Shown piece by piece: positions 1 through 64,000 of a stretch of 64,000 bases of DNA (positions are counted from its first letter, which is position 1; the number at the start of each line of letters is the position of its first letter). The translations under genes and the position numbers were made by a program. The stretch lies in assembly GCA_000004985.1 (NCBI GenBank), contig GG738904.1; one strand, 5' to 3'. The DNA is from Naegleria gruberi. Lineage: Eukaryota. The notes beneath the pieces were generated by a model that had not been told where the DNA came from, did not search any database, and worked only from the letters and a program-made list of their open reading frames with translations.

Positions 1-1
1 C

Positions 2-292
2 GAGAAAAAGAGAAAGTATGTAAGAAAAAAGCCAGTTTCTGCATCTGTACAAATAATTGAAAAGGAAGAATTTTTATCCCCTTCTCTGTGTGGAAAGAGA
101 AATTCAGAACATGTAAATTACCAATCCAATCCATCCAATAATACTGAACTTTCACCATCCGCCAATTCCACCTCTACCACTCATTGTAATCTACCTAGAA
201 TTTCATTTGATTCTCTCAACCTTTCTCCACCTCAATCATTTATTCCCTCAAAGAGAAGAACCTCAATCTCAATAGCCGAGTTATTAAATTAA
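2..292 (+). CDS. 3' terminal part (C-terminal ~96 aa) of a gene whose start lies upstream of the window; Ser/Asn/Thr-rich low-complexity tail ending ...SKRRTSISIAELLN*
   Basis: The frame is open from position 2 to the TAA at 290-292 and contains no Met. Sense-strand codon usage matches neighbouring genes. No recognisable domain. Confidence 0.35.
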   Translation, partial: EKKRKYVRKKPVSASVQIIEKEEFLSPSLCGKRNSEHVNYQSNPSNNTELSPSANSTSTTHCNLPRISFDSLNLSPPQSFIPSKRRTSISIAELLN

Positions 293-423
293 AATCTATT
301 TTTTTCATTGTCAATTCTAAAACTCAATCAATATTTGAAAAACCAATCAATTTTCCATCTTTCTTTAAAAAATTTATTTCTAACAAGTTAAGGAAAATTG
401 AACAAAATTTATAAAAACAAAAA

Positions 424-1803
424 ATGGCCGAACAACCAGAGAATGTTAGCTTGTTGGATTTTTCTAAAAAGAACACTGAACAAGTTCAAACATCAATAGA
501 TAATGCATCGTATCATCGGAAGGAAATTAAACCCTATGAAGGAGAGGATATTAATATTTTGGAGGATGTAATGGAATATATTAATAACAAAACATCACCC
601 ATTACAAGTGGTACCACAAAATTTAATCATCATCATCAACAAGAACAACAATTAGATGACTCGAGTGGTACTAGTAATATTCGCACGAAAACAAAAATAT
701 CAACACTAGGAGAATTGTATGAAAAGATGAAACAAAGTGATACTGTGCAATATGGATTGGCAGGTGTTATAAGTGGTATGTTTCTCTTCATCTTCATATG
801 AAGTCAATTATTTCCGATCCTCAGGACTGTGTACTGCTACAGCTACTCAACCTCTAGATTGTGCCAAGACTAGAATTCAAGTCTTTAAACGATTAAATAT
901 GGAACTCCCTACAACAAGTTGTACATCACAGGGAGTTTATCAGAAAATTATGAATTCTAAATCAATAGCAATGCTTTCTAGTATTTATAGGAATGAAGGA
1001 TGGAAGGCTCTATATCGGTAAGTCATTTGATGATGGAATTTAAATGGATGACCAGAAATCAAACAGAGGTTTACCACCGTCTCTTCTTTCATCGTGTGTT
1101 TCAATGTCAATTTTCTTCCCTATTTATGAAATTTGTAGAAAGAGATTTTCAGAATCATTCGGAACTGAAACGTGGCATCCTAAAGTAATTGTTCCTGCAG
1201 TTTTATCTGCTTGGGCTTTTTCATCAGTACTAGTTTCTCCAATTTCACTTGTAAAAGTAAGATTACAAACATCATCAACAATTTCTCTTTATTCCGAATC
1301 AAATCCTTCGACAACCTTTTTACAAGTAATTAAAAGCATTTACAAAAACGAAGGATTGTCTGGATTTTATGCTGGTTACAGGTAGGTTTTCCATTTCAAC
1401 AATTTGTGACAATATTCTAAATTACAGAGGAGTTGCAATTTCTGCTACTGTATTTTGTTTATACTTTTCAATTTACGAGCCGTTGAAATTATATTGTGTA
1501 AATACTATGAACTTACCATACCTTGCTGTTGTACCAGTACTTTCACCTCTTACAATGATTGCTGTTTCAACATTGACTTATCCAAATGATTTAATTATTA
1601 GTAATCTTCAATTCCAAGGAAAGAAAAGTGCTGGAGGTGTGCATTACAATGGATGGGTTGATGCTTTCAAATCAATTTACAAATCTGGAGGTGTTAGGGC
1701 TCTTTACAGTGGTCTTAATACATATTTACTGAGATTCTGTTTGGGTACCATTGTTACACAAACAAGTTACGAAACCATTTTAAGGTTAATGGATAAACGA
1801 TAA
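424..1803 (+). CDS. Mitochondrial carrier family (SLC25) protein with an N-terminal ~110-aa extension; 4 exons (424..775, 825..1017, 1067..1381, 1428..1803)
   Basis: Carrier signature motifs PLDCAKTRIQV and PISLVKVRLQ (P-x-D/E-x-x-K/R-x-R/K-x-Q) with three-fold repeat organisation. ORFs 424, 773, 1044 and 1369 join in frame through three introns of 49, 49 and 46 nt (GTATGT..CAG, GTAAGT..CAG, GTAGGT..CAG). Confidence 0.85.
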
Positions 1804-2012
1804 ACTTTTTGCTCAATAACAAGTGGGCAAATTTTGTAGTCATTTGACATCGTTCAAAAAGTGGAAAATTATAATGATTGAAATTGCTTTCGGGTTTTTG
1901 AATCCGATGTTTCCTCCATTCCAGTATTATTCGTTTGTTTATTATTTAATAATATTGAGCACAGGATATTTCACCCTAATAATAAGTTTTCAAATAAAAA
2001 TAATAAGAAAAA

Positions 2013-3119
2013 ATGCAAAAATCAAAATTATTGATTAGCTTGTTTTGTTTGATGGTGCTTTTTGCACTCTTTGTTCAAGCTGATGGATCGTCGGGTGTTG
2101 TTCTCGAATTAAATACACAAAATTTTGAAACCACCATACAATCAAATCCACAAAAAGTTTTCTTTATTAAATTCTTTGCTCCATGGTGTGGTCATTGTAA
2201 AAGATTGGCTGGCACTTGGTCCGAATTAGCCAAAGAACTTGAGGATTCATCTGTTCCACACTTCCAAAATGTTCAATTAGCAAAGGTTAACTGTGATGAA
2301 CATCCAGATATTCGTAGAAAATATTCTATCAGAGGATATCCAACACTTGTTTTATTTGTTGGTGGAAAGCCTGTTACTGAATATTATGGTTATAGAACAG
2401 TTCCAAAATTCAAATCATTTTTGGATGATGTCTTTTCATCAGCTAAGAGTTCTGGATCTGTTGATCAAGTAACTGAAGTTGAATTGGAATCCAAAATTAA
2501 GAATCAAAACAGAGCTTGGACTGTCATGTTTTACAATTCCGAATCAGCTCAAACTAAACAATTTGACTCAAACTTCCAACAACTTGCTACCAATAATAAG
2601 GATACAAATAATTTCTTTGCCAAGATTGATTGTAATCAAGAAAAGGAGTTATGTACAAAGAGATTAACTATTGATCTTACTAATGGTCCTCAATTCGTCA
2701 TCTTTACTGGATCTGATAAGATGATGTCACAATTCAAGGAACAACCATCTGTAGAATCACTCCAAAAATTCATCACCAGTGGACATGTTAGTAGTAAGGT
2801 TCAAATTCCAGGACCAGTTGATAATACACCAACTATTCTTCACTTTTTGAATGACCATCCATATATTAGTATTGGTGTTGTTACCATGTTCTGTATTGCT
2901 ATTTGTGGTATCTTTTTGGCAATTCTCTGCATGTCTGATGATTCTGAAAAGAAAGGCAAGACTGAACCAGCTGAAAATACTGAAAATACTCAAACCAATC
3001 CAGCCAATAACTTTGATGTTTCCAGTGATGAAGAAGGTGACAAGGTTGTTGAAGCAACATCCAATGAAACTGCTCCATCCAATTTGAAGAAGAGAAATTT
3101 GAGTTCCAACAATGAATAA
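2013..3119 (+). CDS. Protein disulfide isomerase family / thioredoxin-related transmembrane protein (TMX-like)
   Basis: Signal peptide, thioredoxin active site FFAPWCGHCK, a second thioredoxin-like domain without CXXC, one C-terminal TM helix (ISIGVVTMFCIAICGIFLAILCM), and an acidic cytosolic tail. Confidence 0.85.
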   Translation: MQKSKLLISLFCLMVLFALFVQADGSSGVVLELNTQNFETTIQSNPQKVFFIKFFAPWCGHCKRLAGTWSELAKELEDSSVPHFQNVQLAKVNCDEHPDIRRKYSIRGYPTLVLFVGGKPVTEYYGYRTVPKFKSFLDDVFSSAKSSGSVDQVTEVELESKIKNQNRAWTVMFYNSESAQTKQFDSNFQQLATNNKDTNNFFAKIDCNQEKELCTKRLTIDLTNGPQFVIFTGSDKMMSQFKEQPSVESLQKFITSGHVSSKVQIPGPVDNTPTILHFLNDHPYISIGVVTMFCIAICGIFLAILCMSDDSEKKGKTEPAENTENTQTNPANNFDVSSDEEGDKVVEATSNETAPSNLKKRNLSSNNE

Positions 3120-3399
3120 ACCTAATTAAATTATTTAAAAATTTTAATTAACCAGAAACCTCTTTATCAATACAACCTAATATATTGTATTAAATATGCA
3201 ATTCAATATCCAATCCATGAGTACCACAAATTAATTTATTGAAATAATTTTCAATGTTTATCTGTGGACAACAAACTTTAATAGGTAACGACACCAAAAA
3301 AAAATTCACAACATTTTGAAACGCAAAGGAAATTTTCCCTTTCATTTCGTTTGCTAACAACCCACACATAACAAGAAGAGAGGAATTGAATAATACAAG

Positions 3400-5454
3400 A
3401 TGATTCGCTCGGATTTGTTTTATACAGAGGAACAAACACCATCCTCTTCTATCAATATGGTGGATGATGATGTATTATTTTCATCAGCAGCAACAGACTC
3501 GTCATCTCATCATCAGCCTCCTAATCAGGACCCTAATGCTCCAATCGATATGAATATTTGGATGCTATCCGTTGNNNNNNNNNNNNNNNNNNNNNNNNNN
3601 NNNNNNNNNNNNNNNNNNNNNNNNAATTATTGTTAGGTATTTAGTGTTGGGTAAAAAACATTGATTAATTTATTCGATCCTGAGGAATACTTTTATTTGA
3701 GATTGTTTATCTGGGTTACTTATAATTTATGTTTTATAATGTTTGCACTTGTGTTGACTGCTCTAGTTGCTCCATCTGCTGAAGGATCTGGTTTGGCAGG
3801 TATTAAAGCTATTTTGAATGGTGTCAGAGGTTTAAAGGATGTTCTAAGTATGAAGACAATGATTGTGAAATATTTATCATTACCTGCAGTCCTTACAGCT
3901 GGTTTATATATCGGTAAAATGGGTCCTTCCATTCACATTGTCACTTGTGCTGCTAAGAATTTACTGAAATTTAGATTATTCGAGTCCATAAGAAAAACCA
4001 AAACTCTGAAACAAGAAATGATTGTATGTGGTATTGCTGTCGGTTGTGCAGCTAACGATGGTGCTGTCGTGGGAGGTGTATTGTTTGGAGCAGAGTTAGT
4101 TGGTACCTATTATTCTTTGAGAAACTATTTCAAGAGTTTTTATGCAGCTTTTATTGCCTGCATGACTTCTCGTTTATTGCACAGTGCTGTCAATTTGAAT
4201 ATCAAACCATTCTTGACATGGAATGTTAAGATTGTTCCTCCATCTTTCACTCTTCCAGAATTATTTTTCATGCTTTTTGTTGCCATTGTAATGTCTTTTG
4301 TTGGTATTGCAGTAGTCTTTGTCAATGAACAATTGCTTGTTTTGAGAGATAAATATGGTAAATTGCATCTTGGACCTTTCAAGTTTGCCAAGTATGCCAC
4401 TAACAAATTGGTAATTTTAACAGAAAACAGAATTATTTTCACAATTATTATTACTCTCGTTACTAGTTTCCTTTCATTCCCTCAAATGATTGGTAAATAT
4501 ATGAGTATTGGTGGTGTGCCTATTTTCGAAGAATTATTAATGGCAAAACCTTTAACAACAGTGAATGGCGCTAAGGGAGAATGGATTCAAGGAAATATTT
4601 CAGAAGTATTTATTACAATTTCTATATTTATTACTGTCAGATACATTTTGGCAATTCTTACAACAGTTTTGCCTGTTTCTGGTGGTTCATATTTGCAATT
4701 GTTGATTATTGGAGCTTCATTTGGTAGACTTGTAGGTGAAGGTCTTGCCTTTATTTTACCTGATGGTTTTAGTCCAAACCATCCGATTGTTCCAGCCAGT
4801 TATGGTCTTGTTGCTGCTGCTGCTTTGACTAGTTCACAAACGCAGGCCTTCAGTTCTGTATTTATTCTGCTAGAATTAACAGGTCATGGTGTTCACTTAC
4901 CTGCATTGGGAGCATCCTATATTGGAGTTGTTATTTCCAGATGGTTGTCTTACAGTGCCTATGACTTTGTTATCAAGTTTAGAAAATGGCCAGCTGTCCT
5001 TGAATCAACAACTGACTCTGACGATATTAGAGTTAAATACGTCATGCAATATGTTGATAGTTTGCCAATTTTGGAAGAAAAGGCAAGCTTGAGAAAGATT
5101 GGAGAATTTTTGGAAAAGCCAGATTTGGCCAAGACTATTCCAATTGTTAATAATAAGAGTGATTTACTTCTTGTTGGTTGTGTCAATACTAAGAAATTAC
5201 AAGATTATTACAATACTATGAAACCAACTCTTGAAGGCAATCCTGACTATGATACAGAAATTGAAATTGAAAAGAATACTTGTCCAATTACCATTTCTGA
5301 AGATACACCTCTCGTTTTAGCTCACTTACTCTTCTCCAAATTGAATTTGGATGACGTGTTCGTTGTTTGGAGAGGTCGTTTAATTGGTCAAGTTCAAAAG
5401 TCTAGTATTATTGCTGAGCTTACTGATAGAAATGCTGGTTTTGGTGATGCTTAA
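3400..5454 (+). CDS. CLC-family voltage-gated chloride channel/transporter with C-terminal CBS domains; N-terminal region interrupted by an assembly gap
   Basis: ORF 3661..5454 carries CLC motifs: GSGLAGIKAIL (GSGIPE-like), GKMGPSIHI (GKEGP-like), and PVSGGSYLQLLIIGASFGRLVGE (GxFxP block), followed by a CBS-like C-terminus. ORF 3400..3584 (acidic/Ser-rich) runs directly into the N-run and is probably the cytosolic N-terminus. Confidence 0.75.
3585..3624. other. Assembly gap (40 N)
   Basis: A run of 40 'n' characters. Confidence 0.99.
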
Positions 5455-5559
5455 ACAATTTACTTGATTTTTATTAATTTATTAAAATATTAAATTTAAT
5501 CCACCTCACATTTAATATTATTTCATCGTCACACAATAAAAATAATAATATTAAAAAAA

Positions 5560-6282
5560 ATGCTTCCATCATCATCGATAAGAAAATTTGTTCCGATCTG
5601 TTTATTGTTGATCATTAGTATTAATTTATTAATTACATCATTGAATGGACATAAAATCGGAGACGCCATTCCAATGTTAAAAAAGATACAATTTAATGAG
5701 AAGAGAACTGAATGGAGTGAGGTGCCATATGGAGATGCTCCAAGATATGGAATTCCAAAAAAGATCACAATCACTGGTGTTGCTGCTATTTTAGAAGCCT
5801 TCCTTGAAACACCAAAGTCTCCAGCTGGTACCGATAAATATTATGAGGAATTAATTGCTCAATCAAAGGATGATTTAAAGCTTTCATTTGCTTTCCATCA
5901 CCCTAATTTTGAAACTCCTTGGATCACACTCTTTTCAAAGGGTACTCCCGATGAGGTTACTAGCAAGAACAGTTATCACTTTTTGAAGCAAATTGATTTT
6001 ATGTTCCTTTATCATGGAGATACTATTTTGGAAATTAAACACTCTTTGGAATGTATGTATTTGTAGTATTTTCATAATTGATTAATTGATTAATTAGATT
6101 ATGATGAAGAAGATGAAGCCTCTAACCGTCCATCAACAATCAATAACGATATTGTTGTTAATTATTATTGGAAAGAAGTTGTGGAAAAGGATACATCTGC
6201 TGGATTAACATTCCTCTATGTGATTTCATTCATTTTTGGATCTATTATTATGATTACAGGAGTTAGCCACATTGGATTCTAA
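5560..6282 (+). CDS. Hypothetical secreted / type-I membrane protein with signal peptide and C-terminal TM segment; 2 exons (5560..6052, 6098..6282)
   Basis: N-terminal signal peptide (LLLIISINLLITSLNG). A 45-nt intron GTATGTATTTG...TTAATTAG (6053..6097) joins the ORF in phase 1 to a downstream open frame ending in the hydrophobic segment GLTFLYVISFIFGSIIMITGV. No recognisable domain. Confidence 0.45.
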
Positions 6283-6344
6283 TAAATTCGCCACATTCAT
6301 CATTGTATAAATTAGAAATAGTTTTAAGGTTTATTTATCAGTAT

Positions 6345-9167
6345 TTACAAAGTGAGGACAACAGCATCAATTTCCTTACAGAATGTGTGGTAATCAATAT
6401 CGCCTCTTTCATCTTCGTAATGCTTTTGTAACACTCTGAGTTCCTTGTCATTCAAGTGGAACTTTAAGAAATCGAGAATAGAAGCAAATTGAGTTTTGGT
6501 AACACGAAGTTTTCTCAGCTTGTCATAGTCTTGGAAGTAGGCAGTTAAAATTTGTTGCATAACAGCAGCCTTAGTGGCAACCTTTTTAAGGATTGCATTC
6601 AATTCATTACCATCTACTTCGTTTGAGATTTCTGGAATATGAGATTTAAGAGGATAGCTTGGACGAGCTTGGAATGATTCTGCAGTCTTTGTTGGGAATT
6701 TTTCAAGTCTATTTTCAACAAAAGCTCTATCAACTTCTTCACAAAGTGATGTATAACTTATCAAATCTGGGTGAGCATCAACCTTGTAATAATCTTCCAA
6801 CAATTGAATTTCTTGTTCTGAAAGATTCAATTTAGCCATGCTAAGAGCAGTTCTAAACTTTGCCTTTGGAACGACATTGTGTCTCAATTTATCAAAATCA
6901 GCAAAGAATTCTTTCAATCTGGTTCTACTCTTAACAATATCAGACGTGGCCTTATAGATAACATTTGATATCTCTGTAGGAATTTGTTTTGGCACATCAG
7001 GGTTAATAAAGTTTTGAGAAACGGCCAACTCTAATTCCTTTACATAGACAGATTGATGGGTTCTGTCAACACGTTCATTCTTATCGACATCTTGAATAAA
7101 CTTGAAATAGTTTACATAGCCTGAAGTTGGTTCAAAATAGGCATTTTGAAGTAACCTGTAGTCTTCTTGGGTGAGGAAATTAAAAAGCTTATCAAGACAC
7201 TGTATAAACTGTGTTTCGCTTATTTTTCCTCTTCTTAACTTATCAAAATCTTCGAAATTTACTTTCATAGCAATACCTCTTGTCTTCACTGCATATTGAA
7301 GTTTGCCAAGTAACTCATCGAGCTTGTCCTCCATTGGTGTGTATGCTTTTTGTGGACCACGTTTTTGCATGGAATTTAAAGTAAAATCGAGAGGAGAAAC
7401 CAATTCTTTGGTTGGAACCTTTTCTAAATTCTTTTCAGTAATTACACTGTTAATTGTGTCACAAAACTTTCTATAGTTAACAAATCCTTTCTTCGTTGGA
7501 CTCTTAAATTCTGAAATGAGTTGTTCGTTCTCCTTATCTGTCATATCAATACCTCCCATATTTAAAGCACTTCTGAATTGTTTCTCTGTAATTTCATGAC
7601 TTCTAAGAGGGTCAAAATCTCTCATAAACTCTTCCAATCTTATTCTATTAACAAGGGACTTGAACGAAATATCCTCAAGTAATTCATCTAGCTCCTTTTC
7701 TCCCTTTGGACCTCTCTCCTTCTTTGGGAGATTACCAATAAGTTTAACATCATAGTCACGAGTATTAAAGTTACTATTTTGCAAAATTTCATCAACATCC
7801 TCGAGGAACATTTTGTAGTTTACATCTCCCTTACCAAGATCGTCATATTTTTCTTCAAGAATAGTATATTCATCTTGAGTTAAATTGATACCAGACATGT
7901 GAAGGGCTCTCTCGAATCTGGCCCTTGTAACGTGATCGGTGGAGTAGGTACCCTTCTTTGTTTTATCAAAATCTTGGAAGAATGGTTTCATGAAAACTCT
8001 TCTGTTGCTTACAATCTCACTGACCTTGTTAATAACATCGTTACATTTTTCTTCCTTTTCGCTCTCTAAATTCTTTCTATTAAGCTTGACAATATTGTTT
8101 TGTTGATGGAATTTCTTAGTTGGAAATTTTTCCAATCCCTTATCATTGAAAACAGAGTAAACATTATTCAAGAACTCTTGATATGATACTCTGGACTCGG
8201 AGTGATGATCTTCAGTTCTGTACTTTTCAGCCAACATGTCGAGCTGTGTTTGATTGAAAGCCATTTTGTGGAACTTTATGGCACCTAGTGTGGACATGAA
8301 TTGAGCTTTAGTGATAAAGCCAGTTCTTAATCTGTCAAAATCACGGAAAGATTCATCCAATTTAATTCTATATTTGATCAAAGCCTTTTTGATTTCCTTT
8401 TCAATTTCATCGACTTGTTCCTCAATTGAAGGGGTTGCTCTTTCGAATCTATAATCAGGATAGTCATCTATTTTAATTTCATTTTCAATTTCTTCATGGA
8501 ATCGGAGATAATTGATATCCCCTTTTTCATCTACATATCTATCAAGAATCAAGTGCAATTCTTCAGCATTCAGGTTTCTGAAAGGAATACATTGCAAAAA
8601 TTGAGATCTAGTAACAGCTCCATGATTAAGAGGATCAAAGTCCTTGAAGTAATTCTTAATAATATGGCCTTGAGTTTTGGCTTCCCATCTCAATTTTTCG
8701 TATAGAATATTTAATTCTTCAGTGGCTGAGAGTTGTGGTTTCTGTGATTTTAATAATTCTGTAGAGTTGAGAGTTTCCAATTTAGGATCTTTTTCCATTC
8801 CTTTGAGGGTAAATACTATTAAATGGTGTTATTAAAGATGTACATGTTATTGGATCAACATACCTTTATCGATTTCAGTAGCAAATTGAATATAATTCAC
8901 CTTATTGACGCTCGAATCAATAAACCTCGAAACAAGTTTATCAAAATCAGCATCCTTTAATTCCATTCCGAAAGAACTCAAACATCTTCTAAATTGAGGG
9001 ATTGATACAAATCCTGATCTCAATTTATCAAAGTCAATAAAAAACTCATTAATTCTTAGTCTTTTCTGCAAACACAATGTCCTGATAGTGTCCAACAATC
9101 CCTCTACACTAACATTCTTGCCTGATGAGAGTAACATTTTTTTTACTTTACGTAAATTAAAATTCAA
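6345..9167 (-). CDS. EF-hand-like tandem-repeat protein, about 920 aa, with 9 repeats of ~95 aa each carrying a degenerate Ca-binding loop D[FY]D.L..G.[IV][TS]..QF; 2 exons (9167..8847, 8798..6345)
   Basis: The repeats show recurring DFDKLR.G.V...QF ... VNY.KF..DVD motifs. ORFs 8847..9167 and 6345..8798 are joined by a 48-nt intron on the minus strand (GTATGTTG...TTTAATAG, plus coordinates 8799..8846). Confidence 0.7.
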
Positions 9168-9170
9168 AAC

Positions 9171-9182
9171 TTTTGGCGGGAA
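9171..9182 (+). promoter_or_regulatory. E2F-like site TTTTGGCGGGAA immediately upstream of the EF-hand repeat gene start (9167, minus strand)
   Basis: A canonical E2F consensus (TTTSGCGS). It is a GC-rich island in a >80% AT context. Confidence 0.4.
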
Positions 9183-9252
9183 CGAGTAATACAGTTATCG
9201 TTACGTTGATATCAAACCCCATCAACCTAATTTTAGTAATTTAAATTTGTTA

Positions 9253-9538
9253 TTATTGCTTTGGTGAGGTGAGAATGGATGAAATTCGATACATGTAATA
9301 ATAAAAAGCCATTATTCCTAGAACAAATAAGATAATTATCACTGTGGTCTTGTTCCGAAGTCCAATAGTTAATTAGTAATTTTGTTCAACTTGTACCTAC
9401 AGCAATATTCAACCATTTATCATAAGCTTCCGAAGATGATGAATCAGCATCTGCATGTTTTTCTCTGGCTAATGGTGCTGATTTGGAAGAAGAATCTTTC
9501 AATGATGTACTAGTATTTCGTCTATTTAATTCTTGCAT
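9253..9538 (-). CDS. Possible small tail-anchored membrane protein (~78 aa): Ser-rich N-terminus, a 51-nt intron, and a C-terminal TM helix VIIILFVLGIMAFYYYMY
   Basis: ATG at 9538 (minus strand) gives MQELNRRNTSTS...WLNIA, followed by GTAGGT...GAACAAG and then TTVIIILFVLGIMAFYYYMYRISSILTSPKQ*. It is below the ORF-track size cut-off and lies very close to the stop of the neighbouring kinase gene. Speculative. Confidence 0.2.
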
Positions 9539-9558
9539 TTTTTTACAATATTTTAAAT

Positions 9559-10362
9559 TCAATATCTAGAATCCTGCTCTGATAACAGTGTGTAGAGGAA
9601 TTTAAAGTCCTTTTCATTCTTCAATTTGTTAAAATCAGAAATAATACCATCGCCATTAGGTCCATCATTGGTTGCAACTCTATGTCTTGCCAATTCTTCA
9701 GTATTTCCAGTTCCGATATGTCTCTTGACAACTCTTTCCATTGCCTTAATTCAATATGAGATTTGAGATTGACATTAAATTACCTACCTCTTCCTTAGTT
9801 TGAGTATGGATATAAATCAAAATGTCAAACAATGGTGTGACATTTGGCCAAGTTGCCAAATAATTTCCTTCCACAATTATAATTGATTGATTGGCTTCTA
9901 CATGAATATCATCTTCAATGGGATCTCCAACACCATGATCAAAGGAAGGAGCACTCACTTTCTGATTAGGTGAATGTTTAATATTTTCCAATAAGTTTTT
10001 AAAAGCCAAATCATTAAAAGTAAATGGAGCTCCTCTATTAAATTAAATATTAATTATTAAATTAATAATTAAATAATTAATATTTACCTTCTACTGTGAG
10101 CATGTTTAGGATCTTCCATCATATCCAATTCCCTCCTATAATAATGAAATCCATCCATAGGAACGACCTGACAATTAATCTTCAACTCTTCAGTCAAATA
10201 CTTTTTCATATCCTGACAAACACTTGTCTTCCCTGAACCAGGTGTTCCAAAAATTCCAATTAATAATCGTTGTTTAATTTCCGATGGTTTTTGTTGTGAA
10301 AATTCCACCAATTGATGATCTTTGTTGATTTGATCCAAGAGTCCTTTAACCTTTTGCTCCAT
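9559..10362 (-). CDS. P-loop kinase of the phosphoribulokinase/uridine kinase family (YFH7-like); about 3 exons
   Basis: Walker A GIFGTPGSGKTSV, then VVPMDGFHYYR, RRGAPFTFND, SFDHGVGDP and IIIVEGNYL. ORFs 10084..10362, 9746..10009 and 9559..9741 join through minus-strand introns of ~53 and ~43 nt (GTAAAT...TTTAATAG and GTAGGTAATT...ATTAAG). Confidence 0.65.
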
Positions 10363-10431
10363 TTTTCTTTATTGACAGCGTATTATTGAAAATTAACAAT
10401 AAGCAAAAACAAAGACAATCCTGATTTTGTC

Positions 10432-10460
10432 TTGGCGCCAATTTTGTTTTTCGCGCCAAA
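10432..10460 (+). promoter_or_regulatory. Tandem palindromic E2F-like sites TTGGCGCCAA and TTTTCGCGCCAAA in the bidirectional promoter between the P-loop kinase (minus strand) and the Sfi1-like gene (plus strand)
   Basis: Two CGCGCC/GGCGCC cores 16 nt apart, within 70-130 nt of both start codons. Confidence 0.45.
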
Positions 10461-10589
10461 TTGTTACATTTATTTTTCAACTCTAAAAACAAATGCACAA
10501 CATCTAGGATCTTTATCATCAAATTAATATTTTAAAGAATTCAGTGATTGTATTGAGGACAACTAATTAATATTATTCAGAGCATAACA

Positions 10590-13500
10590 ATGTCATCATA
10601 TTGTGCAATCAACAAAGAACGAAAAAAACTCAACCATCCATCACTTATTCGGTGGATAAAGGAAGAAAAGCGAATCTCATCAAAAAAACAAAATCAACAA
10701 CAATTTGTGGAGGAAATTGCTGATGAGGACGGTGTTTGCAGGAAATGCTTTCCTGATGGAATGGTAAATGAATCAGTTCAACAACAACAAGAAGAGGATG
10801 ATGATAATCGTAAAGTTAGATTTACAGAACACAATTCAGAGGATGCCCACAATACTCTTTCGGATTTGACAAACTCTGAAGCAGTAAACGCAAAGACAGA
10901 GCTTCACAAGAAAGTAATTTTCATGCACCATCAACAAAACAGGAGAAATGTTATTGATAAAGCTGAACAAACATCACTAGTGAGTGAAGATGAATTTGGA
11001 AAATTGTCTGATGAAAATTTGTTTGGAAAGGTACACTATCTTCTGTCCTCTATCAAATCTAATAGAGTGGAAACCAATGTGACGCCAACCAAAATTACAA
11101 ACATGACCCTAGACGATGATGAGCCAAGACCTAGTAATTTAAATATTTCCCCTTCTTCCTTATTCTGTGGATATCCTTCCAATGCAGACGATCAGGCACC
11201 ATTACAAAACACTAGCCGAGAGACACCATCTTTTGAAAATGAATTATTTCATAACTATTCACTCCCCAAACAAACAGTATCACCCAATATTTCTAACTTA
11301 ACTTTGGCAGATGCCTCTAGGCAAATTCAATCCATGTACAATCACATTACATCTGTATACGGATCAGAACCATTAAATCAAAGACAAATAATATTCGAGA
11401 AAACACTAAATATTGGAATAACCAGTAACAATGAAAATGATACGGTTCATGACTTGAACTACATTAAGGATAAAGTAAAAAAATTACGAAGCAAAAGACT
11501 TCAAGAAATCAAAAGAAATTTGGAATTTGAAAGGGTAGAATTAATGAAAAATCCAAAAATAGGAGATCTTAAAAAGCGAATTAGTGACCTTAAAAGAAAA
11601 ATAGAAAAAGAATACGAGAAGGATGAACTTTTCAGAAAACAAAGACTGAAGGAAACAAATAGACTAAAACTTGTGAAGAATACTCCAAAAGCTGAAGAGA
11701 AGCTTAAAATGTTTTTAAATGCCCTTAATGCTAATTATTCCAATACTTGCTATCAAGTAACTATTTATGAGGGAGAAATATCGACCTGTCTGGCCAAACT
11801 GTTTTTAATTTATTTAAAAATTGAGAAAGAAATACAAAAATCTAGGGATATATTGCTGACAAAATTGAATGATGAAATGTTGGAAAACTGTGCTAGGAAT
11901 ACTTTTTACGCCTTCAAAAACTTTACTAAAAAGCAACAAGATTTGAGGCAACAACAACAAAGATTTGACAACTACATAACTCATAGAAGAAAAGTAAGCC
12001 TCTTTGCTAAATGGAAAGAAAGTACAAAATCTTCTGTTACAGAGAAGGAAAAGGATGAGGTAGCTATGATTCATTACTACAATAACCTCCAACGTAAGGC
12101 TTTCAATAGTATAGCTTTCGTCTTGAATAGTATGATTCTTAAACGGTGTGCAAAGGAGCTTTCTTTTATGTGGAGGGATAGGCAGATTCTTGGAAAGGGG
12201 TTCTTTGGTTGGAGGCATCAATCTGAAAAAACAAAGTATTTGAAACAAGGTCTCATGAGGTTTGCTGTTTCAGATTCCTTTGATGAGTTGGACAGGTTCA
12301 AATCTGAATATGAGATTGAGTCCTACATGTCTTACAAAATACGTCTCAATTTCAGAACCAAAATAACCAAGCACTTGATTCAACTTTATAGAGAAAAGAA
12401 ATCCCTAGTTTCTAAATTCGAGCACACTCCAAAACTTAGATACATTGAATACTTTACCAAAAAACCAATTGATCTGAGTACTATTTACAAAATTGAAGAA
12501 TACGATCAAAGATTTAAGCACTTTAACTATTTGAAAAAGCACGACAGCAGACCAGTTTGGGATGGTCCACCAGAGGAGCAGTACGAACCACCTCTCTACT
12601 CAAAATCTTCTTTTCAAAAAGCATCAATTCCAAACCTTACTGAACAAGTATATGATATCAGACTCAAAAAGAAAATATTTCAACAGTGGAGTGAAAAAGC
12701 GTGTGATAAGATACTTAAAAACAGAGCGGACCAATTCTATAGTGACGTGACAAAGCGAAAGGTCTTGTACGTACTAAGAGAAAATAGAGATGATATTTAC
12801 GAAAAGAGTCTGCAAATACAGGACAATTCAAATGCTACAATGATTGTTAAATACTTCAACAAGTGGAGAGAAACCACAGAACTAGTCAGCCATGAAAAAG
12901 ATAGTATTGCCTCAGAATACTACAATATAACATTAGCAAGAAAGGCATTCCAAGCTTTGAAAACAACTTGTCTTGTAGATTACAATCCTCATTTGAATGA
13001 TCTATGTAAGCAATGGCTTGTCAAATCAAAGGAGCGTTATTTCAAACGTTGGAAGTTGATGTTGTTCTTGAGAAAAAGTGAAGAAAAGTTTGAACTGGCA
13101 GTTGCAGAACAATATCAAATGACTTTAAAGTTCAAACTGTTAACAGCTTGGAGAGAAAAAGCAAAAAAGAGACAACTGTTAAGAAAAGTTCTCACTGACG
13201 GAGCCAACAGAATGAAGGCCAAAACCACTGTTTTAGAAAATAAGAAATCTTTAGCCAAATATGTTCTTAAACAATTGAAAAAGAATAAGGAAGTCAAGAT
13301 CTCTAGGAAAAATCAATACTTCATGTTTATCAAATCTAAGAAATTTTATGATGATGCTCTCAAGCAAAAATTCTTCCAGTTGTGGAAAATCAAACAAGCC
13401 ATTGGAGAAGAACAAAAGAAATTGGAACAGTCACAGGAGGAGAAAGAAAAGACAGCTATTGCACTCAATCACTATAATCAAGTGATAAAGAAGAAAATAA

Positions 13501-14393
13501 TCAAATCATGGAGAGAGTATACCCTTGAAACAAACTTTGTTGATATATTTATTTTGAGAAAGGCTTTTGAAAATTGGAGAATATTCGCTGCTAAATCAAC
13601 CGAGGAACCAAAGCACAAATTTAAAAAAAACATTTTTCAAAGATGGAAAGCTGCACTCAGAGAAAAGAATGAAATGAGCTCGTTAAATAGTCTTGCTGAA
13701 AGGTTCCACGAAAGAAAACTGGCTCAGAAATCAATGGGGTCCATCAAGGAATACATTGTCCAACAAAGAATAGAACATGTTCAATTGATAAGAGCTAATC
13801 AATATTACAAAGAATCTCTGATGAGGAAAGTTTTAATAGGACTATTAATCAATGTAAATACCATACGAGATAAGAGGCGAAAGAGAGAAAAGGCTGACTT
13901 GTTCTATCACAAGAAATTAGTTCAATCATCACTAGAATCACCACTCTCGCTCGATAGATTCTTGAATGCGAGACCAAACTCACCATTCTTTTTTGCCAAG
14001 ACTGTGAATATTGTTTATTACAAGCTTCTCATTAAGGGAATCGATTCTTGGACATTTTTTGTAAAGAAGGAAAAGGAGAAACGACTTATGCTAGCCAAGG
14101 CAGTCCACGCCAATGCATCAAATCTAGTAGCAAAGTGCTTTAATTTGTGGCGAATCAAATCAAAACTACAATCTCACAAACATCCCAAATTTATAACCAA
14201 ATCCAATATCACTAATTCAAAAATTGTTCAGAGCAATATATCACCAGCCCTTAGTACAAACATTGTTTCTCCAATTCTTCATTCAAGTTTGACACCACAG
14301 GAGAGGAAAATTCTCATTCATCATCACCACTATCTGATTGCCACTGATTCTGATGATGATGATATTGTAGATTATCTAAATATTATTGAATAA
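10590..14393 (+). CDS. Long Lys/Glu-rich coiled-coil protein with repeated F/L-x-x-W-K/R motifs resembling Sfi1 centrin-binding repeats; candidate basal-body/centrosome protein
   Basis: A single 1267-aa ORF. At least 12 W-centred repeats spaced ~20-40 aa apart (FAKWKES, SFMWRDR, FQQWSEK, FNKWRET, FKRWKLM, LTAWREK, FQLWKIK, IKSWREY, FENWRIF, FQRWKAA, FNLWRIK). The N-terminus is acidic and Gln-rich. Confidence 0.55.
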   Translation: MSSYCAINKERKKLNHPSLIRWIKEEKRISSKKQNQQQFVEEIADEDGVCRKCFPDGMVNESVQQQQEEDDDNRKVRFTEHNSEDAHNTLSDLTNSEAVNAKTELHKKVIFMHHQQNRRNVIDKAEQTSLVSEDEFGKLSDENLFGKVHYLLSSIKSNRVETNVTPTKITNMTLDDDEPRPSNLNISPSSLFCGYPSNADDQAPLQNTSRETPSFENELFHNYSLPKQTVSPNISNLTLADASRQIQSMYNHITSVYGSEPLNQRQIIFEKTLNIGITSNNENDTVHDLNYIKDKVKKLRSKRLQEIKRNLEFERVELMKNPKIGDLKKRISDLKRKIEKEYEKDELFRKQRLKETNRLKLVKNTPKAEEKLKMFLNALNANYSNTCYQVTIYEGEISTCLAKLFLIYLKIEKEIQKSRDILLTKLNDEMLENCARNTFYAFKNFTKKQQDLRQQQQRFDNYITHRRKVSLFAKWKESTKSSVTEKEKDEVAMIHYYNNLQRKAFNSIAFVLNSMILKRCAKELSFMWRDRQILGKGFFGWRHQSEKTKYLKQGLMRFAVSDSFDELDRFKSEYEIESYMSYKIRLNFRTKITKHLIQLYREKKSLVSKFEHTPKLRYIEYFTKKPIDLSTIYKIEEYDQRFKHFNYLKKHDSRPVWDGPPEEQYEPPLYSKSSFQKASIPNLTEQVYDIRLKKKIFQQWSEKACDKILKNRADQFYSDVTKRKVLYVLRENRDDIYEKSLQIQDNSNATMIVKYFNKWRETTELVSHEKDSIASEYYNITLARKAFQALKTTCLVDYNPHLNDLCKQWLVKSKERYFKRWKLMLFLRKSEEKFELAVAEQYQMTLKFKLLTAWREKAKKRQLLRKVLTDGANRMKAKTTVLENKKSLAKYVLKQLKKNKEVKISRKNQYFMFIKSKKFYDDALKQKFFQLWKIKQAIGEEQKKLEQSQEEKEKTAIALNHYNQVIKKKIIKSWREYTLETNFVDIFILRKAFENWRIFAAKSTEEPKHKFKKNIFQRWKAALREKNEMSSLNSLAERFHERKLAQKSMGSIKEYIVQQRIEHVQLIRANQYYKESLMRKVLIGLLINVNTIRDKRRKREKADLFYHKKLVQSSLESPLSLDRFLNARPNSPFFFAKTVNIVYYKLLIKGIDSWTFFVKKEKEKRLMLAKAVHANASNLVAKCFNLWRIKSKLQSHKHPKFITKSNITNSKIVQSNISPALSTNIVSPILHSSLTPQERKILIHHHHYLIATDSDDDDIVDYLNIIE

Positions 14394-14423
14394 ATTTTCA
14401 TTCTCACCACTAACTGTTTATTA

Positions 14424-14435
14424 TTTGGCGCCAAA
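14424..14435 (+). promoter_or_regulatory. Perfect palindromic E2F-like site TTTGGCGCCAAA, 37 nt upstream of the RSPH9 ATG
   Basis: A 12-nt perfect palindrome identical to the classical overlapping E2F site. Confidence 0.45.
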
Positions 14436-14471
14436 TTTAAACTACAATTTTTAAAACAACCTACAAAAAAA

Positions 14472-15416
14472 ATGGAACAAAACGAACTTGCCTTTCATTC
14501 TCAATTTCTCTCATTAAACGGATATTGTTTGAATCTGGAAGAGAAGACTGCCCTTCAAAGCAGTTTGCTTATTCTCCAAGAAAATAACCATTTCCATACT
14601 GTACAATTCTGGGGAAAGATTCAAGGTGTAGAACAAGATTATCATATTGCCGAAGGATATCGTGGATCAATGATGGATGAAAGAATAAGATTTTACTCGA
14701 TCGATGGAGGAATTAGTTGGAATCAAATGACTTTTGACTTGACTGAATATGAGGTTTCCTGCATAGAATCAATCCGAACACTGTTCATGGGTATCCCAAC
14801 TCACACCTATTTATTCCCAAAACCAAAGGAAGAGTCTTCCGAAGAAGTCACTGACAAACAAGAAGTTCCAGTTGAGCCAAAGGAACCTAAGGATGATGAT
14901 GAGGATAATGAAGACAAAAATGATGAAAAAGCTGATGATGAAAAGAAGACAAAACCAAAGGAAGAGTTATTCACTATAACTGAAGAAAAGAGATTAACAT
15001 GGGCTGTAAAAATGATTGACCAAGACGGAAGTGTTGTACCAAGGGGTGCTTTTGTTGTCAAGAAGGATGACGAGCAGGTAATTGTAAAAAATCAAACATT
15101 CTTTGGAATGGATAAGTATCAAGCATCAAAGCTCTATAACTTTGTCCACCTCAGAACACCAATCCACAAAACATGGGAAAATATAGTTGCTCAACAATAT
15201 ATTGACAAGTCTCTTGATTTTGCTGATCCAGTTGATGATGACATACCATACGGTTGTTGGAGCGTCCAATATGAGGAAATTATTAATACTGTAGTTGGAA
15301 GAAGTCTTTTGTGGCCTGGCTACGTCTTTTATCACAAAATTCAAACCCCATTCTATGGAGGTTTCTATATTGGAAATGGTTTGAAGAATGTTGACCTTTG
15401 TTTTATGTTACCTTAG
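14472..15416 (+). CDS. RSPH9: Radial spoke head protein 9 homolog (axonemal)
   Basis: The N-terminal region ...HFHTVQFWGKIQGVEQDYHIAEGY matches the RSPH9 block (VLFWGRILGL.ADYYIAQG). Length and architecture fit, with an acidic low-complexity insert of about 60 aa. Confidence 0.75.
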   Translation: MEQNELAFHSQFLSLNGYCLNLEEKTALQSSLLILQENNHFHTVQFWGKIQGVEQDYHIAEGYRGSMMDERIRFYSIDGGISWNQMTFDLTEYEVSCIESIRTLFMGIPTHTYLFPKPKEESSEEVTDKQEVPVEPKEPKDDDEDNEDKNDEKADDEKKTKPKEELFTITEEKRLTWAVKMIDQDGSVVPRGAFVVKKDDEQVIVKNQTFFGMDKYQASKLYNFVHLRTPIHKTWENIVAQQYIDKSLDFADPVDDDIPYGCWSVQYEEIINTVVGRSLLWPGYVFYHKIQTPFYGGFYIGNGLKNVDLCFMLP

Positions 15417-15610
15417 TTCTGTAATAAATGTATAATTTGATTAGAAAGAGGAACGATAAAAATTATATTTTAACTACATTGTCACATACTGACTTGGTTA
15501 ATAAATTACCCCCCAAATATTCCATTATTGGAAATATCATGTTTAATTTAAAATAAAAATAACAAAAAATAAATTAATTAATTAATTAAAAAAATGTAAT
15601 AATAAGCAAA

Positions 15611-16747
15611 TTAACAAAACAAAAACTCAACATCCAAATAGAGCACATTACTCATCATGATTCGTTGATATTTACAATTAGCTGATCCAAGAATCAATCC
15701 TGAAACAAAATCCAACTCTTCCAATGTTGAGGGAAGATAGAGTACTCTTCCACTTCTCGTAAATCTGGCACATCGTCCACTTCTCAATCGACTTTTAGTC
15801 TCATCACACACCACATCAAAATGTACAATACAATTACACCAAGGAACATCAATTCCTAACCAATCCTCTTCAGTTCCAATGAGGTGTATTGTTGACCGAG
15901 TGAAGGAGTGAAATCTCTCTTTTAAAACATCATATTGTTGTGGAGCAATTTGGAGAGTTGGATAAATCTCCTTCAGGGAATTGAATGATTGAGCTACTCT
16001 GTTATGTGAATTGCAGAAAAAGATGCAAAAATCGGAGATATTGAAGAGGGACTGTTTCAACAAGTCGAGTTTCTGATTTGGTTTTGGACAATAGACAAAT
16101 GTCTCAATAATTAATTCATTCAATTCCTTTCTACTTTGTTCTATTGTTGCATTTTTCAAATGATTATCATGAATATAACATTCAGGAGGAGGCATTTCAC
16201 ATCCAGTACAGATTATTCTGGTTTTATCTGGTAATTGTTTGAAAATTGATTTGATACACTTCCTACAATCAGATCCAAATTCCAACATTAAATTCATTTC
16301 ATCAACAGCTAAAATATTCAAATTAGAAACATCAATATTATGATGTAGAGCTAATTGTGGAGTGGTCACTAAAATTCTTGTTTGATCTGTTGGACACATG
16401 GAAATTTCAGTGACCTTTCTATTATTTGCACAATATTCAGAAATATAATTCAGAATGTTAAATATATACATTGCTAAATATTCTGTTGGAGCAAGAATTA
16501 ATCCTTGCAGTGAATGTTTAGATTGAAAATCAATTTCCATGACCACTTTAATCACCAAACCAATTGTCTTGCCAGATCCGGAATTCCACTGTTGAATGAT
16601 TGCCTTTTCAAGTTTGGAATGGAGAATGTATTGTTGAGCTGATGACATTTCCTCCAATCCAAAACTATAAATCCCTCTCAACAGTTCTTCCGACACGCCA
16701 ACAACATCATAAAAGTGGGGTGAAGACATTTTTTTTAACAAATTCAA
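15611..16747 (-). CDS. eIF4A-like DEAD-box helicase paralog with degenerate catalytic motifs (likely pseudo-helicase)
   Basis: Q-motif and motif I are well conserved against eIF4A (SEELLRGIYSFGLEEMSSAQQ; NSGSGKT; LAPTEYLA). DEAD is replaced by DEMN, SAT by CTG, and the HRIGR motif is altered to RLRSGRCARFTRSGR. Confidence 0.7.
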   Translation of the reverse strand: MNLLKKMSSPHFYDVVGVSEELLRGIYSFGLEEMSSAQQYILHSKLEKAIIQQWNSGSGKTIGLVIKVVMEIDFQSKHSLQGLILAPTEYLAMYIFNILNYISEYCANNRKVTEISMCPTDQTRILVTTPQLALHHNIDVSNLNILAVDEMNLMLEFGSDCRKCIKSIFKQLPDKTRIICTGCEMPPPECYIHDNHLKNATIEQSRKELNELIIETFVYCPKPNQKLDLLKQSLFNISDFCIFFCNSHNRVAQSFNSLKEIYPTLQIAPQQYDVLKERFHSFTRSTIHLIGTEEDWLGIDVPWCNCIVHFDVVCDETKSRLRSGRCARFTRSGRVLYLPSTLEELDFVSGLILGSANCKYQRIMMSNVLYLDVEFLFC

Positions 16748-16846
16748 ATGTCAAACTTTGTAAACACGCAACTTGACACATTAGAGACTGGGAGGTTAGG
16801 TAGATATGATATTGTCTTATCAATTTTTGAAACTAATCTCCATTGA

Positions 16847-18883
16847 TTACAAAAAAGGATTGTCTTGGTTAAGGTAGTAATAAGTATCAAAAATAGTAGA
16901 TTGAAAGTGATCTGAGGGTAAACATGGAGGACCAATTGAGCTCCAACTGTAATAATGTTCATGCTCTCCAGAATCACAATAGAAACTCATTGACTTGGTA
17001 GCTCTCATAAATGTGAGTAGGTCTTGTTTCCTCTCCTCTGTTGCATAATTGAAAGCAGACCTCCTTGTAGAGACAGCAAGGCAAATCATTTGTTCATCAT
17101 TTCTAATTTCCTCTGGTGCATATTGTAACAATGTTCCATCGTACCTTAATGCAAATTTGTAAAATTCTCTATTGTTAAGATAGTAATCATCATTGTCAAC
17201 CTCATTAGTTTGTGTAATTGTGTCAGATATTAGGCCTAAATGGCCAACCTCAGAAAAGCTCTCATCTCCATCATAATCCAAAAACTCTGGCTCGTTTGGA
17301 TAATAACTAGAGCAAGGATCCACTAGTAATCTTCTGATAACTTGGACATATCTGTTAAATAATTGGTTAGGGAATGTAATATCTATAATATCAATGCCAC
17401 CTGCTAAAATATTACAAATATCCTTATCATTTAACAGTTCTAGATTTGCAAATTGGATAGCCCTAATATTCCTTCGTATAGCCACTAATACCACCTCTTT
17501 ATCCTTCTTCAATTCATCAGATGTATATTTCAAACTCATTGGAGATGTTTGTAAAGCTCTCATTACAATTTCCTTGTTGGCCGTAATTTTAGGCGAGCAA
17601 AATCTCAATAAATAACCACATCGACAAACTAGTCGTTCTCTTTCCAATTCATCATCACTACTCTTGTTGAACAAATCAATAAACTCATCTCTATTCCAAA
17701 TATTCTCATATCTTGAAGGTTCTTGTTCAATACTTTGTTTTTTCTGGGTAGTATTAAACTCTCTCAGGGCTGGATGTGATTGCACATGATCTGGTAACCA
17801 TGAGAAAATATCCGCATTATGTTTTAAAACATCTAATATCAGTTTGATATCTCCTCCAAATAGTGTAGTATCATTCAAAATGAAATTACTTAATTTGAAC
17901 ATTGGATGAATAGTAGAATCCCAAACTTTTCCTCCAATCTTCAATTGTTGAATTGTTATATCCCTATCTTGTTCAAACTCAACTGGTATTCTATACTTTT
18001 GAAATACTGATAAACCAACAATGCTTACATTTTGTAAGCACTTTAGGATTAGATCTTTTGTAATAAGATCTTTTTTGAGATGGATCCAATCCAATCCTCT
18101 TTCCACACAACTAATCACAAGATCCTCTTGGGTTATGAACTTTTTAAATGCATACAATGCCTTTGGGAATTTTGAAATGATTCTTTTCATGAACGGTTCA
18201 CTTTCCAAAAGACGATTCGAAACAGAATGAAGCAACACGTAGTAAATATCAGAGGGTTTGTAGATTCTCTCAACCACACTCAAACAAAATGCTTCATCAT
18301 CCAATGCTTCAGGTGATACTTGAGAAGATAAAGAACAATTAGCCATTAGACAATGTGCAATAATTTCAGGATCTTTCCTAAATACAGAACTATTCACCAT
18401 GAAACTAGCAATCGAATCAGCATTAGATTTAACAGCTGCAAGAGCTATTTCTCTATCCACCTTGAACTTTTCAGGTAAAAAAGCAAATTCACTTCCACAA
18501 TTCCTAACACATTCCAATAAAACTTGTCTATCATCATAATCGAAAGGTAAATTCCTAATTATTCCTGGTTTTCCAAATTTAGCCAATTTAAGAAGTACTA
18601 ATCGGAAGGGCACACAAGAATTAATTGTATTCCCGTGAAAACTATTGATAGTTGCCAATTTTTCTTCCTTTAATTTATCCAAAAACCACAACAAAGCCCT
18701 CTCCAACTCAAATTGCCTGTCGTTTGCTTGTAACATTCGCCTTCCGAGCTTTTCCTTTAGTAATTGGGCATGAAAATTATTCTTGCTGAGAACAGTTTCC
18801 TTTGAAAATGGTAACACAACAACGTCTATATCTTGAAGTAATTGAAACATTTTTTTTAAAAACAGGGCAATAAAGTTCATCAT
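16847..18883 (-). CDS. Hypothetical protein with DUF4116-like repeats
   Basis: Repeated segments of type REIALAAVKSNADSIASF / KEVVLVAIRRNIRAIQFAN / EQMICLAVSTRRSAFNYAT / KEIVMRALQTSPMSLKYTS. The gene lies in tandem with the upstream helicase-like gene. Confidence 0.45.
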   Translation of the reverse strand: MMNFIALFLKKMFQLLQDIDVVVLPFSKETVLSKNNFHAQLLKEKLGRRMLQANDRQFELERALLWFLDKLKEEKLATINSFHGNTINSCVPFRLVLLKLAKFGKPGIIRNLPFDYDDRQVLLECVRNCGSEFAFLPEKFKVDREIALAAVKSNADSIASFMVNSSVFRKDPEIIAHCLMANCSLSSQVSPEALDDEAFCLSVVERIYKPSDIYYVLLHSVSNRLLESEPFMKRIISKFPKALYAFKKFITQEDLVISCVERGLDWIHLKKDLITKDLILKCLQNVSIVGLSVFQKYRIPVEFEQDRDITIQQLKIGGKVWDSTIHPMFKLSNFILNDTTLFGGDIKLILDVLKHNADIFSWLPDHVQSHPALREFNTTQKKQSIEQEPSRYENIWNRDEFIDLFNKSSDDELERERLVCRCGYLLRFCSPKITANKEIVMRALQTSPMSLKYTSDELKKDKEVVLVAIRRNIRAIQFANLELLNDKDICNILAGGIDIIDITFPNQLFNRYVQVIRRLLVDPCSSYYPNEPEFLDYDGDESFSEVGHLGLISDTITQTNEVDNDDYYLNNREFYKFALRYDGTLLQYAPEEIRNDEQMICLAVSTRRSAFNYATEERKQDLLTFMRATKSMSFYCDSGEHEHYYSWSSIGPPCLPSDHFQSTIFDTYYYLNQDNPFL

Positions 18884-19228
18884 CTAGGAAAATTTCATCC
18901 TTTCCAATAGATTGTTGATTTCATCAATCCTCAATTTAGCAAGGTCACTCAAACCCTAGTAGCTTCACAGACAGGAAATAGGTCTGGTTCTCTATCACCA
19001 ACAATGAGATTGAGCTCTCAAGTTGATAATCCAAGAAAATTGACAAAGAAGCAATAATTTGTGAACTGTACATGAATGGACCTAGATATTCTTCTGGTTG
19101 CCAACTCAATCAAACCAGAAGTACAACACTAACAACATTTTATTATTGATATGTACCACTTCCCAAAGAAGTATTAGTGTTGTTTACCACTAACAACAAG
19201 TTTCATTTGTTTTGCACAATTTTGAATA

Positions 19229-19310
19229 TGATGTAACAAATACACGTAGATGTCACCAAATCAAGCATACCTAAAATGGTGCTACATGGCTGGTGAGTTG
19301 GGAACCCCAG
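19229..19310 (+). repeat. Copy A of an ~82-bp direct repeat (ATGTAACAAATACACGTAGATGT...GCTGGTGAGTTGGGAACCCCAG)
   Basis: About 92% identical to 20868..20950 in the same orientation. The two copies flank gene 19393..20793. Confidence 0.8.
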
Positions 19311-19392
19311 CAGATTTTACCTACACTCCAAACACCAGAAACCAGAAAGTTGTTGAAAAAGTATTAAACAAGTACCAGAGTTCCATTTAAAT

Positions 19393-20793
19393 TCATTTGC
19401 TGTTTTTATTTTTGTGTTCCTTAAATATAGTGAACAACTGAGGTAGTTCTGTATATGCATATTTCATAATTGGACGGTGCCAGGTGAAAAGTGATTCATC
19501 ATTTGTGGATTGACCAAGAATATTTTGCTCAACAAGTTTTGAACAAATTTTCCTATGTTGAGCTGTTGATGGAAAAAATGAATTATTTCCAGCAATGAGA
19601 TCCAAGACGTCAACTATTTCACCTCCTTCGTTATCATAGATTATCCCTATTATGTTTGCTAATTCTATAGCTTCTGTTCGAATCATTCCATCAACAACTT
19701 TCTTAATGTCTTCAGCTGGTACTTGAATGTGACCATTAACAATATCGGAAATAATTTCATTATGAGGTTTTGATTTCAGAGAAGGGTGATGATCTTGCAT
19801 AATGGGGATCAATTCTTTAAGTACACTATAAATCTGGCCAAAGTGGCCTCCTAATTTCTTGATATCATCATTTCTCAGGAATGGATATTGCTCTAATTCA
19901 GTTTGGGTGGTGTAAGAAAACGTGTACTTCTTCAGTCTAGATGTGTGTCCAGATAATTTCCTTAAATCTGTGAAGGTGGAAAAGTTGCTAGAGACATGGA
20001 CACCAGTGGCCAATTGCTCCTCAACGAATTGAAGTAAGTTACCGGCTATTATTTTACAATCGGGGTCGTTGGCTATATAGTCACTTACAACAATAATAGA
20101 AACAGGAGTACCATAGTTAGCTTCCTTCTTTAGTTGTTGCAAAATGTTTTTCAGGGCAACCATTATTCTGGCAATTGGAACGTCAGATTCGTCTGTTCTT
20201 CTTTGGCTGATCCCAAGTGCAAGAAGAATGTTTTGGTATGGCATATTCGCTCTCAATGGAATGTATATTACATTTCTTCTATTTTCCAGTGCTTTCTCAA
20301 CAGACATTGATTTTCCAGAATTAGATGGACCACTGATATATGCCAACTGATTAACGCAGTCGTATGAAAACATTGCACCAAGTACTTCTGATCCTGCTTT
20401 AGGCAACAATTTCATACCATTAATCATTGGTGTAGTTGGTATGAATGGTTGTGCGAGCTTTGATCTAATTTCCTTCTCAAGAGGCAAATACTCGTTGTTT
20501 TGATTATCTTCATGAATACCTGTAAGAATGTTATAAGTTTGATAAGCACTCAAGACGGAAAAGATAATGGCCAGAGAACCTGACCAAGTGATCCATATGT
20601 TTGTGAATTTCTTCCAATTGCTTTCTTTTCCTTCTTCGTTGGACCCTTGGTCAAAGTTTCGCAAGTACCGTGTCATATGAAAATGTTTGCTAGGTGTAGG
20701 TTGTTTAAAGGTGAAAAATTGTGGTGCACAACACTTGCAATTGTTGACGAATGTTACAAGTCTCACTAGTCTTAATCTGCCCAATATTTTCAT
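19393..20793 (-). CDS. P-loop NTPase with an Arg-rich N-terminal presequence-like segment and one TM helix (possible mitochondrial membrane ATPase); family unclear
   Basis: Walker A ISGPSNSGKSM and a Walker-B-like IIVVSD. An N-terminal TM helix WITWSGSLAIIFSVLSAYQTY follows MKILGRLRLVRL. The ORF is single and intact. Confidence 0.55.
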   Translation of the reverse strand: MKILGRLRLVRLVTFVNNCKCCAPQFFTFKQPTPSKHFHMTRYLRNFDQGSNEEGKESNWKKFTNIWITWSGSLAIIFSVLSAYQTYNILTGIHEDNQNNEYLPLEKEIRSKLAQPFIPTTPMINGMKLLPKAGSEVLGAMFSYDCVNQLAYISGPSNSGKSMSVEKALENRRNVIYIPLRANMPYQNILLALGISQRRTDESDVPIARIMVALKNILQQLKKEANYGTPVSIIVVSDYIANDPDCKIIAGNLLQFVEEQLATGVHVSSNFSTFTDLRKLSGHTSRLKKYTFSYTTQTELEQYPFLRNDDIKKLGGHFGQIYSVLKELIPIMQDHHPSLKSKPHNEIISDIVNGHIQVPAEDIKKVVDGMIRTEAIELANIIGIIYDNEGGEIVDVLDLIAGNNSFFPSTAQHRKICSKLVEQNILGQSTNDESLFTWHRPIMKYAYTELPQLFTIFKEHKNKNSK

Positions 20794-20867
20794 TTTTTTT
20801 TATTTTTTTCACAAGTGTTAGAGCACAAGATAAAGTACTTTTTGCTGGAAGCTTCTTAAAAACGACT

Positions 20868-20950
20868 ATGTAACAAATACACGTAGATGTAACCTAATCA
20901 AGCATACCTAAAAAAATGGTGTTACATAGCTGGTGAGTTGGGAACCCCAG
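20868..20950 (+). repeat. Copy B of the ~82-bp direct repeat
   Basis: See copy A; identical orientation. Confidence 0.8.
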
Positions 20951-21346
20951 ATATTCTTTACATTAATGTCCTCTTACAATATTGATTTAGTTATAAGCGC
21001 ATTGTAATCTCAACCATCTAACCAAAGTTTCTCAAATACGAACAAGCTACGTAATTCTTCGAACGCAAATTTTACAATAAATTACAGTTCTTTACAAAGA
21101 CCTAAGGAGGTTCCCAAAATGCATGATTCTCATATGTTCCTTCTCCTGTACTGTCAGAAATTAAATTGACAGTACCCAAACAAACACAGCACAATCCAGA
21201 GTAACGATAACCAATATCCATATTTATCCAATATCTGCCCGTTTCTCCTCAAACAACAACCAGTTCTAAAACACATTTAAGGAAGCATGCAACGAATCTC
21301 TCAAAAACACAACAAAAAAAAATCCCTCAACAACAAATTGAAAGAA

Positions 21347-22123
21347 ATGAATCCATTCGCTGCTTCTCTCCTTGTTGCATGTTTATTCATGCTGGCCATG
21401 ACTGTTCAAGTTTTTGCCATCAAAATTTCCAAACCAAATGCAGGTCAAAGAACATTGATCACAGATTCTCTCTCAATTGATATTGAGGGCAATCAGAATG
21501 TTCCCAAGTTTGGTTATTCGTTTGCTAATGATAGCAGAATTCAAGGATTTAAGGTTCAATTTGCTAGAGCTTCTCAGACCGATTCTGATCACAATGAAAT
21601 TCCTTCAACTAATATTGCATTGGCTAGTTTGAATTATGATTTTAGTGAATTTGTTACCAATTCTGATAATTCTGTTGATTTTAATATTACATCGAGTGGT
21701 GGAAATCCAACTTTCCAATTTCGTATTCATGTCAATTCCACCTCTAAATCATTCAAGTTTGACACTGTCATTTCTGGAGTAACTTGGAATAATAAGGCTG
21801 CTTACTTGTCATTGTGTTATAAGGTGTTAGATAGAGATTCTGGTAATGGAATCAATGCTGCTAATTCAACTTCAACTCGTGCTTCATTTGGAAAGGGATA
21901 TTTCGATATTGAGCCACGTGCTTTGGCAATCAATGGAACAAGTGTCAAGGCAGGTTTGAGAAATTCTGGTAATACCATTTGTGTTGAATATGAAAAGTGG
22001 GATGGCACTTTGGTGCATGATCCAACTCTTGGATACTCAACAAGTGTTTCAGTTTCTTTTGCAAGTGCCAATTCATTTTCCTTGCTTGTAGTTCTTGTTG
22101 CTTTAATTGCATCACTTTGGTAA
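21347..22123 (+). CDS. Predicted GPI-anchored surface protein (signal peptide plus C-terminal hydrophobic GPI signal)
   Basis: The ORF runs from 21287, but the likely start is the internal Met at 21347 (MNPFAASLLVACLFMLAMTVQVFA). It has a Ser/Asn-rich ectodomain with N-glycosylation sequons and a C-terminal SFSLLVVLVALIASLW tail. Confidence 0.5.
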   Translation: MNPFAASLLVACLFMLAMTVQVFAIKISKPNAGQRTLITDSLSIDIEGNQNVPKFGYSFANDSRIQGFKVQFARASQTDSDHNEIPSTNIALASLNYDFSEFVTNSDNSVDFNITSSGGNPTFQFRIHVNSTSKSFKFDTVISGVTWNNKAAYLSLCYKVLDRDSGNGINAANSTSTRASFGKGYFDIEPRALAINGTSVKAGLRNSGNTICVEYEKWDGTLVHDPTLGYSTSVSVSFASANSFSLLVVLVALIASLW

Positions 22124-22215
22124 TTTAAATTCACAAATATATTGCAGTCTTCATTTGTGAACTCAGCTGGAAGACAATCTCAAAATTAAACATTTAGTTT
22201 TTTCAGTTCAAAAAA

Positions 22216-23166
22216 ATGTCTCATCACGAAGCTCCTGGGGTGGTATTATCACTTTTGGATTTTAATTTATTAAATAATCATCAAAATAATCAATTAATGA
22301 AATTACTCAAGGATAAACTTCGGAAACCATCTAACAAACCCTTCTCATGTAAATTTGAATTTTGTGGACCGATATATAAATTTGAGGAATTACATTTTGG
22401 AGGCTTTATGGAAATATCTTATCGATATAAACGTTTGATTGCTGTTTCCGAGTCGCAAGTGTTTATATTTGATCAGAAAAGTAGAGAGCTAATTAATATA
22501 TTTGAATTGAGTGATGCTGTTGCTGCTGTGGTTGATGATGAATGTGATTATATTTATGTTGTTGGAGAAAGAGAGGATGGTTTTTATGTCAAAAAGTTTG
22601 ATTTGGGATTGTTTATTCAAAGTAAAAAACAACCAGAGGTTGCATTAATTTGGGATACTAGTCCAAAATCAATTAAATCACCTTTTGGAATAACTCTTTA
22701 CAATGGAAAATCAAAGAAATATCTCATCATTTTAGATAGTACCTCATCGGATTTGATAATCCTTAATTGTTCAAATGGAGGTGAGCTAAATGATTTTAAA
22801 TTATCCCTAGCAACAACAACTGCAAACTCAATTACAATGAGAACCAAAAATGAGATGGTTGTTGGAGCAAAACAAATTGAAATTTACAACATTGATGAAA
22901 GTTCAGGAATTCCAAGTTTAAGGTTTTTATATTCTGTCCCAAATGTTAAAGGATTTTTCTATTCAGTGACTTTTTGTCCTGCTAGCCAATATATTATCAC
23001 TGATTCAGAAAATGATAGTTTTTCTGTAATCAATAGAGATACATTACAAGTTGTAAAGTACTACAAAGAAACTGAGTTATTGGGCGATTTATTTGGAATG
23101 TGTTATGATAAGATTAATGGTATATTGTATTGTTGCTGTAGGATGGGATTTTATTATTATAAGTGA
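22216..23166 (+). CDS. Hypothetical protein (316 aa)
   Basis: Intact ORF with sense codon usage. Possibly a beta-propeller-like fold. No motif recognised. Confidence 0.4.
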   Translation: MSHHEAPGVVLSLLDFNLLNNHQNNQLMKLLKDKLRKPSNKPFSCKFEFCGPIYKFEELHFGGFMEISYRYKRLIAVSESQVFIFDQKSRELINIFELSDAVAAVVDDECDYIYVVGEREDGFYVKKFDLGLFIQSKKQPEVALIWDTSPKSIKSPFGITLYNGKSKKYLIILDSTSSDLIILNCSNGGELNDFKLSLATTTANSITMRTKNEMVVGAKQIEIYNIDESSGIPSLRFLYSVPNVKGFFYSVTFCPASQYIITDSENDSFSVINRDTLQVVKYYKETELLGDLFGMCYDKINGILYCCCRMGFYYYK

Positions 23167-23276
23167 TCCCAGTATAGTGGATGTTACCAATTACAATATC
23201 TGAGAATGTTGATTTTTCAATGCATTTCCAAATTTAATTTTTTAATACCTTACTATTAATCATTTATTTACCAAGT

Positions 23277-24921
23277 TTACAATAAAATTAATTGGAAAAG
23301 TAATACACTCAATAGACATGTCAATCCTAGGACAACTTGTCTACTTGCTAGAGAATTTTTCTCTTCTCCAATTATTGCAGATTTACCTGGTTGAGGAGTA
23401 TTGGTTGAGTTGACTGCAATAATTCCACTAGAGGAAGTACTGGTTTGCGGAGTGGAAGGAGTTTCAACCTTGAAAATAGTACAAGAGGAAGATGATTCCA
23501 GATTCAGAGTTGTTCCACTACCTGCCAAGAGTTGTGAATAACAATACTTGGTTGGCCATGTGAAAACACTGAATTGACCATTATTCAAATAAGGAGTCCC
23601 ACCAGTCTTTGTCTGATTATTACAATCCAAAATGAAAAGTAATCTCACTTGACCTCCACCTGTAGTAACAGCTGTCATATTATACACTTGTCCTGGAATA
23701 GGTTTTGCCCAAGTCACTTGTCTAAAACCATTTTCATTTGCATTGACCATGTAAGTTCTAGTGAAGGTAACATTATTTGGTGGAAAGACAACAGCTTGTC
23801 TATAAGTGTCAAATGCTCCAATATTTCCAGTTCCTGTAAATTTTGTCCATGGCCCACGCATTGAAACAATATTTTGATTTGTTGTAAAAGTCACCGGTTG
23901 ACCATCACCATTTAACCAACCATCAACAGATTCAACCATTCTTAAAGCATCTCGAATGTTATCCAAATCTGTGGCTGCAGTTGAACTCCAACCACCTGGA
24001 TGTAAAGTATAATTGGATCCAATTTCAGCATATAATCTATGTGAAATTGGTTAAACAACAAAATTTGGTCAATTGAGTTATTACTTACGCAAAAGGAGTG
24101 CCATCATTTTGATCAACTACTCTAGCTCCATAAACTTTCAATGTTTCTGCTACTTTCTTCAATTTGGTTGTTAAAATTTTGGAAGTGTCAAATGTTGAAG
24201 GAAGCATGACAAGTGCACCTTCAGGAATTTTACCAGTATTCAACCAAGCAGCACCATAATCTGCATGTGTTGCTGGAAAGACATAACGTGGATCAGGAGA
24301 AAGTCCAGTAAAATCCAAGGACATGGCCAAGACATGTCTAAACATGGTATCACCATCATCTATTTCATGAGTTCTTAAAATTCCACCAGATGGAGGAACA
24401 GCAGCAGCTCTAGCTCCTTGATAAAAGTGAGCTGGATCTCCCCAACCTGTTCCATCAACCTTTGTCCATGCATAGAAAACTGCAACCCATGTCGAATTCA
24501 CTTTTTTCAATTGCCAAAATGAGTGAACAATATTTGCAGTGGTATCATATATATCACAATGTCCATCACCACCAGTAGCTGGAAGTGCCTTCTCTGGCCA
24601 ACGAGGAATTGTAATGCTTTGGACATAGCCACCAACATCATTATCAGCAATACCTGAACTAGTACTTGGATAGACAGTCATTGGTTTATCTGTTGGAGAA
24701 GTTTCAAAGATACCAACTGAAAGAGATCCAGAATCAATGTTTGGATAGTATTTGGATCTTGGAATGGTTACATTGGCAGCGAATTTTGGGTTGACTGGTT
24801 GACTATTCCAAGGAGAGTTTACAGAAAATGGTTTCTTGACAGTTCCCCAACCGCCAGCACTTGATACCATTTCAATAAATAGCATCATTGTTAAAAAACA
24901 AACAACAAGACGACAAAGCAT
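23277..24921 (-). CDS. Secreted, predicted GPI-anchored protein (~520 aa) with a Ser/Thr-rich stalk; 2 exons (24921..24089, 24036..23277)
   Basis: Signal peptide MLCRLVVCFLTMMLFIEMVSSA. ORFs 24085..24921 and 23277..23966 join in frame through a 52-nt minus-strand intron (GTAAGTAATAAC...TTTCACATAG, plus coordinates 24037..24088). The C-terminus is hydrophobic (LTCLLSVLLFQLILL). Coding GC is somewhat higher than in neighbouring genes. Confidence 0.55.
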
Positions 24922-25142
24922 TCTATTTGACGTGTTTTTTTTAATGATTGGTGAAAGGTGTTTAGCTCAATTCTGGTCCATTCGAACTAGTCTGTACTAG
25001 AAAGTGCGTTACAAGATCTTGTCAGAACAAACAAAGTTGATGGAACATATTATGCATGCTAGAAATGATTCATTCGAATCTTGTTTACAATAAAAGGCCA
25101 CTTTCACTATAAAGGAAACAATAGGTCAGCTACATTAACATT

Positions 25143-26354
25143 TCATTTTTCTAATGTATTGCATTGTTTCTTCTCAACAACAAGATAACTAAGATGATGA
25201 TTCATTGTTTCACTCAAAAGTTTAGCACCATCTTCCATTTGAATTCCAGTATTGTAAATTGAAAGAGAAACTAATTGATATAGTCCACAGAGGTGTTTAA
25301 TACCTTCATCAGTAATATAATTTCCATTAAGATTAAGATTGGTCAATTGTTTCATTTCACCAATAAATTCAGCTCCTTCCTCACGAATATTATTCGAACG
25401 AATGTCAAGATTTGTTAAATATTTCATTTCACTAATATATTTAGCACCTCGATTACTTAGATAATTTTTACCAATATCAAGCTTAATCAATTGTTTCATT
25501 TCACTAATGTATTTAGCACCATCATCCCCAATTATATTTTTACGAATATTAAGATTGGTCAACTGAGTCATTTCACTCACTAATTTTGCTCCCTCAACTC
25601 GAATATTATTATTACTAATATTGAGATCTACCAATTGATGCATTCTCATTAAATGTTCAATGCCTTGATCACCAATACGATTTCCACCAACATTAAGACT
25701 GGTCAATTGTTTCAACGCACCAATGAATTTAACTCCTCTAACACCGATTTCATTATAATAAATATTGAGATGTGTAAGTTGTCTGATTCCATTACAGATG
25801 AATTTGGATCCATCTTCTCCTATCTTATTATGAGAAATGTCAAGATATGTCAATTGTTTCATTTTGCTAAGATATTTGGCTCCTTCTGAACTAATCCTAT
25901 TATACGAAACATTGAGCTTTGTTAATTTTGTGAGATTGCTAATATAAGAAACGCCTATATCACCAATATTATTCATTTTCATGTCAAGATCTACCAATCG
26001 ATTCTTCATCATTGCAGAAAATATTTTACAATCAAAAATAGTTTCGTTTCGTTTCTCCACTATTAATATTTCAATATTTTGAAGTAATTGACCTTTCAGT
26101 TTGTTATCATTTCTGCAAGTTAAAGAAAATCTTGATCTTTCCGAAATGACATTCAACCACTGTTTAGAAATTAGAGTACAATTTAGAATAAATTTAACAT
26201 CAAGAAATGATAAAATTTCAAAAATTGAATCATCTGAAAAGATGAGCAGAGAGTGTTTCAATTTTCGTTTAACTTTCGAATAGGATGTACTCGATGATTT
26301 GCTTGTTGTCTTTATGCGCATTTTTCTTTTAAATCTTTCTATTCGAAAGTGCAA
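25143..26354 (-). CDS. F-box / leucine-rich repeat protein (RNI-like LRRs)
   Basis: N-terminal F-box-like segment LLIFSDDSIFEILSFLDVKFILNCTLISKQWLNVIS, followed by about 11 LRR units of ~24 aa of type L..L.I..N.IG..GAK.ISEMKQLT. Confidence 0.7.
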   Translation of the reverse strand: MHFRIERFKRKMRIKTTSKSSSTSYSKVKRKLKHSLLIFSDDSIFEILSFLDVKFILNCTLISKQWLNVISERSRFSLTCRNDNKLKGQLLQNIEILIVEKRNETIFDCKIFSAMMKNRLVDLDMKMNNIGDIGVSYISNLTKLTKLNVSYNRISSEGAKYLSKMKQLTYLDISHNKIGEDGSKFICNGIRQLTHLNIYYNEIGVRGVKFIGALKQLTSLNVGGNRIGDQGIEHLMRMHQLVDLNISNNNIRVEGAKLVSEMTQLTNLNIRKNIIGDDGAKYISEMKQLIKLDIGKNYLSNRGAKYISEMKYLTNLDIRSNNIREEGAEFIGEMKQLTNLNLNGNYITDEGIKHLCGLYQLVSLSIYNTGIQMEDGAKLLSETMNHHLSYLVVEKKQCNTLEK

Positions 26355-26605
26355 TTTTGATTTTCCACACTTTTATTTAATACTGTATTGTAAACTATTT
26401 CCCAACAAGCCATTCTTACATGTTGAATCTTTCCATTCTTTGAGTTTTTGAGCTAACGTGATAAATTTCTCTTTTTTTTCACTACTCATTCTAACAAGTT
26501 GGTTCGTGCCTTATCACGTTTGGCGAATTGTGTTTTGGCACAACATGTTTTCTTCTGCATCAAAATCTTTCCTTGTAAACGACATGTTGAATCACGATTT
26601 TCTTA

Positions 26606-28138
26606 ATGTTCCTCCAAAAAAACTATAAAAGAAGAATGGTTAATGTTTCACCAATTCCAAGACAATTCTCAGAGCATGTTGTTGTGATTCTGATAGATTT
26701 GCCTCGTTTATCAAATGATGCTCTAGTAAAGGACGAATTTACTTGCAAGTACCTCATGGAGAAACTCGAACGAAAGCTCTCTACCAAGCAATCTCTCTCA
26801 CGACTCATTGAAAAACAAATTGAAAAGCTTCAACAATTTAACATGTACATGGCACGAGATAGGAAAATGGTCTTTTCGAATATTCATTCTAAATATTTGC
26901 AAATTATCGGCAGCGAAATGTTAAAGAGGAGAAATTCGCAATTGGTAAAGCAAGTTGAAGAATCTGAGAGAAAATGTCTAAACGTGATGGGAATTCCATT
27001 CTTTCAAAAATTGGACAAGTGGTTCCAAACCTTTGATTGGTCCAAGGCTATTCACTTATTAGAAACTCTTTCTCATTACTTTAGTCCATTTGCATTAGAT
27101 CTTTCCAATAACTATCTATTTGCCAAATTGTTATTATCCAGCACTGTGAACAGTTATTTTTTGCAATTCTTACAGATTAGTAAGAGACACATGAGAAATG
27201 ATAAGGTGAATTATTATCGTTTCTCCCTGTATTTCATTCATGAAGAACATGAGAGTGTTCTTGAGGAATGTTTCAATTCGAAACTTGAAAAGGAACATTT
27301 GGCTCGTAGAAATGAATTTCCACTCAAAGTGATTATTTTAATTGGTAAACACACTTTGGAATGGACAGAGAATGGTTTCATCCAAGTTGAAGAGCTGAAT
27401 TACAGTAGTGAATTGGAAACTTGTTGTTTCCGTTCGTCTTTCCTAGTTTGTAGAAAGAGTGAGCAAATTGAGTATTACATGAAAAAGTTGATAGATTTTA
27501 ATTGTAAATGGAATGCCAGCATGTGTTATAATGATGAACAGTGTAACACTGGACACTATGCAAAGAGTTTATTGAGCTATTTGAATATTTCACTTTCGAA
27601 TAGAGATTCCAATACTTTATTAGATTGCATATGTGATAATAGACCTGTTCCATTTGAATTTAATATTCCAGTTGATTTAGTAATGGTTTCACCAATCAAA
27701 AAGGCATTGTCTAATTATTTAAACAGTATTGGATATGAGCCTAAATGGGTTCGTCCCATTTCGAATTGTATTTCACAAGAAACAAGTCACGAAACTTTCT
27801 TCTTAAAGCTAGATAGGACCTGGGACGAAATTGAAACTTTCTATCACTTTTTTCTTCGTTATCTAAGTGTTGATTGTCCATTCTTAGATGTTTCAGAAGA
27901 GTTTAGTTTATTTCTTCTAGCTTTATTAGAAAGTAATCGTGAAATTGTGAGAGGTGAATCCTTTGCGTCACTTGTAAACTTTTCCAAAAAGCAAATTCTT
28001 GAATTATTAAGAAGAAGGAGAAATCAAAGTTATCATTCACAACTTTACAATTTCAGCGATTTCAATTCAATGAAGAAATCAATCATTGAAAAAGATGTTC
28101 ACGTATTGAAAGATATTTCCGCATTCTTAGAAGAATAA
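26606..28138 (+). CDS. Hypothetical protein (510 aa)
   Basis: Long intact ORF with no recognised domain. Confidence 0.45.
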   Translation: MFLQKNYKRRMVNVSPIPRQFSEHVVVILIDLPRLSNDALVKDEFTCKYLMEKLERKLSTKQSLSRLIEKQIEKLQQFNMYMARDRKMVFSNIHSKYLQIIGSEMLKRRNSQLVKQVEESERKCLNVMGIPFFQKLDKWFQTFDWSKAIHLLETLSHYFSPFALDLSNNYLFAKLLLSSTVNSYFLQFLQISKRHMRNDKVNYYRFSLYFIHEEHESVLEECFNSKLEKEHLARRNEFPLKVIILIGKHTLEWTENGFIQVEELNYSSELETCCFRSSFLVCRKSEQIEYYMKKLIDFNCKWNASMCYNDEQCNTGHYAKSLLSYLNISLSNRDSNTLLDCICDNRPVPFEFNIPVDLVMVSPIKKALSNYLNSIGYEPKWVRPISNCISQETSHETFFLKLDRTWDEIETFYHFFLRYLSVDCPFLDVSEEFSLFLLALLESNREIVRGESFASLVNFSKKQILELLRRRRNQSYHSQLYNFSDFNSMKKSIIEKDVHVLKDISAFLEE

Positions 28139-28369
28139 TCTATTGTTGTGTGAGTTGCTTGAAGAAAAAACTGTAAAGGAGTTAGTTCTTTGATGCGAAA
28201 TACTATTCGAAAGATTTCTAATAGTCGTGACTCCAACATTAAAAAATCTTTAAAATCTTTACAAGTCCTCTCTTCATTGAATAACAGCGCTCACTTCTTA
28301 TCTCTCAATTACAATCCTAACCTTTCGAATATCCTTGTTATAATCTTTTCGTACAACTTAACTGTAGTA

Positions 28370-28381
28370 TTTTTGGCGGAG
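28370..28381 (+). promoter_or_regulatory. E2F-like site TTTTTGGCGGAG about 125 nt upstream of the SAM-domain gene
   Basis: It matches the TTTSGCGS core and is one of only a few GC-rich motifs in AT-rich intergenic DNA here. Confidence 0.3.
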
Positions 28382-28506
28382 TGGAATCAAAAGGATTAAA
28401 CCAATTCGGTGAGATTCGTGCTGTGTCACCTCTGCATTTGTGTTTAACATAAATCCAATGTCGCAACCTACTTGCTAATAGAAAAAAAACAACGAAACTA
28501 AACGAA

Positions 28507-28867
28507 ATGACCAGCTCCATGGATGAATTTGAAAAACTTGTGAAAGCTTCCCCTAATGTTAGTATGTGGTCACACAGCAACGTGTGTGTCTTTTTATCTT
28601 CGTATCCTGACTTGGTTTCAAAGAAGGTTATAAAAAGTAGGTTATTTTCCTTTTCTGTCCAACCTAAACACATGTTCACACTTAAACTTTAACTGAATAG
28701 AAATTAAACAAGAAGGATGGTCTGGAATTGATTTATTGGAAAGAGGTTCTATAGAATACATGACAAAATTCTTAAAATTGTCAACAAGTGATGCCAGTTC
28801 ATTCCTCTTAGCCATTGATAAACTTCAAAAGAGAGCTGAAATGGAAAAACCAACTTGTGATGAATAA
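28507..28867 (+). CDS. Small SAM (sterile alpha motif)-domain protein, about 99 aa; 2 exons (28507..28636, 28701..28867)
   Basis: W..S.V..FL..YPDLV..K...IKQEGWSGIDLLERGSIEYMTKFLKLSTSDASSFLLAIDKLQ is SAM-like. A 64-nt intron GTAGGTTATT...CTGAATAG joins the exons in phase 1. The stop codon lies 1 nt from the stop of the convergent deformylase gene. Confidence 0.45.
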
Positions 28868-28868
28868 T

Positions 28869-29861
28869 TTATTTAAATTCTGGCCGCAGGTTACCAAGCT
28901 CATCCAGATAATTGTAGACATCTTCACCATATACGTATCTGTCCTTTTTCTTGTCAACCACACGGTCAAACATGTTAATTCCCTCAAGATGGTCGAATTC
29001 ATGTTGGAAAACACGAGCAGAAAATCCGTCTAATGTTTTTCTTTGTTTAACTCCGAACATGTTAATGTATTCTACCTCAATTTCCTTACTTCTCATTAAA
29101 AATAAATATTCATTCTTAAAACTCAAACATCCTTCAACTTCTCTTTCCATTTCAACACTTTTATCCACAATCTTTGGATCAATATATAATTCCAAATCAA
29201 CATCATAGGCATAACTTGCATCTGGATCGAAAATTTCACTTGTGGCATTCTTCTTTTCTTCAAAACCTCCAGATTGTTTTGCATTTACAACCTTCAACTT
29301 TGGTGTTGCTTTGAAAATTCTATCAGTACCAATGAAATATCTAATTTTGTGATATAATTGAGGAGCACTAATACCAGTACCATCATCATGATAAACTTTC
29401 AAAGACATGAATAAATCTCTGAAAAACATGATTTGATTTTCTGATAATGTTTCCGATAATTGTTTGTACAAATAGTTAGCATCATCATCTGATAACTTTG
29501 GTATCACTTCTGTGCTCTTATCAGTCCAAACTCTATTAACATCATAATAACTAGTAACATTTTCTTCGGCATCCACCTTTTTTAATCCTCTCATAGATCC
29601 TGGTAATTCTAAAATACTACGAGGTGTAAAATTAGTATTATTTGCTAATAACGACCCAGTACATGGTTGCTTTAAAATAGGTTCCTTCTTTCCAGCAATT
29701 CTCACTTTTCTAAATGGAAGAATTTTATCATTACCCTCCGATTCAATTTCTGCATTTATCATTGCAGTTATCTTTGAAGCCTTGATACCATGTTTTCGGA
29801 GTAGTGGTTCAAATACAGCCTTGTTATGAAAGAAGCCTGCCCTATCAAGAAAAGAAAGCAT
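28869..29861 (-). CDS. PDF: Peptide deformylase (organellar type) with an N-terminal extension and a ~70-aa insertion
   Basis: The three PDF motifs are present: GTGISAPQL (motif I, GxGxAAxQ), EGCLSF (motif II) and QHEFDHLEG (motif III, the metal-binding His pair). Confidence 0.85.
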   Translation of the reverse strand: MLSFLDRAGFFHNKAVFEPLLRKHGIKASKITAMINAEIESEGNDKILPFRKVRIAGKKEPILKQPCTGSLLANNTNFTPRSILELPGSMRGLKKVDAEENVTSYYDVNRVWTDKSTEVIPKLSDDDANYLYKQLSETLSENQIMFFRDLFMSLKVYHDDGTGISAPQLYHKIRYFIGTDRIFKATPKLKVVNAKQSGGFEEKKNATSEIFDPDASYAYDVDLELYIDPKIVDKSVEMEREVEGCLSFKNEYLFLMRSKEIEVEYINMFGVKQRKTLDGFSARVFQHEFDHLEGINMFDRVVDKKKDRYVYGEDVYNYLDELGNLRPEFK

Positions 29862-29979
29862 TTTTTTTTTGATTGAATTTTTAATAAAAGTAAAATAATT
29901 ATTATTTGATTATTGAACATTTATTTAAAAGACATCAAATTCTAATATGATAATGAATTGATAAAGAGTAACAATGTAA

Positions 29980-30873
29980 ATGTGTTTTTCTATCATTATA
30001 AAAAAAATGAGGAATTTAAGGTCAGCCTCATTCTCGAGTCAATATGAAGCATCCCAACAACAGGCTCAATTATCATCACTCTTATCATCATCGGGTGCTG
30101 GAGCTAATTATCCACAACCTGAATTGAGCGATACAATATCTGTTGTTTCTTCACTATTAACAGATGAGTATAAACCATTTAAACCGACGAATAAGGCTCC
30201 ACTTAATCAATCTGTTGCAACAGCTAGTGCTGATCAAATTGATAGTAGTTTCTCTGAGAATGATCGGAGGGAGATGGAAAATCTGAGAGCCATCATTAAG
30301 GAATATAAGGCAAAGAAACTCGTTTTAGACTATGAAATTAGTCAGAAGGAAAATAATATAAAAACTTTAAAGGAAAATAACACTGAATTAAAATCGGAAG
30401 CTGATGAATCATTTGCTGTGTGGAATGTAACGAGACAAGATACATTGGATTTTATTAGCGAGGATATTACAGCTTCCTATGATTTTGGTGATTTGTCTCT
30501 CTCTGAGGAAGGTGGTAATGAAAGAGACTTACTGTGGAGAAAACTCAAACACTATAGAACTATTTACTGTAAAATAATGCAATATGTTGAAGTCAGAGAA
30601 AGCGAAATCAAACAACTAGAGAATGAAGAAAAGAATGATTTTGATGATATTGTAAAATTAAACAAATCCATTGATGCAGATATTGAACATTTGATAGGAA
30701 AGAGAGCTGAAATGGAATCTAGGATTGAATCCAGTTTCAATACAATAATTGAAAAGAAGAGGGATAATGAGCTTAAGAGACAAAATATTGAGATACTGAA
30801 GGAAAAAGTTTCACAAGCAGAAATCAAAACACAACAAGATGTTCAAATTCTTGCTAAAAAACTATTCAAATAA
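29980..30873 (+). CDS. Hypothetical coiled-coil protein (297 aa)
   Basis: N-terminus Ser/Gln-rich; heptad-rich central and C-terminal regions. Intact ORF. Confidence 0.45.
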   Translation: MCFSIIIKKMRNLRSASFSSQYEASQQQAQLSSLLSSSGAGANYPQPELSDTISVVSSLLTDEYKPFKPTNKAPLNQSVATASADQIDSSFSENDRREMENLRAIIKEYKAKKLVLDYEISQKENNIKTLKENNTELKSEADESFAVWNVTRQDTLDFISEDITASYDFGDLSLSEEGGNERDLLWRKLKHYRTIYCKIMQYVEVRESEIKQLENEEKNDFDDIVKLNKSIDADIEHLIGKRAEMESRIESSFNTIIEKKRDNELKRQNIEILKEKVSQAEIKTQQDVQILAKKLFK

Positions 30874-30895
30874 ATTCCAATTATTATTTACACAA

Positions 30896-31266
30896 TTATT
30901 CTTCGTCTTCTGCTTCCTCAACTTCTTCAGTAGCAGGATTTGGAATATTAATACTTTCCCAAACTTGTTGGTCATCATCAAAACAAGTCAAACATAATAT
31001 TGGTCCTAAATGTGCCTTTTCCAATTGTAATTCTTCCAGTGTTGTTGAATTTTGTAATTCTTCATCCTCTTCAAGTCCTCGGAATAATCTTTGATGATCA
31101 ACAGGAATATTTAAAACTTGGTCAATACGTTCCTTCAATTGTAAGATTGTATCAATAGGATCACAATGTAAAAAAACTGTTGTTTTTGCTCTTTTAATCC
31201 TCACATACATCGACTAAATGGTGAGTTAATCCTCTCCATACAAATCCAGCAAACAAAACATACCAT
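30896..31266 (-). CDS. ELOB: Elongin B homolog (ubiquitin-like subunit of the Elongin BC complex)
   Basis: MYVRIKRAKTTVFLHCDPIDTILQLKERIDQVLNIPVDHQRLF aligns with Elongin B ([45 protein letters not shown]), and the length is right (~105 aa). The gene may begin at an upstream ATG (plus 31264..31266) that is followed at once by a 50-nt intron (GTATGT...CATTTAG, plus 31214..31263). Confidence 0.7.
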
Positions 31267-31397
31267 TTTTTTAAAATTTATTTCTTGTAAATAATTCCGA
31301 TAAACTATTTAATATTTATTTATTATTGATTATTAATACTGTTTCATGCTTTCAACATATTGAACTACTACAACATTAAAAAAAACAGCTCAACATC

Positions 31398-31694
31398 ATG
31401 AAGAGATTCATTTTCATTGGTCTATTATTGACATTGTCACTTGTTTTCTTGATGTTTTTTCAAACAGTTGTTGAAGGAGCCGTAAAGAAAAATGGAGGGA
31501 AATCATCAAACGTTAGAAATGCTTCGACTAATTCCAATTCCCTAAGAAATGATTTAATATTTCACTTGAAAACTGTTATGAATATTGAGAATAATTCAAA
31601 TACCAGAAATTCCAATCATTTGAACTCCAATTCACAAGGAAAGTCGAATCGTGGCCACACCAAAAAGGTCAAATCCAACAATCTAAGAGGCTGA
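31398..31694 (+). CDS. Possible small secreted Asn/Ser-rich protein (98 aa)
   Basis: Signal-peptide-like N-terminus and a low-complexity remainder. Weak. Confidence 0.25.
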   Translation: MKRFIFIGLLLTLSLVFLMFFQTVVEGAVKKNGGKSSNVRNASTNSNSLRNDLIFHLKTVMNIENNSNTRNSNHLNSNSQGKSNRGHTKKVKSNNLRG

Positions 31695-32344
31695 TCACTC
31701 AATAAAACCTTCATACAACAATCATTTTTGGACAATAACTCACAATTCTAAAAAATCTATTGTAAACTCAATACCTGATTATAATATTAATATTAATACA
31801 TCACGTATCAATCCACCCGAATATGAACCTTAACGACAAAGCTTGCTGTTGGCCTGTTTGCAAAATGTTCAAATTCCAAACAGACGCAAAAATCAGATAA
31901 ATTTAGGCTTGCAAAAAATATCTGCCTCCGCTCCTTGGTCTCACCTCAACTCTGAAGAACACAAACTTCTCTCTTTGTTATTTTGAAACCCTTTCTATTG
32001 GCTTTATATCGGAGCGTGTTTGGTTCATCTTTGAAAGATTCAATATATAGTAGCAAATTTATTATTATCAAGAAGGTTTAAAGGTAAGTATTTGATGTAA
32101 TTGATGATTGGAATTTATGGTTGGAAATTCGTGTGATTCTCTCCTCCTGTTGCCGTGGTAGTCGCTGAATATAATACATGCTTAAAAGAACGAAACAAGT
32201 TGTTTTTCCACCTCCTCCTTTGCTATTAATTAATAATTATTACACTTCTATCAATTTCCAATTTTTGAATTTTGATATTATCTAGAAATTCTCCTCTCTC
32301 TCACAGAAATTAAGAAGAAAAACAACAATACATGATCTTCTTCA

Positions 32345-33661
32345 ATGTCCTCCCCTCTGAAATCACCAAATAATTTAAAACCACTCACAATTGTCTCGCA
32401 TCATCATCATCACCACCACCCTTCTGCTGAGCAATGTGATTGTTTATTTTGCAATGACCAAGGAATGTCAACTCCGACACCTTCATCTACATTGGTTGTT
32501 GATGATAAAAAGTTTTTCCTTCCCTCTGAAATGTGGTATGAAATATTCAAATACTCGGATTTGTACACTCTTTCTGTATTGATGCAATGTCAGAGAAAGT
32601 GGAAATCAATTTACAAGATGAGAGGATTCAAGTCAAAAATTCAATTTTTAAGAATGATGACTGTAGAGTTGGTTGTGAATCAATTGAATTCTAGTAATGC
32701 GAGTATCAATAAGAAGAAATATGACGTTCCACAATATGCCATTAGTGGTAAATGTCAAATATCCCTTAACGAACAATATTTGAACAAGAAACATTGTGAG
32801 TACAATGATCTCACTAAAGTAATTAAAAAGTTAGACACTCTCAAAGACTTTATTTTGAAGGAAATAAAGCTTTGGGAAGAAGCTAATGGAAAAGTTGATT
32901 GTGACCAAATATTTTCAGTTTTCAAGTTAATGAACGACTTGTTCAAACCTGCAAATACATCACCATCTGGAAAAAGAAATGAAAAGAGGTTTGCAAAAGA
33001 TGCATTTGCCAGAGTTGCTATTGTTGGCGATCATAACATGTCAAAGACTACCTTCTTTAATACTTTCCGTTCTCAGATTGAAAATTTTGAATCAGAAGCT
33101 AACTGCTTAGACGATAATGTTGTCTTACATTCCAATAACTCTAACAAGATGAACAATTCCAGCTCTTATCAAATTTGGGATAATTACCAGAGTATTGATG
33201 TGACAACTATGCCTCCTTATTTCCTTAGACGAATCAATTTTTTGATTCTAATTTTTGACGTTTCGAATTTATCATCCTTCTTCAAGTTGCAAACTTGGGT
33301 AAATCAAGTTGTTTCAGGAAATTTAAAAATTGATACCATGCCAGAGTTTGTGTTAGTCGGTACAAAACATGACTTGCTAAAACCTCAAGATGTTGAGAAA
33401 TATTTAGAAAATCGAAACAAACATTACCAACCATTTGCTGACACTCTTGGAATTCCTTATATTGAAGTGGATTCGACAAATATAACGCATGTTGACTCTA
33501 TAATTCATTATTCACTTTCATGGACCTACTTTGTGCATTTGCTTCAAAATTTGTCCTCTACCCTTAAAACCCAACCAGATTCCAAACTTTACGAGAAAAC
33601 ATCTACTCCATCCTTTCATCTTCCCCAATATAGAACATTCGAGGCTAGACAATTAAACTAA
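32345..33661 (+). CDS. F-box-like N-terminal domain fused to a degenerate Ras-superfamily small-GTPase-like domain; contains a His7 run
   Basis: F-box-like LPSEMWYEIFKYSDLYTLSVLMQCQRKW. GTPase-like elements: RVAIVGDHNMSKTTFF (G1 with Ser replacing the conserved Gly), WDNYQSID (G3-like), LVGTKHDL (NKxD-like). HHHHHHH lies near the N-terminus. Confidence 0.5.
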   Translation: MSSPLKSPNNLKPLTIVSHHHHHHHPSAEQCDCLFCNDQGMSTPTPSSTLVVDDKKFFLPSEMWYEIFKYSDLYTLSVLMQCQRKWKSIYKMRGFKSKIQFLRMMTVELVVNQLNSSNASINKKKYDVPQYAISGKCQISLNEQYLNKKHCEYNDLTKVIKKLDTLKDFILKEIKLWEEANGKVDCDQIFSVFKLMNDLFKPANTSPSGKRNEKRFAKDAFARVAIVGDHNMSKTTFFNTFRSQIENFESEANCLDDNVVLHSNNSNKMNNSSSYQIWDNYQSIDVTTMPPYFLRRINFLILIFDVSNLSSFFKLQTWVNQVVSGNLKIDTMPEFVLVGTKHDLLKPQDVEKYLENRNKHYQPFADTLGIPYIEVDSTNITHVDSIIHYSLSWTYFVHLLQNLSSTLKTQPDSKLYEKTSTPSFHLPQYRTFEARQLN

Positions 33662-33701
33662 CTTGATTATCCAACAACTCTGTAAATACAAAATAAATAA
33701 T

Positions 33702-36700
33702 TTATTGCTTTCTTTCAATGGTCCATCCCTTTTTCGATGTGATTGTTTCAATAGATTTAAAGTTATTGTCCCACCAAGACTTTGTATACGCATTCATCCT
33801 GTCAATCTTTGCCAAATGTTTCATGCAGTAAAGTAATGAATTATTATCTGTCATTCTGCTCAATGAATCAAAGTACTGATCCAAGCAAAATCCTACTCTT
33901 TCTGATTGTAAAGAATCCTCAATAGTCAACAATGAATCGAATACAAGGAAGTATGAGTCTGAGGATTCAGTTGCCGAGTTAACAATTATTGATTGAATAA
34001 ACAATTCGCAGAATTTTTTGGAAATAGAAATACTATCCCAACACCAATGACATAACATGGCTGAAATATCTTGCAATCTGATATTCATGTTGACTAAATG
34101 ATTGAAGAAGAGTCTGTGGAATAGTTTGTCCTTATCTGATGAACAAAGACTATAAGCGTACGGTTCGGTTCTTGGATTTGGATTAATGAGTGGTCCAGAG
34201 GAAACAATTACTCCAGTAATGGAATCCTCTTGGTCAGTGTCCATAATTGTTGGAGGTCTAGCTGTGGTAGATGCAGAGCATGTTCTAACCAAGATACTGA
34301 AAATTCTAATTATAAAAGCAACTGATAATTGTCCAAAAGTTGTAACAATAGAATATTTTGGATTAAAATTAAAGTAAATTGGTTCGCCTTCGTTTTGATG
34401 TTTTGGTAATAGTCCACCCAAAATTAGAGCAAGTTTTGAGACTAATTGTCTCTTAACACACAACAATCTGTAAGAAATTGGACCAAGTGAAACAATATCT
34501 TCCAATAATCTGAAATAATGAGCTGTAGATTTGTGGAATTGTGGAACAATGCTCAACATATCAATCATGCAATCAATAAAGAATCCTGAAGAACATTCAT
34601 AGTCTTTTTCTGTTACTTCCATTGGCTCATCAAAATTAGGATAATTGTTCATGGTCTTTGTAGTGGTAAATCTCCATTCCTCCTTTTCAAAATACTCAAA
34701 TAGATTCTCAACTGGATATAGTGATCTCAAAGTTGCTATTATTAAATCCACAACAGAATCACGTATTTCTTGGGATGGACATATCAGTAGAGAATCTATC
34801 TTCCATTTATCTGTTCTAGCAAACTCTACTAGGAACCACTTTGCAATTCTACTATGTTTTTCAAAAGTATCTTTCAAATAGGTAATCCACTTAACAATCT
34901 TTGGATTGTAAGATCTGATATAATATCCAAAGATATAATTACATGATAGCTGAACGTTTCTCAACACCATGGCATAATCATTGCTCTGGTAGGTACTTAA
35001 ATTACCAAACAAGTATGAATCAAAAGATTCATCGAAAATATTCTTGTAATGATAGAATTTTTCATTTTCCTTCCAAACCTGGGTCATTACAGAAGAGGCT
35101 GGTTGAATAGCTGAAGTTTCCTTTGTTTCAAATGATTCAGCATTAAGCACGCTCACCCTTTGATAGAATAACATGTAGGCATTATTACATCTGAATAGGG
35201 ATGTCTTTTTTCCTGAAATATTATGTTCTACCAGTCCTCCAAAACATTCCATTTCCATTCTGTTAAGATCGAATGGATTAATTTCTTCATCGTTAAATTC
35301 GTACCACTTCTCTTCTTCATTCTTTCTATCCATTATGAATGAGTAATAGTGGCCAGAGTCAGCACTTCCTGAGTGTACCAAAACACCAACTAGTTTATAT
35401 TGGTAGTAATCGTCAGGTCTATGAGGAGGCGGAATGTCGTAGATTCCTCTATTTTCCTTTCTCTCCATACCTTCTACTGTATACGGTTCCATATTTAATA
35501 AATGTGGGAACTCCACACGATCATTGATTTTTCTGTTTACCATTAGACTGAAATCAAAATCAAATCGTTTCAAATGAAGAATCAGAACATTAGGTAGATC
35601 CTTAATAAGAGTTCTTTTGAGTGCGTCTACATGTCTGTCAAGCTTGTCGCTGAAATATTGATTATTACCTTCGAGCATTTCACCTTGACAGTACAATTCT
35701 AGGGATTCCATAATATTTCTCTTATTTTTAACTTCTAAACTGATAATATTGAAATTTTCTGGTCTCTCTGAAATATTTTCTTCATAGATAATTTGATGGA
35801 GAAGAGATCCTCCATAAACATCCCTCAGGAGATAATCCTTCTTGTAGAACTTTAATGCTTCTTCTACACAATCCATAAATAAGTTGAAAAACTCGTTGGC
35901 ATCATGTTGAGTTGAGCATTCAACAGGTCTGCCATCAACTTTGTAAACCCTACAAAATGGTCGTGTATCATAGAATTTCTTACGTCCATACTCTAAGAAG
36001 GCAAACATATCCTGGACCTCTCTCAACAAAGAAACATTTTCTTGAAGTTTTTCGTTGGTAGGCAGTTCATCCGTATTAACAGTGATTAACTCCTTTCTGA
36101 AAGGAATAGTCATGAAGAATTGTTGAAGTAAAGAGTTCATATAACATGTGGCTCCTTGATTTTTCAATCCTACGAATGGTTTCTTCTTTTCTTGGTAGAT
36201 TGGGTAGACTTGCCAATTTTGTGGTTGTTCACAACCTCGAATATATTCTTCTAATAACTGTAAAATTTCCAAGTAATTATCAGGACAACCATCAACAACT
36301 TCTTGTAAAAAATTGAATGTTGCACTCCTACTTTCTTTTGTTTTACATTTTGGTAAAGGCAAATTATCTGTTTGATCAGTTAATTTTGGTACCTCAAACA
36401 AACCATTCAAAAACAAATCCTTGATATGCTTGTGTAATTCTTGCTTAAGGAATGGATAAGTTCTTATGAGAGCCTTTGCAATATTAAAGTAACCAATCAA
36501 AACTTGATCTGCAGCAGAGGTATTATTCTCCTCAATAATTGGTCTATCAAATATCTTTTTAACTATGGTAAACACCTCCTCTTGTGAAATCTCTGTAAAA
36601 TGTTTAGAGTTCATAATAGAATTTTCCAATAAAAGGAAATAATCATCGCATCTATCCTTGTACAAATCAATGTCCTCAGTCATCATTATATTATAGAGTG

Positions 36701-39700
36701 TTGTAATAAAATAACTTGAAGCTTGACTAGAGGAAGAAGATAATTCCAAAATTGTATTGGCGAACTTCTTTCTAATATTGGCATCAGGAGAGAATAGGAG
36801 ACTCTTTGTAGTGCTCAATGTTGTTTCATGAGTGAGCAGTAGTTGTAATAAATCTGGTTTGGATGATGTTATTTTAAGAATGGTAGTTAAGGCAAAGTCG
36901 TAAAGCATAAAGTGGGCATACTCCGAGGTTGTAGTAAATTGAGGATTATATTGGAAAGAGGTAGTAGGTCTGTGTGTGGTAGATGAATCAGAAAGATTAG
37001 AGTTATTCACCCTTTTTTCTGTTTCCTCTACTATTAATACTCTTAAAGTTTCAAGTAAATTGAGTAAAATTTCATTCAATCTCTCATTATTTTCTGGAAT
37101 AAACTTATTCAAGATCTTCAATAGTAAAGCAGCACATTGTTTCTGGAGAGGATTCTTATAACTCTTTCCAATACATAACAATCCATCCACAAGATGCTTC
37201 AAACCTCCATATTTCACAAAGTTGTCATACATCTTCGATCCAGGAACGAAATTTTTGGAAAACTTTGAATCAAGAATTTGTAAACAATATAATAGCTTGT
37301 GGGTACTGTTAGTTGGTAAAATTTCCATCCAATTAATATTACCTTGCATGTTTTCAATATTTAAGATGTTTTTGGACATTGCATAATTTGTAGGTAAATG
37401 CATTAGTAACATCCAAACCTTTTTGGCTACCTCATCACTGCTTGAACCGTCAAGAAGAGAGAACAATAGCGAGAAATGGCTTTCTTTTGATAGAATGCTC
37501 GCAGGGTTCAATCCATCCTCCAAGTTCAATATCACATATTCCTCATCAAGACCATCATCGTTATGAGTAGAAGATGCTAAAAATCCTCCTTCTTGCTTCT
37601 TACTTTTCTTTGCTGAAGATCTATTTCTAGAGAGGAAAACATTACCAAGTTCAGGAACTCCAAGAGCTTTCAAAGCATTACTCGTTAGGGAGAATGTGAT
37701 ATCTCTTGATGAAATTGGTCTGACATAAATTTCAGCACTTGATTCTAAACCAAGATCTTCCAGTGTTTTGTGTTTGTAACATGATAAATCTTCACCTTTC
37801 TCAGTTTCCAATCTTAATAAATGGGCCGAAGATTCATCACCGAGTTCAGAGGCAATAATATTTGTCAATTCATATATTTTCATCTTTGAAGAAACCGATT
37901 TGACAAAACTTTCATTTGTGTAGCAACTAATCTTCAAAGTGATTGGATATCCAAGGAAACTAATTCCGTGGCCTTTATATCCTCCTCCACCACTCTTTTG
38001 ATTTGCTACTACAATATAATCAATCATAAGACTAATGATGTTACAAATGTAGGCGTCTTTTCTCTTAGATGGACTACTGTACTGTTTAAGAAGTTCCATA
38101 CATTTTGCAATGAACTTTTCTCTATAGTCAGCTATAAAATGTTTCAACTCTTTTGCATAACCTGTCTTGTAATTGTTCAAGCATTCTATTGCCTGTCTTA
38201 ACACCTTTTGATCTTTCACAGATAAAATTAAATTCCAAAAGTGTACTAAACCAATTAAATCATCTGATAACACATCTATTTTCTTAATTTTCTTTACAAC
38301 AGGAACAGGATCCTCCTCCATCTCTTGTGATGGAACAGGAGGCTCAAGAAGTTCTTTTCCTTTTGTGATGATTTTAGAAATAAACTTCTTTCCTGAGTTT
38401 GGTTGTTCAATGATAATGATGTTTTCATTTTCTCCAACTGTTTCATAAATAATTTCCAATCTTCTTGCAATAATATTAACAGCTTTAAAGAATGTTCGGA
38501 AGCAGTTGAAATAATTCTCTGAAATACCACTATACAATGACTCTGACTTACTCAGCGAACAAACTAACTCTTCAAATACAAATCTAGTTGTTTCATCATC
38601 AAAAGAGGTAAAATCTTCACAATAATTTTCTCTCATCTTTGCCATCCATTCCATAACAATGTCCCTGTTACCATGAGTCCATAAAACAATACAATTTTTA
38701 ACAGAAAGGGTAATAGGAGAGTTTCTAATAACAAACTCCAAAAAGTCTAATTGATCCCTCAGTTCTTGGTCTGTCTGACTGGTATTTTCCATGTCACTTG
38801 GAAATTGGATTTCAAAGTTTGTAAAAAAGTGATCCATAAGATTTGTTTTTTCGTTAATAGATGCTATTACACCCCATGTTGATTGTTTTTTCTTTCTCTT
38901 TTGAAGGGAGTATGTAGCTAACAATGTCTTCATAAGAGATACGGTTCCTGATGTATTGTGTCTTGACTTGAGCATATCGATACAGTTTAACAGGTATGTC
39001 TTTCTAATACTCTCAAAACAATCTTGTTTGAATAATTCTGAAAGACATTCAAATGCTTTTCTATTTCCGCCAATAGCTAGTTTCCAAAGTAAATCGAGAG
39101 CAAACCAGTTCTTTTTCTTTTCTTTTAACTTTGAAAATGAATTAACAGCACAAATAGTAAAATGAGAAAGGAAATCTACCATGTGATCTCTTTTGCTGAT
39201 TGTTTCAACTGGAATAGCTTCAATTTTTGAATATAAATAAAGAATATCATTAAGGGAAAGTAATGGTACAAAACCAGCGAGAGTAGAAAGAATTAATCTT
39301 TCTGTTGCCTCGTGCTTGTCAACAGAGGCATTCCACAACAAGTCAAGTTCCTCTCTCGAGAACCCTTTATGTTGGGCTAATAATTTAAGTATTGCTATTG
39401 ATATGTTAAGTATTATTGTGATTTGATAAATAAAACTTACATAAAGATTGTCTTACAAGCTCTCTATGTACATCAGTTTCAAATAAATAACCTAGTAATT
39501 TCTTTTCACTCGACCATGCTATAAAAATTCTAATATGTAAATCTTTCTTTGATATATTTACAGATGACATATTAGAATCATTAGATCCATTTAACTGTGG
39601 ACTAGATCCTCCCTGTTTTGACATTTGGTCAGCCTTGATAAGAGTGTCTACATGAGATCTAATTTCGTTCATTCCCAACATTTTTCTTTCAACTGAGTGA

Positions 39701-41329
39701 CAATGCAATAACCTATAAAAATATTGCAATTTCAATCTGTCATAAAATTCTAAACTCTTCTCATCGTTATAATATAATGAGATGATTTTTGTTCTGAAAA
39801 CTGATAGTAAATCTTTGAATTTCTCTTCTATTTTCAACATTTCATCCGAAAGAGAATCTATATAAATAAACATTGAGTTGATAATTTCAGGTACAAAAGT
39901 TTCTTTTGTTTTTTGATCAAGAAATGCTAATTGATAGGAAATTGTATCAATAATCTTTTCTATTACTCTTATTGGTAAATCTTTGTATTTTTTCAAAAGT
40001 TCATTAAATAAATAATAACCTCCGTTTTGGGCAAAAATGTTAATTGACTATTTAGAGATAAGGTTATTAAATTCATGATTTGTAATAAAAATTGAAACTA
40101 ACCTTGCAACATAATTTGGAAAGAATATTTTCTCCTTTTGGTTTTGGAGTGGAGACAATACAGTTTGCAAAATCTTCATTCCATGTACTTTGTGGATGCT
40201 TTTGAATTAATTCCATATAGTGATTATACTCATTTGTTGCCATTTTGTTGTCTCTTGCAAACACAAGATTTTTTGAATAAATTTCATGTTTTTGGAAGGT
40301 TAGTGATCTACAAACATCAACTCCAAGAACAAGTGATTTTGATATGAGATTAATTTTTTGAACTATTTGTGATTGCTTCTCCTTTTCGCTGAGTTGGGAT
40401 GAGGATTTAGATTCTTCCAATTCAAGAGATTCAGAACTCTTTTCAGTCTTTTCTGACTTTTGTTCTGCTTGACTTTCCATTATCTTTTGAAATAGATCGA
40501 AAGGATAGGTTATTTTGATATAAATATAATCACGAATCGCAGCATTAATCAAATCTCCAATTTTTGAAAGTAAATCATTATCTTCAATCATATGAAGTGA
40601 TGTTGTGTGATTTAAAATAGAAACCATATGTGTTTGAAGAAACCAAATTGCATTAGCACTTTTAAAGTTTGTAATATTGTACTCGTCAAACTCTGTGGCA
40701 TATTGATCTCTGATGAAATCTAACATTTTAATCTCACAATCAATTAAATCTATAATGTCTATATCGTAACCAAATTATTCCACTTAAATTGACAACTTAC
40801 CAAGCAATTCTTGCATGTTTGAATGTCGGGCTAGCCTTTCTTTATAAACATCACTAATTTTCTTATACTTTTCAATAAAACCATTTTCAAATGTTAGTAA
40901 ATCTTCTGGATTCGGAGTCAAATCAGGCTTGACAATTTTCTCTTCCTTTTTGTCTTCTTCCTCTTTAACAATACCATTTTGTTGTACAGAACCAAGATGA
41001 TCATGTTGATGATCATCAGTTTTGTTTGTCAAATTTTCATCAACAAAATTATTTTCAGAATTTTCATCTTCGTGATCCAATGGACTTGTTTCTCCTACAG
41101 TACTAGTATCTTTTTCAGTATTCTCTTCCTCCAATATTGGTTGTGTTTTTTCATTATTATTGTCTTTATCCGATATTTGATCCTCTTCTTCTTTTTCCCT
41201 TCCTTCATCACAAGCAGCAACATTCAATGAAGAAGGTATGTCATTTACAGAAGAAGGTATTGTTTCCTCTGTTGCTGTTGTTGTTGTCGTTGCTTGTTGA
41301 TGGAGTTCCTGATTCTCCTCCGAAGACAT
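33702..41329 (-). CDS. Giant ubiquitin-specific protease (USP9X/USP24/USP34-like deubiquitinase), about 2470 aa, 4 exons (41329..40801, ~40749..40103, 39996..39441, 39376..33702)
   Basis: Cys box GLKNQGATCYMNSLLQQFFM and His box GVLVHSGSADSGHYYSF in the 1879-aa ORF, with long helical flanks. Upstream ORFs 39406..39996, 40073..40726 and 40784..41329 join in frame through minus-strand introns of 64 nt (GTAAGTTTTATT...ATTATTAG), 55 nt (GTTAGTTTCAAT...CTAAATAG) and ~42-51 nt (GTAAGTTGTCAA...ATATAG or ...ATTATAG). Confidence 0.85.
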
Positions 41330-42441
41330 GCTGATAATAAATTAAAAAAGATGACGGAAGCAGAAATCAACAAGGCAATTTTTTCTGGTTTACTTTAACG
41401 AAGGTTCTCACTTCAAAATCATTTCTATTTAGTTATGCCAAGTCACAATTTATTTGCTTGTTTGCAATTTTGGATGACATTGCATACAGTTTTATAAAAT
41501 TGTTTTCAAAGTGTTTGTAAACTCTTAGTAAATGTTTAAGATAAGTTAAACTAGATTCTTCCAAAAATAAAGTAATCCTAGAAAGTAAAATACTGACATG
41601 TTAACAGTTAGAGTTAATTCAATGTTTCAGTATTTCTTTTAGCATTCGTAAAACTTTTCCTATATTAAGCTTGGCAGTAGCCTCAAAAAAGTAGTTTCCA
41701 TTACAAAAAAGATTGGAAGATTTTGAACTACAGTACAAGCAAATAGAGGCACGAATCACCTTGAATATTCCATAACTCAAATTGCCACACTTCATAAATA
41801 AAGATGGTACAGTAAGGCTACTTCAAGTGAACCATTAACTATTTTACTAGATCTTACGAAATGGAAGGATGGTTTACTGAATTGTGACATTTCTCAATTC
41901 TATTTCACAAAATACAGATGAGAAAGAGGCATTTCAAAATGAAGACTTTTTGAAGAATACTAGAAAATATTTAATTACACAAATTACAAATTCATTATTG
42001 TAAAATGATAATATTCATTATGAATTCATAATGACCAAAGTCTTTCCAACCGTTTATTTTCAGAGTTTGAGGGCCCAAGAGTGGTTGTTGTGAAACATAT
42101 CAAGCACAATAGGGAAGATATTGGCAAGCATCCATCAATCAGTTGTGATCAACGCTGCGACACTTGTCACATTTTCACACTTTAAAAAAAATTTCATTCT
42201 GCCACCAGCCCAGGTAATCAAAAATTAAGAGGGCTACTCAACAAACGATTCGTAACAACAACAAACAGAGGCAACGAATCAAAATTTCACTAATCACTGT
42301 TGACACTAATCATCAGCATCATTGTAACAATATCAATCGTGTTCTCGTATAGTAAGTAAAGAAGAATACACAATTATTAGAAAGAGGACCAATAACAATA
42401 ACTATCTGCTAATTCTTCTGCTTCTTCATTCTCTATAGAAA

Positions 42442-45400
42442 ATGGAACATTTACTCGTGTTGACTACTGTTGAAAGAATTGGTGATTCTCTTCCAAGTAC
42501 ACCTTCATCACAAAGAAGAAAGGGTTTCAATTTGAAGGGTTATATTAAAACACTCAATGAATTGATTGTTTTGCCAAATATTGACTTACACAAAGTGGTT
42601 CAACCTCTCGTTGATCTCTACGATAATGTCTCTAAAGTAAGTAGTTTTTCAGAAGGCTGTAGTGGTTTATTAACGCTACATGGTTTTTTTGTTGCAAATT
42701 TCATTATCATCATGTTTGGCGCCACAATTTTGTATCTTCCAATGACACAATTTTTCAACAATAACAACAACAAAACAAAATGATGATCAACTAATAATAT
42801 CATCATCATGCTGGTTATTATGTTGATATTTATCTAACAAAAACAAATTATCATATATAGACCACAATCAATGCTACATTAAAACCTTCTGAGAAAAGAA
42901 CAAAATTAGAGTTGATCAACAAATCAAAACTCATCATTCTCAATCTATTATCGGATTATATAAATTTTGCCATCGAAAATAAGGAAGTAAGTATGAATTA
43001 TTGTGAGGTTCATCAATATGAATTTGTTATTATTATTATTAATAATATATTTAATAGCTTGTTTTGCCAAATCATCACTTGAACAATTTGTTCTGTCAAT
43101 TTGATAATGATGATCTCTTGTTGGAAGAGAGACGTCAAGAACAAGATGAAGAAGAAGATGAAGATTTAGTTGCACTTGTTAAGGAACAATCAAAGAATGC
43201 TCATCAACCATCACAATCAGCTTCAACAATTACAGAAAGTACAAATGAAGGTAACGAATCTCCAAGTATTAAAAATGGATCTCTCAATCAGATCAGTGAT
43301 TTCGAATATGGGCATGAAAGAGGTAGATCACCAAGTGGCTTGGGAGCATCTCTTGATTATTTAAATGCTTACAAGCAAAGAAAACAAAAGAAATCTTCAT
43401 CAAAATCACAAAGAAACTTTAATGTAAAGAGAAGTGCTGCCACTTTTACTCAACCAAAAGAATTGGACGAAGCAACAGCTCTCAACATTATTCAATTAGT
43501 TTCCACTAGATTATTATTACAACATGATATGTTCTATGATGCCACACAAGAAGAAATCCAAAAAACAGCAGTTAATAATTATCTTGAACAACAAATTTCC
43601 TATAGATGTATGGAGATACTATTCAAAATAAGTGTTTGTAAACCAGATACTGTTTTCAAGACTATTGTTGGTGATTCATTACCTACATCACTTAATAATA
43701 ACTGTATGGATATCAGTTTTAATACTGATCTTCAATCTGACAAACTTCCTTTCTCTTCCTCTCTTTCACATTTCAAACTGATCGAATATGTAAATTGGAC
43801 AGTTGGTAATTTAGAAAAACTCTTAAAGGCAGTCAATGAAAACATGAAAGGTTTTACCAAATATTTGGAAGTCTTAACACCTCCTTTAAGATTAGCTATA
43901 TGGAACTTTATTACAAACTATAATAATGAATTTGTTGATATCATTAAGAATCCAAATGCTTCAATTGTTAATACAGCTAGAGAAACATTTGATAATATTT
44001 ATAAACAAACAGGAAAGAAACAAAAAAACAAGACATGGCCAGCACTTGCCACTTTATGCGTTTTGACTGCAGATGATCTTCTAAAGTGTGTAAAGGCAGG
44101 TAATGGTAAAAAGTTTGGTGGCAGTGAAAATATGACAACATTTATTCACAAAGATCTCTTAAAAGCAATGGAAGATAAGGATAAGTCTCTTATTTTACCT
44201 CCATTGATTGACATTTATAGAGCTGTATCATATGCACCATCAGATGTAGAAACAGCCTTTGCTGTTCTTTCTCTTTTGGTGGAAGAAAAATTCCTTTCCA
44301 TTTTTGTACCAGAACCAACAACAGGAAAAGTTTCTAAATGCTATAGTCCAGAAGAGTTGAATGAACTCGAAATGTGGACATTTTATGTAACAACACTTTA
44401 TAGAAGAAGCCCAGAAAAATGCAAAAAACAACTAATGATACCAATAATGGCAGATGGTACTTTAGAGCAAAAACAAACAGTTGCCAAAGTACTTCTTTTC
44501 CTTCTTACTGATAGATCTTCTCAATTTACCTACAATAGAAAGTTAGAAGTAGACTTTAAAGTACTTGCTTCATCTCTTCGTGAATTTTTCATTTCGACTA
44601 CAGATCAATTCAAAGGTAAAGCAAGAGAAACTGGTGATGATAATACTCCAACATTAGCACCAAGTGCATCCTTTAGAACACCAAAGAAAGGCTTTGCAGC
44701 TCTTTTAAGAGAGAAAGTAGGTGGTAAGGACAGTAGTAATTCTCCTACTGGATTGGGATCATTCGCAGGTCAACCAAACTTTAAAATGTTTGATACTGTT
44801 AACACAATTCTTCACGTTTTTTGTGCTGATCCAAGGTTTTTCCTTACAAAGTCAAACGAATCCGATCAAAATATCAATAATTTTGCCTATTTGGCTGACT
44901 TCTTTGTGCTAAATTCTGACCCAATTGTACAAGATCAAATAACTAGACTTTTCCAAAAGCTTTTCTTAGAACAATATATTAAGAACTGGGGAGATGATTT
45001 ATTTGTTGGATTCAGTACTATCTCAACAAGAGTTTTGTCAAGACTATCACCTGCTCTTTTCCTTCTTAATGAATTGGAACAATTGCAAGCAACAAAGACC
45101 TTACTTTTCCTTTTGAGAAACATTACCTATTGTGCTAAGAAATTCTATATTGCTAACAGAGACACTTATTTACTTTTGGAACACATTAGAACTAACCCTG
45201 ACAGAATTAATACTCTTGAAGTTTTATGTAGTAACTTATTGGTATGCCTTTGCTCAACTGATAAGGAGATTTGGCAGTCTACTACAAGATGTTTGAGAGA
45301 TGTTTGTGACCAAATTGAAATTTTGAATAATCACAACATTAAGAAGTTGAATTACAATTTTTACAGACAATTGGCAAGCATTGACTTGAATGGTAAATTT

Positions 45401-48400
45401 TACAATGAAAGAAAGTCACAAATCCAACTTTTCAAGAGAGTTGAAACTCAAACACCATCCATTTTGAAAGCCTTTGGTGAGGTTTATAACAGATGGAAGG
45501 AACTTCTTGATCAACTCAAGAGTGAAGATTCTGCTTCAAATATTACCTTGAGAGATTTGTTCCCTAATTACACCTCTTTGCTATGTGCTCTCGGTGGTGT
45601 ATGCATTCAAGATACAAAGGATGAAGATTCAAGCTTTGTTCTTGATTTCTTAAAGCCAGAGGCAACAAGTGCCAATAATGTTGACAGTTATATGGATGAC
45701 TTGATGAAACAAGTTATTTCAGACGATGTCAATGTCAGACAAATGGTAACCATCTCTGTTTCTACTGATTTATCACCAAGTCTTTTCACTAAATTGTTCA
45801 CTGCCATGAAGGCTTCAGTTCAAGAACAATTCGGACAAACATTTGTTATTAGTCAAAAGAATAACTTACTTGTTGATCAATATCTTCACATTCTCAAGAC
45901 AATTGTTGAAAATCCAGATACTAATACTGATCTTTCTCTTGCTCAAGAAATTGATTCCATTACTGATCTCTTTGCTAACTATTGTACACACAGCGAATTT
46001 GATAACAAGGATGTCCTTGAGTTGAAGAAGAAATTATGTCAATTCCTTGAAGTTTTGATGAGCAAAGTTGAATACTTGACTTTCAAGAACATTGAAGAAC
46101 AAAAGTTGAGAAGAACAATCATTGGTCACGTTATGGAATGGACAACTGATTCTGTCTTTAAAGAAAAGACATCAACCGGAGCAAGTGTATCAACTCCTCG
46201 TGTTGCTTCTGAGGCTCCTCTTCTAGAAAACAATTCCCAAGTTTCAACTGAAGTCAAGAAACTCTACACCGATCTTGATTTGTTGTGCATGAAGGCATGT
46301 ACTTCCCTTATCAATGGTATGGTTATTGCAAACGATGAAAAAGGAAGAGAAGAATATTCAAAATACTTTGCTTTCTTATTGAGATTCCTTGAAAAGGCTA
46401 AAGACAGTACTTTTACAGCTACAATTTACAAGGCCTTCTCTAGATTATTGCAAACAAACGTCAGTTTTGGTCTTGAGTATTACATGTCAAAGGTCTACGA
46501 TAATAATAACACTATTAGATCAACATTCTTGGGATTGCTATCTGAATTGATCAAGAAGGGACTTTTGGTTGAAGAAGAAGAAAAAAATAAGCAAGACAGA
46601 GTTTCTATTTCTGAATACCAAGAAATTATCAACAAACTTGTCTTTACCAATAGAAAGAGAGCTCTTTTTGCACTTTTTGATAAGTGCAAGAATCCAGAAA
46701 AAGATGATTTGTGTGAAGCTGTTATTAGAGTTTATCAATCAAAGGGTGAAATTGATAAGAATTTATTAGATTTGTTCCGTCAAAGTGTTACCAGAGAAGT
46801 TGCAACCACACCAAAATCACAACCTGAAACTCTTTTCAGAGCTAACTCAACCTCTACTAAACTCTTAAAGAAGTACTGTTTGAGAGTCAGTAACCCATAC
46901 TTGACAACTGTTATTGGTGGGTTCATCGATACTATGTGTACTAAGCCAACCAAATTTGAAATCGATCCACTGAAGGCTCAACAAAGAGGAGAAAGCGTTG
47001 AAGAAAACGTTGAAAATATTCTTGAAGTATTACAAGAATTTATTGACTGCCTCTGTGATTCAGTCCAACAAACACCTTACACCTTCAGAATGTATTGCAG
47101 ATATTTGTACGAAGAAGTTGGTAAGAAATTCACTAAACCAGATGATGACAATGATGAACAATTTGACTTTAAATATATTGCAGTTGGTGGTTTCTTAATT
47201 TTGAGATTGATTTGTCCAGCCATCACTTCTCCACATTTGTATGGTTTGTCAGGAAGTGATATTCCTGCTGACTCTAGACGTTATGCAATCATTCTTACAA
47301 AGTTGGTTCAAAACTTGGCAAACGGTATTGTTGACTCCAAGAAGGAAGAATTCATGAAGAATTTTGTTGATATTATTAGACTTAATCTTAACAAGATTCA
47401 AACCTATTTTGAAAAGATTGCTGCTCCAATAGTTGAAAATGAAGAAGTTTTGAGAATTGAAGAAACAGTCACTGAAGATGAATTGAAGGAAGCATATGAA
47501 GTTCTCTATAGATTCTTCTATAACTATGCTGATACATTGAGAGAAGAATTAAGTTCACTCTATGATGATATTGAAGATGAGGAAAAGGAAGTATTGGAAG
47601 AAGTTGATATCAATGAAAAGCCATCCTCTAAACAAAACGGTAAATCTCTCAATGATCTCTTAGAAAAGGCTATTGAACAATTTGGTAAACCAGCTGAAGA
47701 AGAAAAAACAGGAAGAAGACTTTCTGTAAAGCTTAGCAAGGATGATGAGTTCTCCAATCCATTACTTAAGGAATTGCTCAGAAAGAATGAAAAGAAAGAT
47801 ACCTCAAAGATTGCTGAAATGAAATTCTTCTCTATCAGTGAACACAAGAATGCTAAGAATCAACGTATAGTTTATTTCATTCCTTACAATTTGGATTTGA
47901 CTAGATTCTCTCTTGATTTATACTTGTACTATGTTCTCAAGAGTATGGAAACCATTTGGAAGGAACCTTATATCATTGTTGTAGATTCTACCTTCTTGAC
48001 AAAGAAATTTGATATTCGTTTGTCTGTATTTATTCAACTTTCCAAACACATTCCACAAGGTGCAAAGAAGAATCTTCAAGAAATTTACTTGGTTAACCCA
48101 AATACATTCTTCAACAAGACCACTAAGAAGCTTGTCTCCATGTTAAGTCATAATCGTTGGAAGGTCATTACTACCAGCTCTTTGCCAGCTGTCACTGACC
48201 AAAAATCAAAGACTCCAACCTCAAAGGATCCATTAGAACTTGTCAAACCTGAACATTCTATGCTTCCATCTCTCACTCAACAATTGTATGAAAAGAGTGA
48301 AATAATATATAATACTGAAGTTGTTCTTGCTTCTCATACAACTGATTGTGAAATTAGACTCTTTGATCAATACATGTTTATTGTTATCAAGGGAGAAAAG

Positions 48401-51337
48401 TTTATTAATAACAAGGTACCAGCAGATTGTTTGGAACATGTCAATGTAACAAAGATTGCCAATATTGCTGTAAAGAAGTCATTGTTTGGTAAATCAAGCA
48501 AGGCCACTAAAGATTTTGTTGTCAAGTATATTGATGATGAAGATGCTGAAGCAGCCTACAACTTTAGAGCTCAAACCATTGAAGAAAGAGACCAAATTAT
48601 GCAAGGTATTAGAAACTATGTTGAAAGAAAATCAAGAGGAACAAAGACTGGAAAATCTCTTGAACGTGAATTTAAGAGACTTAAACTTCAAGATGTACCA
48701 GGTCAACTCCTTGCTATTTCATTCTTCAATCTCGATTCTAAACACACTCCAATTAGAGCTAGTGCTTATTCGTTACTTGCTTCTATCTTTGAACAAGTCA
48801 AGATTTCTTCTCATGGTTTGATTTTAGAAAGTGATGCTGCTTATGTTCCAAGAAATACTGAAAATACTGTTTTGAGAATTAGTGAATACGTTGCCAGAAA
48901 TAAGCCTGAACTCACTTTAGAATTCATTTGTGAAGCTCTCAATGCCTTCAAGACAATCCAAGGAAATAAGTCCAAGTTGAAGTTTGCATCCTTCATCCTC
49001 CCATGGCTCGATAACTTGTCAAGATTTGAAATTTCTACTAGTGTTGATGAAGTTGATGAAAAGACCGAAACAATTAAGAATTGGTTCGAAAACTTTACCA
49101 AACTCTGTATTGCCAATGAAGAAATCTATCCAAAATTACAAAATGTTTGGAAGCACGTCTGTAAACTCTCTTTGCCACTCATTAGAATTGCTATTGAGAG
49201 TGTTATCAAACAAGGTACAACAAGTGAAATGCTCATGAATGGAGAACAATCTATTATTGGCGATATTTTAGGAACTATTTTGTTGCACTCACCTCTTCAA
49301 TGGAATGTGGCTCAATTTATCATTAACAAGATTGTTGAACCACTCATGACAGAGGAATTGAATATTGACCTTTTGAACAAAGCAACAGTTAAAGAGTTGG
49401 TGAAATCAAAAGATATTCTAGGCAAGATTCCAGTTTACATGTCTTATCTCCTTATGTTGTCTTTTAATAGTCAAATCAATTTGTTAGAGAATTTGCCATA
49501 CGTACTCTTTATTATTTCTCTCTTCTTGGGTGTTGGTTCAGATACCTACTTGAGATCAATTGTTTATGGTATTTGTTGTAACTGTGTTCACTCCCTTGTT
49601 TTGGAATTGCCAGCATGTGAACAATTTGAGCATGTAAGAGCCAAATTGCAAAAGCTTCATTTGAGAGTTCTTGAAAAGGACATCAAGTCAAGTTTCATGG
49701 GTGGTGAACATGAACCACAACCTTTTGCCTCATACTCTGATTTTGTCAATAAGGTTTCACAAGGAAAGGTAACATTCGATGAAACTACCATGTACAAGTA
49801 TGAAGATATCATGAGATACTTTAAGGAAATCATTGAATGCTTTGACTTTAGTTACGATAGCCTTATTCAAGCTAGGGGTAAGACTTTGAAATCTCAATTT
49901 GGTTCTACCATTATAACCTCATCCAAGGCAACTCATAGTGTTATTGAAGAATCATCTGAAAATTCCAAGGATATGGATGAAGATGGTACAGAAAATGATA
50001 TGACAGAAGGAGAAGTTGATGATGAGCATAACGGTTCTAATCCAAGCACTAGCACCTCAGATATCGTTAAATCTGGCAGTGATACCATCAAGAGTGTTTG
50101 GTTGAAGATCTTTACCAACTTATGTAAGGATACCATGAAGACAGCCAATCTCTTATTGTTCCCTAAATCTTTAATCTCATTCAGTATTATTTCCACCTCA
50201 GAACAATCATATGATATGATTCCATTTGTTCTTAACTTTATTGGTAAGCGTGGTGTTGAAACTCTCTCCGAAAATGAGCTAATGTTGTCTGTTCTATTGT
50301 CAATTAACCAATTCTGTATTAATATGGTTGTTGAAAAGGATAGAATTGAAACTTTGAGAAAGATTATTATCTTTGGATTCTTCTTGTTGACCATTGCCAA
50401 CACAAAGATTTATTCTGCTGTAACCAAGTTGCTCAGTACAGTTTTTGCCATTCTTTTTGAAGCTAGAGATATTCATGACGGTTTCTTGTCTATTGGTGAT
50501 TACTTTAATCAAGTTTTCAGATCTGACTACTCCAAGTACCTATCCATCACTAAAGAATTTGAAGAAACTGTTGGACTTTCATTTGGCCAACACTTCTCAT
50601 TCACCGTTTCTCTTCTTCTCATGAAGGGACTTGCTATTGATGACTCCACCATTAGAAAGGCAACTATTTCTCTCCTCAAACAAATCCTCTCTATCAGTTA
50701 CAAACTCAAGTTTGAACCACAAAACCAACTAGGCTTTATTGCTGCTTTAATTCCATTCGATAAGCAGTACAACTCTGTATTATATAGTGAACAACTCTAT
50801 TCTGAAAGCATGTTCACTAAGGAAACTGTTTTCCTCTTCCAAAAGTACCTCTTTAGCATTACTGCATCCAACATTGATCTTGATAGCTGTGCTTCTGTTT
50901 ATAGATCACTTGCAAGAGGTTTTGAAGCCATTCCTGATACTTTTGCAGATGTTTTCCAAGATCACCACAGTATGTCTCAAGTCATTAAGGTATACACCTC
51001 CTCTCAAGATGATACTATCATTGAACATAGTTTGAATCTTTTCAAGATTATGAGTAATAATGCCAAATCAAAGAAACTTCAAGTTAAGGAACCATTTGCT
51101 GATTATGGATTCAAAGGTTTCCGTGATCAAACTACATTCCAAACCACTAAGGATGACTTGAAGAAGAAATGTCAAAAGACTTTGATTACATTCTTAACTG
51201 AAAACTTTAATGAACAAGAATATCCATCCATGGATTCTGTAATTATTTCCAAGACTGGTATGAAGAAATCATTCCTTAAAGCCGCCTCTTCAAGTCCAGT
51301 TGTAAGACAAGCATCAGGAACAAACTTTAAGAAATAA
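42442..51337 (+). CDS. NF1: Neurofibromin (NF1)-like RasGAP with RasGAP and Sec14/CRAL-TRIO-like regions; 3 exons (42442..42636, a short exon ending at 42986 whose 3' splice site is unresolved (42912 is one in-frame candidate), 43058..51337)
   Basis: RasGAP arginine-finger block TLFRANSTSTKLLKKYC (NF1 has TLFRGNSLASKIM) and the FLR-PAI motif GGFLILRLICPAITSP. The N-terminal exon pattern KLIILNLLSDYINF resembles NF1 QLIILDTLEKCL. The last exon is a 2757-aa ORF. Intron 2 is 72 nt (GTAAGTATGA...TTTAATAG); intron 1 is about 220-275 nt. Confidence 0.85.
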
Positions 51338-51408
51338 AATTTTTATCATAATTCTTTGAATTCAAGAACAATATTTTTGCAATGTTATACATATCTCCTT
51401 ACTAAATA

Positions 51409-52112
51409 TTGATATATTATCTTAAGCACAAATATTATTCATTAGAATATTATTTATTTAAAAAAATGTCAAAACCAACTTTGAATATTTGCCTGTTGGG
51501 AAATGTTGATTGTGGAAAATCAACACTGACAGGAAAATTATTAGAAGTTATCGGAGGTGATTCTTCCTATTCTGAAAAGATTAAAAAATCAACTAGTAAG
51601 AATTTTGTCGAGTCAAAAAATCATTTCTTGAATTTAATGGATGTTTGGGGTATGTGGAATTAATTGTGATTAAAATTGAAAAGTATTGATTTAAAGTGGA
51701 TCAATACCTCCTGCTGGAAGTAGCAAAGGTATTTGAGGAAGATTCGAACAAGGGTATTAGAAATATAGTGATAATTGTATTGGATGCCTCGTCAGGTGGA
51801 TATGAGGCCGGCCTTAGTCAACTAAAACATCTCTTGCTATTTTTGAAAACTCTGGAAGGTATTATGCATAACAAACAATTTATATTTTGTGTGAATAAGA
51901 TGGATCACTCAAGTGTTAATTATTCTGAATTGAGATTTAAAGAAATTGTCAATGAAGTATCTAGAATGGTCACTCGGCTTGGATTCTCACAACCACCACC
52001 ACAATTCATTCCAATATCCTCACTGAAATGCGAAAATATTTTAGAAAATTGTGAAAACATGAGTTGGAATGCAAGTCAACCTTCACTACTGGATGTTATA
52101 AACTCATTGTAG
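51409..52112 (+). CDS. eEF1A/EF-Tu-like GTPase G-domain-only protein (~220 aa) with partly degenerate motifs; 2 exons (51409..51649, 51697..52112)
   Basis: G1 GNVDCGKST and G4 FCVNKMD are present, with eEF1A-like blocks (RFKEIVNEVS; IPISSLKCENILENCENMSW versus eEF1A [20 protein letters not shown]). No RGITI-type G2 motif and no domains II/III. A 47-nt intron GTATGTGG...TTTAAAG (51650..51696) joins the two ORFs in frame. Confidence 0.55.
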
Positions 52113-52125
52113 CAAAAATCTTTCA

Positions 52126-52196
52126 TGTTCCTGCCAGGAATTGAACCCCGGACTTTCTAAAATGGTCCGTTGTAAAATTCTACAGTTTTCAAAATA
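52126..52196 (-). other. tRNA-like fragment: a B-box/T-arm-like GGTTCAATTCC and an anticodon-like stem, but no canonical D-arm or acceptor pairing
   Basis: The minus strand reads ...ACGGACCATTTTAGAAAGTCCGGGGTTCAATTCCTGGCAGGAACA. There is no A-box, the acceptor stem cannot be paired, and the anticodon loop would be 11 nt. It is probably a tRNA pseudogene or tRNA-derived remnant, not a functional tRNA. Confidence 0.2.
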
Positions 52197-52310
52197 AATC
52201 AAGAGTATACATTTTTCGCAAAGTTTAATCTCTTGATAGTTAGTAATCTGAAAGGGAATCTTCACCTATTTATCTCTCAGTTTTCATAAAGAAAAATATA
52301 TAAAACAAAA

Positions 52311-53073
52311 TGATAATCAGCTGAGGATAGATTTGATCTTTTCAATGACATTTTTTCTATTGCCACATCAACTGTTGAAAATATTGATTCCTCTTTAATG
52401 TTTGAAATGCTTCTTGCTTTGAAGAATGATGACACTAGTATTTTGTGGGAAAATATGTATCAATCCATTCTCAAACTTCATCAATTGTTGGCCGCCGAAA
52501 GTGTTTCAAACTCATTCTCTAGAATGGTAAAAGATTTGGTTAAAAACAAGTATGAATCAATTGGATGGACCAATGTACCAGGAGCAGATGAAGATGAGGA
52601 AAATCTTGATGAATTACGTCCATCTCAATTTGGCCTGTCGTTTTGGTCTCACTGAATGTGTCACTGAAGCCTTTAAACGTTATCAAGAAAGAAACTCAAC
52701 CATTATTCCTCCAATTCTTCGTAATGCTGTTTATAGAGCTGTTGTTTCTAATGGTGGAGAACGTGAATATTATCAAATTTTGAATCAATTCAAAGCTGAG
52801 CAAGATTCTGTGGAAAGAACCAAGTTAGTGTATGCAAGATTCCACTCTTGCAAACGACCTTGGATTTGGCCCTTTCTCCACCATGTTAAGCCACAAGATA
52901 GTATCTTCCTTATTAGAGAAGTTGCAAGAAATGTACCAAGTGGACCAAACGTTGCTTTTGTCAGAACTAGATATGATGCCATTCTCTCAAAATGTGGACA
53001 AGATCAAGTCAGTAATAGATTATCATATGGGGTTGGTTCTCTATTCACTAATATCTTTGAAAGGGATGAATAG
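52311..53073 (+). pseudogene. Remnant of an M1-family (aminopeptidase N/ERAP1-like) aminopeptidase: C-terminal helical domain only, with a +1 frameshift near 52620-52635
   Basis: ...LACRFGLTECVTEAFKRYQERNSTIIPPILRNAVYRAVVSNGGEREYYQILNQFKAEQDSVERTKL aligns with aminopeptidase N [63 protein letters not shown]. The upstream frame (52311..52655) matches the preceding part of the same domain but lies in a different frame. No catalytic HEXXH or GAMEN domain is present anywhere upstream. Confidence 0.55.
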
Positions 53074-53103
53074 ATTCAATATTTTGCTCCAAATATTGAA
53101 AAA

Positions 53104-53688
53104 TTGAGCATGAAGCATTATTATATTAGTGGAATGAAACAATTAACATTACTTAATATTGGGAACAATCAAATTGGTGTAGAAGGATCCAAATTCATAC
53201 ATGAAATGAAACAATTAACATCACTTGATATATATTATAATGAAATTGGTGTAGAGGGATCCAAATTCATAAGTGATATGAAACAATTAACATCACTTAA
53301 TATTAATTACAATCGAATTGGTGATGAAGGAGCCAAATTTATAAGTGAAATGAAACAATTAACATCACTTGATATTTATAACAATGAAATTGGTGTTGAA
53401 GGAGTCAAATCAATAAGTGAAATGAAACAATTAACATCACTTAATATCAGTGGAAATCAAAGTGGTGCCGAAGGAGTCAAATTAATAAGTGAAATGAAAC
53501 AATTAACATCACTTAGTATTAATTACAATCGAATTGGTGATGAAGGAGTCAAATTAATAAGTAAAATGAAACAATTAGCATCACTTGATATTAGTGGAAA
53601 TGGAATTGGTGATGAGGGAGCCAAATTAATAAGTGAAATGAAACAATTAAAATCGCTTAGTATTCATAACCAACAGATGTTTAAGTAA
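53104..53688 (+). CDS. LRR-only protein or gene fragment: 8 near-identical 24-aa RNI-type leucine-rich repeats encoded by a 72-bp nucleotide tandem array
   Basis: Units of type EMKQLTSLDIYNNEIGVEGVKSIS repeat with high nucleotide identity. There is no F-box, unlike the paralog at 25143..26354. It may be a truncated or recently expanded copy. Confidence 0.5.
   Translation: MSMKHYYISGMKQLTLLNIGNNQIGVEGSKFIHEMKQLTSLDIYYNEIGVEGSKFISDMKQLTSLNINYNRIGDEGAKFISEMKQLTSLDIYNNEIGVEGVKSISEMKQLTSLNISGNQSGAEGVKLISEMKQLTSLSINYNRIGDEGVKLISKMKQLASLDISGNGIGDEGAKLISEMKQLKSLSIHNQQMFK
53131..53660 (+). repeat. 72-bp-period tandem repeat array (about 7-8 units) forming the LRR coding sequence
   Basis: High nucleotide identity between units (GAAATGAAACAATTAACATCACTTGATAT...). 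Confidence 0.7.
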
Positions 53689-53793
53689 AATCCAAAAAAA
53701 AGGATTTGGCCAGACTCTGCCTCACACTCATTATAATAACTGTTAAGATTCTACTCTTTTTTTTTACTTAATGTATCTAAATCTCTGCCCATT

Positions 53794-55454
53794 CTATCCT
53801 AAGGTGTGAACTCCTTGTTGCGAATTAAATGGTGCTTCGGTTGATGTTGTTGGGTTATCATCTTGTGCAATAGGTGTGGTGGCTGTTGATTCAGTTGCAT
53901 AATTTGTAGTTGCATTGGATTGTGAACTGCTTGTGGCACTACTATCAACAGGTGTTGTAATGTTAGTGTTAGCAGCAGGTTGTGTCATGGTATTGATTAT
54001 CCTTGGTTTGACATCTTCCAAAAGGGTTGGAATAGATTGAGAAAGTTCCTTCTCTGTTAACTCCCACAACTTTGGAAGAAAGTCTGAATACTTCAATATT
54101 ATTCATTACAAGTATCATATTCTTCAACAATTCTGGAAGAGCCTCCCTCAAATGATCACTCTTTGGTTTGACGAGTAAAAAGTTGTACATAACTTGAAGA
54201 ATGGTGAGCCACAATGAAGAGAAACCATTATCTTGTTGACTTTCAGTATTATTCACAGGTAACATTCTTGGTAAAAAGTGCAGGAATATTCTAGCAAGTA
54301 AGTTGTTGGCTCTGACCCTAAGCTCTTCTAAAGAGGAAATATCCATTTCTGTATTGTGATTGGTTTGATATTCAGTTGTCTTTGGTTTGAGTGTGAGAAG
54401 AGTTTGGAAAAATGTCTTGAGCAATACACGATCCATACACATCATTAAGAGTTGATCATTGAGGAGATATTTTAGATTTTGTGAGTCTTCTTGGTTGGCA
54501 GTGAATGAATATCTGAAATCACAACTATAAACAAGAGATCTTTGTAAGGTTGAAAGTGCTTGGGTTCTAATATCTCTTTGGAGGTGGCTCAACATTTGAA
54601 TTTGACTATTATTCAATTGTGACATTAGTAAGTTCAGAACATTGACCGGTCCACTAGTGTTAATGCCACCAGTGCAACACAATACTGCTATACCTTCAAG
54701 AATTGAAAGCCAAGCATTGATCCACTTGTTATCCAATTTGATGACGTTTTGGGATGAGTTAGCAGATGAATAGGCAATGGATACAATTCTCTTCAAAATT
54801 TCCATAACCAAATTTTCCAAAATGATTAAAATGTCCATTGTGAGAGCCATAAGCTTTTTAAGGGTGGATACAAATTGTTGGGAGCTATTGCTTCCATTGG
54901 AGGTGTTTTGAATATTTACATTTGTTGTAATGGAAGAACTCAAAACGGACAAGATACTTTGGACAATGTTGGGAAATTATCAGGAACAACAAACCATAAC
55001 CCGAAATGAGTAGTATCATCCTGTAATGTAGAGTATTGAAAACTGAGAGTAAGTACATCTAATGATCTGGTAATTAATTGTAATGGTTGTGAAGGTTTGA
55101 TGGATGTGAAGAGTGAGCTATTAGGATTATTATTTATCCATGAGGAGGAAACGTTGGAAATACTTCTCAAAATCTTGAAAACTAAATGATCCCACAAATC
55201 TACAATAAGTCTTGATGAGCTATCAGTAAATATTGTGGAAGGATTAAGATTGGTAGCATTTGTACGATCTTGAATTTGGTAGCCATTGGTGAGAGTAGAG
55301 TTTCACCTTGTCTCGACAAGAACATGTGAATCATAGGAAGTAAACTATTATGGAAAACACCCAACATGGTTTCACTCCATTGCTTACCAAGGTTATCAAT
55401 AAGGACAGAGCATTTCTTTTTGACCAATCTCCCATTCTGCTTGATTTTCAACAC
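53794..55454 (-). CDS. Hypothetical multi-exon helical protein (possibly degenerate); four ORF segments that can be linked by short introns
   Basis: ORFs 55200..55454, 54940..55197, 53969..54952 and 53794..54096 lie head-to-tail on the minus strand. For example, a 40-nt intron GTAATGAATA...TTCCAAAG joins ...PELLKNMIL to LWELTEKELSQSIPTLLED... in frame. It ends in a Thr/Ser-rich tail. No family assigned. Confidence 0.3.
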
Positions 55455-56051
55455 TATTGAATTGGGTAATGTTGCTTGGTCATTCTTGTTCTGATTGGTT
55501 GATTATTTGTTACTGGGAGTGGGCTGTTTCTATCGCTACCAGAACTAGTACCGAAAGGATTGGATGAACCTACAGATGGTGGAGCATTATGTACTTACAA
55601 GGAAAAGTCAAAAGTTTCTTGACTACTTTGGGAAAGAATGAATCTTTTGGAAGATTGGAAGAATTTACAATTGGAATGTATGTCGAGGCAACAGAATTGC
55701 AAAAATTGAAGAAATCTCTCAAACGTTTGACTCGAGTTAAATCTGAAGAGAATGACTGTTAGGTCCGTTATTAACTTGGTAAATGGATTGAATGGTACTG
55801 ATTGGTTGGTATAATTGCAAAATGGAAATCATTAATTTGTAAACGTGTATACTGTAAACATAATTCCAAATAAGTTTCAATCTTTCGCAACCAGTATTTC
55901 TATTCAAATTATTATTAATCAAAACATCACACAATAAATCCAAACAGAAGAGGGAAGTATCAAAGTCTCTTTCATAATAGTAATAGGTTGCATTTTGTTG
56001 TTGTTTTCAATGTGAACAAGTGAGGAGCAGAATGAATGTGCCAATTAAAAA

Positions 56052-59000
56052 ATGCAAGACGATAAATCATCAATTCCCGAAGGTGTCGTTGCTGATGAAG
56101 AAACAAATCCAACTATTCCAGGACATGAATCCACCATTGAACAAAATCCTTCTTCAACGGAGGAGAGCAAAATGACCTATCCAACACTCCACAAAAGTTT
56201 GAAGAAATCTTTCAGTCAAATTGTGTCTTGTGGAGGAAGTTTTGTTTGTTCTGATAAGTTTGATGGTGTGACACTTCCTGGATTGGAATTACTTGTTTCT
56301 GCTGCTCAAGATTCTGATAAGAAATATAAAGCAATGCCCTTTCCGATTGTTTATAAAGAGCAAGCTGATGAAATTATTAGAATTGCAAAGAAATCACCTT
56401 ATGGAAAGGGAGAGGAAACAATTTATGATGACAATGTGAGAAATTCCTATGAATTGGAACCAAATCAATTTAGAATTACAAATACAATGTGGCAAAAAGA
56501 ATTAAATCAATTATTGGAAACAAAAATTAAAAGTGGACTGGGAATTGACAAGTACAAGAATGTGGAATGTAAATTGTACAAATTACTATTGTATGAAAAA
56601 GGAGGACATTTTGAATATCACAAAGATTCTGAAAAAGAATGTAAACAAACATGCACATTGGTTATTATTTTACCATCCATCTTTGAAGGAGGAGAATTCA
56701 AAATCAAACACAATGATTATGAAATGGAAATTGCCACAACAAATGATTATGCAACTGAGTGAGTATTATAGTATGAACAATTTATTGAAAATTAATTTCA
56801 AATCTCCCATTATTGAATTTAATCATGATGAATTCTTGGCAGTTGTCATTTCATTTCATTTTACTCTGATTGTGATCATGCTGTTATGCCACTCACAAGT
56901 GGATACAGAACTTGCCTTATCTATAATATTATTGTAACAACTCATCAAGAAAATCAGCAATTATCCATTGCAGATAATCATGTACATTCTGAAAATGTAA
57001 GAGAACAATTATCAGAGTGGTTGAAAACTGATTTGTCCAAGAAACCATTAGTTTATTTGCTGGAACACGAATATACAACAGAAAGTTTAGTTTTTGGATG
57101 TGAAAATTTGAAAGGAAATGATTACAAAATTTATTCTGCACTCAAAGCATCCAAATTGCCATTGCTCTTGTTTCCATCTTTCTTTACAAAACGTGTTAAT
57201 GAAGGGTTTAGTGATGATGATTTCTTTGAAGAGGGAGTGTTTTTAACCATCTCTAAAATGTACTTTGATGAAAAGGCAATACTTTCCGATGTCTCTGTTT
57301 CGCCATCTCAGGTTTTTTCATTTCCAGGAAAAGATATGAAAGATATGAAACTAACAAAGTCAACTGAACATCAAACAGGTAAGTACGAGAGAATTATTTA
57401 GATAGTTAATCATTCTAACAGGAAATTATGGAACTCAATCATCTAAATGGTATCAAAAAACATGCTTGATCATTTCTTCTAATCAATTTAGTTCAATTGT
57501 GGAGCTAGGATTTAATTTTGGTATGAACTACTTTGAATTTCTTTCTAAAGCTGAAAGTGAGCAGATTAACGAATTTTATGAATCATTTACAAAGGAAGAA
57601 TGGAAATTACCATACAGACATACTATTAGCAAGCAAGAGATGTTCGTAATGACATTAATTAAAACTGGCAAGAAAGATTTGACCAAAAAATTCCTTGAGG
57701 AAGAGTGTAGCTCGGCCTCAATCACAGCAAAAGCTTTAAAACAATGTTTGAATGTATTTGAAGACCAAGAGTTTAAACAGATTGTTTTTCAATATTGTAT
57801 TGATAGTTTAACAAATCTTGAACACGGACATAAGCTTGATATTGATGAATACTTGGAAGCACTAGAGCCGTTCGTTACCCCTAAAATGGTAAACTATATT
57901 GAAACACAGCTGGTCAAATCAGTCGATTCAATCCGTAATCTAAACTCATTCTACTTATTTTGTGAAAAAAAGCGAGACAAATTTAGTTATACATTTAATA
58001 AGGGTTAGTTTTCTACATTTATTTCAATGCTCACCCTATTTAGATTTATTTTTACCGATATTTAGATCTCTTTATAGCCAATTAAAACACTGCAAAGCTC
58101 AATATTTTCCTCTTTGTGACACTTATATGTGTGAGGAATTTGTAAAAGGTACAATAGAATTCTACTTTAACAATGATTATAATAGAGGTTTACAACTCAT
58201 TCAAAAGTATGGATACAATACATTTGATCCAAATAAGGTTTTTTCAGTTTTGAACCCATCCCATTATTTTGAAAATTACAAAAAAGATATTGAAGACAAT
58301 GAGTTGAAATTGTTCTATTCTGGATTTAGAAAATACATGATTGAAAAACGATTACTTGATAACCGATCTGAGAGAGAAGTAGTTCTCAAACATTTACTCG
58401 AAAAAGAAGAGTATGAAACTCTCTTGCATACTTTGAAAACCTATAATAAGAATGTCATTAGTAATATTTATATTTTGGATAGATTTCTAAAGAATTTCAA
58501 ACCAATAGTTGATAATACTATATTGCAACAATGGATTAATATAACGCAAATGTGTATCTCCTCTATTAAGGGAGGCTTGTCTAGAAGCTATATTGAAATA
58601 TTAACCTACAAACTTCCTCACACTTTGCCATGCACTTGTGAGCTGTGTGCATCTGTACAAAAGTTTTTAAAGAGTTCTAAAGACTCCTTTTCCAAAATTG
58701 GAGTTTCTAAAACAAGCTATGATCACGTGAAAAGTTATTTGGAAAAATTAGAACGTTTGAGTCAATATTGGTCAAATGAAAAATTAACGATTAACAAGAG
58801 TGGTTATTCTAGCAAATATAGTGAAAATATTATGAGATATGCTTTAGAAAACCTCAATGAATTATTACAATTTTTGATCCACCACCAAACTGATAAAGAC
58901 TCTAGACCTCAATTTAGCTTTACAAGAATTACAGCATCTAGCCCAGCTGGAGAAGAGAGTGTAAAAAGAGAAGCAGAACGGGTAGAGAAAGAGAAGAAAG

Positions 59001-59728
59001 AAAGACTCGAAAGGGAAGAAGCCAAAAAAAGAGAAGCAGAAGAAAAGCTACTTCAAAAGAAAAAATTGGAAGAAGAAGCTCTGCTTAAAAAGAAAAAACG
59101 AGAGGAACAAAGATTACTCAAAAAGAAACAAAAAGAAGAAGAAAATAGACTCAAGAAAGAAAGAGAGGAAGAAGATAAAGAACTTCGTAAAGTTGAAAAA
59201 GAGTTAAAGAAGAGGAAGAAGGAAGAGATAAAAAAGGAGCAGCCAACACCAGCCAGCTCAAGTCAATCCAGCTCAACAATTAATACTCAATCACATACTG
59301 TACAAGGTACCAATTCAGCAATTCAAACACAACCAATAGTTCCACAGCTTACATGTCAACTGGGAACAGTTTATTCTCAAATGCAGGGTATGCCACTTGT
59401 TCCAATCTCAGGTAATCTTATCCCACCTAACTTGGTTAATTTAAATACTTTTTTTAAAATGAAGAATGACATCCAATTATCCCAATACTTTAGCACGGCT
59501 ATGATTTGGACACCATTATCTACACCTCCAGAGCTGATCACTTTATCTGCTAATTGGGTTTCTCAATATTTATGCACTGCTGTACAAATTTCACCTAGTC
59601 TTTACTTTTTGTTGATGCCAATTCAAAGATATTTTCAAACTTCCCCAACTGATTTGCGTTTCATTTCTATTGTCACAGATTTGAAAGGAATTCAAATGAT
59701 ACTTGCTCCAATAGTTAAAAAAGAATAG
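56052..59728 (+). CDS. Multi-domain protein (about 1170 aa) with an N-terminal prolyl-4-hydroxylase-like 2OG-Fe(II) oxygenase domain, a long C-terminal region with a K/E-rich coiled coil, and a Ser/Gln-rich tail; 4 exons (56052..56758, 56843..57378, 57422..58003, 58044..59728)
   Basis: Facial triad and 2OG-binding residues: GGHFEYHKD ... DCDHAVMPLTSGYRTCLIYN (HxD...H...R). Introns of 84, 43 and 40 nt (GTGAGT...TTGGCAG; GTAAGTACGA...CTAACAG; GTTAGTTTTC...CTATTTAG) join ORFs 56052, 56886, 57466 and 57962 in frame. Confidence 0.6.
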
Positions 59729-59744
59729 TTTTCAACACAGATGT

Positions 59745-59800
59745 TTACATTTAATTAAGGATGATGACAGGTATAATAAAGGAATAGTCCAATAATTATC
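59745..59800 (-). repeat. Duplicated ~56-bp fragment of the 3' end (TM-tail coding segment) of gene 60564..61520
   Basis: About 93% identical to 60570..60625 in the same orientation. On the minus strand it would encode GIIIGLFLYYT..., the same C-terminal TM tail as gene 60564..61520. Confidence 0.6.
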
Positions 59801-60563
59801 CCAAGGAATGACATTGTAGGAATGCATGTTCAGAGTTTTTATTGCAAATTAATCTGTAGATTCTGTAATCGTCATTCCTATTACTATGATTTCCCATTAT
59901 TTACGAAAATCTATTTGTGTAATAAATATAAATAAGGAGATTTTAAATTATTTAGGCTCTTTACCAATTTATTGAACACGTATCTAATGAAATCCATTTA
60001 AAACCTGAAGATGGACGCAATAGCCAAACAATAATCAATTTAAAAATGATCAGTCTTGAACACTTTGGAGAACAATCAGACGTTTTCCTTGAACAGTATT
60101 GTAAACAAAAGGCAACCATATTGAAGAGTTTCTTTGAAGAGGTTGATATGAAATTGTTTGGAAAAGTTAATCAGATTTCAAAAAATTGGGGGAAATTGAA
60201 GATTTTCTTTTAGCACTAAAGTTTTCTCTTCCAGATATTTTTGGAGATGGTAATGGAGGGGAAATTCCAGTCCAACAATTAAGTCGTTGAATTGGTTGAA
60301 TAAAGTTCAAATCTATTGAGACCTCACAACGTATTGTTATTATTAAGCTTTCTTCATCAATAAACTGAGTTTAAACAACTAAGCAAGTATGCAATTTCTT
60401 GTGTTTATCGATGTATCAACACTCTGATAAAAGAAATTGAAAATTGTAGAGTTTCATTATGGATGGTTGAAGTAGGGATCTCTAGAATGTAACAATAAAC
60501 ATGTTATTTCTGAATGAAAAGTTCATAATTAATAATACCTTTAAATTATGTGATTTACAATAT

Positions 60564-61520
60564 TTACATTTTAATTGAGGATGATGAAAAGGTATAATAA
60601 AGGAATAGTCCAATAATTATCCCAACAGTAGTAAAAAATAATACAAAGTAAGCATTCTCTTGCTTTTGTGCAATGACACCAAACATTTCCTTATGTTGCT
60701 CCTTGCTCTTCTTTACCAATTCCTCGTAACCAACATGTTTGATAAATATTTGTGCCTTCTTTTCAACCTCATTTTGGGTTCCATCCTTCTTCTTCTTTTT
60801 CAATAGGTTTTTAAGAGACATTGCAATAGAGGATGATTTTTTGGAAGTATCCTTTGTTTCTTTCGATTCCTTTGATTCTTTAGATTTGAATAAAGAAAAT
60901 CCCTTCTTTTCCTCCTTATTTGATTCTTCTACATTTGTTGGTTCAACATCCATACTATCGATAATACAAGGAATGACATCATAGGCCATTTCAATCCATT
61001 TGCAAAACAACTTGTTCTCATTCTTGATCAATGCATTTTCTACAAAATCAGTAACAGTCCAAATAAGTTTTTTAAATTCTGCCTTCATATCAATGGTTAA
61101 TTCTACACTTTGAAAATTGTCATCATTACTCTTTTGTGCAAAATCAAAAATTGCTGAAATTTCAAAAAATTCCTTCATTGGAGATTCTCCGACAAGACAA
61201 ATATCACAAATAACTCTACATTTATCCCTTGATTCCATCACTAATGATTCCGTAACTTGAAGATCAACTCTTTTAATTCCTAAAATTGCAGGCGCATTAA
61301 TTTTATCCACAACCACTGATGTTTCTCTCATAAAAGTCTCCTTTACTCTCGGATCATCTTTATCTAAATTACTATTCCATCCTTTAGAAATTGAAACTGT
61401 TGATACTTCTTTACGTTGTTGCAAAAATCGTATTTGAAAATCATCATTAAAGAATGTATGTTTTAAAACCTTGTCAATTGAAGTATCGGGAAAAACATGT
61501 CTGATCGCATCTTGTTTCAT
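60564..61520 (-). CDS. Hypothetical tail-anchored membrane protein (318 aa) with a C-terminal TM helix; possibly a lipid-transfer (VASt-like) domain protein
   Basis: Intact ORF with a Lys/Ser-rich linker and a C-terminal FVLFFTTVGIIIGLFLYY. The domain assignment is tentative. Confidence 0.45.
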   Translation of the reverse strand: MKQDAIRHVFPDTSIDKVLKHTFFNDDFQIRFLQQRKEVSTVSISKGWNSNLDKDDPRVKETFMRETSVVVDKINAPAILGIKRVDLQVTESLVMESRDKCRVICDICLVGESPMKEFFEISAIFDFAQKSNDDNFQSVELTIDMKAEFKKLIWTVTDFVENALIKNENKLFCKWIEMAYDVIPCIIDSMDVEPTNVEESNKEEKKGFSLFKSKESKESKETKDTSKKSSSIAMSLKNLLKKKKKDGTQNEVEKKAQIFIKHVGYEELVKKSKEQHKEMFGVIAQKQENAYFVLFFTTVGIIIGLFLYYTFSSSSIKM

Positions 61521-62050
61521 TTTTTATTTTATAATTAAATTAATTTTTAATATAGAATTAAAATTAGCAATCGAGTTCATTGTTGCTTTTTATTGAATAA
61601 TCGAATAGGTGATGTAATTAAAGGAGTTTACAACAATTTAATATTAAATAGTATTTTTTTTAAATATATTATTATTTCAATCCATTCATTGTAAAAATAA
61701 CAAAATCGAAACGAGATCAAAAGCTAAATATACATTAAGAATTGAATTAGAGTCAATGACCAGTGTCTACGATTATTTAGAACCCAAAATATTAAACAAC
61801 AAGTAACTCCGGGATCCGATAAACGGAGAAGAAATTGTAAAGTTTTATTCCGGTGGTATTTTTTTTAGAGCCTTGCTGAACAAGCAGGCTTCAACAACAG
61901 CGAGGCTTGCTTGACTTTTGGTTTTATTGCTGTGAAGAGCAAGACTACCAAATCGTTTCTCTTGAAAAAATAAAATAAATTTAAAAATTATTTAACAAAT
62001 TTACGTAAAAAAAATAAGACCATACACACTCTACCCATCATCCAATAAAA

Positions 62051-63871
62051 ATGAGAGAAGGAGAAAGTCAATACGGTGATATCTTGTCTGTTTCAGGACC
62101 AGTCGTCGTTGCTGAAAAGATGGAAGGTGCTGCCATGTACGAACTTGTTCGTGTTGGTAATCAACAACTTGTGGGTGAAATTATTCGTTTGGAAGGTGAT
62201 ACTGCCACAATCCAAGTCTACGAAGAAACATCAGGTTTGACTGTTGGTGATCCAGTATTGAGAACTGGACAACCATTGTCTGTTCACTTGGGTCCAGGTA
62301 TCATGGGTAGTATTTTCGACGGTATCCAACGTCCTTTGGAAGTCATTTATAAAAACTGCAATGAAGATATTTACATTCCTAGAGGTATTAACGTAAATTC
62401 ATTGGATATGGATAAGAACTGGTTTTTCAACCCAACAAACTTCTCTATTGGTGATAAAATCACTGGAGGTGACATTTTCGGTGAAGTTGAAGAAAATGAC
62501 TTTATTAATCACAAAATCCTCCTTCCACCAGGTGCTATGGGTGAAATTACTTATATTGCTAGCCCAGGTAACTATACTCTTAACGATGCTGTCATTGAAG
62601 TTGATTTCAATGGTATGAAGAGACAATTCGGTATGGCCCACTTCTGGCCTGTACGTCAACCTCGTCCAGTTATTGAAAAGTTAGCTGGTGATTATCCAAT
62701 TTTGACTGGTCAACGTGTTTTGGATGCTGTCTTCCCTTCTGTCCAAGGTGGTACTTGTGCTATTCCAGGTGCCTTTGGTTGTGGTAAGACTGTCATTTCC
62801 CAAGCTATTTCTAAATATTCTAACTCTGAAGCTATTATCTACGTTGGTTGTGGTGAACGTGGTAACGAAATGGCTGAAGTATTGATGGAATTCCCTCACC
62901 TTACTGTTACTAATCAAAAGACTGGTAAGGAAGTTTCTATCATGAACAGAACTTGTCTTGTTGCTAACACTTCAAACATGCCTGTTGCTGCCAGAGAAGC
63001 TTCTATTTATACTGGTATTACATTGTCCGAATATTTCAGAGATATGGGTATGAACGTTGCTATGATGGCTGACTCTACTTCTCGTTGGGCTGAAGCTTTG
63101 AGAGAAATTTCTGGTCGTCTTGCTGAAATGCCTGCTGACTCTGGTTATCCAGCTTATTTGGGTGCTCGTTTGGCTTCTTTCTATGAACGTGCTGGTAAGG
63201 TTCGTTGTATTGGTAATCCAGGTCGTACTGGTTCAATTACTATTGTCGGTGCTGTTTCTCCACCTGGTGGTGACTTTGCCGATCCAGTTACTGCTTCAAC
63301 TTTGGGTATTGTCCAAGTCTTTTGGGGTTTGGATAAGAAATTGGCTCAAAGAAAGCACTTCCCTTCAGTCAACTGGCTCATTTCCTACTCTAAATACATT
63401 AACTCTTTGGAACCTTTCTATGAAAAGGTCGATCCTGAATTCGTTCGTTTGCGTACAATCATGAGAGAAATTCTCCAACAAGAAGAAGATTTGACAGAAA
63501 TTGTCCAATTGGTCGGTAAGGACTCACTCCCAGAAAACGATAAGGTTACATTGGAAGTTGCTAAATTATTGAGAGAAGATTTCTTGCAACAAAACTCATT
63601 CACTGATTATGACAAGTATTGTCCATTCTTTAAGACTATTCTCATGTTGCGTAACTTTATTAAATTCTATGAAGATTCTCAAAAGGCTGTTCAAGAATCA
63701 GGTGCCAAGATTACATGGAACACAATTAAGAATGCCATGACTGATTTGACTTACAAGTTGTCAAGCCAAAAGTTTATCAAGCCATCCCTTGGTGAAGCTG
63801 GTGTTAAACAACAACTTAACGACCTTTATCAAGAAATTTCAAATGCTTTCAAGAATCTTGAAGAAGAGTAA
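62051..63871 (+). CDS. ATP6V1A: V-type proton ATPase catalytic subunit A
   Basis: 606 aa. The N-terminus [29 protein letters not shown], the P-loop GAFGCGKTV and Walker B are typical of V-ATPase A (non-homologous region included). Single exon. Confidence 0.95.
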
Positions 63872-64000
63872 ATATATAAACCAATTTTGTAATAATATTG
63901 AAAATTTAAAAAACACGTGTTTAATTTTCTTCAATTTAACACAAACAAGGCAAAAAATGTTTAAATTTAGTCATCATCAAAATATTAACAACAGTTCGGA

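What the first reader, a model, noticed from the sequence alone, without database searches (positions are those of the whole stretch)
9171..14435. E2F-type GGCGCC/CGCGCC palindromes mark the promoters of a flagellar / basal-body gene neighbourhood
Intergenic DNA here is >80% AT, yet near-identical GC-cored motifs (TTTTGGCGGGAA; TTGGCGCCAA plus TTTTCGCGCCAAA; TTTGGCGCCAAA) sit within ~10-130 nt of the start codons of the EF-hand repeat gene, the Sfi1-like gene (shared with the divergent kinase gene) and RSPH9. Weaker copies occur upstream of the SAM gene (28372) and in NF1 intron 1 (42713). These are textbook E2F/DP sites. Centriole and cilium genes are E2F/cell-cycle targets in other eukaryotes, so this looks like a conserved co-regulation signal for basal-body/flagellum assembly genes.
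Basis: partly seen in the sequence, partly recalled or inferred. Interest (0 to 1): 0.6.

Follow-up and report, generated by a model that had tools for sequence, protein, structure and literature searches.

The report
Conserved E2F-type sites before Naegleria flagellar genes
Short GC-cored DNA motifs that match the binding site of the cell-cycle factor E2F sit just upstream of three flagellum or basal-body genes in Naegleria gruberi and are kept at the same spot in related amoebae, which makes E2F a testable candidate for the unknown switch that turns on flagellar genes in this organism.

Summary
The window is Naegleria gruberi. Four E2F-consensus sites (TTTTGGCGGGAA 9171-9182; TTGGCGCCAA 10432-10441; TTTCGCGCCAAA 10449-10460; TTTGGCGCCAAA 14424-14435) occupy three promoters within 5.3 kb. 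TTSGCGCSAA occurs 3 times against 0.03 expected.

The genes are CFAP115 (an axonemal microtubule inner protein), a Sfi1-like repeat protein that shares its promoter with a YFH7-like kinase, and RSPH9.

The main new evidence is conservation. An E2F-like site lies 21-48 nt upstream of the ATG of RSPH9 in 5 heterolobosean taxa and of CFAP115 in 6, although the flanks are unalignable and the neighbouring genes differ. Across about 220 kb, 11 of 15 cilia-gene promoters carry TTSSCGS against 5 of 100 others. A Willaertia outer-arm dynein gene has a related, weaker site.

N. gruberi encodes E2F, DP, DEL and RB with intact DNA-contact motifs.

Three things are not supported: the gene neighbourhood is not syntenic in relatives, the intergenic DNA is 70-74% AT rather than over 80%, and the two weak copies remain unverified. 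E2F binding, co-expression and genome-wide enrichment were not tested.

Verdict: conserved promoter-proximal cis-elements, most likely E2F-family sites. I found no report of this for Naegleria. It resembles E2F4/5-MCIDAS in vertebrate multiciliated cells and E2F in Stentor regeneration.

The parts
9171..9182 (-). E2F-type site. It reads TTCCCGCCAAAA on the gene's sense strand and lies 34-45 nt upstream of the CFAP115 ATG.
   Evidence: Sequence. Orthologous promoters keep a site at -21 to -47: N. lovaniensis GTTACCGCCAAATTT, N. fowleri ATTGCCGCCAAATTTT, Willaertia TTTTCCCGCCGTT, metagenome contigs L010 TTTTTGGCGGC and L011 TTGCGCCAAAAC.
6345..9137 (-). CFAP115 orthologue (EF-hand repeat protein, a ciliary doublet-microtubule inner protein). 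It has an N-terminal exon of about 8850-9137, a short intron and the 817-aa main ORF at 6345-8798.
   Evidence: Match to Tetrahymena CFAP115 chains in axoneme cryo-EM entries 8g3d and 8g2z, E = 1.7e-95. Pfam EF-hand_11. Orthologues of 915-931 aa begin MLLS... like the ORF that starts at 9137.
10432..10441 (.). E2F-type palindromic site TTGGCGCCAA in the bidirectional promoter between the kinase and the Sfi1-like gene.
   Evidence: It lies 70-79 nt from the kinase ATG and 149-158 nt from the Sfi1-like ATG. Conservation could not be tested because no orthologue loci were obtainable.
10449..10460 (.). Second E2F-type site, TTTCGCGCCAAA, 18 bp centre-to-centre from the first.
   Evidence: From my own knowledge it is identical to the classic overlapping E2F site of the mammalian DHFR promoter.
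9559..10362 (-). PRK/uridine-kinase-family P-loop kinase (yeast YFH7-like) with 3 exons, divergent from the Sfi1-like gene. It shares the double-site promoter.
   Evidence: Weak Pfam PRK and P-loop hits. PDB 2ga8 (yeast YFH7), E = 7e-20. Exon structure read from the three-frame translation.
10590..14393 (+). Sfi1-like repeat protein (NAEGRDRAFT_81485, 1267 aa), a candidate centrin-binding basal-body protein.
   Evidence: It has 10 [FLIVM]xxW[KR] repeats against 0.8 expected in shuffles, and 11-13 of its 16 Trp residues sit in A..Y/H...L..K.F..W[KR] repeats. It has no Pfam or PDB match, so the identity rests on the repeat pattern only. Accession.
14424..14435 (.). E2F-type palindromic site TTTGGCGCCAAA, 37-48 nt upstream of the RSPH9 ATG, inside a 78-nt spacer.
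   Evidence: Orthologous RSPH9 promoters keep a site at -37 to -48: N. fowleri TCTGGCGCCCAAA, N. lovaniensis ACCCGCCAATTTT, Willaertia TTTTGCCGCCAT, metagenome contig L009 GTTGGCGCCATTTT.
14472..15416 (+). RSPH9 (radial spoke head protein 9), a 314-aa single exon.
   Evidence: Pfam Radial_spoke. It is 100% identical over 73% of its length to N. gruberi XP_002671588, with orthologues in N. fowleri (70%), N. lovaniensis, Willaertia and Acrasis.
28370..28381 (+). Weak copy, TTTTTGGCGGAG, about 130 nt upstream of a small two-exon gene (ATG at 28507). Function unverified.
   Evidence: There are no orthologue data, and one such site is compatible with chance.
42715..42725 (+). Strong-looking copy, TTTGGCGCCAC, inside the putative first intron (about 42637-42870) of the NF1-like gene. 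Function unverified.
   Evidence: About 0.8 such sites are expected by chance in 64 kb.

Best explanation
The GC-cored words are promoter-proximal cis-regulatory elements of the E2F type (TTTSSCGC, either orientation, often palindromic).

In Naegleria and its relatives they sit 20-50 nt upstream of the start codon of axonemal genes (RSPH9, CFAP115, probably outer-arm dynein beta). In N. gruberi they also sit in the promoter shared by a Sfi1-like basal-body candidate and a kinase.

The most likely reader is an E2F-family factor: the single E2F with DP, or the atypical two-domain DEL protein. Its DNA-contact helices are nearly identical to those of animals.

Inferred mechanism: the factor binds next to the transcription start and ties these otherwise silent genes to the amoeba-to-flagellate programme, in which basal bodies and flagella are built de novo. 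I lean slightly towards differentiation-specific activation, by analogy with E2F4/5 plus MCIDAS in post-mitotic multiciliated cells and with Stentor. Release of an E2F/DEL or RB-type repressor is almost equally possible.

Shown here: sequence match, rarity, position, conservation across taxa, and enrichment at cilia genes in the sampled loci. Inferred: the identity of the binding protein, the direction of regulation, and the generality across the flagellar regulon.
For: 1. Rarity and clustering. TTSGCGCSAA occurs 3 times against 0.03 expected. There are 5 TTSSCGSS sites in 64 kb, 4 of them in three promoters within 5.3 kb.

2. Phylogenetic footprint.
- RSPH9 keeps a site at -37 to -48 in N. 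gruberi, N. fowleri, N. lovaniensis, Willaertia magna and an environmental contig.
- CFAP115 keeps a site at -21 to -47 in six taxa.
- The flanks do not align: mean column identity is 42-51% in AT-rich DNA.
- In N. lovaniensis the site is the only SSCGSS in 21 kb of locus L003 (RSPH9) and the only TTSSCGS in 22.9 kb of locus L005 (CFAP115).
- Background density is 1.7e-4 sites per nt. The chance of a site in a given 40-nt window is 0.007, yet 10 of 11 promoters have one.

3. Specificity. TTSSCGS lies within 150 nt upstream of the ATG in 11 of 15 cilia-gene promoters and 5 of 100 others (Fisher p = 7e-9). Of the five others, one is the kinase that shares the Sfi1-like promoter and two come from retrotransposon LTRs.

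4. A further axonemal gene. The Willaertia outer-arm dynein beta heavy chain (E = 1e-284 to the Chlamydomonas ODA beta chain) has TTTTCTCCCGCC about 94 nt upstream. That locus has only two SSCGSS sites in 21 kb, and the other is at RSPH9.

5. A reader protein exists. NgruE2F (KRRIYDITNVLEGIGLIEK), NgruDP (RRRVYDALNVL), NgruDEL and NgruRB are listed in Medina et al. 2016 (PMC4862756).

6. Precedent and an open niche.
- E2F4/5-MCIDAS drives centriole amplification in multiciliated cells. A 2025 review states that FOXJ1, RFX and XAP5 are absent from Naegleria and that the regulator is unknown (PMC12183034).
- E2F, DP and Rb are induced early in Stentor oral-apparatus regeneration. Predicted TTT[GC][GC]CGC targets peak with the centriole genes, and RNAi impairs completion (PMC9371601).
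Against: - No binding, expression or genome-wide data were available. The sample is three to five cilia gene families.
- Orthologous promoters are not independent observations, so the p-values overstate the support.
- Canonical E2F targets (MCM, PCNA, RNR) in Naegleria could not be examined. It is therefore unknown whether the same word marks S-phase genes, or how flagellar specificity would then arise.
- Flagellar genes are off in cycling amoebae and come on in starved, non-dividing cells. That is the opposite of classical activator-E2F behaviour, so a co-factor or a de-repression step must be assumed.
- The Acrasis kona RSPH9/GAS8 shared promoter and two acrasid-like GAS8 contigs lack a clean site.
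- The double site is closer to the non-ciliary kinase than to the Sfi1-like gene.
- The Sfi1-like identity rests on a repeat pattern only.
Confidence: 0.58

Rival explanations
1. The element is a real, conserved flagellar-gene cis-element, but it is read by a different, possibly lineage-specific DNA-binding protein that happens to prefer a TGGCG(C/G) core flanked by A/T. E2F is not involved.
For: Only the sequence match links the element to E2F. The expression logic (on in non-dividing, starved cells) is atypical for activator E2F. Heterolobosean transcription factors are poorly charted, and the review says the cilia regulator is unknown. The conserved core varies (GGCGCC, GGCGGG, GCCGCC, GGCGCA).
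Against: Every conserved site fits TTTSSCGC with at most one mismatch in one orientation. Two sites equal textbook high-affinity E2F sites. The N. gruberi E2F, DP and DEL recognition helices are almost identical to the animal ones, so these proteins should bind such sites whether or not another factor also does.
Confidence: 0.22
2. These are ordinary cell-cycle (G1/S-type) E2F sites. The genes are proliferation-linked targets, and the apparent tie to flagellar genes is an accident of a small sample.
For: E2F sites are common near start sites of many genes in other eukaryotes. The kinase at the double site is not ciliary. Non-ciliary hits exist at the SAM gene, prefoldin and the NF1 intron. Canonical targets could not be checked.
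Against: RSPH9, CFAP115 and the outer-arm dynein gene are axonemal structural genes with no role in acentriolar, aflagellate cycling amoebae (established Naegleria biology). In the sampled loci 11 of 15 cilia promoters carry the site against 5 of 100 others. The APC2 and MAD1-like genes and a histone gene in those loci carry no upstream site.
Confidence: 0.1
3. There is no function. The motifs are chance GC-rich words or a compositional artefact in AT-rich spacers.
For: One or two isolated copies (28372, 42715) are within the chance expectation.
Against: The count is 3 observed against 0.03 expected. The position is conserved in 5-6 taxa despite unalignable flanks and different neighbours. The binomial tail is about 1e-21 if independence is assumed.
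Confidence: 0.02
4. The palindromes act through structure, as a DNA cruciform or an RNA hairpin in a 5'UTR or terminator, rather than as protein-binding words.
For: TTGGCGCCAA and TTTGGCGCCAAA are perfect 10-12 nt palindromes. The site at 14424 lies only 31 nt after the Sfi1-like stop codon.
Against: Palindromy is not conserved. The orthologous sites are asymmetric half-sites (TTGGCGGG, TTTTCCCGCC, TTGCCGCCAAA), and so is the N. gruberi CFAP115 site. What is conserved is the half-site word and its distance to the downstream ATG.
Confidence: 0.02

Closest known systems
Canonical E2F/DP binding sites at TATA-less promoters (for example the adenovirus E2, DHFR TTTCGCGCCAAA and E2F1 promoters)
   Same: The word is identical (TTTSSCGC, often as an overlapping inverted pair). 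The position is promoter-proximal. The site works in either orientation. The organism encodes E2F, DP and RB with conserved RRxYD contact residues.
   Different: The flanked genes are axonemal or basal-body structural genes of an organism that has no centrioles or flagella while cycling. Classical targets are replication and G1/S genes. Binding was not shown here.
E2F4/E2F5-DP1 with MCIDAS/GEMC1 in vertebrate multiciliated cells
   Same: An E2F-family factor is deployed in non-dividing cells to drive massive de novo basal-body and cilium formation (review PMC12183034). Naegleria differentiation is likewise de novo and post-proliferative.
   Different: In vertebrates the direct targets are mainly centriole-biogenesis genes and the FOXJ1/RFX regulators, which in turn switch on axonemal genes. 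Here the sites sit directly on axonemal genes, and FOXJ1 and RFX are absent from Naegleria. To my knowledge the geminin-family co-activators are specific to animals, and I did not look for them here.
E2F-DP-Rb module in Stentor coeruleus oral-apparatus regeneration (Sood et al. 2022, PMC9371601)
   Same: This is a protist in which the E2F module is induced early during regeneration of a ciliary organelle. Predicted TTT[GC][GC]CGC targets peak with the centriole genes, and E2F RNAi impairs completion.
   Different: In Stentor only 13 predicted targets were reported, and they include cyclin and kinase genes. Conservation of sites at axonemal genes was not shown there. Stentor is a ciliate and is evolutionarily very distant from Heterolobosea.
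RFX X-box / FOXJ1 ciliogenic cis-modules of animals and choanoflagellates
   Same: The logic is the same: a short promoter-proximal motif shared by many cilium genes marks a ciliogenesis regulon.
   Different: The motif is unrelated (X-box GTNRCC-N-RGYAAC) and so is the factor family, which is absent from Naegleria according to PMC12183034.

Membership tests
E2F/DP-type binding site | Sequence matches the consensus TTTSSCGC (either strand) | tested here: met
   All four window sites match, and 10 of 11 non-Acrasis orthologue sites match TTSSCGS. The N. fowleri RSPH9 site, TCTGGCGCC, has one mismatch.
E2F/DP-type binding site | Promoter-proximal location close to the transcription start | tested here: inconclusive
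   The sites lie 21-48 nt upstream of the ATG at RSPH9 and CFAP115 and 70-158 nt at the bidirectional promoter. No transcription start site data were available.
E2F/DP-type binding site | The organism encodes E2F and DP with the conserved DNA-contact motif (RRxYD) | tested here: met
   NgruE2F KRRIYDITNVLEGIGLIEK, NgruDP RRRVYDALNVL, NgruDEL with two such domains, and NgruRB, read from the supplement of PMC4862756.
E2F/DP-type binding site | Purifying selection on the site (conservation in orthologous promoters) | tested here: met
   Conserved at RSPH9 in 5 taxa and at CFAP115 in 6 taxa with unalignable flanks. Degenerate in Acrasis.
E2F/DP-type binding site | Physical occupancy by E2F/DP or DEL | not testable with these tools
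   This needs EMSA, DAP-seq, ChIP or CUT&RUN.
E2F/DP-type binding site | The same word is present at canonical E2F targets (MCM2-7, PCNA, RNR, CDC6) in the same genome | not tested
   No such loci could be fetched. The homologue searches and contig look-ups were exhausted and the N. gruberi genome is not in the contig index.
Ciliogenesis regulon marked by a shared promoter motif | The motif is enriched at cilium or basal-body genes relative to other genes | tested here: met
   11 of 15 against 5 of 100 promoters in about 220 kb from 10 loci. The sample is small and contains orthologues. It was not tested genome-wide.
Ciliogenesis regulon marked by a shared promoter motif | Motif-bearing genes are co-induced during flagellate differentiation | not tested
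   The stored copy of the Kennard et al. expression table is truncated and lacks jgi_81485 and jgi_73387. Fritz-Laylin & Cande 2010 is not held.
Vertebrate-type E2F4/5-MCIDAS multiciliogenesis module | A geminin-family co-activator (MCIDAS/GEMC1) partners E2F4/5 | not tested
   No search was made. To my knowledge these co-activators are confined to animals.
Vertebrate-type E2F4/5-MCIDAS multiciliogenesis module | The direct targets are centriole-biogenesis genes | tested here: inconclusive
   Only one basal-body candidate (Sfi1-like) carries sites. The best-supported targets are axonemal: RSPH9, CFAP115 and outer-arm dynein beta.
Conserved flagellar gene cluster or neighbourhood | Synteny of the clustered genes in related species | tested here: not met
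   In N. fowleri, N. lovaniensis and Willaertia, RSPH9 follows a DUF501 gene and CFAP115 follows deformylase plus an 84-aa gene, on different contigs. N. gruberi has about 19 kb interposed.
Sfi1 family (centrin-binding repeat protein), for the gene at 10590-14393 | Tandem repeats of the type [FL]xxW[KR], preceded by a conserved Ala/aromatic/Leu pattern, at spacings of about 23-33 residues | tested here: met
   10 repeats against 0.8 expected, with spacings of 22, 23, 33, 42, 62, 66 and 78 residues.
Sfi1 family (centrin-binding repeat protein), for the gene at 10590-14393 | Detectable homology to known Sfi1 proteins, or centrin binding | tested here: inconclusive
   There is no Pfam Sfi1 hit and no PDB hit. 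Relatives were not retrievable. Centrin binding is not testable here.

The most novel reading that the evidence does not exclude
An E2F-family factor (E2F/DP or the atypical DEL) is the long-sought direct transcriptional switch of the Naegleria flagellar and basal-body regulon. It would act on axonemal structural genes themselves through sites 20-50 nt upstream of the ATG. If so, E2F control of de novo centriole and cilium assembly, as seen in vertebrate multiciliated cells and hinted at in Stentor, is either ancestral to eukaryotes or has been recruited repeatedly from the cell-cycle machinery.
Probability: 0.4. Interest if true: 0.8.

Novelty: new variant of a known kind. Interest (0 to 1): 0.62.

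Why it matters
Naegleria is a classic model for de novo basal-body and flagellum assembly. Transcription of its flagellar genes is switched on within minutes, yet the regulator is unknown. A 2025 review notes that FOXJ1, RFX and XAP5 are all absent and that other factors 'must regulate many cilia genes' (PMC12183034).

A conserved E2F-type site directly in front of axonemal genes gives a concrete hypothesis that is cheap to test. The candidate cis-element and the candidate proteins are both named.

It also bears on whether the link between cell-cycle E2F machinery and centriole or cilium biogenesis is ancient. That link is so far established in vertebrate multiciliated cells and suggested in Stentor.

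On the practical side, the motif could help predict flagellar-regulon genes in Naegleria genomes, including the pathogen N. fowleri, and could help design differentiation-specific promoters.

Tried and rejected
1. A chimeric query (CFAP115 + Sfi1-like + kinase) meant to retrieve three sets of orthologues in one homologue search failed. It returned one oomycete protein and not even the N. gruberi self-hits, so one capped search was lost.

2. The N. gruberi genome is not in the contig index, so no further N. gruberi promoters could be fetched.

3. The metagenome scan with the Sfi1-like protein found no relatives. Conservation of the double site and the question of which gene 'owns' it remain untested.

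4. The metagenome scan with Acrasis GAS8 returned only acrasid-like contigs (no site) and GC-rich organisms. It was uninformative for Naegleria.

5. Expression check: the stored copy of Data S2 from the Kennard et al. preprint is truncated and lacks the window genes, and name searches (RSPH9, FAP115, Sfi1, E2F) found nothing. Fritz-Laylin & Cande 2010 and the published Kennard paper are not held.

6. I suspected that the 1240-aa gene next to RSPH9 in N. fowleri was the Sfi1-like orthologue. It shows no similarity, and its GGGCGGC word is not conserved in N. lovaniensis.

7. The two identical TATTGGCGGGAAAAG sites in Willaertia locus L007 turned out to be the LTRs of a retrotransposon, not gene promoters.

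8. The hairpin or palindrome reading is rejected because palindromy is not conserved.

9. CCAAT-box and Sp1-like (GGGCGG) readings are rejected because those words are not conserved among the orthologous sites.

10. Seventeen unannotated window ORFs were screened against all PDB chains, including axoneme structures, to look for cilia genes that lack the motif. There were no matches.

Full report
**Identity of the window.** The RSPH9 ORF at 14472-15416 is 100% identical over its overlap to a Naegleria gruberi predicted protein. Its next-best hits are N. fowleri (70%), N. lovaniensis, Willaertia magna and Acrasis kona. The Sfi1-like ORF is exactly NAEGRDRAFT_81485, and RSPH9 is NAEGRDRAFT_73387. 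The window is 33% GC and CpG-depleted, with an observed/expected ratio of 0.41.

**Observation.**
- TTTTGGCGGGAA at 9171-9182
- TTGGCGCCAA at 10432-10441
- TTTCGCGCCAAA at 10449-10460
- TTTGGCGCCAAA at 14424-14435

They are not chance. TTSGCGCSAA occurs 3 times against 0.03 expected. TTSSCGSS matches 5 sites against fewer than 1 expected. There are only 8 SSCGSS hexamer sites in the whole 64 kb.

**The genes.**
- The 'EF-hand repeat gene' is an orthologue of CFAP115, a doublet-microtubule inner protein resolved in Tetrahymena axoneme structures (E = 1.7e-95). Its true start is the ATG at 9137, in an N-terminal exon beginning MLLSSGKN... Orthologues of 915-931 aa begin the same way. The public N. 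gruberi model fuses it to the upstream kinase and would turn the motif-bearing spacer into an intron, which is very likely a misprediction.
- The kinase (9559-10362, minus strand, three exons) belongs to the PRK/uridine-kinase family and is closest to yeast YFH7. Nothing marks it as flagellar.
- The 1267-aa protein has 10 [FLIVM]xxW[KR] repeats against 0.8 expected. Most of its tryptophans sit in an A..Y/H...L..K.F..W[KR] pattern typical of Sfi1 centrin-binding repeats. It has no Pfam or PDB match, so 'Sfi1-like' is plausible but unproven.
- RSPH9 is confirmed.
- The other roughly 25 genes in the window are non-ciliary or unannotated. Seventeen unannotated ORFs match no PDB chain, including chains from axoneme structures.

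**Conservation, the key new evidence.** I fetched the orthologous loci.

For RSPH9 (sense strand, distance to the ATG):

| Taxon | Site | Distance |
|---|---|---|
| N. gruberi | TTTGGCGCCAAA | -48 |
| N. fowleri | TCTGGCGCCCAAA | about -45 |
| N. lovaniensis | ACCCGCCAATTTT | about -40 |
| Willaertia | TTTTGCCGCCAT | -48 |
| Environmental contig L009 | GTTGGCGCCATTTT | -47 |

For CFAP115:

| Taxon | Site |
|---|---|
| N. gruberi | TTCCCGCCAAAA |
| N. lovaniensis | TTACCGCCAAATTT |
| N. fowleri | TTGCCGCCAAATTTT |
| Willaertia | TTTTCCCGCCGTT |
| Contig L010 | TTTTTGGCGGC |
| Contig L011 | TTGCGCCAAAAC |

All the CFAP115 sites lie 21-47 nt from the ATG.

The surrounding promoter sequence cannot be aligned. 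The upstream neighbours also differ: a DUF501 gene precedes RSPH9, and deformylase plus an 84-aa gene precede CFAP115.

In N. lovaniensis the site is the only SSCGSS in 21 kb of locus L003 (RSPH9) and the only TTSSCGS in 22.9 kb of locus L005 (CFAP115). With a background of 1.7e-4 sites per nt, a given 40-nt window has a 0.7% chance of holding one, yet 10 of 11 promoters do. That number assumes independence, which orthologues do not have. The argument rests on retention amid unalignable flanks.

Palindromy is not conserved. The half-site word and its distance to the ATG are.

In Acrasis kona, which has no known flagellate stage, the 90-nt promoter shared by RSPH9 and GAS8 has only a degenerate TTACCGCTCAAATTT. 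Two acrasid-like GAS8 contigs have no site.

**Specificity.** I scored all 115 gene starts that I could define in the window and in ten loci. TTSSCGS lies within 150 nt upstream of 11 of 15 cilia-gene promoters and 5 of 100 others (Fisher p = 7e-9). The five others are:
- the kinase that shares the Sfi1-like promoter;
- two promoters flanking a Willaertia LTR retrotransposon whose LTRs carry TATTGGCGGGAAAAG;
- a prefoldin gene;
- the small gene at 28507.

A further axonemal gene, Willaertia outer-arm dynein beta (E = 1e-284), has TTTTCTCCCGCC about 94 nt upstream. That locus has only two SSCGSS sites in 21 kb, and the other is at RSPH9.

**The neighbourhood is not conserved.** CFAP115 and RSPH9 are on different contigs in the relatives. 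Relative to N. fowleri and N. lovaniensis, N. gruberi has about 19 kb (kinase, Sfi1-like, RSPH9 and others) interposed between CFAP115 and the deformylase gene. The motif therefore belongs to each gene, not to a cluster. If 4-5% of genes are ciliary, a few runs of three cilia genes among four neighbours are expected genome-wide by chance (my estimate).

**Which factor.** The word is the E2F consensus. From my own knowledge, TTTCGCGCCAAA equals the classic DHFR site, and TTCCCGCCAAAA is the E2F7/8-type consensus. N. gruberi encodes one E2F, one DP, one atypical DEL and one RB. Their recognition helices, KRRIYDITNVLEGIGLIEK and RRRVYDALNVL, are nearly identical to the animal ones (supplement of PMC4862756). 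This makes identical DNA specificity a well-founded inference. CCAAT-box and Sp1-type readings fail because those words are not conserved among the orthologous sites.

**Literature.** I found no paper that links E2F motifs to Naegleria flagellar genes. A 2025 review states that FOXJ1, RFX and XAP5 are absent from Naegleria and that the regulator is unknown. There are two precedents. In vertebrate multiciliated cells, E2F4/5 with MCIDAS/GEMC1 drives centriole amplification. In Stentor, E2F, DP and Rb are induced early in oral-apparatus regeneration, predicted E2F targets peak with the centriole genes, and RNAi blocks completion.

**Mechanism (inferred).** An E2F-family complex binds next to the start site of flagellar and basal-body genes and couples them to the differentiation programme. 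These genes are silent in cycling amoebae and induced in starved, non-dividing cells. Either a differentiation-specific activating complex forms, as in multiciliated cells, or a repressive E2F/DEL-RB complex is released. I cannot discriminate between these and lean slightly towards activation.

One incidental hint comes from the part of the Kennard et al. table that is stored. MCM4, APC6, Aurora and GCP3 show a transient rise of 2-3 log2 units at 40 min of differentiation. This would fit a pulse of E2F-type activity, but I did not analyse it.

**Limits.** The analysis has these gaps:
- There are no binding or expression data.
- No genome-wide test was possible.
- Canonical E2F targets were not examined.
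- Conservation of the double site at the kinase/Sfi1-like promoter was not tested.
- The copies at 28372 and 42715 (NF1 intron 1) are unexplained and compatible with chance.

**Verdict.** These are conserved promoter-proximal elements at flagellar genes. Their assignment to E2F is well motivated but inferred. I file this as a new variant of a known kind: E2F-type sites placed directly on axonemal genes in a heterolobosean. It is of moderate to high interest because it makes an open question directly testable.

Noticed in passing
window 6345-10362 (minus strand): The public N. gruberi model P0040 (1059 aa) splices exons 1-2 of the YFH7-like kinase into the middle of the first CFAP115 exon. This skips the conserved MLLS... 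start and turns the motif-bearing spacer into an intron. Orthologues (915-931 aa) have no kinase domain, so the fusion looks like a misprediction. The public RSPH9 model (229 aa) is also shorter than the 314-aa ORF, which an ENA protein matches in length.
   Followed up: partly
window 9.1-28.9 kb compared with L005 and L006: In N. lovaniensis and N. fowleri, deformylase plus an 84-aa gene lie directly upstream of CFAP115. In N. gruberi about 19 kb carrying the kinase, Sfi1-like, RSPH9, DEAD-helicase, DUF4116 and other genes is interposed. Downstream synteny (o5560, CLC, PDI, mitochondrial carrier) is kept. The weak site at 28372 lies near the far breakpoint.
   Followed up: partly
L007 5600-9300 (Willaertia magna): An LTR retrotransposon (gag-like ORF 5734-7122, RT/pol ORF 6983-8920) sits just upstream of CFAP115. 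Both of its LTRs carry an identical E2F-like word, TATTGGCGGGAAAAG, at 5631 and 9195.
   Followed up: partly
whole window: CpG is strongly depleted: 718 observed against 1758 expected, a ratio of 0.41. N. gruberi is known to have cytosine methylation and Tet-like enzymes (own knowledge). E2F binding is CpG-methylation-sensitive in animals, so methylation could be a further layer acting on these CG-cored sites.
   Followed up: no
L010 30-60 and L009 205-222 (environmental heterolobosean contigs): There are additional E2F-like words. L010 has a tandem pair, TTTGGGCGGGAATTTTTTTGGCGGGTTT, at the contig start, with the downstream gene unknown. L009 has TTTGGGCGCCAATTTTG at the start of the DUF501 gene next to RSPH9.
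   Followed up: no
L008 8522-10947 (Acrasis kona): RSPH9 is paired head-to-head with GAS8/DRC4, another axonemal gene, across a 90-nt spacer that lacks a clean E2F-type site. Acrasis has no known flagellate stage, so the element may be decaying there.
   Followed up: partly
window 42637-42870: The NF1-like gene appears to have an unusually long first intron of about 230 nt that contains TTTGGCGCCAC. It is unclear whether this is an intronic regulatory site, an alternative promoter or chance.
   Followed up: no
Kennard et al. preprint, Data S2 (not in the window): In the stored rows, MCM4, APC6, Aurora and GCP3 rise transiently by about 2-3 log2 units at 40 min of flagellate differentiation. 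This hints that some cell-cycle-type genes pulse during differentiation.
   Followed up: no

Follow-up and report, generated by a model that had tools for sequence, protein, structure and literature searches.

The window, a stretch of 64,000 nucleotides from Naegleria gruberi, consists of nuclear DNA with a G+C content of 30–38%, in which eukaryotic genes are tightly spaced. On its minus strand we find an open reading frame whose product is 100% identical to the N. gruberi protein XP_002671641, which carries the locus tag NAEGRDRAFT_73388 and is abbreviated here as 73388. The corresponding gene is defined as follows.

15611..16729, minus strand: complete coding sequence of the eIF4A-like protein NAEGRDRAFT_73388, intronless, encoding 372 amino acids followed by TAA, aligning over its full length to the paralogs P0002 and P0003

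In the list of open reading frames, the gene extends from 15611 to 16747 on the minus strand with TTG as first codon, which is a mechanical artefact. The gene actually starts at position 16729 with an ATG that is preceded by a run of A and backed by the N-termini of paralogous proteins (MSDSTSFEDL... and MNSFDNL...), and the frame is closed by a TAA stop at 15613–15611. The deposited model, a 'predicted protein' of 286 residues that begins only at Met87, is too short and is corrected here to a length of 372 residues.

An independent copy of the gene is contained in the metagenome ERR1078381 (PRJEB11402), in which a Naegleria strain about 1.2% divergent from the window is present. The contig L001 of this strain covers 73388 together with a portion of the adjacent gene. 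Of 1119 coding positions, 13 differ between both copies (eight synonymous and five non-synonymous), with none of the differences falling into the codons of motif II, which are identical in L001. A Nei-Gojobori comparison yields a pS of 0.035 and a pN of 0.0056, corresponding to an omega (dN/dS) of 0.16, and the observed excess of synonymous changes has a binomial p-value of 0.0015 under neutrality. A ratio of about the same magnitude (0.17) is found for the neighbouring gene, which encodes a DUF4116 protein. At the local base composition, an open frame of 372 codons would be expected by chance with a probability of only ~4e-13. 73388 is thus an intact gene under purifying selection. The view that it would be a decaying duplicate, or that the DEMN sequence found at the position of its DEAD motif would result from an error in sequencing or assembly, might draw on the truncated public annotation and on the strong divergence from eIF4A, to which the protein and its relatives are 23–27% identical. 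However, the uninterrupted frame, the recurrence of the same motif II codons in a separate assembly, the low dN/dS that resembles the value of the adjacent gene and the conservation of the motif pattern among the four paralogs and in two further species leave next to no weight to this explanation. Both circumstances that the initial sequence-only reading had named as speaking against it can be dismissed, a sequencing error at the DEAD codons by their identity in L001 and a pseudogene by the intact frame, the dN/dS ratio and the family-wide distribution of the motifs.

Relationship to eIF4A and distribution of the family

In a search of Pfam, the only domains reported for 73388 were DEAD (8e-16) and Helicase_C, latter with a score of 21.6 bits, which is under the curated cut-off of 23.5 bits; the second domain of the protein is very diverged. 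When compared to all sequences of the PDB, the closest matches of 73388 are eIF4A-III (3e-20), yeast eIF4A (2e-18) and human eIF4A-I (4e-18), followed at lower significance by Dhh1 (5e-16) and Dbp5 (6e-11). The same comparison with a profile of the family described below gives the following scores.

eIF4A-I: 164 bits
eIF4A-III: 158 bits
yeast eIF4A: 151 bits
Dbp5/DDX19: 139 bits
Dhh1/DDX6: 137 bits
Sub2: 118 bits
UAP56: 99 bits

A model of 73388 obtained with AF2 (pLDDT 82, pTM 0.77) shows a predicted two-RecA protein with the fold of DEAD-box proteins. In Foldseek, it matches best to eIF4A-III from the exon junction complex (2hyi_C, 1e-22), followed by eIF4A1, with TM-scores of 0.72–0.77 to RNA-bound structures of eIF4A-III, eIF4A1, Dbp5, DbpA and Sub2. 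The eIF4A-like identity that had been assigned from the letters of the DNA is thus borne out by the PDB matches, the family profile, the model and its structural neighbours.

The protein, which had initially been described as a paralog derived from eIF4A, is not a lone one but part of a family, which we have defined by a word-indexed search and by comparing a profile exhaustively to 1.84 billion representative sequences. N. gruberi contains four members, which are located on four different scaffolds (73388, 46148, 62154 and 71451, latter a partial model). A further member from Naegleria lovaniensis (C9374_004346) comprises the C-terminal 430 residues of a gene model that looks like a fusion, and Willaertia magna contributes ABK040_013017 and the nearby fragment 013027, which represent one or two genes. 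Among the 1.84 billion representatives, no member scores below 281 bits, and the protein ranking next reaches 196 bits; the best non-family matches from this score downwards are eIF4As as judged by their sequence and the names in their source. In JGI metagenome contigs, the family profile identified no further member, with the only match, L004, being an ordinary bacterial helicase with DEAD and SAT motifs, and a scan of the viral contigs of IMG/VR did not return any family member either. On the basis of these searches, the family is specific to Naegleria and Willaertia. A search of the literature for the locus tags of the four N. gruberi paralogs yielded no paper mentioning any of them, and no papers were found on the combination of Naegleria, eIF4A and rocaglate.

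All bootstraps (100%) of a neighbour-joining tree recover the family as a monophyletic group. Within the family, the sequence from Willaertia branches first, followed by N. lovaniensis and the four paralogs of N. gruberi (100%), which reproduces the order of the species. Since the paralogs group together, the expansion occurred in the lineage of N. gruberi. In this tree, which was calculated without named representatives of Dhh1, Dbp5, Sub2 and eIF4A-III and without the eIF4A and eIF4A-III of Naegleria itself, the family forms a long branch within an eIF4A-like supergroup, from which DDX18, DBP4 and prokaryotic DEAD-box proteins are split off with a bootstrap value of 84%. The N. gruberi paralogs share 47–59% of their residues, and the identity decreases to 29–35% between species and to 23–27% between the family and eIF4A, whereas eIF4A proteins are 44–71% identical to each other. 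The family has evolved very fast. It is also rich in cysteine, which amounts to 3–4% of its residues compared to 0.7–1.8% in eIF4A.

As best-supported reading of the sequence comparisons, the family would descend from an eIF4A-type protein. With respect to its origin rather than its mechanism, we have considered that it might have been acquired from the eIF4A gene of a giant virus instead of the one of the host. This scenario is suggested by the top non-family match in word-based searches, P0008 (187 bits), which resides on contigs together with an NCLDV major capsid protein and the RNA polymerase subunit Rpb1, and by the GSGKT sequence that several members have in common with the P0008-like eIF4A homologues P0007 and P0013 from metagenomes, whereas the compared cellular eIF4As contain GTGKT. 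Still, the margin to the eIF4A of Thecamonas (169 bits) is small and may be explained by a common AT-rich composition, the family does not cluster with the viral clade in the neighbour-joining tree and the scan of IMG/VR is devoid of members, which makes a viral source very improbable.

Conservation of the nucleotide site and loss of canonical RNA-contact residues

The ATP site of DEAD-box proteins is formed by the motifs Q, I, II, Va and VI and the RNA site by the motifs Ia, Ib, Ic, IV, IVa, V and Vb, with motif III mediating the communication between both (PMC3590237). The functional importance of individual residues is illustrated by the mutagenesis of yeast Prp28, which was guided by the structure of Vasa and has identified D341 and E342 of motif II and R527 and R530 of motif VI as essential (PMC4227776). 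In 73388, the motifs surrounding the nucleotide are located at the following positions.

16634..16660, minus strand: Q motif, G24-LEEMSSA-Q32, with the adenine-binding Gln kept and an upstream aromatic residue at F6/Y7; Q32 is invariant in the family
16565..16588, minus strand: motif I (Walker A), WNSGSGKT (residues 48–55), intact, with G51, G53, K54 and T55 being invariant
16292..16303, minus strand: motif II at the position of DEAD, D143-E144-M145-N146, encoded by GAT GAA ATG AAT
15848..15877, minus strand: motifs V/Va, GTEEDWLGID (residues 285–294), with the GID that contacts the ribose kept and the Arg of ARGID replaced by Leu (W-L-G)
15749..15787, minus strand: motif VI, LRSGRCARFTRSG (residues 315–327), with R316, G318-R319 and R322 kept and His replaced by Leu

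Motif II of 73388 reads DEMN instead of DEAD, as had been noted at the outset and is confirmed in the codons of the gene, and DEM[ND] across the family, with the Asp and Glu retained. In all members, the third position is occupied by a bulky Met in place of the Ala of DEAD, and the fourth is either Asp or Asn. As to whether related species would keep the DEMN substitution, we thus find the first three residues to be invariant, whereas DEMD is found in Willaertia, N. lovaniensis and the paralog 46148 and DEMN in 73388, 62154 and 71451. Because of the presence of an Asp in the two other species and in one of the paralogs, the ancestral sequence was probably DEMD, which constitutes a DExD box; the Asp and Asn codons are interconverted by a single GAT/AAT transition.

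Motif VI, with the sequence LRSGRCAR compared to the canonical HRxGRxGR, preserves all three arginines and differs only in the His and one Gly. In the family it takes the form xR(S/T)GRxxR, with the three arginines kept and the His gone in all members, and with a second half that is shortened in one paralog. The complete set of residues that contact ATP, namely Q32, the GxGKT of motif I, D143 and E144, G292 to D294 of the GID sequence and R316, G318-R319 and R322, is present in every full-length member. This set includes the equivalents of all four residues that are essential in Prp28.

The remaining features concern the RNA path, the coupling between both sites and a block of residues that is specific to the family.

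16472..16489, minus strand: motif Ia, PTEYLA (residues 81–86), with four of six letters kept and the RNA-phosphate-binding Arg of PTRELA replaced by Glu83
16352..16366, minus strand: motif Ic, TTPQL (residues 122–126), at the position of (G)TPGR, with Gly and Arg lost
16199..16207, minus strand: position of motif III, T175-G176-C177 in place of SAT, with the central Gly as sole residue conserved in the family
16007..16024, minus strand: motif IV, IFFCNS (residues 236–241), conserved, with F238 and C239 being invariant
15707..15739, minus strand: YLPSTLEELDF (residues 331–341), an almost invariant family-specific block directly following motif VI

The arginines of motifs Ia, Ic and IVa contact three consecutive phosphates of the RNA (PMC4227776). 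At the position of the first, five of the six members carry a Glu or Asp and the remaining one an Ile, which changes PTRELA into PT/N-E/D/I-x-L. The GG loop (motif Ib) upstream of motif Ic is absent. Motif Ic itself appears in the variants TTPQL, TTPEL, TTPSI, TTPQK, STSSN and TTISA, with the Gly lost in all members and the Arg lost as well, being conservatively replaced by Lys only in P0110. In motif IVa (QxxR), either the segment is shortened or the Arg is absent, with Y/D found at its place in 73388 and His in Willaertia. The introduction of a negative charge at the Arg of motif Ia, as observed in most members of the family, is of the same type as the mutations R264E and R264D of Prp28, each of which is lethal on its own as a consequence of charge repulsion, and lethality was equally found for the double mutant R264A-R320A, which affects motifs Ia and Ic, and for R476A in motif IVa (PMC4227776). 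Of the features that had initially been described as close to eIF4A, Q32 and the GxGKT sequence of the P-loop are indeed kept, whereas motif Ia has lost its key arginine.

A similar replacement has affected the residues that connect both sites. In Vasa, the fourth residue of the DEAD sequence forms hydrogen bonds with the hydroxyls of motif III and the Arg of motif Va, and motif III in turn contacts the His of motif VI (PMC4227776). In 73388, every element of this network is replaced. The SAT sequence is lost, as had been recognized initially, and its position is occupied by TGC, TGL, VGS, TGT, FGS and FGK in the six members (x-G-x), whereas the Arg of ARGID has given way to W-L/Y-G or F-I-G in all members except for the one from Willaertia. 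The degeneration that had been ascribed to motifs II, III and VI thus holds for the first two, whereas motif VI retains its three arginines. In Prp28, the mutation D344A of the fourth DEAD residue and a double mutant removing both hydroxyls of motif III are tolerated in vivo (PMC4227776), and in Mss116 a mutant with SAT replaced by AAA has kept residual unwinding (PMC3590237). The conclusion of the sequence-only reading that the protein would be catalytically dead therefore does not follow from its sequence, since the residues essential for ATP hydrolysis are all present and the fourth DEAD residue is dispensable in Prp28.

Functional interpretation and comparison with known systems

In a family whose members otherwise share only 30–50% of their residues, the contacts to ATP are invariant and the canonical contacts to RNA are gone, from which we infer that nucleotide binding would still be used and that the clamping and unwinding of RNA would not. 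In the mechanism that we propose, the nucleotide pocket of 73388 would bind and possibly slowly hydrolyze ATP, and the opening and closing of the two RecA lobes would act as a nucleotide-dependent switch or as a scaffold towards protein partners. With the loss of the backbone contacts and of the hydrogen bond network that extends from the γ-phosphate of ATP to the RNA, the protein would neither clamp nor unwind RNA. We would give an even chance to this description of 73388 as an ATP-binding switch or scaffold. The anatomy of the sequence, the fold, the conservation throughout the family and the purifying selection are shown by the data, whereas the binding of ATP, the absence of canonical RNA binding and the existence of a protein partner are inferred. 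Of the proposal that 73388 binds RNA or partners without unwinding, the probable loss of unwinding is plausible, but canonical RNA binding is unlikely in view of the missing arginines of motifs Ia, Ic and IVa. Several aspects could modify this description. The invariant Met that replaces the Ala of motif II could disturb the ATP pocket, the conserved residues of the ATP site might in part reflect a structural constraint and RNA could be bound via a new surface of the protein. Since the ATPase activity of DEAD-box proteins normally requires the closure of the lobes that is induced by RNA, 73388 may, without RNA, be restricted to the binding of ATP, with no turnover taking place.

Among characterized proteins, the family most closely resembles eIF4A-I/II (Tif1/2), the minimal helicase of translation initiation, which is its best match at the level of profiles. 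Both share a minimal core of two RecA domains with about 370–400 residues that lacks extensions, the same fold and an N-terminal signature of the form LLRGIY-x-GxE...Q. Conversely, the family is distinguished from eIF4A by DEM[ND] in place of DEAD, by xGx in place of SAT, by the absence of the RNA-contacting arginines, the GG loop and the His of motif VI, by its confinement to Naegleria and Willaertia and by the presence of four copies in N. gruberi. The best match of 73388 with respect to single sequences and structure is eIF4A-III (DDX48/Fal1), which sets a precedent in that a protein of the eIF4A type functions as a clamp, locked in its nucleotide-bound state, rather than by unwinding. However, eIF4A-III has kept all canonical motifs and clamps RNA via motifs Ia, Ib, IV and V, contacts that the family has lost.

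Two other accounts of the same pattern have to be weighed. At one extreme, 73388 could still be an RNA-dependent ATPase or helicase, with DEMD or DEMN serving as a DExD box and with substituted or new contacts to RNA. A parallel for such a box is found in UAP56/Sub2, whose DECD shares with the ancestral DEMD of the family a third residue other than Ala. UAP56/Sub2 still carry SAT along with the motifs for RNA binding, and their scores against the family profile (99–118 bits) are lower. The presence of the catalytic Asp-Glu pair, the Walker A motif and the arginines of motif VI, the conformity of the ancestral sequence with DExD and the described tolerance of Prp28 and Mss116 towards changes in motifs II and III would all be in line with an active enzyme. 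It is the RNA side that renders this account unlikely, as all three phosphate-contacting arginines are missing along with the GG loop and the Arg of motif Va, and as the acidic residue in motif Ia of most members and the losses in motifs Ic and IVa correspond to alterations that are lethal in Prp28.

At the other extreme, the protein could be an inert pseudo-helicase that neither binds nor hydrolyzes ATP and employs its fold as scaffold for the mere binding of proteins or RNA, similar to Utp25 or MUT-15. The non-canonical motif II with its invariant bulky Met and the loss of SAT and of the His of motif VI would be compatible with this account, for which pseudohelicases derived from DEAD-box proteins offer precedents (PMC9539457; bioRxiv 10.64898/2026.09.04.749402). 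In C. elegans, MUT-15 acts as pseudohelicase scaffold of the CPUG complex that licenses partner enzymes (bioRxiv 10.64898/2026.09.04.749402). It constitutes a precedent for a scaffold with helicase fold but belongs to an unrelated lineage and context, and its likeness to 73388 refers to its description only. Utp25/Def, a validated pseudohelicase of DEAD-box origin, shares with the family the fold, the degenerate motifs and a presumed loss of helicase activity. We did not detect any specific homology of 73388 to Utp25 in Pfam, where only DEAD and Helicase_C were matched, and both proteins display opposite patterns. Whereas Utp25 retains motif Ia and parts of motifs Q, IV, V and VI and is devoid of a DEAD sequence (PMC9539457), the family keeps the motifs that bind ATP and loses those that bind RNA. 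The loss of residues in the ATP site, by which pseudohelicases of the Utp25 kind are recognized, is found at none of the positions in the family, and their selective retention across genera at otherwise low identity would hardly be expected if the binding of nucleotides played no role. An inert scaffold is in our estimation improbable. The contrast to Utp25 is of interest beyond the family, as descriptions of degenerate DEAD-box proteins usually report the loss of the ATP site, whereas here we find the reverse, which makes the family a natural experiment on what the DEAD-box core is capable of without RNA.

Returning to the ATP-binding switch or scaffold, a more specific and rather doubtful version of this idea would view the family as an ATP-gated decoy or regulator that has emerged from eIF4A, docks on partners of eIF4A with an MIF4G domain such as eIF4G and thereby tunes translation initiation in Naegleria. 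If this were the case, the control might come into play, for instance, when amoebae turn into flagellates or cysts, and its diversification would account for the expansion to four copies in N. gruberi. The family would then define a new class of DEAD-box derivatives, in which the ATP site is kept and the RNA site is lost. The genus Naegleria includes the pathogen N. fowleri, and a member of the family is found in its relative N. lovaniensis. A lineage-specific putative ATP-binding protein in Naegleria could thus be of practical interest.

Reading frame and genomic surroundings

The public model of the eIF4A-like gene NAEGRDRAFT_73388 (XP_002671641) comprises 286 amino acids and begins at Met87. 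As judged from the paralogs and a metagenome gene call, the longer frame of 372 amino acids is supported, which adds the following segment:

16472-16729 (-), N-terminal part of the eIF4A-like gene beyond the public model

The gene is flanked on either side by close neighbours, neither of which has an evident functional link to it:

14472-15416 (+), convergent neighbour 194 bp from the eIF4A-like gene, encoding a radial-spoke-head-like protein (flagellar component)
16847-18883 (-), protein with repeated DUF4116 domains, on the same strand, 117 bp upstream

Several long open reading frames of the window, ranging from 278 to 1267 amino acids, gave no match in Pfam and probably encode lineage-specific Naegleria proteins. 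They are located at:

10590-14393 (+), long ORF without Pfam match
19393-20793 (-), long ORF without Pfam match
21287-23166 (+), long ORF without Pfam match
26606-28138 (+), long ORF without Pfam match
57962-59728 (+), long ORF without Pfam match

Family members in other genomes and a viral homolog

A Naegleria strain represented in the metagenome run ERR1078381 (PRJEB11402) by the contigs L001 (equivalent to window 15536-18048), L002 and L003 diverges from the window by about 1.2% and contains both the eIF4A-like gene and the paralog 46148, the latter as a copy (P0109) with a single amino-acid difference. In N. lovaniensis, the family domain constitutes the C-terminal ~430 residues of a model of 1132 amino acids (C9374_004346, P0111). 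Since its N-terminal ~700 residues resemble an unrelated secreted protein, two genes have probably been merged in this model. In Willaertia magna, the family member ABK040_013017 (P0005) shares a 476-kb contig with 013027 (P0130), a fragment of 121 amino acids located ten locus tags away, which carries an exact repeat of the C-terminal ~80 residues of P0005. Downstream of this repeat, the fragment continues with CKF...ML..N..Y.DIEI, which matches the C-terminus of the family better, and the arrangement thus suggests either that a local duplication took place or that a 3' exon was mis-modelled.

The top-scoring match outside the family in word-based searches was P0008. This eIF4A homolog has canonical motifs and shows no specific grouping with the Naegleria family in the tree. 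Its gene resides on two giant-virus contigs, in the neighbourhood of genes for an NCLDV major capsid protein and the RNA polymerase subunit Rpb1:

8001-9197 on L005 and L006, gene for P0008

Cysteine content

Cysteines account for 2.8-4.3% of the residues in the family (the gene at 15611-16729 (-), P0002, P0003, P0005, P0110 and P0111), compared to 0.7-1.8% in the eIF4A homologs used for comparison. Several of these cysteines are conserved and might cluster, for instance into a metal or redox site: C184, C214 and C239 are invariant across the family, and C320 and C352 are conserved in most of its members.

Follow-up and report, generated by a model that had tools for sequence, protein, structure and literature searches.

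Several described systems place direct repeats on the two sides of a discrete DNA segment. In LTR retrotransposons and TRIMs, an interior is bounded at both ends by direct repeats of like orientation. Insertion of an element can also duplicate its target; the 49-bp target duplication of the trypanosome SLACS retrotransposon is unusually long, and we know of no eukaryotic transposon class for which target duplications of 65–85 bp are the rule. Templated insertions likewise create nearby copies, which in other organisms are usually shorter than about 50 nt. In Leishmania, direct repeats flanking genes reportedly give rise to circular amplicons; those repeats are said to be hundreds of bp long and to occur genome-wide.

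Here, we analyze a pair of direct repeats that brackets a single ATPase gene in Naegleria gruberi and compare it with these systems. The analysis covers a window of 64 kb, that is the whole stretch of DNA under study, together with 19.5 kb of related loci from metagenome contigs (L001–L005).

A two-copy direct duplication around one gene

Copy 1 of the repeat (80 nt, positions 19231–19310) lies within the 509-bp spacer that extends from the stop codon of the ATPase gene to the start of the DUF4116 gene NAEGRDRAFT_73389. Copy 2 (83 nt, positions 20868–20950) occupies the spacer from which the ATPase gene and NAEGRDRAFT_73391 diverge; neither copy is assigned a strand of its own. Both have the same orientation, with a start-to-start spacing of 1637 bp, and BLASTN aligns them over 83 columns at 91.6% identity, with four substitutions and one 3-nt AAA indel. 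The first-pass annotation had described 82-bp direct repeats, about 92% identical, lying about 80 bp outside each end of a single-exon gene and spanning about 1.64 kb, a description that holds with small corrections to the repeat lengths and limits.

The edges of the repeat are sharp: the flanks of copy 1 and copy 2 fail to align, with one doubtful exception on the right side, where 11 of 15 positions match beyond a CAG indel. The unit reads ATGTAAC...CCCCAG, with TG and CA one base inside each boundary, and its GC content (0.39–0.44) is above that of most spacers in the window. The junctions of copy 1 carry ATG/ATG and CAG/CAG doublets, and no microhomology that is shared and used once was seen at either repeat junction.

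The bracketed gene, NAEGRDRAFT_73390 (19393–20793, minus strand), encodes 466 aa in a single exon, and the ORF is identical to the deposited single-exon JGI/NCBI model (XP_002671643). Its 3' flank, from the stop codon to copy 1, measures 82 bp (19311–19392, minus strand), with AATAAA immediately after the stop codon and, on direct reading of the sequence, no poly(A) run at the junction with copy 1. The 5' flank, from the ATG to copy 2, measures 74 bp (20794–20867, minus strand) and has an A-rich tract immediately 5' of the ATG. The interior between the repeats (19311–20867, 1557 bp) resembles a complete minimal transcription unit. Both flanks are similar in length to many whole spacers of the window, which measure 57–120 bp; the genome is compact, with a median inter-ORF gap of 194 bp.

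We conclude that the pair is a real, old, local two-copy direct duplication around one gene. Three further origins were considered and rejected. Copy 2 is not an assembly artefact because an independent metagenome contig (L004) holds it in the same context; in addition, the two copies differ by 8% and the only run of Ns in the window lies at 3575–3624. A residual tandem gene duplication was discarded, as tblastn found no other ATPase-like remnant in the window and the sequences beside copy 1 bear no relation to those beside copy 2. A foreign origin of the gene was likewise set aside, its GC (0.365) and GC3 (0.323) falling inside the range of neighboring genes. As a true direct duplication around one gene, the pair is, trivially, the recombination substrate that had been suggested for it: unequal or single-strand-annealing recombination between the copies could delete or tandemly amplify the ATPase gene. 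This potential is the only mechanistic consequence of the pair.

The enclosed ATPase

The N-terminus of NAEGRDRAFT_73390 is basic and acid-free, with nine K/R and no D/E in residues 1–47, and the best hydrophobic segment follows at residues 66–84. Further downstream are a Walker A motif (GPSNSGKS, 155–162), a Walker B-like motif (IIVVSD, 233–238), a conserved SGHTSR motif (281–286) and a C-terminal winged-helix-like module. Read from the sequence, these features agree with the putative presequence, membrane anchor and P-loop that had been noticed at first pass. The protein is probably mitochondrial.

The ATPase family had earlier been called not obvious. A Pfam profile search gave no match at the curated threshold, the only hit being AAA_22 at 15.1 bits (cut-off 27, E = 0.029), and neither ATPase_2 nor RNA12 reaches threshold. 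In two distant homologues, RNA12 also falls below its cut-off of 27 bits (P0038, 17.9 bits; P0043, 23.8 bits), and a profile search against the PDB returned matches at the level of the P-loop only. The family can now be placed with the help of a predicted structure. Single-sequence prediction was useless (pLDDT 38), whereas an AlphaFold2 model built on a 17-sequence alignment reached a mean pLDDT of 77.6 and a pTM of 0.70. Foldseek against the PDB matched this model to Drosophila Orc1 (7jgr_A, E = 1.5e-7), MalT (8bob_C), human Orc4, Apaf-1, archaeal Orc1/Cdc6 (2v1u) and CED-4, with E-values of 1e-7 to 1e-5 and a probability of 1.0 for those listed. TM-scores are only about 0.3, because domain orientations differ. 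The model thereby identifies a predicted AAA+ ATPase of ORC/Cdc6/STAND-like fold, with an ATPase core, a helical lid and a winged helix. The Walker A and B motifs and this predicted architecture are common to the ATPase and to the ORC/Cdc6 and STAND (Apaf-1/CED-4/MalT) proteins.

Another point of comparison is Yme2, which PMC9284673 describes as a mitochondrial inner-membrane protein with RRM and AAA+ domains. The ATPase resembles Yme2 in that a presequence-like N-terminus and a single membrane segment accompany an AAA-type domain; unlike Yme2, it has no RRM and no RNA12 match.

The family is rare and patchy, with 18 matches among 1.84 billion representatives, none of which could be attributed to another named Naegleria species; outside N. 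gruberi and its close relative, members were found on short environmental contigs only. Within N. gruberi the gene is single-copy, without a paralogue. The homologues on contigs L001 and L002 (48% amino acid identity) and L003 (32%) have other neighbors, and these contigs contain neither flanking direct repeats nor repeat-like sequence. As a very rare, predicted membrane-anchored AAA+ ATPase without a characterized relative, the protein is of modest separate interest.

Copy number, mobile-element hallmarks and change between strains

Exact 22- and 23-mers taken from the repeat ends occur at two sites only in the window (none expected in 100 shuffles). No more diverged third copy was detected in the 64 kb, either by BLAST with 7-nt words or by an nhmmer profile search with --max, and apart from the L004 orthologue none was present in the 19.5 kb of related loci. 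The exact 22-mer had no match in IMG/VR, and JGI metagenome contigs matched neither the 22-mer nor a two-anchor gapped pattern of the repeat. Literature searches covering repeats, direct repeats, MITEs and snoRNAs of Naegleria yielded nothing relevant to the element.

The pair resembles LTR retrotransposons and TRIMs in having two same-orientation terminal direct repeats around an interior, with TG and CA near the ends of the unit. Unlike these elements, it measures only 80 bp, below the usual length of LTRs, and its ends are not inverted repeats of each other, so that short inverted 5'-TG...CA-3' termini are lacking. At the inner edges, with the plus-strand sequences CAGATTTTACC and AAAAACGACT (minus strand, AGTCGTTTTT), we found neither a PBS nor a PPT, and no TGG-initiated tRNA complement. 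The interior encodes no gag/pol, recombinase or reverse transcriptase; it is a host-type AAA+ gene. Terminal inverted repeats, as expected of a MITE or cut-and-paste element, are absent from the ends of either copy, and the two flanks of each copy share nothing. A search for a target-site duplication outside the repeats likewise gave nothing convincing, and no clear 4–6-bp duplication was seen: the outer flanks GAATATG and ATATTCT share ATAT at a 1-nt offset, a weak match in AT-rich DNA. The gene is intronless, yet at the 3' junction GTAGGTAAAATCTG runs directly into CTGGGG with no poly(A); with no poly(A) at the downstream repeat and no paralogue in N. gruberi, a processed retrocopy was rejected. 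Of the proposal that the segment is a small mobile or duplicated cassette, the duplicated part is trivially right. The mobile part is not supported: inverted termini, PBS/PPT, poly(A), and recombinase or reverse transcriptase are absent, no target-site duplication is convincing, GC3 is normal, and the homologues have no flanking repeats.

The metagenome contig L004 derives from a very close relative and carries the ATPase gene with copy 2 in place (L004 1311–1396). Copy 2 and its orthologue differ by 3 substitutions in 83 nt (3.6%) and a 3-nt insertion, the adjacent non-repeat spacer differs by 4 in 104 (3.8%) and a 4-nt indel, and dS for the ATPase gene is 0.035; a five-fold constraint on the repeat would predict about 0.6 changes. 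Because its divergence matches that of the flanking spacer and of synonymous sites, the repeat appears to drift neutrally and to be under no detectable constraint, three substitutions also being compatible with weak constraint. Counting substitutions, the two copies in the window are 5% apart, a little above the divergence of the strains, which fits a duplication that predates the strain split; the presence of copy 2 in L004 requires that order. Deletions beside copy 2 in L004 have junctions that share ACAAT and ATTT; the locus is prone to microhomology-mediated rearrangement. Among clusters of the neighboring proteins, no related-strain contig spans copy 1, and the contig from the same sample, L005, covers only 61752–64000.

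The window holds a second pair of this type, at 59.7–60.6 kb: 66 nt at 92% identity, 821 bp apart, in the same orientation and with a sharp edge. One member, out of context, copies the end of NAEGRDRAFT_52827: its last 20 codons, its stop and a few 3'-flanking bases. A 66-nt unit of the pair lies at 59741–59805. More generally, direct local seed matches outnumber inverted ones (13 clusters versus 3, with about 2 expected in shuffles), and among these clusters only the ATPase-flanking pair and the 66-nt pair extend.

Origin of the pair

A functional cis-element or small RNA kept in two copies, such as a promoter or UAS serving both 73390 and 73389 on the minus strand, or an RNA that resembles a snoRNA with one hairpin, appears improbable. 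Each copy does sit, in like orientation, 5' of a minus-strand gene, the window copies share an identical 23-nt hairpin (GCTGGTGAGTTGGGAACCCCAGC), and ATGTAAC, present twice in copy 2 and in its L004 orthologue together with one GTTACAT, may be a binding motif. However, the distances to the two ATGs differ five-fold (about 75 bp for the ATPase, about 350–380 bp for the DUF4116 gene), the hairpin is broken in the L004 copy by a GGT insertion and a G>T change, and the repeat evolves at a neutral rate between strains. No Rfam 15 family reached its gathering score anywhere in the window; relaxing the cut-off to E ≤ 10 gave a single nearby match, snR48 at 20779–20877 (26 bits against 60, E = 3.1), overlapping 10 nt of copy 2. 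ARAGORN found no tRNA genes in the window, and inspection of the repeat revealed no C/D, H/ACA or Sm-type boxes. Single-sequence folds of the two strands gave z-scores of −0.8 to −1.9, and in the best minus-strand fold three of the four inter-copy differences disrupt base pairs. RNAalifold, applied to three sequences and so of low power, detected no compensatory pairs, and its covariation term was positive for either strand. These results speak against the shared regulatory or ncRNA element that had been raised as a possibility, and nothing found marks the pair as an RNA gene or a mobile cassette. A duplicated plus-strand mini-exon or small ORF deserves almost no weight. The plus strand of the unit does offer an acceptor-like ACGTAG, an open stretch of 43–49 nt and a donor-like GGTGAGT; the ATG of copy 1 opens a 46-codon ORF (19250–19387), and splicing to an AG at 21285 would put ATGGTGTTACATAGCTG in frame with the 73391 ORF. 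Of six substitutions that distinguish the three sequences, three are synonymous in frame +1, and each of the two indels is an in-frame change of 3 nt, but for a single frame, uncorrected for six, such a synonymous count arises by chance with a probability of about 0.15. Furthermore, codon 2 is TAA in copy 2 and in L004, the candidate acceptor at 21285 has no pyrimidine tract, and a plus-strand gene would require a 1.66-kb intron containing the whole antisense gene. The deposited 73391 model begins with MNPF at 21347 and has its own signal peptide, and the 278-aa and spliced 284-aa forms are both missing from the protein collection. With the deposited model starting downstream and the synonymous pattern not significant, a first exon of 73391 or a small ORF in the repeat was rejected. 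It is also quite unlikely that the two copies belong to a dispersed family of short repeats (resembling a SINE, a MITE or a solo LTR, or forming a common spacer module) and fell in neighboring spacers by chance. Short interspersed elements typically are discrete units of about this length with sharp edges; the TG/CA near the boundaries and a GC content above that of most spacers point the same way, and the search for further copies covered 64 kb of the 41-Mb genome plus 19.5 kb of related loci. Against such a family, profile and metagenome searches gave no third copy, random scatter would put two copies within 1.64 kb in the 64-kb window with a chance of only about 5%, neither single copy has terminal inverted repeats or surrounding target duplications, and inspection found no convincing pol III A/B boxes.

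The account that we favor, tentatively, is that some 80 bp of spacer DNA underwent a single old, local and selectively neutral duplication during repair or replication. Most likely, one copy would have been synthesized from the other, about 1.6 kb away, during break repair or a replication template switch (a templated insertion); here we infer both the copying mechanism and which copy was the source. Outside spacer DNA a new 80-bp insert would not survive, and the closest alternative spacer is on the far side of the 1.4-kb ATPase gene. The repeats would then bracket the gene 'precisely' because the genome is compact and spacers are the sole tolerant sites nearby. Support for a local duplication comes from the restriction to two copies in 64 kb, their shared orientation and sharp edges, the lack of transposon hallmarks or RNA signal, the neutral drift between strains, the microhomology deletions in L004, the excess of direct over inverted local seed matches, and the 66-nt pair as a second event of the same type. 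The main rival, which we consider unlikely, is a long target-site duplication, with the gene-sized fragment 19311–20867 inserted between 73389 and 73391. Nicks staggered by about 80 bp, or single-crossover integration of a circle sharing an 80-bp segment, would be followed by fill-in or recombination that leaves the target sequence on both sides. Between the repeats lies exactly one gene with spacer-sized flanks, removal of this interior with one repeat leaves a plausible 765-bp divergent spacer, and the gene is single-copy in a rare, patchy family whose L001–L003 homologues have different neighbors. The second pair can likewise be read as a 754-bp insert with 66-bp repeats, whose removal restores a 12-bp convergent spacer. 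Conversely, such an insertion would have come without a poly(A) tail, terminal inverted repeat, recombinase or reverse transcriptase, the GC and GC3 of the gene are those of its neighbors, and the arrangement is already present in the sister strain. The near-symmetric placement of the repeats (82 and 74 bp from the gene) and the gene-like interior also fit a gene-sized insertion, which the 66-nt pair fits equally well. Highly improbable, in our estimate, is a broader version in which Naegleria inserts or relocates gene-sized segments by an undescribed route that leaves 65–85-bp target duplications, with two footprints in this window and the ATPase unit as an excisable or amplifiable single-gene cassette. 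In one form of that route, small circular DNAs would integrate and excise by recombination through the shared 80-bp segment.

As it stands, the pair matters little: it is another local duplication of low copy number from a protist, and its main use is to mark the kinds of small rearrangement (templated copies, microhomology deletions) that shape Naegleria spacers. Were it the scar of a gene-sized insertion with a long target duplication, recurring genome-wide, then a free-living relative of the brain-eating amoeba would relocate genes by a route not known so far.

Among known systems, templated insertions and micro-duplications attributed to polymerase-theta end joining or FoSTeS/MMBIR share with the pair a short, non-tandem, same-orientation copy within a few kb, sharp edges, no transposon hallmarks and neutral evolution afterwards, and microhomology deletions occur at the locus in L004. 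The Naegleria copies differ from them in length, their 66–83 nt lying at the long end and exceeding most of those reported, and in showing no single-use junction microhomology. Target-site duplications such as that of SLACS resemble the pair in that direct repeats of host sequence immediately flank a discrete segment; here, in contrast, the segment holds a gene of ordinary host type and lacks reverse transcriptase, endonuclease, poly(A) or other 3' tail, and visible site specificity. Compared with gene amplification in Leishmania, Naegleria has here a single 80-bp pair of 92% identity; as in Leishmania, gene-bracketing, low-copy direct repeats in a discoban protist could in principle give rise to a 1.64-kb circle or a tandem array.

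The repeat pair and its setting

The direct repeats that the first-pass annotation described around a single-exon ATPase gene are real, with coordinates slightly corrected. Copy 1 (19231-19310, 80 nt) lies 82 bp past the ATPase stop codon, and copy 2 (20868-20950, 83 nt) lies 74 bp ahead of the ATPase ATG. Aligned over 83 columns, the two copies show 91.6% identity, four substitutions and a single AAA indel. The duplication has clear limits and a low local copy number: its edges are sharp on either side, the 100-nt flanks on each side being unalignable; the 22- and 23-mers at its ends are found at the two copies only (0 expected in shuffles); and a third, more diverged copy is absent from the window by BLAST with 7-nt words, by self-BLAST and by an nhmmer profile search with filters off.

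The ORF between the copies, NAEGRDRAFT_73390 (19393-20793, minus strand, 466 aa), is 100% identical to a deposited Naegleria gruberi predicted protein encoded on a 297-kb scaffold, and the window is nuclear DNA of that species. On one side lies NAEGRDRAFT_73389 (16847-18850, or 18883 at its widest; minus strand), which encodes a 667-aa DUF4116 protein, and on the other NAEGRDRAFT_73391 (21347-22123, plus strand, 258 aa). GC content across the window is 30-38% and genes are densely packed, with a median ORF-to-ORF gap of 194 bp and many gaps of 57-120 bp (ORFs of at least 150 aa).

The DUF4116 repeat protein is without a close homologue; its top match is 23% identical, many matches are bacterial or metagenomic, and the sole named heterolobosean match, from Willaertia magna, is weak. 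Elsewhere, the only assembly gap in the window is one run of 50 N (3575-3624), distant from the repeats, and a 43-nt AT-only near-perfect palindrome (TAAATATTAATTATTAAATTAATAATTAAATAATTAATATTTA, 10044-10086) lies inside the ORF-free stretch 8799-10589. Two leucine-rich-repeat arrays with 72-nt (24-codon) units, located in different genes (25296-25946, minus strand; 53053-53742, plus strand) and 66-78% identical to each other, are members of a large N. gruberi F-box/LRR_6 family.

Age and neutral drift of the repeat

A very close relative is represented by L004, a 2143-bp contig of ENA metagenome ERZ929261 that was reached via a 106-aa fragment in the 90% cluster of gene 73391. This contig carries 410 ATPase codons, the 74-bp spacer and copy 2 in conserved position, and stops short of copy 1. 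It is 95.7% identical to window positions 19559-20980. Another contig of that sample, L005, matches 61752-64000, around the V-ATPase A subunit gene, at 98.9% identity; the repeat locus therefore belongs to a genomic region that evolves faster or is more polymorphic.

Copy 2 differs from L004 by 3 substitutions in 83 nt (3.6%) and one 3-nt insertion, the adjacent non-repeat spacer by 4 substitutions in 104 nt (3.8%) and one 4-nt indel, and the ATPase gene by a dS of 0.035 and a dN of 0.019, with two in-frame indels. The repeat therefore evolves at the local neutral rate; under strong constraint ~0.6 changes would be expected in it, versus the 3 observed. The substitution difference between copies 1 and 2 is 5%, slightly above the strain divergence, as fits a duplication older than the strain split.

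Relative to the window, L004 is missing 20981-21190, 21282-21648 and a small piece near 21244-21260. The deletions adjoin copy 2, their junctions share ACAAT and ATTT, and they look microhomology-mediated. They take the start and 5' half of NAEGRDRAFT_73391, leaving a 106-aa ORF.

Origin of the pair

The window contains just one other extended non-coding repeat, a second event of comparable type: a same-orientation pair of 66 nt at 59741-59805 and 60560-60625, 821 bp apart, with 92% identity and a perfectly matching 36-nt core. Its copy B comprises the last 20 codons, the stop and a few 3'-flank bases of NAEGRDRAFT_52827 (ORF 60564-61520, minus strand), and its copy A is an out-of-context duplicate 12 bp after convergent ORF 57962-59728 terminates. 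No ORF with an initiation codon exceeds 55 aa in the 754-bp interval separating copies A and B. Local 14-mer matches form 13 direct clusters versus 3 inverted (~2 in shuffles); among them only the 80/83-nt and 66-nt direct pairs extend beyond the seed. Taken together, the second pair, the L004 deletions and the excess of direct matches show that the locus undergoes small microhomology-type rearrangements and short local copying, a habit that probably holds genome-wide.

Our preferred, if tentative, explanation is one old, neutral, local duplication: ~80 bp of spacer would have been copied to a site 1.6 kb away while a break was being repaired or when replication switched template. In so compact a genome an 80-bp insert survives in spacers alone, and the nearest other spacer lies beyond the adjacent 1.4-kb gene, so that bracketing one gene is the expected geometry and not the sign of a cassette. 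We infer both the copying mechanism and the identity of the source copy. Mechanistically, the pair would matter only as a place where recombination could delete the ATPase gene or amplify it in tandem.

An ordinary neutral local duplication is the best reading of the pair, the main alternative being insertion of a 1557-bp gene-sized fragment, via staggered nicks or single-crossover circle integration, with a long target-site duplication. We consider this unlikely. The interior does resemble a minimal transcription unit, and the ATPase gene is single-copy, belongs to a rare family and has homologues with different neighbours elsewhere; however, no empty site is known, the insert has neither tail nor enzyme, the composition of the gene is ordinary and no class is known to make such long target duplications as a rule. 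The mobile cassette proposed earlier finds no support: the repeat unit lacks terminal inverted repeats, no target-site duplication accompanies either single copy (outside the pair, the flanks share just an offset ATAT), no primer-binding site or polypurine tract was found at the inner edges and no poly(A) run at the 3' junction of the gene, and no reverse transcriptase, transposase or recombinase is encoded between the copies. Less probable than the insertion is that the copies are two members of a dispersed repeat family, given that transposon hallmarks are missing and the ~83 kb of sequence available contain no other copy.

It is improbable that the unit works as a promoter module or encodes a small RNA. 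Change at the neutral rate argues against the regulatory element suggested by the first-pass annotation, and structure signals for its ncRNA are absent: Rfam gave 0 matches at gathering score in the whole window, and at E<=10 the repeat was touched just by 10 nt of a chance-level snR48 match; ARAGORN found no tRNA; fold stability on both strands was no better than in shuffles (z-scores -0.8 to -1.9); and RNAalifold on three sequences (both window copies and L004) gave 0 compensatory pairs on either strand, the sole hairpin identical in both window copies being broken by the L004 changes. Least credible, and very improbable, is a plus-strand mini-exon or small ORF. On its plus strand the repeat unit holds a splice-like ACGTAG, a 43-49-nt open stretch and then GGTGAGT. 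When that frame is read across the three sequences, 3 of the 6 substitutions come out as synonymous, and each of the two indels spans 3 nt; but the synonymous pattern is not significant once six frames are allowed for, codon 2 is a stop in two of the three sequences, and the deposited 73391 model begins downstream. The splice-like motifs within the repeat are probably due to chance. Plus-strand motif and ORF positions are 19250-19387 and 20916-20939, and copy 1 has a 46-codon ATG-initiated ORF.

The enclosed ATPase

The ATPase family, not obvious at first pass, is very small: HMMER, run exhaustively over 1.84 billion cluster representatives, found 18 relatives, each of them on a short environmental contig, and Pfam gave a sub-threshold AAA_22 match alone. 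AlphaFold2, run on the alignment of relatives, gave a confident model (pLDDT 77.6, pTM 0.70) that combines an alpha/beta ATPase core with a helical lid and, at the C-terminus, a winged-helix-like module. Walker A is at residues 155-162 and a Walker B-like IIVVSD at 233-238, and most aligned family members share an SGHxxRL motif. Between N. gruberi and L004, dN/dS is ~0.54 and the ORF stays open despite its indels; differences concentrate in the N-terminal half, and residues 238-380 are identical.

Residues 1-47 form a basic stretch in which no acidic residue occurs, residues 66-84 make up a hydrophobic segment, and several homologues likewise start with a hydrophobic segment. It is plausible that the protein carries a putative mitochondrial presequence and, after it, a membrane anchor.

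Foldseek against the PDB matched the model to Orc1, Orc4, Cdc6, MalT, Apaf-1 and CED-4 at E-values of 1e-7 to 1e-5, with TM-scores of just ~0.3, and the predicted fold is ORC/Cdc6/STAND-like. Two distant homologues have sub-threshold matches to Pfam RNA12 (Yme2). Yme2 is described in PMC9284673 as a mitochondrial inner-membrane AAA+ protein, and we take this similarity as a lead for the ATPase rather than as membership.

Follow-up and report, generated by a model that had tools for sequence, protein, structure and literature searches.

What is an eEF1A-like GTPase domain that ends in a stop codon exactly where the β-barrel domains should begin: the visible part of a longer gene, the remains of a broken one, or a small protein in its own right? 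The locus that raises this question lies on the plus strand of a 64-kb stretch of Naegleria gruberi DNA, the whole of which we refer to as the window. Here, two mechanically called open reading frames (51409-51663 and 51696-52112) form a single frame once a 47-nt intron is removed. In the resulting model, exon 1 (51466-51649) encodes residues 1-61 and the first base of codon 62, the phase 1 intron (51650-51696) runs from GTATGT to TTTAAAG, and exon 2 (51697-52112) encodes residues 62-199 followed by the stop codon TAG at 52110-52112. The intron, which had been postulated in the initial annotation, proved real in form, in that it opens with GTATGT, closes with AAG and, once spliced out, restores the frame across two ORFs that are both homologous to eEF1A. 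It can also be regarded as typical for this DNA, because its size and donor fit the other introns that can be inferred in the window (42-53 nt, with GTAAGT or GTATGT donors and YAG or AAG acceptors); longer in-frame introns of 71-146 nt were rejected, since they would remove residues homologous to the eEF1A family. The start codon had to be moved, however: the homologous N-terminus (M-S-KPTLN...) begins at the ATG at 51466, behind a run of A residues, and the TTG at 51409 is only the start of the mechanical ORF, so that the product, first put at about 220 residues, is in fact 199 amino acids long. It reads MSKPTLNICLLGNVDCGKST...NKMD...RFKEIVNEVS...FIPISS...NMSW...LLDVINSL, and the strings by which its similarity to eEF1A was originally recognised (GNVDCGKST, NKMD, RFKEIVNEVS and IPISS...NMSW) are all present.

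The similarity to elongation factor 1A goes well beyond chance. Pfam assigns the product to GTP_EFTU alone (2.7e-14), and its best matches in the PDB are archaeal and eukaryotic EF1A proteins (6.8e-19 to 3e-17), with weaker similarity to eRF3 (3e-12) and HBS1 (5e-12) and with Ski7 absent from the matches at E <= 0.01. The EF1A matches stop at about residue 217-223 of the factor, that is, at the end of domain I, which bears out the earlier placement of the stop codon at the end of the G domain. A G-domain HMM run over the whole 64-kb window retrieved the two exons (3.9e-31 and 1.8e-7) and nothing else. The protein itself found no match in a collection of 5.8 billion proteins that includes the N. 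gruberi proteome, and as no identical or near-identical protein occurs there, the gene is unannotated; a first word-indexed search had returned only two weak matches at 31% identity, and a scan of metagenomes a single irrelevant match of 20 residues to the P-loop. SnoRNA-like Rfam matches within the exons (E 0.66-3.6) were set aside as chance.

The five G motifs have fared very differently. Exon 1 carries the start codon, strand β1, the G1 motif or P-loop, GNVDCGKST (residues 12-20, 51499-51525), which conforms to the GxxxxGK[ST] pattern, and a shortened helix region. Then comes a net in-frame deletion of 30 residues, with its junction at about 51600-51612, which has removed switch I together with strand β2 and leaves 17 residues opposite 47 in the closest paralogue; in an alignment with canonical eEF1A the same deletion appears as a gap of 26 columns. 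The RGITI motif of G2, with its magnesium-coordinating threonine, falls within it, and its loss, already noticed in the initial annotation, is thus confirmed. We considered and rejected the possibility that the gap reflects a missed exon, given that exon 1 is one continuous ORF and that the G-domain HMM finds no additional piece. Strand β3 is kept (NHFLNLMD), and exon 1 ends with the D-V-W (51640-51648) of a G3 motif that has changed from DAPGH to DVWVD, keeping the aspartate and replacing the glycine by valine and the catalytic histidine by aspartate; the splice junction falls inside the fourth codon of this motif (G|TG, valine). The first part of exon 2 holds a remnant of the switch II helix with a 7-residue insertion, strand β4 and the EAG region with a 3-residue deletion to which we return below, and its later part holds strand β5 with G4 intact as NKMD (51894-51905), a G5-like ISSL that is recognisable by alignment only (ISGW or ISAL in relatives) and the last G-domain helix, ending in LLDVINSL. 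Neither the β-barrel domain II nor domain III (GTP_EFTU_D2, and GTP_EFTU_D3 or GTP-eEF1A_C) is represented in the product.

The roles of these residues are well established for EF-Tu and eEF1A. With G1, G4 and the G5 region preserved, the product might still hold a guanine nucleotide; lacking switch I, the glycine of DxxG, the catalytic histidine and domains II and III, it is predicted to be one that cannot work as a translational GTPase, as it would neither bind aminoacyl-tRNA nor cycle between switch states nor hydrolyse GTP. Because G2, G3 and domains II and III are missing, it also falls outside the functional eEF1A, eRF3, HBS1 and Ski7 groups. At the sequence level it answers to the description of a pseudoGTPase, a GTPase fold whose catalytic motifs have been lost.

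When full-length paralogues were sought, as the initial annotation had suggested, the gene turned out not to be a truncated canonical eEF1A, HBS1 or eRF3, and a different set of relatives came to light. An exhaustive HMMER search with exon 2 alone, followed by a cluster look-up, identified as nearest relatives two N. gruberi “predicted proteins”, NAEGRDRAFT_60891 (XP_002671928, 432 aa) and NAEGRDRAFT_60950 (XP_002670889, 445 aa), to which a profile search added one more, P0156, encoded on a contig of an ENA metagenome. These three score 849, 641 and 462 bits against the profile and are followed by canonical eEF1A at 370 bits or less; in BLAST the EF-like protein reaches 121 bits with NAEGRDRAFT_60891 and at most 94 bits with everything else. 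Its identity is 41% to each of the three, whose identity among themselves is 55-60%, and 32-34% to canonical eEF1A. It also agrees with the clade at 15 of the 28 sites where a residue fixed in the clade departs from canonical eEF1A, and it has the 3-residue deletion after EAG, which is specific to the clade, the N-terminus (E/S)KPTL, the strand ETKH/ESKN-x-x-LN-(I/L)-(I/M)-D, and the stretches IFCVNKM and LLDxINSL. No clade members from outside N. gruberi were seen among the 8000 word-sharing candidates that were scored, and a literature search found no paper citing the accessions of NAEGRDRAFT_60891 or NAEGRDRAFT_60950. Judged by these shared residues, the EF-like gene is a member of a very divergent eEF1A clade seen only in N. 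gruberi.

Two properties of this clade bear directly on the history of the locus. First, the glycine and histidine of G3 are lost throughout, the motif reading DAPVG, DAPAN and DAPAA in the three relatives and DVWVD here, so that on the evidence of the alignments all members of the clade share the catalytically dead state. Second, the phase 1 intron in the fourth codon of G3 was read in the DNA of three members, as G|TG in the window, as G|CT in P0156 (where exon 1 ends GAT GCT CCA G| and exon 2, as reconstructed, opens |CT) and as G|TT in NAEGRDRAFT_60891 (where exon 2 opens |TT GGA after ...AAATAG), the latter two on short ENA contigs, and this intron is by the same comparison ancestral to the clade. 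Because it is retained, the EF-like gene does not qualify as a processed pseudogene or retrocopy. The suggestion of a pseudo-GTPase made in the initial annotation stands as far as the dead motifs are concerned, but since neither the DxxG glycine nor the catalytic histidine is present in the full-length members of the clade, this state is older than the truncation. What sets the EF-like protein apart from its relatives is the rest: all three keep the switch I region (...KIGRTIQ... or ...RGRTMN...) and domains II and III in a three-domain architecture of about 430-445 residues, whereas it has lost both, consists of 199 residues of G domain only and carries additional insertions of 7 and 4 residues. 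The gene for P0156 (461-1793 of contig k127_526178 in ENA ERZ929261; 434 aa as reconstructed, G3 = DAPAA, 43-nt intron) is a full-length dead-G3 member known from this metagenome alone and absent from the annotated proteins of N. gruberi; it could be a fourth paralogue of N. gruberi itself or belong to a sister strain.

The surroundings of the gene are of two kinds. Upstream, an uninterrupted plus-strand ORF of 2757 codons (43064-51337) encodes a neurofibromin-like protein with RasGAP and CRAL_TRIO_2 domains and ends 128 nt before the EF-like gene. At E <= 1e-5, its C-terminal 1199 residues have no match among the proteins of a collection that includes the N. gruberi proteome, and for this reason the neurofibromin-like gene, too, appears to be missing from public annotation. 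Downstream, in contrast, the EF-like gene borders on a 2.4-kb patch of debris from other genes. The first item, on the minus strand (52126-52153), looks like the 3′ half of a tRNA, with a T arm containing the B-box-like GGTTCAATTCC, the 3′ strand of an acceptor stem and an oligo-T; it reads GTCCGGGGTTCAATTCCTGGCAGGAACA and is followed by the oligo-T, which reaches the complement of the EF-like stop codon, the piece itself lying 14 nt from that stop and marking the place where homology to the EF family ceases. It has no 5′ half, occurs as a single copy in the window and is accepted as a tRNA by neither ARAGORN nor Rfam; calls obtained with relaxed ARAGORN settings (serine with a 179-nt “intron”, or asparagine) were mutually inconsistent and were dismissed as spurious. 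Next comes a plus-strand fragment of the C-terminal domain of an M1 aminopeptidase (ERAP1_C, 52322-53103; profile positions 36-300 of 318, 2e-39), which is clearly a piece of a pseudogene, as it carries three frameshifts (at about 52630-52645, about 52840 and about 52880) and an in-frame TAG (53071-53073) and has no catalytic domain upstream. Directly in frame with its end begins a plus-strand ORF of LRR_6 repeats (53104-53688, 194 aa). The rearranged locus that had been reported downstream is thus real, a frameshifted and interrupted ERAP1_C pseudogene fused to an LRR piece. The LRR_6 ORF is without the N-terminal part that is present in a complete member of its family at 25143-26354, and beyond it a GBF1-like gene, on the minus strand, has its 3′ end.

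The initial annotation had left a choice between a truncated pseudo-GTPase regulator and the first casualty of this rearrangement, and both readings survive the tests described here. The one we prefer, at about an even level of confidence, is that the EF-like gene is the remnant of a recently truncated gene whose reading frame has not yet been broken. The anatomy of the gene, its membership in the clade and the absence of domains II and III from the window are what was observed; we infer that the truncation was recent and that the remnant is no longer under selection. The locus is a copy from the N. gruberi-only clade of divergent eEF1A paralogues, with a GTPase centre that was already inactive. 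This copy had a long history as a coding gene, in which it lost a net 30 residues of switch I and β2 in frame; a rearrangement would then have cut it at the linker between domains I and II and joined it to the tRNA-like remnant and, beyond that, to the ERAP1_C and LRR fragments. What remains is the 5′ 199 codons, with the ATG, the splice sites, the P-loop and NKMD intact.

The principal alternative, to which we assign a probability a little short of even, is that the gene is maintained and expressed as a stand-alone pseudoGTPase of 199 residues. Such a protein would bind nucleotide via its intact P-loop and NKMD/ISSL, with neither hydrolysis nor a conformational switch, and could serve as a constitutive adaptor or decoy, its putative partners being shared with eEF1A or with the full-length members of the clade and contacted via the surfaces of the G domain. 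The state of the reading frame speaks for this possibility in several ways. None of the usual marks of a pseudogene (frameshift, premature stop or lost splice site) is found in the 199 codons, the ATG and the canonical ends of the conserved intron being likewise intact, and the sole “lesion” is the truncation itself together with the large in-frame losses. At a genomic G+C content of 33% this is not a trivial property: shuffled versions of the coding sequence contained 15.9 stops on average and none of 20,000 was open, and simulated neutral substitution, with indels ignored, broke the frame in 50% of cases once divergence had reached 2% and in 93% once it had reached 8%. The ORF would consequently not outlast more than a few percent of neutral divergence, and if the gene is dead, it must have died very recently. 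Moreover, the paralogues differ from the gene in length at 4-5 places (-30, +7, +4, +1 and about 1 residue), every one of which preserves the frame, and since all are multiples of three, the frame was under selection while most of the divergence accumulated, very probably also while switch I was being lost and even thereafter. On the whole evidence the gene was thus functional over a long period.

The nature of the protein that the frame encodes points the same way. The hydrophobic pattern of β1, β3-β6 and the helices has been kept despite a divergence of about 59% of residues, and 27 of 42 ultra-conserved sites are retained, G1 and G4 among them, at an overall identity to canonical eEF1A of 33%. 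The cut lies within 1-2 residues of the end of the last G-domain helix and is followed immediately by the stop codon, with no junk tail; a random breakpoint would, by our estimate, fall at the end of the G domain with a likelihood of only a few percent. The adjacent pseudogene displays the neutral decay to be expected locally, with four disabling lesions in about 780 nt of the ERAP1_C fragment, whereas the EF-like gene displays none in 644 nt, a contrast whose Poisson probability we estimate at about 0.04 if one event dates both. Finally, the whole clade is catalytically dead and has nevertheless kept long ORFs, which implies that non-catalytic functions exist in it.

Several observations nonetheless weigh against a maintained protein. 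All three clade relatives keep domains II and III, and we know of no eEF1A-family protein that lacks them. The loss of β2 takes a core strand out of the G-domain sheet, so that stable folding of the product is doubtful. Of the sites that are invariant in canonical eEF1A and the paralogues, the EF-like protein keeps 59-65%, as compared with 78-91% for each paralogue, and its codon-usage score (0.18) stands at the 5th percentile of real genes in the window. The latter score fails as a discriminator between live and dead genes, since the frameshifted ERAP1_C pieces outscore the EF-like gene. There is, furthermore, no orthologue or identical protein in any of the collections searched, and the gene is set amid obvious gene debris. 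The stronger proposition, namely that N. gruberi maintains a 199-residue G domain derived from eEF1A as a nucleotide-loaded, non-switching binding module, born by truncation of a dead paralogue and devoid of switch I, β2 and domains II and III, is put forward only tentatively, as rather more doubtful than not.

Could the gene, on the other hand, be of full length after all, with exons for domains II and III beyond a long intron, outside the window, or lost to a mis-assembly at about 52113? The abruptness with which homology breaks off at the stop codon, and the GTAG at 52109 that could formally serve as a splice donor, would be in keeping with such a structure. Further exons for domains II and III downstream, which would contradict the account given in the initial annotation, were therefore looked for within the window, and none that is credible was found. 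In tblastn searches of the 64 kb with yeast and human eEF1A, only the two EF-like exons were detected, and the part of eEF1A beyond residue 235 yielded no match better than E = 4. An HMM of domains II and III, built from 27 full-length sequences (25 database relatives and the yeast and human references), was run against all stop-to-stop segments of the six frames of the window, and its strongest hit had an E of 2.3. When every GT..AG pair starting in the final 200 nt of exon 2 was listed, each splice that extends the ORF turned out to need a donor off the consensus and an intron of 222 nt or more, in a window whose introns measure 42-53 nt, and to lead into the ERAP1_C or LRR pieces, never into EF-type sequence. 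In the two paralogues whose DNA was read, moreover, there is no intron at this position and exon 2 continues uninterrupted into domains II and III. The absence of domains II and III that had first been noted for the product hence holds for the whole 64 kb, a full-length gene within the window is already largely refuted, and we consider the full-length reading in general to be very improbable.

Equally improbable, in our judgement, is that the EF-like gene forms the 5′ module of a chimeric transcript with the ERAP1_C and/or LRR pieces, for instance a fusion of G domain and LRR, from fragments that a mobile element capable of capturing genes might have brought together: three protein-coding fragments are indeed tightly packed on the plus strand, ERAP1_C runs in frame into the LRR ORF and formal GT..AG pairs exist (e.g., 52109 to 53109), but the required introns would be 222-1400 nt long and would have to use donors like GTAGCA or GTTATA, unlike any intron inferred in the window, the ERAP1_C part carries its three frameshifts, no transposon termini or repeats were identified and the tRNA-like piece is single-copy in the window.

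Returning to the two readings that remain, the preferred truncated remnant and the maintained protein, it is instructive to compare the product with systems that are better known. With canonical eEF1A and aEF1A (PDB 1JNY, 1F60 and 4C0S) it has in common the G-domain fold as judged by sequence, with G1, the NKxD of G4, the region of G5, and helix α5 as far as the linker between domains I and II, and it differs in the loss of RGITI, of the DxxG glycine, of the catalytic histidine and of domains II and III. These latter domains are the platform on which eEF1A binds aminoacyl-tRNA and eEF1B. The same GTPase family has been re-used for roles other than delivery of aminoacyl-tRNA in eRF3, HBS1 and the hydrolysis-deficient Ski7, the last of which binds GTP and is devoid of the catalytic histidine; all three, however, keep domains II and III as well as N-terminal extensions, and the EF-like product does not belong to their subfamilies.

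The nearest published concept is that of the divergent, “re-modelled” EF-1α which co-occurs with EFL in some lineages and to which only auxiliary roles outside translation are ascribed (Kamikawa et al. 2013, PMC3699394). Like the EF-like gene, it is a fast-evolving copy of eEF1A, but it takes the form of full-length proteins of three domains, and not of a truncated copy with dead motifs; Naegleria is not mentioned in PMC3699394 or in PMC3938643. Domains described as pseudoGTPases, such as pG1 and pG2 of p190RhoGAP (PMC5593906) and AAGAB (PMC12490416), offer a second parallel, being GTPase-fold modules with degenerate G motifs, and the EF-like product would similarly be expected to act by binding. 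Those examples have Ras-like or other small-GTPase folds and are backed by experimental structures; the EF-like product may be called, at most, akin to a pseudoGTPase.

The most likely explanation is, in summary of the weighing above, the ordinary one of a truncated paralogue, its unusual aspect being that a domain-precise remnant of a dead eEF1A clade has an intact ORF. Should the gene be a relic of this kind, its value lies mainly in annotation and evolution: an unannotated copy is documented, attention is drawn to an uncharacterised N. gruberi clade in which the catalytic G3 was lost and full-length ORFs were kept, i.e., a translation factor turned pseudoenzyme, and birth-and-death turnover in this clade is seen beside a patch of gene debris. 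Should it be functional, an EF-Tu/eEF1A-type G domain would exist as an independent module with neither switch I nor β-barrels, which would be new for this class of GTPases, and it would provide a minimal handle on the binding partners of the dead eEF1A paralogues. To our knowledge no eEF1A-type G domain has been described in isolation before, and this, if true, would be the first case of a translational GTPase giving rise to a pseudoGTPase that stands alone.

A few observations concern the window at large. Its genes are densely packed and mostly single-exon ORFs. Two of them match public proteins exactly, the ORF at 2013-3119 (EFC38840.1) and that of the V-ATPase A subunit at 62051-63871 (EFC38853.1), both on the same 297-kb scaffold. 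The interval from EFC38840 to EFC38853 comprises only 14 accession numbers, as against 25 ORFs of at least 200 aa in the window, which suggests under-annotation if the numbering follows the order on the scaffold. A further contig from ENA ERZ929261 (k127_53315) is 98.9% identical to 61752-64000 of the window, with an identical V-ATPase A protein. The occurrence of Naegleria DNA of this identity in an ENA “metagenome” indicates that a second strain of the N. gruberi group exists in public data, and it could serve for tests of polymorphism. Exact look-ups in this strain with likely prokaryote-style gene calls of the locus (exon 1 from its ATG or TTG, exon 2 from a GTG, and the LRR ORF) gave no match, for which amino acid differences, other gene calls or lack of a corresponding contig are possible reasons. 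Two other plus-strand genes of the window, both unrelated to the EF-like gene, encode a radial-spoke-head-like protein (14472-15416) and a protein of 438 residues (32345-33661) in which a small GTPase domain of the Ras/Roc type forms the C-terminus behind a long N-terminal extension.

Follow-up and report, generated by a model that had tools for sequence, protein, structure and literature searches.

What kind of DNA fills the interval between two convergent genes of Naegleria gruberi NEG-M, in which several stretches resemble known genes and none is complete? The window (the whole stretch of DNA that was analysed, 64,000 nucleotides) is derived from this strain. The first-pass annotation read part of the interval as a breakpoint, insertion site or gene graveyard rather than ordinary coding DNA. 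Three unrelated gene pieces (eEF1A-like, peptidase and LRR) are found there within 2.3 kb, all in one shared orientation. The interval and its parts are as follows.

Between the NF1-like RasGAP gene (ends 51337) and the convergent GBF1-like gene (ends near 53794): patch of gene pieces
51466-51663, plus strand: eEF1A-like ORF A, with the G1/P-loop block (LLGNVDCGKSTL) plus the next helix, terminating at TAA
51696-52112, plus strand: eEF1A-like ORF B, second half of the G domain, including NKMD (G4), in a frame different from that of ORF A
52113-52320, no strand assigned: spacer of 208 nt, holding a supposed tRNA-like piece at 52126-52153 on the minus strand
52321-53120, plus strand: dead partial duplicate of an aminopeptidase gene, ERAP1_C domain only, parent XP_002681536.1
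53122-53688, plus strand: orphan LRR array, seven 24-residue units and a terminal partial unit, followed by a stop

The peptidase piece matches the ERAP1_C domain (PF11838, Pfam) at 52320-53073 with E=5.3e-35, covering profile positions 36-288 of 318. Structures of aminopeptidase N and puromycin-sensitive aminopeptidase in the PDB match it over chain residues ~596-864. The parent was reached through an exhaustive HMMER search, which led to a protein (P0004) that is 87% identical and whose 90% cluster includes XP_002681536.1. This protein, 'aminopeptidase [Naegleria gruberi]', is 959 aa long and intact, and it lies on a separate scaffold (a 707,703-bp contig, as against the 297,120-bp scaffold of the window). 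It is the intact M1 paralogue that the first-pass annotation had suggested looking for. When the 959-aa parent was compared with the whole window by tblastn, the sole match was at 52323-53121 and corresponded to parent residues 651-925. At the DNA level, the alignment with the orthologue from another strain (L004) begins exactly at 52321 and stops at 53120. The copied piece represents parent residues 651-924 of 959, an 828-nt internal part of the parent gene, and the last 34 codons of the parent (926-959) are missing from it.

The catalytic domain (GxMEN, HExxH-18x-E zinc site) was found neither for the fragment nor elsewhere in the window by tblastn of the parent or by Pfam, in agreement with the initial description of an M1-aminopeptidase C-terminal fragment lacking that domain. 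The copy is unable to make a peptidase: the zinc-binding catalytic domain and a start codon of its own are both lacking, and it bears four indels together with a stop codon. With the M1 aminopeptidases (aminopeptidase N, puromycin-sensitive aminopeptidase and ERAP1) it shares the homologous ERAP1_C helical domain, but the N-terminal and catalytic domain and the C-terminus are absent and the frame is broken. It is a relic of the family rather than an active member. The lesions of the copy, and the annotated ORF that lies within it, are listed below.

After 52622 (52622-52623), plus strand: 5-nt deletion where the orthologue has TTCGT, which shifts the frame
After 52834, plus strand: net 16-nt deletion (17 deleted with a 1-nt insertion), from the DNA alignment
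52880, plus strand: 1-nt insertion, from the DNA alignment
After 52955 (52955-52956), plus strand: 6-nt in-frame deletion, by which W-N is lost from the parent's NVAWNFVR
53021-53025, plus strand: small complex change, from the DNA alignment
53071-53073, plus strand: nonsense codon TAG, at parent Leu909, which is TTG in the orthologue
52552-53073, plus strand: NAEGRDRAFT_73400 (XP_002671594.1 / D2VWJ3), 'predicted protein', 173 aa, an ORF within the pseudogene (exact match)

A single +1 frameshift at a TTT run near 52620 had been reported in the first-pass annotation. The frame does change at this site, but the cause is the 5-nt deletion, and this is one of several lesions. Across 52622, the parent protein reads DELRPFVLNLAC, whereas the copy reads DELRP and then (H)LNLAC in the next frame. 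An intron spanning this frame change was considered and rejected, because the parent homology is unbroken there, with a loss of just 5 nt. Between 52834 and 52880 the true frame is displaced once more, so that the annotated ORF has VYARFHSCKRPWIWPFLH where the parent has MYALAYTQQIPLLQTTLDLALSP. Translation is out of frame in the first 23 residues of NAEGRDRAFT_73400 and in an internal stretch of 18 residues. The stop codon at 53071-53073 had been taken as the end of the fragment, but homology to the parent goes on for 16 codons beyond it and reaches 53120. An assembly error at a single frameshift, with the upstream exons of the gene nearby, is ruled out by the lesion set of four indels and a nonsense codon, and the intact parent lies elsewhere. 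No mention of the accessions of this locus was found in the literature.

The copy differs from its parent at 4 amino acids in 262 comparable codons (258/262 identical, ~98.5%); over the same 262 codons, 14 differences separate the parent from its sister-strain orthologue. The copy-parent protein distance is thus smaller than the distance between the parent and its orthologue in the sister strain. The dS between the copy and the sister-strain orthologue is 0.61. The idea of a graveyard implies old decay, but at this degree of identity the peptidase copy is very young. The other half of the first-pass reading, that incomplete gene pieces meet at rearrangement junctions, is retained. The copy contains 4-5 indels against ~4-6 inferred substitutions. 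This ratio is above that of ordinary neutral decay, and only error-prone copying or a bias towards deletions would account for it. The changes may have arisen in a single event or may have accumulated stepwise. That the peptidase piece is a young dead pseudogene fragment, and not a homopolymer or assembly error, is firmly supported, because an intact parent exists elsewhere, both ends are truncated, and the copy carries four indels and a nonsense codon.

On its right side, the peptidase copy abuts the LRR array directly, 34 codons short of the parent's stop codon. The array opens at a repeat-unit boundary, in a register that starts from 53122, right at the junction 53120/53121. The array and the peptidase tail share one frame, and the peptidase copy supplies the sole in-frame upstream ATG (53110). 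A model in which the array was inserted into the peptidase copy and split it was rejected, because no parent homology is found beyond the array. TRF detected repeats with a 72-nt period at 53120-53664 (7.6 copies, 83% matches), and Pfam detected LRR_6 in the array with E=9.5e-33. The array is predicted as an alpha/beta solenoid of tandem 24-residue LRR_6 repeats with a pLDDT of 82 (AlphaFold). Its best fold matches in the PDB are the LRR domain of RipG4 and Legionella LegL1, followed by the LRR domains of ribonuclease inhibitor and NLR proteins. A paralogue at 25146-26354 in the window has both an F-box and LRRs, and its units are 69% alike, as compared with 83% in the array. No F-box was found in the LRR ORF by Pfam, and nothing in 51338-53120 resembles the F-box N-terminus of this paralogue; an LRR array without an F-box was thus correctly recognized from the start. 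The array shares its 24-residue LRR_6-type repeats with F-box/LRR proteins, which include the FBXL type and the bacterial mimics GALA/RipG and Legionella LegL. It differs from them in having no F-box or any other N-terminal region and in beginning right after the peptidase copy.

The eEF1A-like ORFs lie on the left side of the patch. ORF A matches GTP_EFTU (residues 3-41) and aligns to archaeal EF1A residues 3-60 and human eEF1A residues 4-48. ORF B is 34% identical to human eEF1A residues 110-235, and its homology stops at the TAG at 52110-52112. EF1A structures in the PDB match ORF B at up to 71 bits. By Pfam, the two ORFs have GTP_EFTU homology only (E=2.7e-14), which ends with domain I. 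A hypothetical 47-nt GT..AG intron (51650-51696) could link them, or a frameshift could separate them. The P-loop (G1), the NKxD motif (G4) and 34-40% identity over the back half of domain I are shared with the eEF1A/aEF1A translational GTPases. In contrast to these proteins, the full G1-G5 set is lacking, and the two regions of homology do not share a frame. Switch I and the DxxG/His motif are absent, as are the beta-barrel domains II and III, for which the nearby sequence gave no hit either. Residual switch-I coding in the gap of ~50 codons (eEF1A residues ~49-109) was sought and discarded as not significant, as 553/3000 shuffles equal the any-frame match. The ORFs encode a degenerate G domain only, in line with the truncated eEF1A-like gene that had been noted at this position. 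A giant-virus origin was also rejected; P0002, the only word-index match, is located on virus-like contigs and scores 48 bits, below the 71 bits for cellular EF1A structures. The IMG/VR scan revealed no relative of the eEF1A-like ORF. Of the searches for the orthologous locus in other Naegleria, the one by neighbour genes gave no match, and in a metagenome scan the sole match was to the P-loop.

The spacer between ORF B and the peptidase copy had been assigned a tRNA-like remnant. The B-box 11-mer GGTTCRANNCC has one match in the window, at 52137-52147 on the minus strand. Shuffled sequences give 0.51 expected matches per window, and 45/100 shuffles contain at least one. ARAGORN found no tRNA, even with introns allowed, and with lowered thresholds it made only calls with introns of 179-310 nt. 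Rfam returned no tRNA match at E<=10, and the fold of the piece is not more stable than that of shuffled sequence (z = -0.57). The supposed remnant is not separable from chance. When the spacer was compared with the parent peptidase, L004 and the remainder of the window, no similarity was significant. That it might be an older and diverged remnant of upstream peptidase sequence ('VFKINQEYTFFAKFN' against 'VYKFNYHKTGFYRVN') was considered and rejected, since 296/2000 shuffles equal this match.

Together, these data suggest that the intergenic interval is very probably non-functional DNA that was assembled by rearrangement at the DNA level, in which the peptidase piece was copied and joined to the LRR array. 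The 828-nt internal piece of the aminopeptidase gene would have been copied here from another chromosome region. The right end of the copy would have been joined at 53120/53121 to an LRR array lacking its F-box. The most likely route would be repair of a DNA break by ectopic template copying, or else duplication of part of a segment with later deletion. The eEF1A-like and LRR pieces are probably dead as well. The locus resembles duplicated (non-processed) pseudogene fragments, or the ectopic 'filler' DNA at break-repair junctions, in that an internal piece with sharp boundaries is present and the gene is intact elsewhere. As in duplicated pseudogene fragments, it has disabling indels and a stop and lacks poly(A) or transposon ends; here it lies between convergent genes. 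It differs from them in an indel/substitution ratio that is unusually high for a young copy and in the two other incomplete pieces that abut in the same orientation.

An alternative explanation is that the patch contains one or more living chimeric or novel genes, which would encode an F-box-less LRR protein of 192 aa from the ATG at 53110 or a spliced G-domain protein of 199 aa. The 138 codons of ORF B and the 194 codons of the LRR ORF are stop-free, with chances of 2e-5 and 3e-7, respectively, in random sequence of the same composition. Accordingly, these two ORFs either lost their function very recently, were copied recently, or still code. The join between the peptidase tail and the array is also in frame, but this has a one-in-three chance. 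The 47-nt GTATGT..AG interval would fuse ORFs A and B in frame, but the product would have no switch I, DxxG or domains II and III. The confident model of the LRR array and the closer likeness of its units than in the F-box paralogue also favor a functional protein. However, open frames are also expected in very recent copies, and neither ORF, with any start tried, was found among the proteins of the collection, NCBI gene set included. A living gene at this locus is thus considered unlikely. A related proposal, in which all three pieces were stitched together in one error-prone event of template-switching repair or fragment capture and the LRR ORF is a nascent, expressed, F-box-less gene, is very unlikely.

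Capture by a mobile element (Pack-MULE- or Helitron-like cargo) or a processed retrocopy could also bring gene pieces to a new site. Gene pieces in the same orientation are the pattern of the fragment-carrying transposons of plants, the three unrelated pieces within 2.3 kb fit this pattern, and the 208-nt spacer, which showed no significant similarity to the sequences compared, would also be compatible with it. However, a repeat search over 51300-53900 revealed short imperfect pairs only; terminal inverted repeats, direct repeats, target-site duplications and a terminal hairpin were lacking where the copy and the patch as a whole begin and end. A retrocopy would keep the parent's 3' end, which is missing here, and no poly(A) tract is present at the peptidase copy. 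The copied region is intron-free in the orthologue, so intron loss cannot be used as a mark of a retrocopy. Both forms of this explanation are highly improbable. An assembly or sequencing artefact, in which a read error caused the frameshift or the peptidase piece was mis-assembled and the real gene is intact, is scarcely credible: the genome is a Sanger draft of older date, and exact-sequence look-ups of the window ORFs in Logan and an NCBI-derived collection gave nothing, but the indels of 5, 16, 1 and 6 nt with the nonsense codon and point changes are not one homopolymer slip, the intact gene was assembled separately on a different scaffold, the sole N run of the window is at 3575-3624 with no Ns within 48 kb of the locus, and both junctions of the copy sit within continuous sequence.

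The favored account of DNA-level rearrangement leaves the locus as ordinary genomic debris, one piece of which was annotated as a protein, and it bears on no open biological question. Its value is chiefly curatorial: NAEGRDRAFT_73400 should be left out of protein counts and should not stand as a separate member of the ERAP1_C family. The locus is also a clean and datable case in which part of a gene was duplicated in a gene-dense protist genome. If true, the reading of one event with a nascent gene would be a documented case of a gene born in a heterolobosean from shuffled fragments. The high indel load of the copy might inform on DNA break repair in Naegleria.

The segment at 52321-53120 (plus strand) is a young DNA copy of an internal stretch of an aminopeptidase gene whose intact version lies elsewhere. 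The copy is truncated at both ends, carries several disabling lesions and is joined to an LRR array lacking an F-box. When 52320-53073 is conceptually translated and the frame change is mended, the product matches Pfam ERAP1_C (E=5.3e-35), covering positions 36-288 of the 318-position profile. In solved structures of aminopeptidase N and puromycin-sensitive aminopeptidase, it is the C-terminal helical domain that aligns with the copy, straight through the frame change and the TAG at 53071. The fragment therefore does not end at this TAG, as the first-pass annotation had it, since homology to the solved structures runs past it and homology to the parent continues to 53120.

In Naegleria gruberi, XP_002671594.1/EFC38850.1 (NAEGRDRAFT_73400, a 173-aa "predicted protein") is identical to the ORF at 52552-53073, and the scaffold that carries it is 297,120 bp long. 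An exhaustive HMMER search with 52621-53070 as the query gave a 598-aa protein, P0004, as the top match (87% identical); others were much weaker, the next best being a Willaertia magna M1 peptidase (46%). The 90% cluster of P0004 includes XP_002681536.1/EFC48792.1 ("aminopeptidase [Naegleria gruberi]", 959 aa), encoded on a different contig of 707,703 bp. This is the intact M1 paralogue and the parent of the copy, whose residues 651-924 are reproduced near-exactly in the window. tblastn with the 959-aa parent found no further match in the whole window, so the catalytic domain is absent from it, and the description of an M1 C-terminal fragment without that domain was correct. A word-index protein search returned only the self match for this ORF and missed the parent, which is ~98% identical. 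At the DNA level, the parent's orthologue in another Naegleria strain (locus L004, Logan run SRR25266757) aligns with the window exactly from 52321 to 53120, and identity collapses on either flank; G+C stays at ~33% all along the window, as in an AT-rich nuclear genome of a eukaryote, and composition is steady across the locus. The piece is a duplicated, non-processed pseudogene fragment. With neither a catalytic domain nor an open frame, it counts as an M1 aminopeptidase relic and not as a functional member of the family. In L004, the orthologue is called as two ORFs (3-947 and 977-2773) lying 30 nt apart, which implies an intron or frame change upstream of the region copied in NEG-M.

The DNA alignment with the L004 orthologue reveals the following lesions in the copy:

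after 52622, plus strand: 5-nt deletion, where the orthologue has TTCGT
after 52834, plus strand: net 16-nt deletion
52880, plus strand: 1-nt insertion
after 52955, plus strand: 6-nt deletion, which takes out W-N
53021-53025, plus strand: small complex change
53071-53073, plus strand: TTG changed to TAG

The first of these is the frameshift previously placed near 52620 and ascribed to a T run. The frame change is real, but it is a 5-nt deletion and not a homopolymer slip, and it is one of several lesions. Because the true frame is displaced between the 52834 deletion and the 52880 insertion, the annotated protein has VYARFHSCKRPWIWPFLH where the parent reads MYALAYTQQIPLLQTTLDLALSP.

Of 262 comparable codons, 4 differ between the copy and the NEG-M parent, whereas 14 of these codons differ between the parent and its sister-strain orthologue. 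Against that orthologue, the copy has a dS of 0.61 and a dN of 0.038. These values indicate that the copy arose long after the strains had diverged. Judging from ~4-5 nonsynonymous changes over 614 sites, its age would be roughly a few per cent of the time since the split. The copy carries 4-5 indels against about 4-6 inferred substitutions, a ratio well above the usual neutral ratios, which hints that some indels may stem from an error-prone copying event. The reading of the locus as decayed and rearranged holds in substance for the peptidase piece, now with its parent found, but the copy is young and not ancient.

On the right, peptidase homology stops after ...EKLSMKHY, and a 24-residue LRR unit (YISGMKQLT...) opens exactly in register at codon 53122, so the array begins at a unit boundary, in frame with the peptidase tail. 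The array has a period of 72 nt, 7.6 copies and 83% matches, and it matches LRR_6 (E=9.5e-33). An AlphaFold model from the single sequence shows a regular alpha/beta solenoid (pLDDT 82); among solved structures it matches the RipG4 LRR domain and Legionella LegL1 best, then ribonuclease-inhibitor and NLR LRR domains. In a paralogue at 25146-26354 (minus strand), LRR_6 is preceded by an F-box that Pfam scores at E=1.4e-4, above the cut-off. Nothing like the N-terminal F-box region of this family was found in 51338-53120, which bears out the earlier description, and the sole in-frame ATG ahead of the array (53110) sits in the peptidase copy. The last unit and stop (…SLSIHNQQMFK*) are natural-looking and resemble the paralogue's end (…SLSIYN…); the array thus seems to keep its native 3' end and lacks its 5' end. 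No parent homology resumes beyond the array, which rules out its insertion into the copy. The 72-nt units are only 69% alike in the intact F-box/LRR paralogue (4.4 copies detected) versus 83% in the orphan array (53122-53688), which suggests that the latter may have been recently tandem-amplified or homogenised.

On the left, 208 nt separate 52321 from the stop of the eEF1A-like ORFs. This spacer matches neither the parent protein nor L004 nor any other part of the window. By eye it recalls the conserved GFYRVNY region, but 296 of 2000 shuffles do equally well, and the resemblance was rejected. The truncated eEF1A-like gene reported upstream is real. It consists of the ORFs 51466-51663 and 51696-52112, which lie in different frames, have homology to GTP_EFTU alone and cover EF1A residues ~3-60 and ~110-235, and the alignment stops exactly at TAG 52110-52112. 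The ~50 codons between the blocks resemble neither switch I nor DxxG in any frame (553 of 3000 shuffles equal), and no domain II or III was found near these ORFs.

The sole word-index match of the eEF1A-like ORF was P0002 (320 aa, GTP_EFTU only), a weak match with a GNVDSGKST P-loop versus GNVDCGKST in the window. It lies on giant-virus-like metagenome contigs (L001 4168-7147 and L002), beside a second GTP_EFTU gene and close to PP2C, TTL, kinase and ribonucleotide-reductase genes. A giant-virus link was dropped, as cellular EF1A scores higher and an IMG/VR scan gave no relative. A metagenome scan returned only a P-loop match, and other protein searches and exact-sequence look-ups produced nothing of use. 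The word-index search also missed the self match of the NF1-like C-terminus, and its eEF1A-like negatives weigh little. The eEF1A-like and LRR frames run without a stop for 138 and 194 codons; in random sequence with the composition found here, such runs have chances of 2e-5 and 3e-7. These pieces are therefore recently inactivated, freshly copied from divergent parents like the peptidase piece, or still coding.

The tRNA-like remnant that had been proposed is due to chance. ARAGORN found no tRNA gene in the window, even with introns allowed, and its calls at lowered thresholds were all nonsensical, with introns of 179-310 nt. In 51300-53900, Rfam gave no tRNA match at E<=10. The B-box pattern is present a single time (0.51 expected; at least once in 45 of 100 shuffles), and shuffled versions of the 96-nt stretch fold equally well (z = -0.57). 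Of the three objects first described, the peptidase piece and the LRR array are thus real.

The patch occupies the 3'-3' space of a convergent pair, an NF1-like RasGAP/CRAL-TRIO gene (43064-51337, plus) and a GBF1-like gene (minus). The former is an uninterrupted 2757-codon neurofibromin-like ORF (RasGAP and a divergent CRAL/TRIO domain) ending 129 nt before the eEF1A-like start. In the latter, ORF 53969-54952 overlaps ORF 53794-54096 in another frame; the sole GT..AG able to join them near 54096 spans ~19 nt, so the gene ends at 53969 or changes frame. Within the window, the assembly is interrupted once, by a gap of 50 N at 3575-3624.

The copy is not a classical retrocopy: a poly(A) tract is lacking, as are the last 34 codons of the parent. 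The presence of three fragments in one orientation recalls the transposon-borne gene fragments of plants, but the defining ends of such elements were searched for and not found, and no inverted or direct repeats occur at the patch borders. The copy would instead derive from a DNA break repaired by ectopic template copying, or from a partial segmental duplication with a later deletion, and it is probably without function.

XP_002671594.1/D2VWJ3 (NAEGRDRAFT_73400, 52552-53073) is an ORF inside this pseudogene; its residues 1-23 and 18 consecutive internal residues are translated out of frame. NAEGRDRAFT_73400 is thus most probably a mis-annotation. The locus is an ordinary feature, and its consequence lies in the annotation.
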